Shown here: positions 1-15,321 of the stretch, piece after piece | Numbering within the stretch: position 1 is the stretch's first letter | How the letters are laid out: each line of letters starts with the position of its first letter | Translations under genes and position numbers: made by a program | Notes under the pieces: model-generated | The model's input: only the letters and a program-made list of their open reading frames with translations | Told to the model about the DNA's origin: nothing | Databases searched by the model: none | From: a virus | Lineage: Duplodnaviria; Heunggongvirae; Uroviricota; Caudoviricetes | Direction: 5' to 3' (one strand) | Virus record (IMG/VR): IMGVR_UViG_2684622670_000006 | Length of the DNA stretch: 15,321 bases

Positions 1-457
1 GTACAAAAGACGCACTCACCGCGCTCAGTTCGCTGCACTGCTCGATGCGCCAGCGGCTGATCGCCTCCTGCTCCGGGTCTGCCTCGATGTTTCCGTTGAC
101 GAAGTTCACCGCATCCAGAAAACGGGCGTAAACCTTACGCCGGACCACCGTTCCGCCGACCAGACTCTGCATATCTTCCACCATGCCGGTGACCATACCG
201 TACAGGTTAGAAACCGTCAGCGTGGGGCGCGTACTGGTGCCTTTGCCATTCAGCTCAAAACCACTCCCCTGAATGGGATACGGCTGATACTGTCGCCCCT
301 GCCAGGTGACCGGCTCACCTTTTTCGTTCTGCTCATTGCAGAAAAAATAACGTTCTCCACCGACCTCTGTCAGGTCGATTTCCCAGAGCACCACGCTGGC
401 CGACTGCTCCGCACGGGTGCATTCATTCAGTGTTTCCTGCCGGATATCCTGCATCAG
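1..457 (-). CDS. L: Minor tail protein L (lambda gpL-like), N-terminal part only; 3' end lies beyond the window start
   Basis: Reverse-complement translation from the ATG at 457 reads MQDIRQETLNECTRAEQSASVVLWEIDLTEVGGERYFFCNEQNEKGEP..., matching lambda gpL as recalled. The ATG overlaps the M stop codon in an ATGA arrangement (454-457). Confidence 0.9.
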   Translation of the reverse strand, partial: MMQDIRQETLNECTRAEQSASVVLWEIDLTEVGGERYFFCNEQNEKGEPVTWQGRQYQPYPIQGSGFELNGKGTSTRPTLTVSNLYGMVTGMVEDMQSLVGGTVVRRKVYARFLDAVNFVNGNIEADPEQEAISRWRIEQCSELSAVSASFV

Positions 458-783
458 TTCACCACCTGTTCAAACTCTGCGCTGAACTCAACACGCAGCA
501 TACTGACCCGCGACGACCATTTTGCGCAGGTCACCTTTATCTGCCGCCACTCATAAGGCGGCGTCCACAGAAAGGCTTTCCAGCCCCCGTGCTCAGCCAG
601 AAACGACTCCAGCGCCGTGGCCTCCCGACGGGGAACAGAAAACGTCACGCTGTACGTTTTCAGGTTGGAATTCAGCCCGGCAGGCGCTCGCTGGGAATAG
701 CCATAACCAAAGCGCACTTTCCTGACGGAAGGGGCCGAAGCCACATCCATACCGGGTTTCACTTTCCAGCGGAAGGTCTTCAT
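454..783 (-). CDS. M: Minor tail protein M (lambda gpM-like, 109 aa)
   Basis: ORF-track protein MKTFRWKVKPGMDVAS...EFEQVVN is collinear with and near-identical to lambda gpM as recalled. ATG at 783 overlaps the H stop (ATGA). Confidence 0.95.
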   Translation of the reverse strand: MKTFRWKVKPGMDVASAPSVRKVRFGYGYSQRAPAGLNSNLKTYSVTFSVPRREATALESFLAEHGGWKAFLWTPPYEWRQIKVTCAKWSSRVSMLRVEFSAEFEQVVN

Positions 784-3305
784 CGTCCACCTCCGGAGAA
801 CAGGCCACCATCACGCATCTGTGCCTGGATTTCATCACGGGCACCCTTGCGGGCCATGTCATACACCGCCTTCATCATCTGTGGACCTGGCAGACCATTC
901 GTACCGTCGTTATTAATCACCACGTTGTTGTTCTGCTCAAACCTGATACCCTCTGAACGCCGCATTTGCGCCGGACTTCCGGTGCCACCGACATAACCAC
1001 CGGTGGCATAGCCGCGCATCAGCCGGTAGAGATTCCCCACGCCAATCCGGCTGGTTGCCTCCTTCGTGAAGACAAATTCACCACGGTGGACAATCCCCGC
1101 TGGCTCATATTTGCCGCCGGTCCCCGTAAAACCTCCGGTCGCAAAATGGAATTTCGCCGCAGCAGCCTGAATGGCTGTACCGCCTGACGCTGATGCGCCG
1201 CCACCAACAGCTCCGCCAATGGCGCTGCCGATACTCCCGACAATCCCCACCATTGCCTGCTTAAGCAGAATTTCTGTCATCATGGACAGCACGGAACGGG
1301 TGAAGCTGCGCCAGTTCTGCTCACTGCCGGTCAGCATCGCCGCCATATTCTGCGCAATACCATCAAAGGTCTGCGTGGCAGCACTTTTAACCTGCGACAT
1401 ACTGTCCGTGGCACTCTCTTTCCACTCGCTCCAGCCGGACTTCAGGCCAGCCATCCAGCTCCCGTTAAGCTGGTCTTCAGCCGCCCAGGTCTTTTTCTGT
1501 TCTGACAGGACGTTATTCAGCGCCAGCGTATTATCGCCATACTGTTCCTTCAGGCGCTGTTCAGTGGCTTCCCGCGCTGCCTGACGGTCTGTCATCCCCC
1601 GGTTTTTCGCATCAATGGCAGCCCGTTTTGCCCGTTGTTGCTGTGCGAATTTATCCGCCTGCTGCGCCAGTGTATTCAGGCGTTTCTGATGTTCGACCTT
1701 ATCGCCTAACTCCGCCAGTTGTCGTTTGTACTCCAGCGTCTCCTCTTTATGTACCAGCAGGGATTTCTCCTGTGCGGACAGCTGGCGACGTTGTGCTGCC
1801 TCCTCCAGTACTGCGAACTGATTTTCCGCTTTCCACAAATCCCGGCGCTGCTGGCTGATTTTCTCATTCGCTCCGGCATGCTTCTCCAGCGTCCGGAGTT
1901 CTGCCTGAAGCGTCAGCAGGGCAGCATGAGCACTGTCTTCCTGACGATCGCCCGCAGACACCTTCACGCCGGACTGTTTCGGCTTTTTCAGCGTCGCTTC
2001 ATAGTCTTTCAGTGCCTTGTTCAGTTCTTCCTGACGGGCGGTATATTTCTCCAGCGGCGTCTGCAGACGTTCGTAAGCCTTCTGCGCCTCTTCGGTATAT
2101 TTCAGCCGTGATGCCTCAGACTCAGCACGATCTTTTGCTGCCATCTCACTGGCCTTTTCAAGATCTGCCTGCAATGTGGCGGCTGAAAGACCAAGTTGCG
2201 CATTCGCCCTGTCCTCCCATGCGCCACGGAGATTGGCAAGAAATGCTGAGGTTTTACCACGCCGGTGGCTCCGGCTCTGATACCACTGCCATTTCTTGTC
2301 CGCTTCATCAAAAGCCTTTTCTGCTTTCTCCAGCATTTCCCGGGCAGTGTCCGGGCGACCAATATCCAGCACCGAATCCCACATGGATTTAAATGCCCGT
2401 GCTGTCTTGTCTGCCCAGGTCTCCAGCGTGCCCATGTTATCTTTCAGGCGGCGGGTCTGGTCATCAAACCCTTTCGTTGCGGCCTCGTTCGCCGCCTGCA
2501 ATGCCCCGGCTTCATCGCCGGAACGCTGCAACTGAGCAACATACGCAATCTGCTCCGCTGTCACGTTATGGAACTGGCGCGCCATCGCCGTCAGCCCCGA
2601 CGTCGGGTCTGTGGTCAGCTTCCCGAAGGCTTCAGCAACCTTGTCCACCTCCACGCCCGATGCAGAGGAGAAACGCGCCACACTCTGGCTGATCGCCTCA
2701 AACTGCTCACCACCACGCACACCGGCATTCACCAGCGCCGTCAGTGATTCGCTGGTCTGGTTAAACGTCAGCCCTGCCGCCTGCCCGGCTCTGGACAGGA
2801 CCAGCATACGATCTGCCGTTAGTCCTGCCTGATTACCGGAAAGGACCAGCGTTTTGTTGAAATCGGACAGGGTTGAGTCACCCTGATACCAGGCATACAC
2901 CAGCGCACTGGTTGCCACCGCCAGCGAGGTGACCCCGACCATTGGCAGGGTGACTGCACCGGCAAGCCCCCTGAACATGGGGATCATCCCGCCGAAGGAG
3001 TCCTTAACCTGACCGCCCTGTTGCAGCAGAATCAGCCAGGGATTCTGCCCCCCTGCAAGCTGTGTGGCCACGTCGGTGAACTGTGCAGGCAGCATACGCA
3101 TGGCGGCTTTATACTGCCCGACGGAAATCCCCGCTTTCTGTGCAGCCAGCGCCTGCCGGTTCATCGACTGCTCAACAACTGCCGCTGTTTTTTTCGCATC
3201 ACTTTCCGTACCGGAAAAATGACGCCTGACTCTGGCCATCTGCTCGTCAAATCTGGCTGCATCCAGACTTAAATCAACGACCAGATCGCCTACCGGTTCA
3301 GCCAT
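780..3305 (-). CDS. H: Tail tape measure protein H (lambda gpH-like, 841 aa)
   Basis: 841-aa ORF starting MAEPVGDLVVDLSLDAARFDEQMARVRRHF and ending ...GARDEIQAQMRDGGLFSGGGR, with the Gly-rich hydrophobic segment typical of gpH. Position between G-T and M fits lambda order; the central region is diverged and slightly shorter than lambda H. Confidence 0.95.
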   Translation of the reverse strand: MAEPVGDLVVDLSLDAARFDEQMARVRRHFSGTESDAKKTAAVVEQSMNRQALAAQKAGISVGQYKAAMRMLPAQFTDVATQLAGGQNPWLILLQQGGQVKDSFGGMIPMFRGLAGAVTLPMVGVTSLAVATSALVYAWYQGDSTLSDFNKTLVLSGNQAGLTADRMLVLSRAGQAAGLTFNQTSESLTALVNAGVRGGEQFEAISQSVARFSSASGVEVDKVAEAFGKLTTDPTSGLTAMARQFHNVTAEQIAYVAQLQRSGDEAGALQAANEAATKGFDDQTRRLKDNMGTLETWADKTARAFKSMWDSVLDIGRPDTAREMLEKAEKAFDEADKKWQWYQSRSHRRGKTSAFLANLRGAWEDRANAQLGLSAATLQADLEKASEMAAKDRAESEASRLKYTEEAQKAYERLQTPLEKYTARQEELNKALKDYEATLKKPKQSGVKVSAGDRQEDSAHAALLTLQAELRTLEKHAGANEKISQQRRDLWKAENQFAVLEEAAQRRQLSAQEKSLLVHKEETLEYKRQLAELGDKVEHQKRLNTLAQQADKFAQQQRAKRAAIDAKNRGMTDRQAAREATEQRLKEQYGDNTLALNNVLSEQKKTWAAEDQLNGSWMAGLKSGWSEWKESATDSMSQVKSAATQTFDGIAQNMAAMLTGSEQNWRSFTRSVLSMMTEILLKQAMVGIVGSIGSAIGGAVGGGASASGGTAIQAAAAKFHFATGGFTGTGGKYEPAGIVHRGEFVFTKEATSRIGVGNLYRLMRGYATGGYVGGTGSPAQMRRSEGIRFEQNNNVVINNDGTNGLPGPQMMKAVYDMARKGARDEIQAQMRDGGLFSGGGR

Positions 3306-4127
3306 ACCGGACTCCTCCTGCGATCCCTTCTGATACTGTCATCAGCATTGCGTCATCCTCCGTCATGTCCGGGGAAGCGGGGATAACTTCATTCCCGTCC
3401 GGACCAAAACGAACACCTCCGGCAAGCCCTGCCGCTTTCTGCATCAGCACATCATCTTCAGGCTCTTCGTCAGCCCCGCGCCGGTTCAGCAGACTGAAAT
3501 CCAGCGGATGCATATCCGGATCGCTGAAAAACAGGCTGAGCACGGTGTACGTCAGCCCGGAAAAGTGCATATCCAGCAGAACATCATGAAAATAATGGGT
3601 ACTGTAAAAACGGTGCCAGTCGGCATACTCCGTGGATGACATCCCGGCAAGCATGGCACGCCAGTCGGGTCGCCCCATCTCACGCGCCAGTTTCAGGGCA
3701 AAACTCAGCTCACCGTCGAACACTTTCCCGCAGAAACAGGCTCTGCAGGCCCGGCGTCCTCTGCCTGTTCAGGGGCATCATTCACCACAAACTCATACAT
3801 ACCGGACAGCCGGTACACCACGTTTTCAGCATGAGAAATCGCCTCTGTGGGCCAGGTGGTGAGCACCTCCTGCTCAATCTGTTTAACGGCTTCATTCATG
3901 GACGGCATCTGCGTCTTCTTCGGATGGTTATGCCACAGGGACATCGCCACCACAAAAGCACCGGTTCTGATGACGTCTTCCACAGTAAACTTCCGGTTAC
4001 TGTCTGACTCCGCCTGTTCTGCCTGCCGTTTCATCAGGGCGAGATGCTCAATGCGCTGCAGGGCTGACAGTTCAGAAAGCGTGACGGTCACGCCGTTATG
4101 TTCAAATGATTCGGTTTTCAGAAACAT
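3298..4127 (-). CDS. T: Tail assembly chaperone G-T fusion, made by programmed -1 ribosomal frameshift (G frame 4127 to about 3723, then T frame to 3298)
   Basis: The G frame contains the heptamer G GGA AAG (plus-strand ctttccc at 3723-3729) a few codons before its stop. The -1 frame continues open as VFDGELSFALKLAREMGRPDWRAMLAG..., which is the 3298-3723 ORF in the track. This is the lambda G/G-T arrangement. Confidence 0.8.
3705..4127 (-). CDS. G: Tail assembly chaperone G (lambda gpG-like, 140 aa)
   Basis: ORF-track protein MFLKTESFEHNGVTVTLSELSALQRIEHLALMKRQAEQAESD...SAGKCSTVS matches lambda gpG. ATG at 4127 is preceded by GGAGAG. Confidence 0.95.
   Translation of the reverse strand: MFLKTESFEHNGVTVTLSELSALQRIEHLALMKRQAEQAESDSNRKFTVEDVIRTGAFVVAMSLWHNHPKKTQMPSMNEAVKQIEQEVLTTWPTEAISHAENVVYRLSGMYEFVVNDAPEQAEDAGPAEPVSAGKCSTVS
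3723..3729 (-). promoter_or_regulatory. Slippery heptamer GGGAAAG for the G to G-T -1 frameshift
   Basis: Minus-strand gcG GGA AAG tgt in the G frame; it sits where the G and T reading frames overlap. Confidence 0.75.
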
Positions 4128-4142
4128 CGCTGACTCTCCGGA

Positions 4143-4883
4143 TTAACTGGCGGTGACGTTGATTTCTGCAACAGCAGCAAACTCACCATTACCTGATACA
4201 ACCGGAATGTTGACCTTACCTGCAGCAATGCCCTTCACGGTGATGGTCATACCACTGACCGACACGGTGGCTTTTGTTTTATCCGCAGACACCGCACGGA
4301 AGCTCTTGTCGGTTGCGCCTTCCGGCTGGAATGCCACGGTCAGCGTGGTGCTCTGCCCTTTCACTACGGAAGCACTGGCGGGTGTCACCGTCATGCCGGT
4401 TGCCGCCGTCACCGTGCTGCGATCTTCTGCCATTGACGGACGGCCCACATTGGTGACCTTCACCGTGCGGGTGATCGCTTCCTTCGCCGTTACTGCCTTA
4501 CCGATACTGCTGACCCAGCCGCGGAACACATCGACCGTGCCGTTCGGGAAGCGGATTTTATAGGCACGGTTATCACCTTCATTAAACCACGCAAGCAGCG
4601 CCTGCTGCCCCTGCTCTCCGGGCATCCACGCCAGCGTGAAGCTGGTATCTCCGGCGGATTTCTGCCCCTGTCCGGTCGCGGTCCAGTCCGCATCTTCATC
4701 ATCGAGATAACTGTCGTCACAGGACTCAGCGGTCAGTTCGCCGGGCGTCAGGTCTTTAACTTTAGCCAGACGCGACCAGTCAACGTCTGAAAGCGGGTTC
4801 GCATAAGGGTCACCGTTCCCCTTATAAACCCACAGTGTGGTCCCGGCACCTTTCACCGGCATTGTAGGATTTGGTACAGGCAT
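4143..4883 (-). CDS. V: Major tail tube protein V (lambda gpV-like, 246 aa) with C-terminal Ig-like domain
   Basis: Track ORF 4143-4913 contains [22 protein letters not shown]... from an internal ATG at 4883, which matches the lambda gpV N-terminus and has GAGGA 5 nt upstream. The upstream extension [10 protein letters not shown] overlaps the end of U and is not supported. Confidence 0.9.
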
Positions 4884-4890
4884 ATCGTCC

Positions 4891-5171
4891 TCACATTTCA
4901 TAGGTAATGACATAAGTCAGATCGGCTGAACTCCACAGGCCCGCATCATCGTCGCGCCGGTAGTCATAGCCACTGGCCACCATACTGGTGATCAAATCTG
5001 ACAGTGCCGGGATATCGCTCATCACCGGATAAATCCGGGACTCCATCCACAGGCAACTGCCGGAAAATCCGCCTCATCAAAAACAGCGGGGCGACCATCA
5101 AAAAACGTCGCCCCGGTGTCATGCTTCTCCAGTGCATCCAGTACGGCTGCACGGAGTTCAGTATGTTTCAT
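4891..5171 (-). pseudogene. U: Tail terminator U (lambda gpU-like), disrupted by an internal deletion of about 115 bp with frameshift
   Basis: From the ATG at 5171 the frame reads MKHTELRAAVLDALEKHDTGATFFDGRPAVFDEADFPAVA then CGWSPGFIR-stop. A different frame reads [52 protein letters not shown]-stop, with the stop at 4891-4893. Both ends match lambda gpU but about 39 central residues are absent, and the span is 281 nt, which is not a multiple of 3. Confidence 0.8.
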
Positions 5172-5746
5172 CGCTTTATTACCATCCTCAGCTGATGCTG
5201 CAGCGCATAGCCCAGCTCTTTCGGAAGACGCTCACGCCGTATCCGTTCAATATTCTGTTTAAACGCCGTGGTCAGCGGCACCGCCATCGGAATTTTCACC
5301 ACATCAATGGGGTAACGGTTTTTCCCGGCCACACGCTGCATGACATGCCACCGGCCATTTTTCAGTTGCTGAATAAACGCGCCGGGAATACGACGGTTTC
5401 CCACCACAAGCACGCTGCCGCCACCTTTCAGGGATGAACGCTGCCCCTTTTTACGACGCCTGCGGCGGGACAGGACAACCCGCGCATTCCCCAGCCTGAT
5501 TACGGGCAAATCCCCCCGGTTAACTTTGATTCTGGCCTGCGGATTTTTGACCGTGGCCCTTTTCAGCCTGGCCCTTTCCTTTACCAGTTTCCGGCGTACC
5601 TTTGTCTCACGGGCAACCTGTGATGAAGACTGATTAATCGCCGTTGTAGCCACGCGGTTAATGGCCATTGCGGCGGCACCAGGCACCGCCGTTTTGCTGA
5701 TACGGCTGAGGTTTTCAACGGCCTGCTCAAGACCCTGTATGGCCAT
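5168..5746 (-). CDS. Z: Tail completion protein Z (lambda gpZ-like, 192 aa)
   Basis: MAIQGLEQAVENLSRISKTAVPGAAAMAINRV... from the ATG at 5746, preceded by AGGGGGA. The longer track ORF (start 5812) adds 22 residues absent from lambda Z. Stop overlaps the U start (ATGA, 5168-5171). Confidence 0.9.
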   Translation of the reverse strand: MAIQGLEQAVENLSRISKTAVPGAAAMAINRVATTAINQSSSQVARETKVRRKLVKERARLKRATVKNPQARIKVNRGDLPVIRLGNARVVLSRRRRRKKGQRSSLKGGGSVLVVGNRRIPGAFIQQLKNGRWHVMQRVAGKNRYPIDVVKIPMAVPLTTAFKQNIERIRRERLPKELGYALQHQLRMVIKR

Positions 5747-5757
5747 ATATCCCCCTT

Positions 5758-6111
5758 TCAGCGACGACGGCTGGCGGCAGGTGGTTGCCCCCGGTTGAGC
5801 CAGAGATAACAACTCCCTCCGTCATCCGGAGAAACACGATCCACCCAGAATATCTCGCCGTTAATGGTCAGCGTGTCACCACGCCGTACAGCACAAACCG
5901 TATCCGTAAGCACAAATAATGACGGGTTGCTTCCTTCAATACGGATCCCACTACTGGCAAAACCCAGCGACTCCGGATCGTCAAAAACGCCATGAACCTC
6001 GCCGCCACGCTGTGCACCGGAGGTGAACTGCGCACTGATGCCCATCACTTCAACAATCGTACTGTCCACCCCGGCAAGGGCGGCATCAAAGGCATTCTGA
6101 AAATCACGCAT
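5758..6111 (-). CDS. FII: Head-tail connector / head completion protein FII (lambda gpFII-like)
   Basis: Protein from the third in-frame Met reads MRDFQNAFDAALAGVDSTIVEVMG...FWVDRVSPDDGGSCYLWLNRGQPPAASRRR, aligning with lambda FII. The N-terminal half is diverged and the C-terminal part is close. Start choice among three in-frame ATGs (6147, 6129, 6111) is uncertain. Confidence 0.8.
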   Translation of the reverse strand: MRDFQNAFDAALAGVDSTIVEVMGISAQFTSGAQRGGEVHGVFDDPESLGFASSGIRIEGSNPSLFVLTDTVCAVRRGDTLTINGEIFWVDRVSPDDGGSCYLWLNRGQPPAASRRR

Positions 6112-6478
6112 AAACAGCCATTCCGCCATCAACGTGTGTTTTTGCATCTGAGGACATAATCAGAATCACCCGACCAACATCCGCAAGCTCAACGGATTCC
6201 CCCGTTTCACCATCAATGCCACAGAGATGGAGGCAGGTCAGAACTCTGATGCGCGTTAACGCGCCGGATGTTTCCTCACGAACATCATGAGCCGCGGTTT
6301 CCTGCTCCCGGATATCCATATTCATAACCTGTACATCATCGCCGGATGACTGCATTTCCTCTTCCCATTCCGCCACCCGCTGCGCTATCTCTGCGGCACT
6401 CCCGGATATATCCGGCTCACGCCCCAGAATCAGGGCCAGTTCATCAAGCCGTTTCAGATTTTGCTCTTTCGTTGCCAT
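6104..6478 (-). CDS. FI: DNA-packaging protein FI-like (125 aa)
   Basis: Sits between E and FII as in lambda, with an acidic N-terminal half (MATKEQNLKRLDELALILGRE...) and FI-like C-terminal region. ATG at 6478 is preceded by CAGGGGGCTGAT. Sequence is diverged from lambda FI. Confidence 0.7.
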   Translation of the reverse strand: MATKEQNLKRLDELALILGREPDISGSAAEIAQRVAEWEEEMQSSGDDVQVMNMDIREQETAAHDVREETSGALTRIRVLTCLHLCGIDGETGESVELADVGRVILIMSSDAKTHVDGGMAVYA

Positions 6479-6492
6479 ATCAGCCCCCTGTG

Positions 6493-6521
6493 AAAAAAGA
6501 CACGGGGGCATTTCGCCCCCG
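6493..6521 (-). terminator. Terminator-like GC stem-loop plus U-tract in the E-FI intergenic region, overlapping an alternative hairpin that contains the FI ribosome-binding site
   Basis: Minus strand: CGGGGGC-GAAAU-GCCCCCG (7-bp GC stem, plus coordinates 6503-6521) followed by UGUCUUUUUU (6493-6502). The 3' arm GCCCCCG can instead pair with CAGGGGG (FI Shine-Dalgarno, about 6483-6492). Confidence 0.4.
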
Positions 6522-6529
6522 CTCACGGA

Positions 6530-7558
6530 TTATTTCACCTGTACCACCACAAACTCATCCGGGTCCGGCAACACCATCAGCGGCGCGGACTGCGTCATGG
6601 TAAATTCACGGGCGGGATCCCCCACCGTCAGCCAGTGTTTCGGATAACGGGAAGAGGCCACCACACCTTCGGACAACGCCTGAGCATCCTGAATGGCACC
6701 GTAACAACGGATCCCATCTGCAGCAGTATTCCCCAGAACCAGCATGCCATCTGGAAGATAACGTTTTTCGATACCGTCTTCTGCTATATAAGACGTTTTC
6801 GCCACCACAATGGCCAGATCGCCGTAATACCCCTTGAAGGACACCACTGCGCCCAGATCTTTCACTGCCGTTTCGAGTTGAGAATTTGAACCGCGACGGG
6901 TATCCAGTTTTTCGCGGAACAGCTTAAAACCATTCAGAAGACGCCAGACGGTACCGTCCATAATGGCAATATTCACAAGACCGCTGGCCTGGTCGCAGTA
7001 GAGGTCAATATCATGTGTAGGATCGAACGTGTCACGATCCTGTTTTGACCACTCCTTACCACTACCCTGAGTGATGTTATTCTTCGTCGACCTGCCAAAA
7101 TCGACCTCAATTTTCTCGAACTGGTCTCCTTCCATAGTGTATTTGCCATACAACACAGCATTTACCGCCTGCATTTCTTCCACCTGGACAATCGCGTGCT
7201 CTTCCTGTTTGAGGTTATCGGTAATGATACGCAGACGGCGGTAAGCCGGATCATTCAGTTGAGATGGATCTTCACCAGGAAGGCGCTCAACCGCCTGCTG
7301 GTAATTAAATTCGTGTTTCGGCTTGACGTAGCCCGGACGCAACACGCGGGTTTCACCACCACGATGACGCAGCACTTTTCCTTCAACAACCGGGGAGACA
7401 TAGGCCGCCACCGGCGTTTTTCCGGTAATTTTGTCCAGCATCACCTCTTCGGTATGGAAATTCACCGTACGGCGGAAAAACAGCTCCAGAAACAGCGCAC
7501 GAAATTTAACTTTTTGTTCGGTATAACCGAGTAACTGGCGGGTCGTAAACAATCCCAT
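6530..7558 (-). CDS. E: Major capsid protein E (lambda gpE family, 342 aa)
   Basis: 342-aa ORF collinear with lambda gpE, with conserved blocks (YVSPVVEG, PGYVKPKHE, EEMQAVNAVLYGKYTM, KLDTRRGSNS, TVGDPAREFTMTQSAPLM) but substantially diverged. ATG at 7558 is preceded by AAAGGAA. Confidence 0.9.
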   Translation of the reverse strand: MGLFTTRQLLGYTEQKVKFRALFLELFFRRTVNFHTEEVMLDKITGKTPVAAYVSPVVEGKVLRHRGGETRVLRPGYVKPKHEFNYQQAVERLPGEDPSQLNDPAYRRLRIITDNLKQEEHAIVQVEEMQAVNAVLYGKYTMEGDQFEKIEVDFGRSTKNNITQGSGKEWSKQDRDTFDPTHDIDLYCDQASGLVNIAIMDGTVWRLLNGFKLFREKLDTRRGSNSQLETAVKDLGAVVSFKGYYGDLAIVVAKTSYIAEDGIEKRYLPDGMLVLGNTAADGIRCYGAIQDAQALSEGVVASSRYPKHWLTVGDPAREFTMTQSAPLMVLPDPDEFVVVQVK

Positions 7559-7586
7559 AAATCAGTTCCTTTCATTCAGAAATCAG

Positions 7587-7608
7587 TCAGGCCACCGCGG
7601 TGGCCTGA
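7587..7608 (-). repeat. Perfect 22-bp palindrome (tcaggccaccgcggtggcctga) in the D-E intergenic region; probable RNA hairpin
   Basis: Exact inverted repeat in the plus-strand sequence between the D stop (7616) and E start (7558). No strong U-tract follows on the coding strand. Confidence 0.6.
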
Positions 7609-7615
7609 TAACGTG

Positions 7616-7963
7616 TTACGGCAGCGCCGCGTGACTCAGGGCACTGCCAGCAAAGGCGTTGGCCTTTTTGTGTTCATCCACACTTTCAGGCCAGTGGATT
7701 GCCTCCGTCGCAAAGGTTCCCGACTTGTAATACGTCAGCGCCGTCTCTGTGCCTTCAAGCGGCAGTACCAGTATGCCAACCGCACTACCGGCTTTCTGTC
7801 CGTCCCAGACCACCAGTTTCCCGGTGGCTTCATCCAGCATCAGGGGCGTCAGTGCCGGTGTTGGCGAGGAAATCCCGCTGCTGCCTGTGGCGGTATGAGC
7901 CGGATCATTACCGGCAAAAATACGTACTTCCGCACGCTGTTCAGTGATGGTTTTCGTCACCAT
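7616..7963 (-). CDS. D: Head decoration protein D (lambda gpD family, 115 aa)
   Basis: Contains gpD-like motifs (DPAHTATG, TPLMLD, KLVVWDG, AVGILV, YKSGTF, AFAGSA) and lies between C/Nu3 and E. ATG at 7963 is preceded by AGGAGA. Confidence 0.9.
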   Translation of the reverse strand: MVTKTITEQRAEVRIFAGNDPAHTATGSSGISSPTPALTPLMLDEATGKLVVWDGQKAGSAVGILVLPLEGTETALTYYKSGTFATEAIHWPESVDEHKKANAFAGSALSHAALP

Positions 7964-7999
7964 ATTGTAAAAATCTCCTATTGATGGTCAGCACTGGCT

Positions 8000-8602
8000 T
8001 CATGGCATGGCCATGAGCATTTTCACGTCCGCATCACCGTCTGCTGACGTCTGTGGCACGCCACCCTGTACCGCTGCCGGTGAATGGTTCGCCATGAAAT
8101 GTTCAAACATGGCGGTTGTGGATGCAGAGACCGGTTCTGCCTTACCTGATCCCGCAGCCAGCACAGCCCGGGCGCTCTCCACAGTCATTCCCAGGCAGGC
8201 AGCCAGCTGTTCAGCCTGCGCCTCAGCCCCTTTTGCCTCATCCAGTGCCATGATCTGATCACGGAGTGAGGGTCCGGCATCCGCCTGCGGTGAAGCAGCC
8301 AGGATCGGGCGGGCTTTTTCCACCGTCATCTCCGGCATCGCCGCCAGCGTTGCCGCCAGTTGTTCACGACCTTTCGCTTCTTCACACGCCATAATGCGAT
8401 CGGCTTCACTCTGCGCGGGTACCACCGGCTGCTGTGGTGCCGCCACGGCCAGAATCGCCCGGGCCTGTTCAACGCTCATGCCCTGTTGTCCTGCCAGCAT
8501 CGTGGCAAGCTGTTCACGTCCTTTCGCTTCCTGGCATGTCAGGATCCCCATAACTCGCTGGTTCTCCTGCGCGGCGGCTTCCGTTGCAGTTAATTGCGGC
8601 AT
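8000..8602 (-). CDS. Nu3: Scaffolding protein Nu3-like, nested in-frame in the 3' part of C (internal start)
   Basis: In-frame ATG at 8602 (MPQLTATEAAAQENQRVMGILTCQEAKGREQ...) with a strong Shine-Dalgarno (AGAGGAGG) inside the C coding sequence. This mirrors the lambda C/Nu3 nested arrangement. Confidence 0.65.
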   Translation of the reverse strand: MPQLTATEAAAQENQRVMGILTCQEAKGREQLATMLAGQQGMSVEQARAILAVAAPQQPVVPAQSEADRIMACEEAKGREQLAATLAAMPEMTVEKARPILAASPQADAGPSLRDQIMALDEAKGAEAQAEQLAACLGMTVESARAVLAAGSGKAEPVSASTTAMFEHFMANHSPAAVQGGVPQTSADGDADVKMLMAMP

Positions 8603-9505
8603 AGTGCCTCCTCTGACATTACTGTTCAGCGCCGTGGCCATCACACTGATGGCATCCGACGCATTGACTAATTCATCCGCCAGCCCGGCATCAATGCCGG
8701 ACTGACCTTCAAAAACGGCGGCCTCTGTTCCCGTGACGGCATCAACAGACAGGCCGGTAAACATCGCCACTTTTTCGGCAAACATCCGGCGCGCCGCATC
8801 AATCCGCTGCTGCATGTCCTGGCGAACCTCTGCCGGCAACGCTTCAAACTGATTGCCATCCACCTTGTGCGCCCCTGAGTAAATCAGCGTGATATCCACA
8901 CCGGCCTGCGCCAGATGACCGGCATAGCTGACATGGCTCATCATCACGCCAATGGAGCCGATACGGGATGTCTGGGTAACCAGCCGTCGGGAGCAGGCCG
9001 ACGCCAGCAGCATGGCTGCAGAACAGGCCGTGTCATTGCACAGTGCCCAGACCGGCTTCTGCTGACGGAGGCGGTAAATCATGTCAGCGCAGTCAAACGC
9101 TCCGGCGGCCTGCCCGCCCGGACTGTCAATGTCCAGCAGTACGCCCCGCACCTGGCTATCCGCCATTGCCTGCTGAAGACAGGCGACAATGCCGTCATAG
9201 CCTGTCATTCCGGAAAATGGCCGCATACCACCCAGCCGGTGCACCAGCGTGCCGGTCACCGGCAGTACAGCAATACCGTTCACCACCCGGTAAACACGGG
9301 CCGGTCGTTTACCTCCGGCCATATACTCGTCCGTTTCAGCCAGCATTCCGGGAGCATCAAGCTGTACCTGTTGTTGTGGTACCGAAAGACTTGCTGCCCC
9401 CATCTCGCGCCCGAGCGCGCAAAAGAAAACCCGCGCATAGGCGGGCTCCAGAAGCAGCGGTTCATTGAATGCTGCGGCAATAATGTGTGAAAGATTACGT
9501 CTCAC
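8000..9505 (-). CDS. C: Prohead protease / minor capsid protein C (lambda gpC-like, ClpP/S49-type), 501 aa
   Basis: N-terminal region matches lambda gpC motifs (AFNEPLLLEPAYARVFFCAL, GMTGYDGI, KPVWALCNDTACSAA, SRRLVTQTSRIGSIGVMMSH, ITLIYSGAHKVDGN). The track start at 9505 is a GTG codon, with GAGGAG upstream. The C-terminal part carries three tandem copies of a roughly 48-aa repeat. Confidence 0.9.
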   Translation of the reverse strand: MRRNLSHIIAAAFNEPLLLEPAYARVFFCALGREMGAASLSVPQQQVQLDAPGMLAETDEYMAGGKRPARVYRVVNGIAVLPVTGTLVHRLGGMRPFSGMTGYDGIVACLQQAMADSQVRGVLLDIDSPGGQAAGAFDCADMIYRLRQQKPVWALCNDTACSAAMLLASACSRRLVTQTSRIGSIGVMMSHVSYAGHLAQAGVDITLIYSGAHKVDGNQFEALPAEVRQDMQQRIDAARRMFAEKVAMFTGLSVDAVTGTEAAVFEGQSGIDAGLADELVNASDAISVMATALNSNVRGGTMPQLTATEAAAQENQRVMGILTCQEAKGREQLATMLAGQQGMSVEQARAILAVAAPQQPVVPAQSEADRIMACEEAKGREQLAATLAAMPEMTVEKARPILAASPQADAGPSLRDQIMALDEAKGAEAQAEQLAACLGMTVESARAVLAAGSGKAEPVSASTTAMFEHFMANHSPAAVQGGVPQTSADGDADVKMLMAMP

Positions 9506-9713
9506 GTGGTGTTGTCTCCTCTTCCGGCCTGCGACTCTCCGCTATCTGCTGCTGATACGCCTGCGCTATCCACACCGGACGTGAGAGTCCGGCTTTTTCC
9601 CGCTCTGCAGATTCCCTGACCTGCTGGCGGAAAATGTCCTGATAATCCTCGCCCATCAGCGCCAGCTCTTTCTCATACGTGCTCAGTCCGGCCTCAATGC
9701 GCATCACTGATTC
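9495..9713 (-). pseudogene. B: In-frame continuation of the portal gene downstream of the amber codon (portal C-terminal about 72 codons)
   Basis: Same frame as B. Translation ESVMRIEAGLSTYEKELALMGEDYQDIFRQQVRESAEREKAGLSRP... matches the lambda gpB C-terminus (MLIEAGLSTYEKE...QEIFAQQVRE...). Confidence 0.75.
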
Positions 9714-11087
9714 CTAGACTTCCTTGAGCCCATCAATGGTCATTCTTCCGGCTCCAATCCACTCTGCCCGTGACCAGGCTGATCGCGCCTGATAAAAATC
9801 AAAACGTGCCCGTGGCGGACGAATAATCCCCCGAAGAAGTGCCTCTTCCAGCCAGCAGGAAAACATCTGCGTGGCCAGCCGGGCCGCAATAAATTTTCGC
9901 CGCCCCATAAAATAGCGCCACGACTCATTGGCGGAGGCGCGGGCACTTGAGTAACTGACCTTCGAGTAATCACGGGACAACTGTTCGTAGGAAACGCCAA
10001 GACCGGCGGCGATATACCGCAGCAACGCCTGTTCAAGCGCAGAAAATCCATTGTCTGAATCCTGCGCAGTCTGTAGTTTCAGATCATCACCAGGGAAAAG
10101 GTGCGGAATTTTGACACCGCCCAGTGTCACGTTATTCGTGTCATACCAGCTGGAGAACTTCTCCAGAATATTAATAAGCGGATTATCCTTCTGCTCCTGT
10201 GGCGCGCCGGCGATATATTCAAAGGCCTTTTCGGTATCAAGTTCACTTTCAATCGTCGCTGCATACATCGCCTTCACTATGGCCGACTGAAGCTGTGTTG
10301 CCTGCAGGGAATCGAGCATCTTCAGCCGTTCCATGACGCTGTAAAACTGATTAGCCCCACGAGTCTGCCCGTCCTCCACCGGCTCGAAAATATGCAGCAT
10401 GGCCGGACGCCCGGTGGCAAGTTCACGCGGGATCCGTTCCCATCGTCCACTACCAGAGAACGGAAAATCATCCTCACAGATATGGTACGCAACGGCACGG
10501 CCATATCGATCGACCTCCACACCGGCCCGCAGAAAGCGGTTCCCCATACCGTGTCCTGGCGTGTCCACCCGTTTCGGACTCACGGCTTTAAAACGCGTAC
10601 GAAATAACTGCGTGGTTTCCGTATCCCAGACCGGCTGCACAAAGATTTCGCCGTTAAACGCATGAACGCCCACACCTTCACGGATAAATTCCGTAAATGT
10701 GCGTTTTCCTTCCACGTCGATCTCGCCAAACATCCCTTCTGCGTATTCCGACCAGGCCGCCTCCACCTCATCGACAAAGCTTTTTGCTGCGGTCTCCCGC
10801 ATCCCCAGCCAGCGCCAGTTCGGACGGTAGCTGATCAGAAACATATGCCCGACAATGTGATCCTTATGCAGGGCCACCGCATTAGCCGCTATTCCGTTAT
10901 TGCGCACCAGATCATCTGCCCGGGCATTCCCCAGACGCAACGCGGGCAGCAGGGCCGCATCGACACTCTGCGCCGGTGGCAACCACTCCGCCATTTGCCC
11001 GCCAAATCCTGCGCCGCCCCCGTTGTAGCTGAGACTCTCACGAAGCGGAACGCCGTTCACATCAATCAGGACAGGCGTTCGTTTCAT
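9714..11087 (-). CDS. B: Portal protein B (lambda gpB-like), ending prematurely at an in-frame amber codon (457 aa as encoded)
   Basis: 457-aa ORF collinear with lambda gpB (e.g. GANQFYSVMERLKMLDSLQATQLQSAIVKAMYAATIESELDT, LLRYIAAGLGVSYEQLSR). It ends ...GRMTIDGLKEV followed by TAG at 9714-9716, where lambda continues with Gln. Confidence 0.9.
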   Translation of the reverse strand: MKRTPVLIDVNGVPLRESLSYNGGGAGFGGQMAEWLPPAQSVDAALLPALRLGNARADDLVRNNGIAANAVALHKDHIVGHMFLISYRPNWRWLGMRETAAKSFVDEVEAAWSEYAEGMFGEIDVEGKRTFTEFIREGVGVHAFNGEIFVQPVWDTETTQLFRTRFKAVSPKRVDTPGHGMGNRFLRAGVEVDRYGRAVAYHICEDDFPFSGSGRWERIPRELATGRPAMLHIFEPVEDGQTRGANQFYSVMERLKMLDSLQATQLQSAIVKAMYAATIESELDTEKAFEYIAGAPQEQKDNPLINILEKFSSWYDTNNVTLGGVKIPHLFPGDDLKLQTAQDSDNGFSALEQALLRYIAAGLGVSYEQLSRDYSKVSYSSARASANESWRYFMGRRKFIAARLATQMFSCWLEEALLRGIIRPPRARFDFYQARSAWSRAEWIGAGRMTIDGLKEV

Positions 11088-11290
11088 AACCTCACTCCCA
11101 GCGGACGACGGCGACGTCGGGTTGTCCCCAGTACCGACTCCGCATCATTGATCGCCCGGTTAAGCTCATCCAGAGAAGCCGCCGTATATTCAATTCTGCG
11201 ACCATCTTTCTGGACAGACACCACCCGTTTACCGGTTAATAAATCAAGGCGCGCCTGACGCAGCGCCTGCAGTTCAGCGACTGTAACCAT
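11084..11290 (-). CDS. W: Head completion / head-tail joining protein W (lambda gpW-like, 68 aa)
   Basis: MVTVAELQALRQARLDLLTGKRVVSVQKDGRRIEYTAASL... aligns with lambda gpW (TGKRVATVQKDGRRVEFTA). ATG at 11290 is preceded by GGAGGAG. Stop overlaps the B start (ATGA). Confidence 0.9.
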   Translation of the reverse strand: MVTVAELQALRQARLDLLTGKRVVSVQKDGRRIEYTAASLDELNRAINDAESVLGTTRRRRRPLGVRL

Positions 11291-13203
11291 TCACTCCTCC
11301 GGACAGCTTCGCTGCCAGTTCTTTCAGGGTTGGCCGGGTCGTCTCTATCTTCCCGGGATTTTGCCAGTACAGCCAGATCAAGCTGCCAGCGTTGCACGGA
11401 CACACGTAATGCCGCGTAGGCATACACCAGGCAGTCCAGCGCTTCGTTACGCCGCTTTTTGTTATCCCACAGCAGACGCATCTTTCCTTTTTCCCACTTC
11501 TCCACAAGCTCTTCCGCGACCAGTTGCTGCGCCTCTGCCTGCGAAAAAATCTCCGGATCATCAGGAAAACGGATGGCATACGACGTGGATTCATCCGCAG
11601 GCGTGGGAGCGGCTTTCATACGGGCATAGAGAATTTCTTTTGCGGTGTCTGTCCCCACTTCACACAGATACACGCCCCGCTGATTGCGGGTTTTTGGCAT
11701 GGTGATCACCGGCTTACCATAGACAGATGCGCCTTTTACCGGCAGCACCCGGAAAACACCGTGTTTTTTTGACCTCTGATAAACGATTTCGCCATCGATC
11801 CCCCCGATGTCCCAGCAGACACGGGAAATGGTCATTTCGGTTCCGTCTGCATGGCGGTATTTTTTGTTGATCGCCGCATCCACACGTAACAGCGTCTCTT
11901 CCTCATCGGGACGTCCCATAATGATGATTTTATCCACCAGAAAGGCTTCCTCTCCCGGAGCCCATCCCCAGACATACATCTCAAAACGGTTTCGCTGCGA
12001 GTCAATGCCCGCCGTCAGATAAACCACCCGGGCTGGCACCGCCGCCGTGTAATGCACAACCTTATCCATCAGTACCTGGTGATCGAGTTTTTCGCCCACG
12101 GCCTCTTCCCAGGTCTCGCCCAGCGTGGTGTTAACAAAAGTTTTCAGACCGTTGGGATCTTTCAGTGCATCCAGCCAGTCATAGACAATCTGTACCCAGG
12201 TGGTGAACGGACTGTACGCCGTCCAGATATGGAAAGTGATGGAGCGCGGCGGCGGAATTTCATCCCCCCGGGCGCTGAAAAACATCAGGCCGTCACGGGT
12301 CCACATGCTCGTGTTTTCACAGATCCACCGCCCGTTACTCTGGTCAAGCTCAGACTGATGGATCACACAGCCATGATGCTCACAAAGGTAGAAAACACTT
12401 TCTGGCTTATTCTTCTCCCACTTAAGACCGAAAGGCGAGGCATCATCGCCAAATTTCAGATACTGCGCCTCCCCACAGTGCGGACAGGGCACGTAAAAAC
12501 GCATGAAATGTGCCGACTCGTTAGCGGCTTTTTCGATCTGGCAGGAGCCTTTGATTTTAGGCGTCGAGCCGCGAATGGATTTTGGCCATACAGAGCCCTC
12601 AATACGTTTATCCCCCAGCAGGGTTGGCGACCCCTCTTTTTCAACATCCGGTTCGAACGAGGAAAGCTCGTCATAACAGACCACATCCACGGATTTTTCA
12701 CGGTAGTTTTTGGCGGCAGCGCCGCCCAGGCACCAGAAGCCCACACCCGATGAAAAGCGTTTCAGCGTGAGAGTATTGTCACGATGTTTACGACCCAGCC
12801 ATGGGGAAAGGTCTTTCAGGCATGGCACGTCCCGAATCGTCGCCTCCACGTGAGACTTCATAAAATCTTCAGCGGCAGAATCCGTGGGCTGAAAAAGCAG
12901 ACTGTTTCGGGATTTATGCTCAATAAAATACCCGACCACCCCCAGCAACATCTTTGTATAGCCAACACGGGCAGATTTAATCAGATTAACAGTGCGGATC
13001 TGATCATTCCCCATACTGTTCATGATGGCGATCTGGAATGGCAGCGTTTTCCATTCGCCGTCACCGTATGAGGATTCTTTAGGCAGATAATAATTTTGAT
13101 CAGCCCATTCAACTGCCGTCATCGGTACAACCCTGACCAGAGGCTGCAGCGCAACCGAAACGGCAGCCATCATATTATTCAGTTGTTGCTCTGATATATT
13201 CAT
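11236..13203 (-). CDS. A: Terminase large subunit A (lambda gpA-like); 3' end probably frameshifted
   Basis: From the ATG at 13203 (MNISEQQLNN...TAVEWADQNYYLPKES...), collinear with lambda gpA including Walker/ATPase and nuclease regions. The last ~30 codons of the listed frame are Arg/Cys-rich and overlap W by 55 nt. A lambda-like C-terminus (TLKELAAKLSGG...) is in the +1 frame, ending at 11274. Confidence 0.85.
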   Translation of the reverse strand: MNISEQQLNNMMAAVSVALQPLVRVVPMTAVEWADQNYYLPKESSYGDGEWKTLPFQIAIMNSMGNDQIRTVNLIKSARVGYTKMLLGVVGYFIEHKSRNSLLFQPTDSAAEDFMKSHVEATIRDVPCLKDLSPWLGRKHRDNTLTLKRFSSGVGFWCLGGAAAKNYREKSVDVVCYDELSSFEPDVEKEGSPTLLGDKRIEGSVWPKSIRGSTPKIKGSCQIEKAANESAHFMRFYVPCPHCGEAQYLKFGDDASPFGLKWEKNKPESVFYLCEHHGCVIHQSELDQSNGRWICENTSMWTRDGLMFFSARGDEIPPPRSITFHIWTAYSPFTTWVQIVYDWLDALKDPNGLKTFVNTTLGETWEEAVGEKLDHQVLMDKVVHYTAAVPARVVYLTAGIDSQRNRFEMYVWGWAPGEEAFLVDKIIIMGRPDEEETLLRVDAAINKKYRHADGTEMTISRVCWDIGGIDGEIVYQRSKKHGVFRVLPVKGASVYGKPVITMPKTRNQRGVYLCEVGTDTAKEILYARMKAAPTPADESTSYAIRFPDDPEIFSQAEAQQLVAEELVEKWEKGKMRLLWDNKKRRNEALDCLVYAYAALRVSVQRWQLDLAVLAKSREDRDDPANPERTGSEAVRRSEWLQSLNCRRCVRRALIY

Positions 13204-13684
13204 CGAGTAAATCCGGTAATTTATCCCCTGCCCGCGCACACTGATTTGCCCCCTTCGCAATAAGGGTTTTCAGATGGTCAAGATGGCGCGGTGTTAAATC
13301 AGGAAACTGTCGCTGCATGGATAAAGGGATGGAATCAAGCGTACTGGATAACGCCATTGCCAGCTTACTGAGGGCAAAAATACAGAATCCGGTGTCAATA
13401 AGCTTTCCTTCGGACGCCTGATTTTTTAATTGCTGGGCGATTGCCTGTTCTTCGATCAACTTCCATCTGGCAATGAGTAACTTTTCTTCATAGTCGTCTT
13501 CGCTATCGCCATCAGGCACATCGTTTTTACTTCTCCTCAGATACGATATGTAAAAATCACGCCAGGCATCCAGATCCAGTTGTCCTCGCTTATTCGAGAC
13601 CGGAGCACCCGGCAATTTCTGCAATCTGCGAAGCTGGCGATCGGTCAGACTCAAATGCCTGGCAACTTCAGTCTGCGTAGCCAC
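13175..13684 (-). CDS. Nu1: Terminase small subunit Nu1-like (169 aa) with a non-lambda N-terminal HTH domain
   Basis: C-terminal half resembles lambda Nu1 (FCIFALSKLA...SIPLSMQRQFPDL..RHLDHLK...LPDLLDEYI). The N-terminal about 60 aa (ATQTEVARHLSLTDRQLRRLQ...) is unlike lambda. Start is a GTG at 13684 with GAGGT 5 nt upstream. It sits next to cos and overlaps the A start as in lambda. Confidence 0.85.
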   Translation of the reverse strand: MATQTEVARHLSLTDRQLRRLQKLPGAPVSNKRGQLDLDAWRDFYISYLRRSKNDVPDGDSEDDYEEKLLIARWKLIEEQAIAQQLKNQASEGKLIDTGFCIFALSKLAMALSSTLDSIPLSMQRQFPDLTPRHLDHLKTLIAKGANQCARAGDKLPDLLDEYIRATTE

Positions 13685-13731
13685 TCCTCACCTCGCAAAA
13701 ACTCTTACCTCACAATCAGCACAAAACCGGT

Positions 13732-13830
13732 CATGTCCGGTTTATATGTCTATTTTTTGCGCATGTCCGGTTCACGGAAAACCTGTTTTTATATTTTTTA
13801 TGTAGTTAACTTGCAGAGAAACCGGACATG
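13732..13830 (-). repeat. cosB-like region: three copies of a 9-bp element CATGTCCGG (two direct, one inverted) flanking an AT-rich spacer; putative small-terminase binding sites and IHF site
   Basis: catgtccgg at 13732-13740 and 13762-13770, and ccggacatg at 13822-13830. The AT-rich stretch at 13771-13821 lies between the second and third copies. The layout parallels lambda cosB (R3-I1-R2-R1) between cosN and Nu1. Confidence 0.5.
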
Positions 13831-13867
13831 GTTCCCGGAAAATTTTCATAAATAGCGAAAAACCGCG

Positions 13868-13879
13868 AGGTCGCCGCCC
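13868..13879 (-). other. cosN: the 12-nt cohesive-end sequence (minus strand GGGCGGCGACCT), with lambda-like flanking cosQ-side sequence up to about 13910
   Basis: Minus strand reads ...CGATCCGACAGGCTACG GGGCGGCGACCT CGCGGTTTTTCGCTATTTATGAAAATTTTCCGG..., almost base-for-base the lambda right-end/left-end junction as recalled. Confidence 0.8.
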
Positions 13880-14183
13880 CGTAGCCTGTCGGATCGCCGG
13901 AAAGGACCCGTTGGCCGTTCTGCTCTACTTCGTAATGGGATTTAATAGCTGAACGACAAAAGTCGTGCGAACACAGTCACACAGACCTGAATACACGTCC
14001 TGTTTCTTCCACCCCCGCACAGGACTGGCGAGCATGAGGGACAACCCCGCGAATCATTAGCGTGGTAAAAACCCGGTGTGCATCGTTTTTGATTATTCCC
14101 GCACACTCGCGCAGAAGGAATTCCCCGTCGGGCTACGGTCATGGTTAATGCGGGAATACAGCGACGATGCAGCGCAAGATATG

Positions 14184-14738
14184 TCAGGCCTGAATACCTT
14201 TATCGAATCCCGGTAATAAAAACTGTCCCTGTCTCTCCAGACGTTCCAGCTTTGCAAGCAATTGAGGTTTTTTCGTTCTCCCCCAGCGATTGAGCAGACG
14301 GCCTGACATGCTGGCGACATCCTTCTCTTTCATGTACTCCAGCATTACGGCATTTCTCTCTTCTTCAAATTGACGATGGCCAACCTGAAGCATGGCGTAC
14401 ATCCAGTTAAATGCGTTGATATAAGCAATTTTGATACGCATTGCTTCTTTTTTGGTGTAGGACATAACCAAAAGCATCAACCCATCCTTACGTAGCCGAT
14501 AGAATTTTTGTGGCTTACCATTCTGTAACTCATTGTTTTTATAGCAAACCTCAAAATTGAGTTTTGTATCAAACTCTTCAGGACAAGCAGCGATAGTTCT
14601 TTCTACATCACGCACAACGTTGTCATGTCGCTTACGAAATGCTTTCGCCACCATAAATGAATCGGTGACAGGGTCATTGTTGGTAATAAAAACCAGTTCT
14701 TTGAAATCAATGCCGTCAACGATAGTTGGATAATTCAT
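14184..14738 (-). CDS. Rha-family phage regulatory protein (184 aa), a moron between the lysis cassette and cos
   Basis: N-terminal Rha-domain motifs (DSFMVAKAFRKRHDNVVRDVER, LNFE, DGLMLLVMSYTKKEAMRIKIAYINAFN). The region is visibly more AT-rich than the flanking structural genes. No lambda counterpart at this position. Confidence 0.8.
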   Translation of the reverse strand: MNYPTIVDGIDFKELVFITNNDPVTDSFMVAKAFRKRHDNVVRDVERTIAACPEEFDTKLNFEVCYKNNELQNGKPQKFYRLRKDGLMLLVMSYTKKEAMRIKIAYINAFNWMYAMLQVGHRQFEEERNAVMLEYMKEKDVASMSGRLLNRWGRTKKPQLLAKLERLERQGQFLLPGFDKGIQA

Positions 14739-14885
14739 CGGTAATTACCTTTTAGTGATGAACCTTGTCACACAGGATTCCGGCCCACAGAAAGGCACCG
14801 ATAACCAAACCGGCATCCTCAAGGGTCATCCTGAAAGGTTCTGTGTTCATAAGTCGCGCGTGTAAAGCGCATTTACTGAGGACAT

Positions 14886-14909
14886 AAAAAAGCCCCGCTT
14901 CTGCGAGGC
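14886..14909 (-). terminator. Rho-independent terminator downstream of Rz/Rz1
   Basis: Minus strand: GCCUCGC-AGAA-GCGGGGC (7-bp stem, one G-U pair) followed directly by UUUUUUAUGUC. It lies 40-60 nt after the Rz stop. Confidence 0.6.
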
Positions 14910-14951
14910 ATTTTCCTGAAAGTCACTTGTTAAATTTCAGTGAAGTTAAAA

Positions 14952-15321
14952 TTATTTTAAGCACTGCATCCTGATGTATTCCTGCAACGTCCTTAATGCG
15001 GCTTGATCACTGATGATTCCATCTCTGATACCGAGAACGTTTCGTCCAGCAACTGGAGAGAGTTCGACGGTGGCATCATTGCCCATGCCGGAGGCGCTGG
15101 AGGTTTTGGCTGAGGATGGCACAGGACATTTGCCTTTGACGAGCACCCGACCACCATTATTAAGCTTGCGCCGAAGAGCATCATTTTCAGCTTTCGCATC
15201 AGCTAATTCCTTCGTGTATTTAGCATCGAGTGCAGCAACATCACGCTGACGCACCTGCATGTCAGTAATTGTCGCGTTCGCCAGTTTCAGCTCTCTGGCA
15301 TTTTTGTCGCGCTGCTCTTTG
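14952..15321 (-). CDS. Rz: Inner-membrane spanin Rz (lambda Rz-like), C-terminal part; 5' end beyond the window
   Basis: Translation ...[51 protein letters not shown]... matches lambda Rz. The frame is open to the window edge. Confidence 0.9.
14993..15199 (-). CDS. Rz1: Outer-membrane spanin Rz1 (lipoprotein), embedded in the +1 frame of Rz
   Basis: [22 protein letters not shown]... has a lipobox (VVGC) followed by a Pro-rich stretch ([11 protein letters not shown]), like lambda Rz1. It lies entirely inside Rz. Confidence 0.8.

Follow-up and report, generated by a model that had tools for sequence, protein, structure and literature searches.

The prophage pool of E. coli O157 Sakai comprises defective lambdoid prophages of a pathogenic E. 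coli, near-complete elements with a few point lesions or insertion sequences in their morphogenesis genes, several related prophages with common modules being found in one genome. Phage 21 (OL657228.1; Escherichia; Jouyvirus) has the gene order Nu1-A-W-B-C/Nu3-D-E-FI-FII-Z-U-V-G-T-H-M-L. The DNA analysed here shares this gene order, and resembles the Sakai prophages in being near-complete with few lesions, but is known from its sequence alone.

The window, i.e. the whole stretch of 15,321 nucleotides that was analysed, is the entire contig BBVP01000036.1, whose minus strand encodes the head and tail proteins of a phage-21-like prophage. The contig probably belongs to an Illumina/Platanus draft of E. 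albertii, as BBVQ01 and BBVT01, which adjoin it in accession number, come from the E. albertii draft set sequenced on MiSeq and assembled with Platanus (Ooka et al. 2015). Host flank is absent from the window, and a near-identical copy sits within the 4.77-Mb chromosome CP117654.1. Judged by its gene content, the window is the late-gene half (packaging, head, tail) of a lambdoid prophage whose head module is of the phage 21 type, because it has 96-98 % nucleotide identity and full synteny with phage 21, the expected Pfam families (Phage_Nu1, GpA_ATPase, GpA_nuclease, Phage_portal_2 and Phage_tail_U) and an exact cosN. The 16 proteins of phage 21 (Nu1 to L) align collinearly in tblastn, in the canonical lambdoid order. 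Over positions 5052-13121 the nucleotide identity with phage 21 is 97.6 %, and the head gene products from W to Z share 97-100 % of their residues with it. Phage 21 differs in Nu1 (only 40 % identity), in the central cassette of H and, as the divergence of Nu1 suggests, probably in cosB specificity. It also has CAG at codon 458 of B, A without an extra base and a full-length U. The cosN lies upstream of Nu1, with Rha on its other side, and the Rha protein is identical to its counterparts in the related prophages L006, L012, L013 and L015. Neither tRNA genes nor Rfam matches were found in the window, and a suppressor tRNA or a structured RNA is thus unsupported. The features are the following.

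2-454, minus strand: tail gene L, open, cut off at the contig end
457-783, minus strand: tail gene M, open
780-3305, minus strand: tail gene H, open
3298-3723, minus strand: tail gene T, open
3705-4127, minus strand: tail gene G, open
3723-3729, minus strand: G/T slippery heptamer
4143-4883, minus strand: tail gene V, open
4891-5171, minus strand: remnant of the tail terminator gene U (tblastn, nucleotide alignment)
5168-5746, minus strand: Z, intact
5758-6111, minus strand: FII, intact
6104-6478, minus strand: FI, intact
6530-7558, minus strand: E, intact
7616-7963, minus strand: D-like decoration gene, intact
8000-9505, minus strand: C/Nu3, intact
9495-11087, minus strand: pseudogene of B (portal, 530 codons; tblastn alignment to phage 21)
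9712-9716, minus strand: CTAGG in place of an earlier Dcm site CCAGG, through C>T at the inner, presumably methylated cytosine
11084-11290, minus strand: head-tail joining gene W, intact; the extended A frame runs over its 5' end
11236-13203, minus strand: A (large terminase), frameshifted by one additional nt at 11347 (alignment, Pfam)
13175-13684, minus strand: small terminase gene Nu1, 169 aa, intact (tblastn, Pfam)
13868-13879, minus strand: cosN cohesive-end sequence GGGCGGCGACCT, 12 nt (exact match)
14184-14738, minus strand: Rha-family regulator, intact
14952-15321, minus strand: 3' part of the Rz/Rz1 spanin genes, intact, reaching the contig end

Three genes for particle formation carry inactivating mutations, namely the amber Q458* in B, a +1 frameshift in A and a net 115-nt deletion in U. 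The other 13 (Nu1, W, C/Nu3, D, E, FI, FII, Z, V, G, T, H and M) are full length and free of stops compared with phage 21 or with L006, an intact E. albertii sister prophage. The initial annotation, which had claimed lesions in B and U, a possible 3' frameshift in A and otherwise intact genes, was thus right on each of these points. The best overall explanation, to which we assign a probability of about 0.8, is that a once-functional phage became defective very recently through ordinary, unselected mutation, the A and B lesions being inherited.

The phage 21 portal was aligned by tblastn over residues 1-530 in a single frame (window 11087-9498) that is interrupted by one stop. Codon 458, which is CAG in phage 21, PhiR57_1 and L006, reads TAG at 9714-9716, the mutated base being 9716. 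The amber leaves a 457-aa product without the crown domain and the C-terminal tail, and the 69/70-aa "gene" called at 9495-9707 is the rest of B, read in the same frame. The crown comprises residues 453-511 of lambda gpB (domain map, PMC10721106), and this region is strongly conserved between the present portal and lambda gpB (PDB 8k38). As far as lambda biology applies, the B amber alone should stop DNA packaging.

In A, residues 6-619 and 620-642 of the phage 21 protein were aligned by tblastn in different frames. Owing to the extra base at window position 11347, which turns GAAG into GATAG in the coding sense, 36 unrelated, out-of-frame residues stand in place of the last 23, and the stop is shifted from 11274 to 11236, within gene W; the ATPase and nuclease domains are left intact. 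The C terminus of lambda TerL has been described as a portal-binding tether (PMC9026076), and by the same analogy with lambda the A frameshift should likewise be sufficient to stop packaging.

In U, residues 1-41 (5171-5049) and 80-131 (5049-4894) align in different frames. A loss of 116 nt, together with a 1-nt T filler at window 5050-5052, takes out residues 42-79 and shifts the frame. The lost residues include, by lambda gpU numbering, the E-loop 45-58, which is the gpV attachment site in lambda (PMC10721106), and the deletion, if real, would also abolish phage growth. By the genetics and structures of lambda, we infer that phage function was lost through these lesions.

The A and B lesions were found in three other assemblies. 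The prophage in the complete genome CP117654.1 (GCA_028622515.1; a 4.77-Mb Escherichia chromosome) has both the GATAG insertion in A and the TAG in B; its alignment with the window spans 10,270 nt with a single mismatch and without gaps, and its gene table lists neither an A nor a B gene. Both lesions are also present base for base in a third assembly, JAQAKX010000056.1, and in the Logan contig DRR017161_178, an independent assembly of run DRR017161 with 100 % identity over 9,355 nt. Because the two recur base for base in other assemblies, they are not assembly errors. That all three lesions are sequencing or assembly errors in an intact prophage is suggested by the record being a draft short-read assembly, but given this recurrence, and since both sites lie outside homopolymers, such a reading is hardly credible. 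The error-prone assembly proposed in the initial annotation therefore does not account for A and B, and keeps its force for the U deletion, which is private to BBVP01000036.1 and lies in a repeated tail block. The comparison with related strains which it recommended divides the lesions in the same way, those in A and B being shared with CP117654.1 and JAQAKX010000056.1 and that in U being absent from CP117654.1. Programmed readthrough or frameshifting was rejected because phage 21, PhiR57_1, L006 and L010 have CAG and no extra base, and because the amber alleles are absent from 50,697 phage records; the genuine G/T slippery site lies elsewhere, at 3723-3729. A laboratory amber mutant was also rejected, as the source is a draft of a natural isolate and other natural isolates carry the allele. 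A probe for the A insertion had no match among 5,426 E. coli genomes.

The prophage in CP117654.1 differs from the window in having an intact U (131 aa), an H of 853 aa with a different cassette and an additional S366P in B, and it carries IS110-family and IS66-family insertions in its tail-tip region, beyond the reach of the window. The H gene of the window has a mosaic central cassette and a private in-frame 54-nt deletion near 2003-2009. The block from Z to H, within which the U and H deletions lie, recurs nearly unchanged in E. albertii prophages whose heads are of another type. The U deletion may have occurred very recently in this strain, or it may be an artefact of assembly. Its junction has only 3 nt of imperfect microhomology and the 1-nt filler, which is unusual for a slippage deletion. 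A probe for the junction had no match in the 5,426 E. coli genomes, the junction pattern was not found in GTDB species representatives, and neither the 49-aa U fragment nor the 841-aa H was on record in an exact-protein look-up. Exact matches of the 51-aa ORF from the C-terminal part of U were obtained in unrelated assemblies with fragmented gene calls, and are uninformative on the deletion.

Only the A and B lesions would be genuine if the U deletion and the private H deletion had arisen in the Platanus short-read assembly, by bubble merging, scaffolding or gap closing, in a tail module that the strain has in two or more prophages. CP117654.1 has neither deletion and, up to the H cassette, is otherwise only one substitution away, and the L006-type cassette inside an otherwise CP117654.1-like contig suggests a chimeric path. 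The Logan contig ends in Z, before U, about 30-50 nt into a block that prophages with a lambda-type head have in identical form, and JAQAKX010000056.1 ends in Z as well. The filler at the U junction and the likely pipeline, Platanus on 250-300 bp Nextera fragments, point in the same direction, and if CP117654.1 is the same strain resequenced, its intact U would argue for an artefact. However, junction k-mers without a counterpart in the reads are seldom created in De Bruijn contigs, the contig contains no N bases, neither deletion is flanked by a long repeat that could explain a collapse, and genuine strain-specific deletions are expected in a prophage that is already dead. We consider the artefact a serious possibility, with a chance somewhat below even.

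The recent loss of function is seen in the divergence from L006, to which the window is 99.90 % identical, the head module differing by 9 substitutions and 1 indel in 10.27 kb. Two inactivating changes on this short branch are a high number, even when one of them is counted as a hotspot event. The remaining coding substitutions among five sequences, lesions aside, are 8 synonymous and 4 missense. The 99.9 % identity to an intact E. albertii prophage and the mostly synonymous substitutions thus indicate that the phage was functional until recently, and the initial proposal of early decay in a recently functional lambdoid prophage is borne out by this identity and by that to phage 21.

Amber hotspots of the type CCAGG>CTAGG are reportedly known from lacI of E. 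coli through the work of Coulondre and Miller. The amber in B has the same form, since the context of codon 458 has changed from GTCCAGGAA to GTCTAGGAA, a C>T at the inner C of a CCWGG site. It probably arose by deamination of a Dcm-methylated cytosine, methylation of the site being presumed. Dcm would methylate the inner cytosine of CCAGG in B, deamination of the 5-methylcytosine would give thymine, and a product which evaded Vsr repair would leave CTAGG with an in-frame TAG (background on Dcm and Vsr in PMC2715241). An intact 472-aa dcm (97 % amino acid identity to that of K-12), followed by vsr, is present in the E. albertii type strain NBRC 107761, which was used in place of the strain of the window. 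Of the 18 substitutions, two are at Dcm hot positions, of which there are 42 among 10,269 (P = 0.0025). The identical Q458* arose independently in E. coli, where 28 genomes have it on another backbone of the phage 21 type. Of the positions in A, B, C and E that could give an amber, 6 of the 10 at Dcm sites were hit in the 5,426 E. coli genomes, compared with 2 of the 108 at non-Dcm sites (Fisher P = 1.7e-6); in the control amber probes, random spacers checked to be free of wild-type 28-mers were placed between the probes. As in the classical hotspots, an inner-cytosine C>T in CCAGG gives an in-frame TAG, the same site recurs across independent lineages and the excess over non-Dcm sites is strong. 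Unlike the lacI reporter, the case here is one of natural polymorphism in prophage structural genes at a presumed methylated site.

Both inherited lesions strike the portal and the large terminase, the proteins that are sensed by Avs-type defence systems, and it may be asked whether they represent selected domestication, truncated portals being favoured as a dominant-negative decoy against superinfecting relatives or for evading portal- or terminase-sensing immunity, with the other genes kept for host benefit. Three near-identical E. albertii prophages have three different B ambers (W438*, Q458* and Q509*), and three further events are seen in E. coli (Q458*, W412* and Q513*). All six lie at or beyond codon 412, in a region that is home to 13 of the 36 at-risk amber codons (P = 0.002), and the probability that at least 3 of 18 substitutions are B nonsense changes is 1e-4 to 9e-3, depending on the assumed hotspot weight. 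However, Dcm hotspot changes make up three of the six amber events, Q509* and Q513* cut only the tail that is disordered in lambda gpB (PMC10721106) and may be neutral, and the Dcm ambers in E. coli also strike C (at least 3 positions), A and E. The tests on B were chosen post hoc, loss of the portal does not save an induced cell, and damage is also present in U and in the tail-tip genes of the prophage in CP117654.1. We regard domestication as very improbable. The suggestion in the initial annotation that tail genes, Rha and the spanins are retained for host benefit found no support, as U is itself a damaged tail gene and the prophage in CP117654.1 bears its IS elements in tail-tip genes; Rha and the lysis genes are unchanged because the divergence is too recent. 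The wider claim that portal truncations in the last quarter of B, as in the six ambers, are recurrently favoured in phage-21-type prophages of both E. coli and E. albertii is likewise very improbable. If it were true, the favoured product could be a crown-less portal that poisons the head assembly of superinfecting relatives, or the gain could be the silencing of a protein sensed by host immunity, and the Dcm site would merely be the source of the mutation.

Complementation between prophages is documented in E. coli O157, and the present prophage could conceivably still give transducing or infectious particles through amber suppression or with proteins supplied in trans by co-resident prophages. 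Its cosN and Nu1 are intact, and the strain probably has a second prophage with the common Z-U tail block, from which U could be supplied. Portal and terminase would, however, have to come from the same head type, and no sign of a second phage-21-type head module was seen; the window is without a tRNA gene, the flank of the sister prophage has only tRNA-Gly(TCC), and none of the amber alleles occurs among 50,697 phage records. Continued particle production is accordingly quite unlikely.

The preferred reading remains recent decay of a functional phage by unselected mutation. The element is a case of ordinary recent prophage decay, and the current understanding of prophage decay is unchanged by these results. 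In annotation, the 457-aa "portal", the 69-aa ORF, the 655-aa "terminase" and the two U fragments are to be read as pieces of pseudogenes. The tail half of such short-read contigs crosses a multi-copy module, so private indels there need confirmation at the level of reads. Dcm sites that set CAG or TGG in frame are predictable first failure points of Escherichia prophage genes, and the same amber can therefore arise independently across lineages and is not to be taken as a sign of common ancestry.

The window corresponds, in reversed orientation, to contig BBVP01000036.1 (assembly GCA_001514785.1) in its full length. The adjoining prefixes BBVQ01 and BBVT01 belong to draft genomes of Escherichia albertii from the collection of Ooka et al. 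2015, for which Nextera libraries, Illumina MiSeq and Platanus 1.1.4 assembly were used (PMC4700944). The window is probably also from E. albertii, an assignment which is probable rather than proven because only these neighbouring prefixes, and not BBVP01 itself, were found in the literature. All genes are on the minus strand and are arranged as in phage 21 (OL657228.1), whose packaging, head and tail genes are collinear with them; nucleotide identity to this phage is 97.6 % over window 5052-13121. The gene order is:

Start of the gene order, minus strand: Rz/Rz1 (partial), then Rha
13868-13879, minus strand: cosN, exact GGGCGGCGACCT
Downstream of cosN, minus strand: Nu1 (small terminase), A (large terminase), W (head-tail joining), B (portal), C/Nu3, D, E, FI, FII
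After FII, minus strand: Z, U (tail terminator), V, G, T, H (tape measure), M, L (L partial)

The cosN has the lambda/21 sequence, whereas Nu1 (13175-13684) has only 40 % identity with phage 21 Nu1, so that the two small terminases differ in type. A is 93 % identical to phage 21 A and divergent at its extreme N-terminus. The pattern suggests that 13175-13684 and 13685-14183 form a module, for small terminase and cosB specificity, that has been swapped.

The initial annotation had described an amber codon in B, a frameshifting deletion in U and a possible 3' frameshift in A among otherwise intact genes. Alignment with the phage 21 proteins located all three in the deposited sequence, and the genes other than A, B and U are all open and full length. 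B aligned with the phage 21 portal in a single frame over residues 1-530, the sole disruption being codon 458, which is TAG (9714-9716) and in relatives CAG (Q458*). An ORF of 69/70 amino acids in the public gene call (9495-9707, minus strand) is the in-frame C-terminal rest of B past the amber. In A, residues 6-619 and residues 620-642 aligned in successive frames, the cause being one extra base at window 11347 (GAAG to GATAG on the coding strand), which replaces the final 23 residues with 36 unrelated ones and shifts the stop from 11274 to 11236, within W. At window 5050-5052, 116 nt of U are missing and a single extra T joins the two sides, which removes residues 42-79 and shifts the frame. 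Neither the A nor the B lesion lies in a homopolymer. Unlike these lesions, the conserved GGGAAAG heptamer at 3723-3729 (minus strand), 18-24 nt ahead of the G stop codon, is a genuine recoding signal, the -1 programmed frameshift site yielding gpGT.

Assembly error had been proposed as an alternative to decay. The A and B lesions are not assembly errors, since three other assemblies agree. For run DRR017161, the Logan assembly has a 9,355-nt contig that matches the window at 100 % identity, A and B lesions included. The prophage in the complete genome CP117654.1, which is either from a separate isolate or from the same strain resequenced, differs by 1 mismatch and 0 gaps over 10,270 nt and has the same inserted base in A and the same TAG in B, with no A or B gene called there. 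Both lesions are also present in a third assembly, JAQAKX010000056.1. Only the U deletion is left in question, the gene being intact in CP117654.1 (131 amino acids).

Both the Logan contig and JAQAKX010000056.1 end inside Z, ahead of U. From Z onward the window hardly differs from the tail block of other Escherichia prophages, whose head is of a different, lambda type (1 mismatch between Z and the U junction). The Logan contig ends about 30-50 nt into this shared block, which is to be expected if two genomic copies run together there in a de Bruijn graph. Given this match and the breaks within Z, window 1-5700 (Z to L), the tail half, is probably multi-copy in the strain, and its connection to the contig's head half is uncertain. 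H (780-3305, minus strand) codes for 841 amino acids, compared with 853 or 859 in relatives, and has an in-frame 54-nt deletion private to the window (junction near 2003-2009) with loss of 18 amino acids (KDGKILQADYNTLMAAAK). Its central cassette is of the type found in L006, an E. albertii sister prophage, within an otherwise CP117654.1-like contig, the result of either true mosaicism or a chimeric path in the assembly. No long repeat flanks the U or the H deletion, and the U junction carries a 1-nt filler. That the U deletion, which is private to the window, is an assembly artefact has a considerable probability, a little short of even.

The mutated base of B codon 458 is the inner C of a Dcm site (GTCCAGGAA to GTCTAGGAA). 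The T:G mismatch that arises when 5-methylcytosine is deaminated is normally repaired by Vsr (PMC2715241). In the E. albertii type strain dcm is intact (97 % amino acid identity to K-12) and is followed by vsr. Methylation of the inner C by Dcm, its deamination and escape of the T:G mismatch from Vsr repair would yield the CTAGG at this codon. In E. coli lacI, amber hotspots classically stem from such deamination at Dcm sites. A comparison of the head module in five near-identical copies gave 18 substitutions, all of them transitions; 2 of these lie at Dcm hot positions, of which there are 42 in 10,269 (P = 0.0025).

When 5,426 complete E. coli genomes were screened with 45-nt probes able to seed on the mutant base only, the identical Q458* was found in 28, on a phage-21-type backbone with 24 nt of B unlike the E. 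albertii allele. B is annotated there with an 'internal stop', and the remaining head module is intact. Further Dcm-derived ambers in E. coli were at C Q118, Q229 and Q325, E Q125 and A Q376. Amber positions were matched for 6 of 10 Dcm probes and for 2 of the 108 non-Dcm CAG>TAG and TGG>TAG probes used as control (Fisher P = 1.7e-6; 5,426 genomes). B Q458* is a textbook case of an amber at a Dcm hotspot. Neither the A insertion nor the U junction was present in any of the 5,426 E. coli genomes searched, which fits unique, non-hotspot events.

Two further E. albertii copies, each about 99.9 % identical in the head module, have different B ambers (B at 4660-6252 of both loci): W438* in CP117590.1 and Q509* in CP117650.1, of which only W438* lies at a Dcm site. 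The CP117590.1 prophage also has frameshifts in H and K. E. coli prophages that share this head type (NZ_AP022171.1, NZ_CP196251.1, NZ_CM147701.1) also have portal ambers, namely Q458* in the 28 genomes above, Q513* in 3 and W412* in 4, apparently one clone; the Q513* portal is annotated as a normal 512-amino-acid CDS. Selection for recurrent portal ambers has a low probability, although all six independent B ambers of the two species lie at codon 412 or later, where 13 of the 36 at-risk codons are found (P = 0.002), and three B nonsense changes among 18 substitutions have a P of 1e-4 to 9e-3, by hotspot weight. However, these tests were chosen after the data were seen, three of the six ambers are Dcm-hotspot changes, and Q509* and Q513*, which cost the portal just the tail that in lambda gpB is disordered, may be neutral; most of the pattern can be explained without selection. 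No amber alleles were found in 50,697 phage records, and no suppressor tRNA in the window or the flanks of its relatives; a tRNA-Gly(TCC) gene upstream of the holin in a sister prophage (L102 24-98) is not a suppressor tRNA.

Lambda gpB consists of wing, stem, clip and crown (453-511) domains, the last 20 residues being disordered (PMC10721106). As the portal is strongly conserved with gpB (PDB 8k38) across residues 412-505, the Q458* product would lack essentially the whole crown. A keeps its ATPase and nuclease domains unaltered, and the frameshift is predicted to swap out the tail equivalent to the C-terminus of lambda TerL, described as a portal-docking tether (PMC9026076, citing Yeo and Feiss 1995). 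Either lesion alone should stop packaging. The U deletion would take out the E-loop, to which gpV attaches in gpU (PMC10721106), and the frameshift the remainder of the protein; if real, it would block the completion of tails, except where U is provided by another prophage.

The decay reading is supported by the intact L006, 99.90 % identical over the head module, and by substitutions that are mostly synonymous apart from the lesions. The 15 coding substitutions among the five sequences (8 synonymous, 4 missense, 3 nonsense) fit purifying selection until shortly before the lesions, and six substitutions and the A insertion are common to the window and CP117654.1. In the latter, the tail-tip genes beyond the window end show further decay, with an IS110-family insertion between L and K and one of the IS66 family within I (16290-20579 of locus L015). 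Retention of the tail genes, Rha and the spanins for host benefit, as had been speculated, found no support. The window is a recently inactivated phage-21-like prophage, its A and B lesions real and inherited and the third, in U, unverified, and such prophage inactivation is an ordinary finding.

What the first reader, a model, noticed from the sequence alone, without database searches (positions are those of the whole stretch)
9495..11087. Portal gene B is split by a single in-frame amber (TAG) codon
The portal ORF stops at TAG (9714-9716) after ...DGLKEV. The same frame then continues for about 70 codons with clear portal C-terminal sequence (MRIEAGLSTYEKE...DIFRQQVRE...). Lambda has Gln (CAG) at this position as I recall it, so this looks like a single C-to-T nonsense change. 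As encoded the portal lacks its C-terminal ~70 residues. This could be a genuine inactivating mutation in a decaying prophage, an amber allele tolerated in a glutamine-inserting suppressor host (supE/glnV type), or a base-call error.
Basis: partly seen in the sequence, partly recalled or inferred. Interest (0 to 1): 0.55.

Follow-up and report, generated by a model that had tools for sequence, protein, structure and literature searches.

The report
Amber-truncated prophage portal at Dcm hotspot
A resident virus (prophage) in an Escherichia albertii genome has had its portal gene knocked out by one C-to-T change that creates a stop codon, at a host DNA-methylation site of the kind known to mutate easily; this is ordinary prophage decay, though the same hit has happened independently in several other strains.

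Summary
The phage-21/lambda-type portal gene (11087..9495, minus strand) has an in-frame TAG at 9716..9714 (codon 458), followed by 72 more portal codons. The window is scaffold BBVP01000036 of E. albertii NIAH_Bird_5 (MiSeq 80x). An independent Logan assembly of the reads gives the same sequence.

Two near-identical intact prophages (L174, L173) have CAG there. The L174 portal gene differs from the window's by this one base only. The ancestral sequence GTC CAG G contains a Dcm site (CCAGG), and the mutated base is its methylated inner C. That is the classical 5-methylcytosine deamination amber hotspot.

The same C-to-T change arose at least three times independently: in the window, in a set of 28 complete E. 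coli genomes (annotated "internal stop"), and in another E. coli draft. Each allele has its own CAG parent one base away. The only other nonsense allele among 240 further copies (W112am) is also at a Dcm site.

The truncated product lacks almost the whole crown domain. The terminase large-subunit gene carries a separate +1 frameshift that destroys its portal-docking C-terminus, which an amber suppressor could not rescue. Verdict: a real inactivating mutation in a decaying prophage, of a known kind and of low interest.

The parts
9495..11087 (-). Portal gene (lambda B / phage 21 gene 4 homologue), full 530-codon reading frame, now a pseudogene with one internal amber codon
   Evidence: sequence and translation. 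(98.9% identity to the phage 21 portal over residues 1-531, no gaps). (Pfam PF05136 Phage_portal_2). (E = 8.8e-214 to the solved lambda gpB structure).
9714..9716 (-). Amber codon TAG at portal codon 458. The mutated base is window 9716 (T on the minus strand; C in intact relatives).
   Evidence: L073/L174 differ from the window's portal gene by this base only.
9713..9717 (-). CTAGG, derived from the ancestral Dcm site CCAGG. The changed base is the inner cytosine that Dcm methylates.
   Evidence: five Dcm sites in the gene, three of which can give amber; 153 of 237 relatives have CCAGG here, and all four TAG alleles lie on that background.
9717..11087 (-). Encoded truncated product, 457 aa. 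By alignment to lambda gpB it keeps the wing, stem and clip domains and lacks almost all of the crown domain plus the C-terminal tail.
   Evidence: called as a 457-aa gene. (alignment to lambda gpB). (lambda crown = residues 453-511; phage 21 Q458 = lambda Q462).
9495..9704 (-). Downstream in-frame ORF of 69 codons (ATG 9704-9702; GTG alternative at 9707), preceded by AGGA at 9715-9712 with a 7-nt spacer. It is a possible translational restart product carrying most of the crown. Gene callers list it as a separate small protein.
   Evidence: sequence. (P0016, 70 aa, identical; 'portal domain protein'). Whether it is made or functional is not shown.
11236..13203 (-). Terminase large-subunit gene (lambda A / phage 21 gene 2 homologue) with a +1 T insertion at window 11347 (GAAGA[T]AGAG). 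The last 23 residues are replaced by 36 out-of-frame residues.
   Evidence: frame switch at residue 619/620. (nucleotide alignment). (insertion absent from L173/L174). (C-terminal sequences). (lambda Aam42, which loses 5 C-terminal residues, is defective in prohead binding).
8000..9505 (-). Head protease/scaffold gene (C/Nu3 homologue), intact. Its start overlaps the end of the portal frame.
   Evidence: 501 aa, 97.6% identity to phage 21.
11084..11290 (-). Head-tail joining gene W homologue, intact, immediately upstream of the portal gene

Best explanation
The portal gene of a phage-21/lambda-type prophage in Escherichia albertii NIAH_Bird_5 was inactivated by a spontaneous C-to-T transition that turned Gln-458 (CAG) into amber (TAG). 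The hit base is the inner cytosine of a Dcm site (CCAGG). In Dcm-positive enterobacteria this cytosine is 5-methylated and deaminates directly to thymine. That is the classical cause of amber hotspots, and it explains why the same change recurs in unrelated prophage lineages. As encoded, translation ends after residue 457, giving a portal with wing, stem and clip but almost no crown domain or C-terminal tail. Together with an independent frameshift that removes the portal-docking C-terminus of the large terminase subunit, this makes the prophage defective for head assembly and DNA packaging. Shown here: the stop, its one-step derivation from CAG, the Dcm context, the recurrence and the second lesion. 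Inferred: that deamination of 5mC was the chemical event, and that the truncated portal is non-functional.
For: - The TAG is real in the sequence and in an independent assembly of the same run. The source is an 80x MiSeq genome.
- One-step derivation: L073/L174 and L328 carry a portal gene identical to the window's except C at gene position 1372. Over 8.9 kb, L174 differs from the window at only 9 positions.
- Dcm context: the ancestral sequence is GTC CAG G = CCAGG, with the inner C mutated.
- The dcm and vsr genes are intact in the E. albertii type strain.
- The lacI amber hotspots are exactly this event, a transition at the second C of CCAGG (PMC12606429, citing Coulondre et al. 1978).
- Recurrence: the TAG alleles of the window, L007 (28 complete E. 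coli genomes, PGAP 'internal stop') and L010 each have a CAG partner 1 nt away. They differ from one another by 18-27 nt. L009 is a fourth, more divergent TAG allele.
- In 240 further copies from IMG/VR and metagenomes, the only nonsense allele is W112 TGG>TAG in CCTGG, also a Dcm 5mC position. Only 3 of 188 possible nonsense substitutions lie at such positions.
- The truncation point maps to lambda Q462, inside the crown domain (residues 453-511).
- Second lesion: the +1 frameshift in the terminase large subunit. Lambda Aam42, which loses only 5 C-terminal residues, is already defective in prohead binding.
Against: - I could not see the reads, so a systematic error shared by both assemblies is not formally excluded.
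- Dcm is shown for the species' type strain, not for NIAH_Bird_5, and methylation of this site was not measured.
- Three of the four TAG alleles were found by searching specifically for this site, so they show recurrence but are not an unbiased estimate of a rate excess.
- The two other predicted Dcm amber alleles (W112am, W438am) were not found in complete E. coli genomes.
- No experiment shows that a crown-less lambda-type portal is dead.
- Low-level readthrough or a restart fragment could leave some residual function.
- The apparent deletions in tail genes U and H coincide with N characters in the record and cannot be counted as further decay.
Confidence: 0.8

Rival explanations
1. Sequencing or assembly error: the true base is C and the portal gene is intact.
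For: The record is a draft Platanus scaffold that contains two N placeholders hiding missing sequence, so it is not flawless. The reads could not be inspected.
Against: Coverage was 80x on MiSeq. A separate Logan assembly of DRR017161 gives the identical 9355 nt, including both the TAG and the terminase +T. Substitution errors do not survive consensus at that depth. The same allele is present in 28 finished genomes and 2 other drafts, so it is a naturally occurring state.
Confidence: 0.04
2. Conditional (sus-type) allele: the host carries a glutamine-inserting amber suppressor (glnV/supE type), so full-length portal is still made and the prophage is functional.
For: TAG replaces CAG, so a supE-type tRNA would restore the wild-type protein. 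In three other backgrounds (L007/L008, L009, L010) the amber is the only visible lesion in the late operon.
Against: In this window the large terminase subunit has a frameshift that no suppressor can correct. No tRNA gene lies in the window. All TAG alleles are tip mutations, one step from CAG alleles. That is what recurrent loss looks like, not a maintained allele. The other 105 scaffolds of the strain could not be searched.
Confidence: 0.03
3. Split but functional portal: ribosomes terminating at TAG restart at the ATG 9 nt downstream (AGGA, 7-nt spacer). The 457-aa body and the 69-aa crown fragment then assemble non-covalently.
For: A plausible Shine-Dalgarno/ATG arrangement lies directly after the stop. 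Gene callers predict the fragment as a separate protein, on 2 contigs (P0016) and up to 132 contigs (P0018).
Against: The AGGA and ATG are also present in every intact homologue, so they are not an adaptation to the stop. 320 of 324 sampled copies are unsplit. Nothing shows that the fragment is made or that it can complement. The terminase lesion argues that selection on this packaging module has lapsed.
Confidence: 0.03
4. The TAG was not a new mutation in each lineage. One ancestral amber allele spread among lambdoid prophages by very short recombination or gene-conversion patches.
For: Lambdoid prophages recombine freely. The window, L009 and L010 share the downstream variants A1482/G1489.
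Against: That downstream haplotype is also common with CAG (21 of 83 CAG copies). Each TAG allele is identical at all other 1592 positions to its own CAG partner. A transferred patch into the window would therefore have to be shorter than about 126 nt (between positions 1356 and 1482). L007 has a different downstream haplotype.
Confidence: 0.08

Closest known systems
lacI amber hotspots at CCAGG (Coulondre, Miller, Farabaugh & Gilbert 1978; reviewed in PMC12606429)
   Same: Same sequence context (second C of CCAGG, a Dcm site), same change (C to T), same consequence (CAG to TAG amber) and same property of recurring.
   Different: Here it is seen in natural prophage populations of E. albertii and E. 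coli rather than in a laboratory mutant collection. Methylation and deamination are inferred, not measured.
Portal pseudogene 'internal stop' annotated by PGAP in E. coli WP5-S18-ESBL-09, AVS0501 and 26 other complete genomes
   Same: Identical TAG at the identical codon of the same portal gene family.
   Different: Independent event on a different allele (23 nt apart; its CAG parent is L049/L054/L312). In those genomes the terminase and other late genes look intact.
Lambda B amber (sus) mutants and lambda Aam42
   Same: Nonsense alleles of the portal and of the terminase C-terminus that block head assembly and packaging. Aam42 shows that even 5 missing C-terminal residues of gpA abolish prohead docking.
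   Different: Those are laboratory alleles kept in suppressor hosts. The positions of the classical Bam alleles were not checked here, and lambda itself has GTT CAG G (no Dcm site) at this codon.
Defective lambdoid prophages of enterobacteria (for example DLP12, Rac and Qin of E. coli K-12; from general knowledge)
   Same: Resident lambdoid prophage accumulating inactivating point mutations in virion genes.
   Different: This one is at a very early stage. It is 99.9% identical to intact relatives, with only two visible lesions in about 9 kb.

Membership tests
Lambda-family portal protein (Pfam PF05136 Phage_portal_2; lambda gpB / phage 21 gp4) | Sequence homology over the whole length | tested here: met
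   98.9% identity to the phage 21 portal over residues 1-531 with no gaps. PF05136 hit. The phage 21 orthologue matches the solved lambda gpB at E = 8.8e-214.
Lambda-family portal protein (Pfam PF05136 Phage_portal_2; lambda gpB / phage 21 gp4) | Gene order Nu1-A-W-B-C/Nu3-D-E in the late operon | tested here: met
   same order as annotated in phage 21.
Lambda-family portal protein (Pfam PF05136 Phage_portal_2; lambda gpB / phage 21 gp4) | Uninterrupted ORF encoding all four domains (wing, stem, clip, crown) | tested here: not met
   Amber at codon 458 = lambda Q462, inside the crown domain (453-511). It is a pseudogene of this family, not a functional member as encoded.
Dcm-site 5-methylcytosine deamination mutation | Ancestral sequence is CCWGG and the changed base is the inner C (or its partner G on the other strand) | tested here: met
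   GTC CAG G to GTC TAG G. The CAG parent L073/L174 has CCAGG.
Dcm-site 5-methylcytosine deamination mutation | The change is a C-to-T transition | tested here: met
Dcm-site 5-methylcytosine deamination mutation | Host encodes Dcm methyltransferase | tested here: inconclusive
   The E. albertii type strain has intact dcm (472 aa, 97% identity to K-12) and vsr. The other scaffolds of NIAH_Bird_5 could not be reached.
Dcm-site 5-methylcytosine deamination mutation | Hotspot behaviour: the same change recurs independently and nonsense alleles concentrate at Dcm positions | tested here: met
   At least three independent events at position 1372. The only other nonsense allele in 240 copies is at Dcm position 335. 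Only 3 of 188 possible nonsense changes are at Dcm positions. Caveats: three of the four TAG alleles at position 1372 were ascertained by site, and W112am/W438am are absent from complete E. coli genomes.
Dcm-site 5-methylcytosine deamination mutation | The cytosine is actually methylated in vivo | not testable with these tools
   Needs bisulfite, SMRT or nanopore methylation data.
Suppressor-dependent (sus/amber) conditional phage allele | Host or phage carries an amber-suppressor tRNA | not testable with these tools
   No tRNA in the window.
Suppressor-dependent (sus/amber) conditional phage allele | The phage is otherwise intact, so suppression restores viability | tested here: not met
   +1 frameshift in the terminase large subunit removes its C-terminal 23 residues.
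Programmed stop-codon readthrough / recoding site | The stop codon is conserved among homologues | tested here: not met
   Codon 458 is CAG in 83 of 87 copies and in 240 of 240 further copies.

The most novel reading that the evidence does not exclude
Codon 458 of phage-21-type portal genes may be a natural, host-methylation-driven knock-out hotspot. On this reading, Dcm methylation of CCAGG makes this essential virion gene the first to fall in many independent prophage lineages. In three other backgrounds the amber is the only visible late-gene lesion. Host cytosine methylation would then measurably speed prophage domestication. Alternatively, the amber alleles could remain conditionally functional, through suppression, leaky readthrough or a restart-made crown fragment.
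Probability: 0.1. Interest if true: 0.45.

Novelty: new member of a known kind. Interest (0 to 1): 0.22.

Why it matters
For annotation, this portal gene should be called a pseudogene and the prophage scored as defective for virion production. The two small ORFs should not be called as separate proteins. More generally, it is a clean natural example of the textbook Dcm/5-methylcytosine amber hotspot acting on prophages. The same essential codon has been knocked out independently in E. albertii and in several E. coli lineages. This shows that mutational bias, not only relaxed selection, shapes which prophage genes decay first. It also warns that recurrent identical pseudogene alleles need not be identical by descent.

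Tried and rejected
- Exact scans for the TAG-containing 31-mer or 29-mer found nothing in genome contigs, viral contigs or metagenome contigs. The allele is absent from species-representative genomes, IMG/VR and JGI metagenomes.
- An 81-nt query in complete E. coli genomes gave no identical hit, because the window has three more allele-specific SNPs nearby. Shortening it to 51 nt revealed the 28 genomes with TAG.
- I first counted a 115-nt deletion with frameshift in tail terminator gene U as a third lesion. I rejected this because the deposited record has an N exactly at that junction (window 5051). It has a second N exactly at a 54-nt gap in tape-measure gene H (window 2003). The window shows both as T. 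The assembly is Platanus scaffolds, and L174 carries the missing 116 nt.
- L011, a metagenome scaffold that also encodes the 70-aa fragment, has a different lesion. It is a 1-nt deletion with CAG retained, possibly an assembly error, so it is not counted.
- As a prospective test, I searched for the two other predicted Dcm amber alleles, W112am and W438am, in complete E. coli genomes. There were 0 hits among 749 and 1452 places. This gives no added support and has low power.
- I did not run control searches for non-Dcm nonsense alleles, because with so few events they would be uninformative.
Its identity to the L007 C-terminal fragment was checked instead.
- Literature searches for the accession numbers gave nothing directly. 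The source strain was identified through neighbouring accessions and Table S1 of PMC4700944.
- Structure prediction was not run, because the solved lambda gpB structure and its published domain limits already place the truncation.
Full report
**What is in the sequence**

All genes in the window lie on the minus strand. They form the late operon of a lambdoid prophage: lysis gene fragment, Rha-family gene, Nu1, A, W, portal, C/Nu3, D, E, FI, FII, Z, U, V, G/T, H, M and part of L.

- The head genes are of the phage 21 type. The portal frame 11087..9495 is 98.9% identical to phage 21 gene 4 over all 530 codons, without gaps.
- In that frame, codon 458 is TAG (window 9716-9714). It is preceded by ...IDGLKEV.
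- It is followed by 72 further portal codons (ESVMRIEAGLSTYEKE...TPRET) up to TAA at 9497-9495.

**Where the window comes from**

An exact look-up of the 457-aa product shows that the window is the whole of scaffold BBVP01000036.1 of assembly GCA_001514785.1.

- Table S1 of Ooka et al. 2015 (PMC4700944) assigns BBVP01000001-106 to Escherichia albertii NIAH_Bird_5. This strain came from a short-tailed shearwater in Japan in 2004. It was sequenced on MiSeq at 80x and assembled with Platanus 1.1.4.
- A separate Logan assembly of run DRR017161 gives a 9355-nt contig identical to the window, including the TAG.
- A base-call or assembly error is therefore unlikely, although I could not see the reads.

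**The ancestral state**

- Phage 21 and PhiR57_1 have CAG at this codon. So does lambda, at the aligned residue Q462.
- Among 87 portal genes first assembled (window, three annotated references, three other TAG carriers and 80 IMG/VR loci), the codon is CAG in 83 and TAG in 4.
- In 240 further copies from IMG/VR and metagenomes it is always CAG.
- IMG/VR contig L073/L174 and metagenome contig L328 carry a portal gene that differs from the window's at this base only.
- Over 8.9 kb, L174 differs from the window at only 9 positions. Over 9.7 kb, L173 differs at 11.
- The TAG is therefore a recent, one-step C-to-T derivative of an intact allele that still circulates.

**Why this codon**

The ancestral sequence is GTC CAG GAA. 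It contains CCAGG, a Dcm site (CCWGG), and the mutated base is the inner cytosine that Dcm methylates. Deamination of 5-methylcytosine gives thymine directly. This is the classical explanation of the lacI amber hotspots, which are transitions at the second C of CCAGG (PMC12606429, citing Coulondre et al. 1978).

- The E. albertii type strain encodes intact dcm (97% identical to K-12) and vsr. The strain itself could not be checked.
- The phage 21 portal gene has five Dcm sites.
- Of 188 possible nonsense substitutions in the gene (55 of them C>T or G>A), only three lie at Dcm 5mC positions: 335, 1313 and 1372.

**Recurrence**

A 51-nt query around the stop finds the identical TAG in 28 complete E. 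coli genomes. These look like one clone: their genome sizes and prophage coordinates are very similar, and L007 and L008 are identical. PGAP annotates the portal there as a pseudogene with an 'internal stop'. Two further E. coli drafts, L009 and L010, also have the 457 + 70 aa split.

- The TAG alleles are not each other's closest relatives. The window, L007 and L010 differ from one another by 18-27 nt.
- Each of these three is exactly one nucleotide (the C/T) away from its own CAG-bearing partner: L073/L328, L049/L054/L312 and L078/L081/L082/L086/L254 respectively.
- That indicates at least three independent hits at the same base. L009 is a probable fourth.
- A single origin spread by recombination would require transferred patches shorter than about 126 nt.
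- All four TAG alleles sit on the GTC (Dcm) background. 84 of 237 sampled CAG copies have GTT CAG G, which is not a Dcm site. This is consistent with the mechanism but not significant on its own (0.65^4 = 0.17).
- In the sample that was not ascertained by site, the only nonsense allele is W112 TGG>TAG within CCTGG (L057 and L317). This is the Dcm position on the other strand that had been predicted.
- Taking the window's stop and this one as two events unbiased for site, the chance that both fall on the three Dcm nonsense positions is about (3/188)^2 = 2.5e-4. Restricted to transitions it is (3/55)^2 = 3e-3. This arithmetic uses the counts.
- A prospective search for W112am and W438am in complete E. 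coli genomes found none. The hotspot evidence therefore rests on few events.

**Consequence for the protein**

By the alignment to solved lambda gpB, phage 21 Q458 corresponds to lambda Q462. The lambda domains are wing 24-249 and 368-452, stem, clip, and crown 453-511 (PMC10721106).

- The encoded 457-aa product therefore keeps wing, stem and clip. It loses almost the entire crown and the C-terminal tail.
- That such a portal is non-functional is an inference.
- Directly after the stop there is AGGA (9715-9712), a 7-nt spacer and ATG (9704-9702). A 69-aa restart fragment is conceivable, and gene callers list it as a protein.
- The same AGGA and ATG are present in all intact homologues, and nothing shows complementation.

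**A second lesion**

The large terminase subunit gene has a single extra T at window 11347 (GAAGA[T]AGAG). It is not in a homopolymer run, is present in both assemblies, and is absent from L173/L174 and all other relatives checked.

- It replaces the last 23 residues (EETTRPTLKELAAKLSGGVNGYSR) with 36 unrelated ones.
- In lambda, the C-terminus of gpA is the prohead (portal) binding domain. Aam42, which lacks only five residues, is defective in docking (PMC4856287).
- Both partners of the portal-terminase contact are therefore damaged.
- This second lesion cannot be corrected by an amber suppressor, which argues against the suppressor-host reading. No tRNA gene lies in the window.

**What is not a lesion**

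Tail genes U and H look deleted (115 nt with a frameshift, and 54 nt in frame). However, the deposited record has an N at exactly each junction (window 5051 and 2003), where the window shows T. L174 carries the missing U segment. These are scaffold gaps and say nothing about decay.

**Verdict**

This is a genuine, recent nonsense mutation in a prophage that has begun to decay. It was produced at a known type of mutational hotspot. The kind of event is textbook, and PGAP already flags the identical allele in E. coli as an internal stop. The modestly new element is that this particular essential codon is hit repeatedly in nature across E. albertii and E. coli. Interest is low (0.22). The most novel reading not excluded is that Dcm methylation systematically makes this codon the first casualty in prophage domestication, or that the amber alleles stay conditionally functional. 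I give that reading about 0.1 probability.

Noticed in passing
window 11347 (terminase large-subunit gene, 11236-13203, minus strand): A +1 T insertion shifts the frame 23 codons before the end of the terminase large-subunit gene. The ORF then runs 55 nt into gene W. The insertion is absent from near-identical relatives L173/L174. By analogy with lambda Aam42, it probably abolishes docking on the portal.
   Followed up: yes
window 5051 (gene U) and window 2003 (gene H): The deposited record has N at these two positions, where the window shows T. Each N sits exactly at an apparent deletion (115-116 nt in U, 54 nt in H). They are Platanus scaffold gaps of understated length. The split U gene (49 + 52 aa calls) and the short H are assembly artefacts, not biology.
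   Followed up: yes
L057 (IMGVR_UViG_2541047924_000003) and L317 (OBZY01000279.1), portal codon 112: A different natural amber allele of the same portal gene: TGG(W112) to TAG within CCTGG, the Dcm 5mC position on the complementary strand.
   Followed up: partly
L007/L008 (NZ_AP022171.1, NZ_CP124511.1) and 26 other complete E. coli genomes: What looks like a single E. coli clone sampled in several countries (records seen from Japan and Switzerland) carries the same portal amber in a prophage whose other late genes are annotated intact. The 69-aa C-terminal fragment of this allele (P0018) is recorded on 132 contigs.
   Followed up: partly
window 13175-13684 (Nu1) and the 5' end of A: The small terminase subunit is only about 40% identical to that of phage 21, and the N-terminus of the large subunit also differs. 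From A onward, however, the head genes are 93-100% phage-21-like. This is a mosaic joint at the terminase specificity region, shared with L173/L174.
   Followed up: no
L011 (ENA metagenome scaffold KORP19-1...scaffold_57235): The portal frame is broken 2 codons after an intact CAG-458 by a 1-nt deletion (GAATCAGTG to GAATAGTG). This yields the same 70-aa downstream ORF. It is low-coverage metagenome data and may be an error.
   Followed up: partly
window 9728-9749 (portal gene positions 1335, 1348, 1356): Three allele-specific substitutions (two synonymous, one Ala450Thr) cluster within 37 nt upstream of the stop. They are shared with the intact relatives L073/L071, so they predate the amber and are unrelated to it.
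   Followed up: yes

What the first reader, a model, noticed from the sequence alone, without database searches (positions are those of the whole stretch)
13685..13910. cos site with lambda-type cosN/cosQ but a different cosB repeat set, paired with a non-lambda Nu1 DNA-binding domain
The cohesive-end sequence and its immediate flanks are essentially lambda. Between cosN and Nu1, the lambda R elements are replaced by three copies of CATGTCCGG (13732-13740 and 13762-13770 direct, 13822-13830 inverted) around an AT-rich spacer that could bind IHF. The Nu1 N-terminal HTH (ATQTEVARHLSLTDRQLRRL...) is also unlike lambda, while its C-terminal terminase-interaction half is lambda-like. This looks like a co-evolved swap of packaging specificity, as in the lambda versus phage 21 case, and predicts that lambda terminase would not recognise this cosB and vice versa.
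Basis: partly seen in the sequence, partly recalled or inferred. Interest (0 to 1): 0.5.

Follow-up and report, generated by a model that had tools for sequence, protein, structure and literature searches.

The report
Non-lambda cosB/TerS packaging-specificity cassette in prophage
This is the DNA-packaging start site (cos) of a lambda-like E. coli prophage, in which lambda's cutting site is joined to a different set of terminase-binding repeats and a matching, diverged DNA-binding domain; it looks like an uncharacterised but very common packaging specificity of an otherwise well-understood kind.

Summary
Read on the minus strand, cosQ, cosN (GGGCGGCGACCT) and the next 33 bp are almost identical to lambda (30/32 and 44/45). 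Similarity collapses at bp 46 (38/145). Three exact CATGTCCGGTT 11-mers lie at bp 50-60 (forward), 108-118 and 138-148 (inverted), upstream of a Nu1-like TerS. Only residues 49-150 of that TerS match Pfam Phage_Nu1.

- The TerS family is mosaic. Near-identical C-terminal halves carry three N-terminal domain types (this one, N15-like, lambda/21-like), and the upstream repeats follow the N-terminal type.
- In five enterobacterial genera R3 and R2 keep their position and 58-bp spacing, while the spacers diverge.
- Arg at residue 20 of the recognition helix goes with ATGTCCGGTT (8/8 loci). Asn or Asp goes with A(T/C)TTCCGGTT (8/8).

The domain is not foreign. It models as a winged helix-turn-helix closest to RppC and lambda-like TerS domains, and the repeat core resembles the lambda and 21 R sites.

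The element occurs in 1431 of 5426 complete E. coli genomes. It was shown as a "putative cos" for O157 Sakai Sp4/Sp14 in 2009, without cosB analysis. Verdict: a new member of a known kind, of moderate interest. Cross-specificity with lambda is untested.

The parts
13903..13909 (-). cosQ heptamer GGGTCCT, at bp -30..-24 from the nick (the same offset as in lambda)
   Evidence: It lies in the block ACGGGTCCTTTCCGGCGATCCGACAGGCTACG, which is 30/32 identical to the lambda right end. It is conserved in all related loci.
13868..13879 (-). cosN: the 12-nt cohesive-end sequence GGGCGGCGACCT, identical to lambda and 21
   Evidence: Invariant in 8 E. coli copies.
13835..13867 (-). bp 13-45 (the I2 region in lambda nomenclature), lambda-identical except for one base. 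The lambda-like block ends at bp 45/46.
   Evidence: 44/45 identity over bp 1-45, then 38/145. Cross-genus conservation is 0.85. Partial E. coli hits end here.
13820..13830 (-). R3: CATGTCCGGTT, bp 50-60, forward orientation. Proposed primary TerS binding site.
   Evidence: Exact repeat. Same position (bp 50-52) in all 16 loci that have this TerS N-terminal type. Cross-genus conservation is 0.91. Invariant within E. coli.
13773..13819 (-). AT-rich R3-R2 spacer (bp 61-107) with phased A-tracts. The positional equivalent of lambda I1 (IHF site) is bp 72-84, window 13796-13808.
   Evidence: On the - strand at bp 72-84, the IHF consensus WATCAANNNNTTR has 0-1 mismatch in L017, L019, L021, L023 and L025, 2 in most E. 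coli copies, and 2 in lambda I1. This window has 3 (TTTTATGTAGTTA), because of two private substitutions.
13762..13772 (+). R2: CATGTCCGGTT read on the window + strand, so inverted relative to R3. It lies at bp 108-118, 58 bp from R3.
   Evidence: The 58-bp R3-R2 spacing is fixed in Escherichia, Klebsiella, Salmonella, Citrobacter and Enterobacter loci. Cross-genus conservation is 0.87.
13725..13742 (.). R1: CATGTCCGGTT on the window + strand (13732-13742, bp 138-148, same orientation as R2). It overlaps a one-mismatch forward copy, CATGACCGGTT (13735->13725), giving the imperfect palindrome AACCGGaCATGaCCGGTT.
   Evidence: Conserved in E. coli copies. It is absent, displaced or lacks the palindromic half in other genera, so it is probably accessory.
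13520..13684 (-). TerS N-terminal DNA-binding domain (residues 1-55): alpha1 4-10, recognition helix alpha2 15-22 (DRQLRRLQ), wing 23-37, alpha3 38-55
13175..13519 (-). TerS linker, coiled-coil and C-terminal TerL-binding part, which is lambda-like
   Evidence: Pfam Phage_Nu1 over residues 49-150, E 1.7e-19. 45.7% identity to lambda Nu1 over residues 73-164. About 90% nucleotide identity to the TerS of L028, which carries an N15-type N-terminus, from about codon 92 onward.
11236..13203 (-). TerL (gpA-like large terminase subunit), overlapping the TerS stop by 29 nt
   Evidence: ORF. Homologous loci carry GpA_ATPase plus GpA_nuclease domains directly after TerS.

Best explanation
The region is the cos site of a lambda-like prophage, read on the minus strand. 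cosQ, cosN and the 33 bp after the cohesive end are lambda-type. They serve the conserved TerL nuclease and packaging termination.

From bp 46 onward the site carries its own cosB. R3 (CATGTCCGGTT) and an inverted R2 lie 58 bp apart across an AT-rich, IHF-type bendable spacer. An accessory R1 follows.

The winged helix-turn-helix domain at the TerS N-terminus (residues 1-55) binds these repeats, most likely as a dimer docked on R3 and R2 across the bend. This positions TerL, held by the lambda-like TerS C-terminus, to nick cosN about 50 bp away.

cosB plus the TerS N-terminal domain (bp 46 to about TerS codon 70-90) behaves as one exchangeable specificity cassette. Its specificity is predicted to differ from those of lambda, 21 and N15.

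Shown by sequence and comparison: the anatomy, the conservation, the mosaicism and the covariation. Inferred: actual binding, IHF use and non-cross-recognition.
For: 1. Exact repeats at the stated coordinates, far above chance.
2. A sharp lambda/non-lambda boundary at bp 45/46. Partial E. coli hits also end there.
3. Mosaic TerS family. The same C-terminal half is joined to three N-terminal types. The upstream repeats follow the N-terminal type: xTxTCCGGTT with this type, GGTTGTTGT with the N15 type (L028, L030), AGATCCGTTCTT with the lambda type (L029). The right-hand joint lies at about TerS codon 72-92.
4. R3 at bp 50-52 and R2 58 bp downstream in five enterobacterial genera. Conservation is 0.91 and 0.87 for the repeats against 0.5-0.57 for the spacers. 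All 22 IMG/VR contigs that have this TerS show the same 47-nt gap.
5. Within E. coli, only 1 of 26 variable cosB columns falls in the 33 repeat columns (P = 0.008).
6. Arg20 goes with ATGTCCGGTT in 8/8 loci. Asn or Asp at residue 20 goes with A(T/C)TTCCGGTT in 8/8. The variable C-terminal half of the helix pairs with the variable 5' part of the motif. This matches the published orientation of lambda TerS on R3 (PMC9026076).
7. The Aeromonas phage phiARM81ld record starts at a cos-like end. It has CATTTCCGGTT at bp 52-62, just before a TerS with the same N-terminal type.
8. The domain models as a winged HTH, closest to RppC and TerS DNA-binding domains.
9. The system works in nature. PhiR12 phages, propagated on K-12 and E. 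coli C, carry it at 93% identity. O157 Sakai Sp4 DNA, which has this cos, is packaged although its nu1 is disrupted (PMC2669165).
Against: - No binding or packaging experiment exists for these repeats.
- Sequence similarity of the N-terminal domain to lambda/21 domains is marginal (hhalign P = 0.0016, probability 16%). No PDB sequence hit was found.
- The IHF consensus match in this copy is poor: 3 mismatches, and no site within 1 mismatch.
- R1 has the opposite orientation to lambda's R1 and is not conserved across genera. Its role is unclear.
- The covariation counts are not corrected for shared ancestry.
- Non-recognition by lambda terminase is not demonstrated, and N15 shows that one-way cross-packaging is possible (PMC4669245).
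Confidence: 0.8

Rival explanations
1. The architecture and binding are as described, but the specificity is not orthogonal. This TerS, or the lambda or 21 TerS, cross-recognises the other's cosB at least in one direction, because the R cores are related.
For: The R cores are similar: CATGTCC here, CATGTCGG in 21, CGTTTCC in lambda. Relatives with Asn20 use CATTTCCGG, which matches 7 of the first 8 bases of lambda R3. N15 terminase packages lambda DNA despite different R sites (PMC4669245).
Against: Lambda and 21 discriminate more than 1000-fold on two base pairs, 56 and 59 (PMC4669245). This motif carries the 21-type base at one of those positions and the lambda-type base at the other. When aligned by the core, it also sits 3 bp closer to cosN, and lambda tolerates only 1-2 bp spacing changes (PMC4669245, PMC9026076). 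The recognition helix differs from both at most positions.
Confidence: 0.25
2. The repeats are binding sites for another factor, such as a late-gene regulator, the upstream Rha-family protein or a host protein. The true TerS sites would then lie elsewhere.
For: There are no binding data. The repeats contain palindromic CCGG/CATG elements that could suit many dimeric regulators. A Rha-family gene lies just upstream.
Against: The upstream genes differ between loci (Rha, KilA-N, DUF1378, Rz, a C10 peptidase), while the repeats stay in place. The repeats change with the TerS N-terminal type even when the TerS C-terminus is nearly the same. A base in the motif covaries with a residue of the TerS recognition helix. 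R3 occupies the same bp 48-65 interval as the experimentally defined R3 of lambda and N15 (PMC9026076). No promoter-like site was found.
Confidence: 0.04
3. This particular copy is a decaying, non-functional cos in a defective prophage.
For: Two private substitutions degrade the IHF core relative to other E. coli copies. Many such prophages are defective, and some relatives have a broken TerS (PMC2669165).
Against: The TerS and TerL reading frames are intact. cosQ, cosN, R3, R2 and R1 are all consensus. Lambda's own I1 has 2 mismatches to the IHF consensus. An identical cosB is present in an IMG/VR contig (L069).
Confidence: 0.15

Closest known systems
Phage lambda cos (cosQ-cosN-I2-R3-I1-R2-R1) with gpNu1/gpA terminase
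   Same: cosQ, cosN and bp 13-45 are nearly identical (30/32 and 44/45). The order R3, bendable AT-rich spacer, inverted R2, R1 is the same. R3 lies in the same bp 50-62 interval. TerS has an N-terminal winged HTH, a coiled coil and a lambda-like C-terminal part, followed by an overlapping gpA-like TerL.
   Different: The R sequence is CATGTCCGGTT rather than CGTTTCC(G/T)TTCT. R1 is oriented like R2, not like R3. The motif core lies 3 bp closer to cosN when aligned by the core. The TerS N-terminal domain is not detectably similar by BLAST or Pfam. TerS is 12 residues shorter.
Phage 21 cosB / gp1, the classic alternative packaging specificity to lambda
   Same: The same situation applies: identical cosQ/cosN, with different R sites matched to a different TerS recognition helix. 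The 21 R sites (CGTGTCGG, CATGTCGG) share CATGTC with this motif. Both proteins have Arg at the helix position equivalent to lambda residue 21.
   Different: The 21 gp1 N-terminal domain is clearly lambda-like. This one is only marginally similar (hhalign P = 0.0016). The motif continues as CCGGTT rather than GGnnC. R1 orientation differs.
Phage N15 / Monarch cosB (GGTTGTTGT R sites) and TerS
   Same: It is a third documented specificity, built on the same cos plan. N15-type N-terminal domains are found fused to C-terminal halves nearly identical to this window's TerS, upstream of Monarch-like triple repeats (L028, L030).
   Different: The R sequence and recognition helix are unrelated. N15 itself has a single R3.
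Putative cos and Nu1 of E. coli O157:H7 Sakai prophages Sp4/Sp14 (Asadulghani et al. 2009, PMC2669165, Fig. S8)
   Same: This is the same element type. It shows the same ...TTTTCCGGGATCCATGT... sequence after cosN and the same Nu1 N-terminus, MATQTEVARHLSLTDRQLRRLQKLPGAP. There is experimental evidence that such DNA is packaged in trans.
   Different: That paper marked only cosQ, cosN and one IHF-like element. It did not identify the cosB repeats or treat the pair as a distinct specificity.
Rpp proteins of Gram-negative PICIs (RppC, PDB 6hn7)
   Different: Rpp is a separate small protein that lacks a TerL-binding part. It acts by forming heterodimers with the helper TerS. Here the domain is part of TerS itself. 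Sequence identity is 16%.

Membership tests
Lambda-like cos site (12-nt 5' cohesive ends) | A cosN sequence with partial two-fold symmetry that matches the lambda-group cohesive end | tested here: met
   GGGCGGCGACCT is identical to lambda and 21, and the flanks are 44/45 identical.
Lambda-like cos site (12-nt 5' cohesive ends) | cosQ heptamer about 30 bp upstream of the nick | tested here: met
   GGGTCCT lies at bp -30..-24, within a block 30/32 identical to lambda.
Lambda-like cos site (12-nt 5' cohesive ends) | Virion DNA ends actually generated at this site | not testable with these tools
   No virion-end data are available. The PhiR12 records are not oriented at cos. Sp4/Sp14-type DNA has been shown to be packaged (PMC2669165).
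Complex cosB (R3-I1-R2-R1) | Three repeats downstream of cosN, with R3 at about bp 48-65 and R2 inverted across a spacer | tested here: met
   R3 is at bp 50-60, inverted R2 at 108-118 and R1 at 138-148.
Complex cosB (R3-I1-R2-R1) | R1 in the same orientation as R3 | tested here: not met
   The exact R1 copy is oriented like R2. Only a one-mismatch overlapping copy has the R3 orientation.
Complex cosB (R3-I1-R2-R1) | IHF site (I1) between R3 and R2 | tested here: inconclusive
   Relatives have consensus matches with 0-2 mismatches at bp 72-84. This copy has 3 mismatches, plus phased A-tracts.
Complex cosB (R3-I1-R2-R1) | The repeats are bound by the TerS N-terminal domain | not testable with these tools
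   Support is comparative only: the repeats follow the N-terminal type, and residue 20 covaries with a motif base.
Nu1-type terminase small subunit | Pfam Phage_Nu1 / lambda-like central and C-terminal region, followed by an overlapping gpA-type TerL | tested here: met
   PF07471 with E 1.7e-19 over residues 49-150. PHROG 57 matches full length. GpA_ATPase and GpA_nuclease domains lie downstream in homologous loci.
Nu1-type terminase small subunit | N-terminal MerR-like winged helix-turn-helix DNA-binding domain | tested here: met
Lambda or 21 packaging specificity | R-site sequence and recognition-helix residues of lambda (CGTTTCC; Q20, E24) or 21 (CGTGTCGG; E20, S24) | tested here: not met
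   The motif is CATGTCCGGTT. The helix DRQLRRLQK has R and K at the positions equivalent to lambda residues 20 and 24 (residue roles from PMC4669245).

The most novel reading that the evidence does not exclude
This would be a fourth, functionally orthogonal packaging specificity of lambda-like phages, and the most common one in pathogenic E. coli prophage pools. It would subdivide into sub-specificities (ATG-, ATT- and ACT-TCCGGTT) set largely by a single recognition-helix residue: Arg, Asn or Asp at position 20. That would give a readable protein-DNA code, one that decides which co-resident prophages can package each other's DNA.
Probability: 0.35. Interest if true: 0.55.

Novelty: new member of a known kind. 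Interest (0 to 1): 0.38.

Why it matters
Only three cosB/TerS specificities (lambda, 21, N15) have been documented experimentally among lambda-like phages (PMC4669245). This cassette occurs in about a quarter of complete E. coli genomes. It is often present in several copies per genome, in EHEC/EPEC strains (O157:H7, O55:H7, O103, O111) and in E2348/69.

Shared or distinct packaging specificity decides which defective prophages, and which virulence genes, can be mobilised by a neighbour's terminase. This was proposed for Sp4/Sp14 in O157 Sakai (PMC2669165).

The natural mosaics and the Arg20/G covariation provide a ready-made series for dissecting how a winged-HTH terminase subunit reads its site. 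They could also guide the design of orthogonal cos vectors.

The element does not change the understanding of how cos packaging works.

Tried and rejected
- The search for related loci with the wide alignment failed because no stretch was conserved enough. With the narrower alignment, the one-genome-per-species collection gave only 9 loci, mostly with other N-terminal types. I switched to the look-up of encoding contigs.
- phmmer of TerS against PDB sequences gave no meaningful hit.
- A Pfam scan of the N-terminal 59 residues gave only a sub-threshold Sigma70_r3 match.
- An IHF consensus scan allowing 1 mismatch found nothing in cosB of this window.
- The promoter scan found nothing. The terminator-like hairpins at cosN and R3 are short and were treated as incidental.
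- The IMG/VR scan for TCCGGTT-N45-49-AACCGGA returned 120 stretches before reaching its limit. Only 22 were real cos sites next to this TerS type. The rest were treated as chance matches of a 14-base pattern.
- Literature searches for a description of this cosB class found none. Only the 2009 supplementary alignment turned up.
- An extra exact CATGTCCGG at 3364-3372 does not extend to the 11-mer. I treated it as chance.
- I considered an independent recruitment of a foreign HTH, but did not adopt it. PHROG 57 covers the N-termini of this protein, lambda, 21 and N15 at the same profile positions. The hhalign alignment is in register.

Full report
**Orientation and anatomy.** The window runs opposite to the lambda map, so phage coordinates are bp = 13880 - x.
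- On the minus strand, TerS is 13684->13175 (169 aa, GTG start).
- A gpA-like TerL follows at 13203->11236.
- The cohesive-end sequence GGGCGGCGACCT is at 13879->13868.
- An Rz/Rz1 pair and a Rha-family gene lie upstream.

The whole window is the structural module of a lambda-like prophage. It matches E. coli chromosomes at 90-96% identity.

**Checking the observation.**
- In phage orientation, R3 is forward at bp 50-60, R2 is inverted at bp 108-118, and R1 is inverted at bp 138-148.
- A one-mismatch forward copy overlaps R1, which makes it an imperfect palindrome.
- With up to one mismatch, the 9-mer is over-represented: 13 matches against 4.8 expected, and 0 of 200 shuffles reach 13.

Against lambda, bp -32..-1 (with cosQ at -30..-24) is 30/32 identical and bp 1-45 is 44/45 identical. 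bp 46-190 falls to 38/145. The lambda-like block therefore ends sharply at bp 45/46.

TerS matches Pfam Phage_Nu1 only over residues 49-150. It aligns to lambda Nu1 only over residues 73-164, at 45.7% identity. All parts of the observation are confirmed.

**The repeats follow the TerS N-terminal domain.** Homologues of this TerS fall into three classes that share a very similar C-terminal half:
- this type, MATQxEVAxHLxLTxRQLRRLQKLPGAP
- an N15-like type, MAxLLNKSDMASSIGISVQAFDKWG
- a lambda/21-like type, MKVNKKELADFFGADVRTITAWQKQG

I fetched the DNA upstream of representatives and read it.
- Every locus with this N-terminal type has xTxTCCGGTT repeats.
- N15-type loci (L028 in E. coli, L030 in Klebsiella, and N15 itself) have GGTTGTTGT repeats.
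- The lambda-type locus L029 has AGATCCGTTCTT repeats.

The window's TerS gene and that of L028 are unrelated up to about codon 72-92 and about 90% identical afterwards. Partial E. coli hits stop at bp 45-48. So bp 46 to about TerS codon 70-90 behaves as one exchangeable cassette. This is the segment the Feiss laboratory swaps to change lambda to 21 or N15 specificity (PMC4669245).

**Conservation across and within species.** In loci from Escherichia, Klebsiella, Salmonella, Citrobacter and Enterobacter, R3 starts at bp 50-51 and R2 lies 58 bp downstream. Column conservation over seven diverged loci:

| Segment | Conservation |
|---|---|
| R3 | 0.91 |
| R2 | 0.87 |
| I2 | 0.85 |
| cosN | 0.79 |
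| I1 position | 0.75 |
| Spacers | 0.5-0.57 |
| R1 | 0.57 |

Further points:
- In an alignment of eight E. coli/PhiR12 copies, 26 of 149 cosB columns vary, but only one of these lies in the 33 repeat columns (hypergeometric P = 0.008).
- An IMG/VR pattern scan recovered 22 further cos sites of this type. All have the same 47-nt gap and this TerS downstream.
- The Aeromonas phage phiARM81ld record begins at a cos-like end. It has CATTTCCGGTTCCGGTT at bp 52-68, directly before a TerS with the same N-terminal type. Pseudomonas phage LPPA33 has TTCCGTTTCCGGTTCCGGTT before its TerS.

**Covariation inside the family.** Across 16 loci, residue 20 of the predicted recognition helix separates two groups.
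- Arg (helix RQLRRLQK) goes with ATGTCCGGTT in 8/8 loci.
- Asn or Asp (RQLRNLQK, RQINNLQK, RRLRDLQK, RWLRDLQK, RRVRDLQK) goes with ATTTCCGGTT or ACTTCCGGTT in 8/8 loci.

The invariant part of the helix (T14, R16) goes with the invariant TCCGGTT. The variable C-terminal half goes with the variable 5' bases. This fits the published orientation of lambda TerS on R3, where the C-terminal end of alpha2 points towards the 5' end of R3 (PMC9026076).

The same pattern holds between lambda (Asn21, T at bp 56) and 21 (Arg21, G at bp 56). However, published genetics assigns discrimination at bp 56 to residue 24. I therefore treat an Arg20-guanine contact as a hypothesis. The counts are not corrected for shared ancestry.

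**Nature of the N-terminal domain.** It is diverged rather than foreign.
- PHROG 57 (terminase small subunit) covers the N-termini of this protein, lambda Nu1, 21 gp1 and N15 gp1 at the same profile positions.
- hhalign of the two N-terminal alignments gives an in-register but weak match, P = 0.0016, with window residue i aligned to lambda residue i+1. The lambda versus N15 comparison gives 3.7e-7.
- The domain-only AlphaFold model (pLDDT 83) has alpha1 4-10, alpha2 15-22, a wing at 23-37 and alpha3 38-55.
- In a 1.84-billion-protein representative library, only 42 clusters match the domain. Almost all matches lie at residue 1 of TerS-sized proteins.

The repeat itself resembles the lambda/21 R core: CATGTCCG here, CATGTCGG in 21, CGTTTCCG in lambda. 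It has the 21-type base at the position equivalent to bp 56 and the lambda-type base at the position equivalent to bp 59.

**The IHF element.** At bp 72-84, relatives carry WATCAANNNNTTR with 0-1 mismatch. Most E. coli copies and lambda I1 have 2 mismatches. This window has 3, because of two private substitutions. Phased A-tracts remain. IHF use is inferred from position, not shown.

**Distribution and prior knowledge.**
- The cos/TerS 5' block is found in 1431 of 5426 complete E. coli genomes. In 1147 of them it is found at 80% coverage or more.
- Genomes that have it carry a median of two copies. They include O157:H7, O55:H7, O103:H2, O111 and E2348/69.
- Among 50,697 phage records, only the PhiR12 phages carry it at more than 90% identity.
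- Asadulghani et al. 2009 (PMC2669165, Fig. S8) already aligned the "putative cos" and Nu1 of Sakai Sp4/Sp14 with lambda, and these are this same type. They argued that Sp14 terminase packages Sp4 DNA. They did not identify the repeats or discuss specificity.
- Papers from the Feiss laboratory list lambda, 21 and N15 as the documented specificities. I found no description of this one.

**Verdict.** It describes a further specificity class of a well-understood system, not a new mechanism. Two things remain untested: binding of the repeats by TerS, and orthogonality to lambda and 21.

Noticed in passing
window 13796-13808 (bp 72-84): Two substitutions degrade the IHF-consensus core at the I1 position: CTACATAAAAAA, against CTATATGAAAAA in the seven other copies aligned (six E. 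coli, one PhiR12 phage). An identical cosB, including these changes, occurs in IMG/VR contig IMGVR_UViG_2713896905_000003 (L069).
   Followed up: partly
window 14952-15260 (-) and 14993-15199 (-): An Rz spanin gene (Pfam Phage_lysis) contains an embedded out-of-frame ORF. That ORF starts [19 protein letters not shown], a lipobox-like signal typical of Rz1.
   Followed up: no
window 14184-14738 (-): A Rha-family / ORF11CD3-domain gene sits between the lysis genes and cos. Related loci carry quite different genes in this slot (KilA-N, DUF1378, DUF826, a C10 peptidase), so it looks like a variable 'moron' position just upstream of cosQ.
   Followed up: partly
L085, L086, L127 (IMG/VR loci): Some prophages with this cos type have TerS interrupted right after residue 23-24, at the end of the recognition helix. 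This suggests recurrent inactivation or an insertion hotspot there. Sakai Sp4 nu1 is also disrupted by an IS element (PMC2669165).
   Followed up: no
L017, L021, L026, L086/L124/L127, L157: The same cosB/TerS N-terminal type is combined with several different cohesive-end sequences (for example GGGCGGCAGCGT, GGGCGGGAGCGG, GGGCGTCGACCT). So cosN and cosB also reassort. L017 and L028 share nearly the same cosQ-cosN-I2 block but have different cosB types.
   Followed up: partly
window 13822-13838 (-): R3 is embedded in a short inverted repeat, CCGGgaaccatgtCCGG, followed by a T-run. The scan flagged it as terminator-like. It is probably incidental.
   Followed up: no
protein P0105: A 2465-residue protein in the representative library has 19 stretches weakly similar to the TerS N-terminal domain. 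Its origin and meaning are unknown.
   Followed up: no
window 13520-13684 versus PDB 6hn7: The best structural match of the modelled TerS N-terminal domain is the PICI protein RppC, which hijacks lambda-type terminases. This raises the question of whether PICIs exist that target this TerS type or copy its cosB.
   Followed up: no
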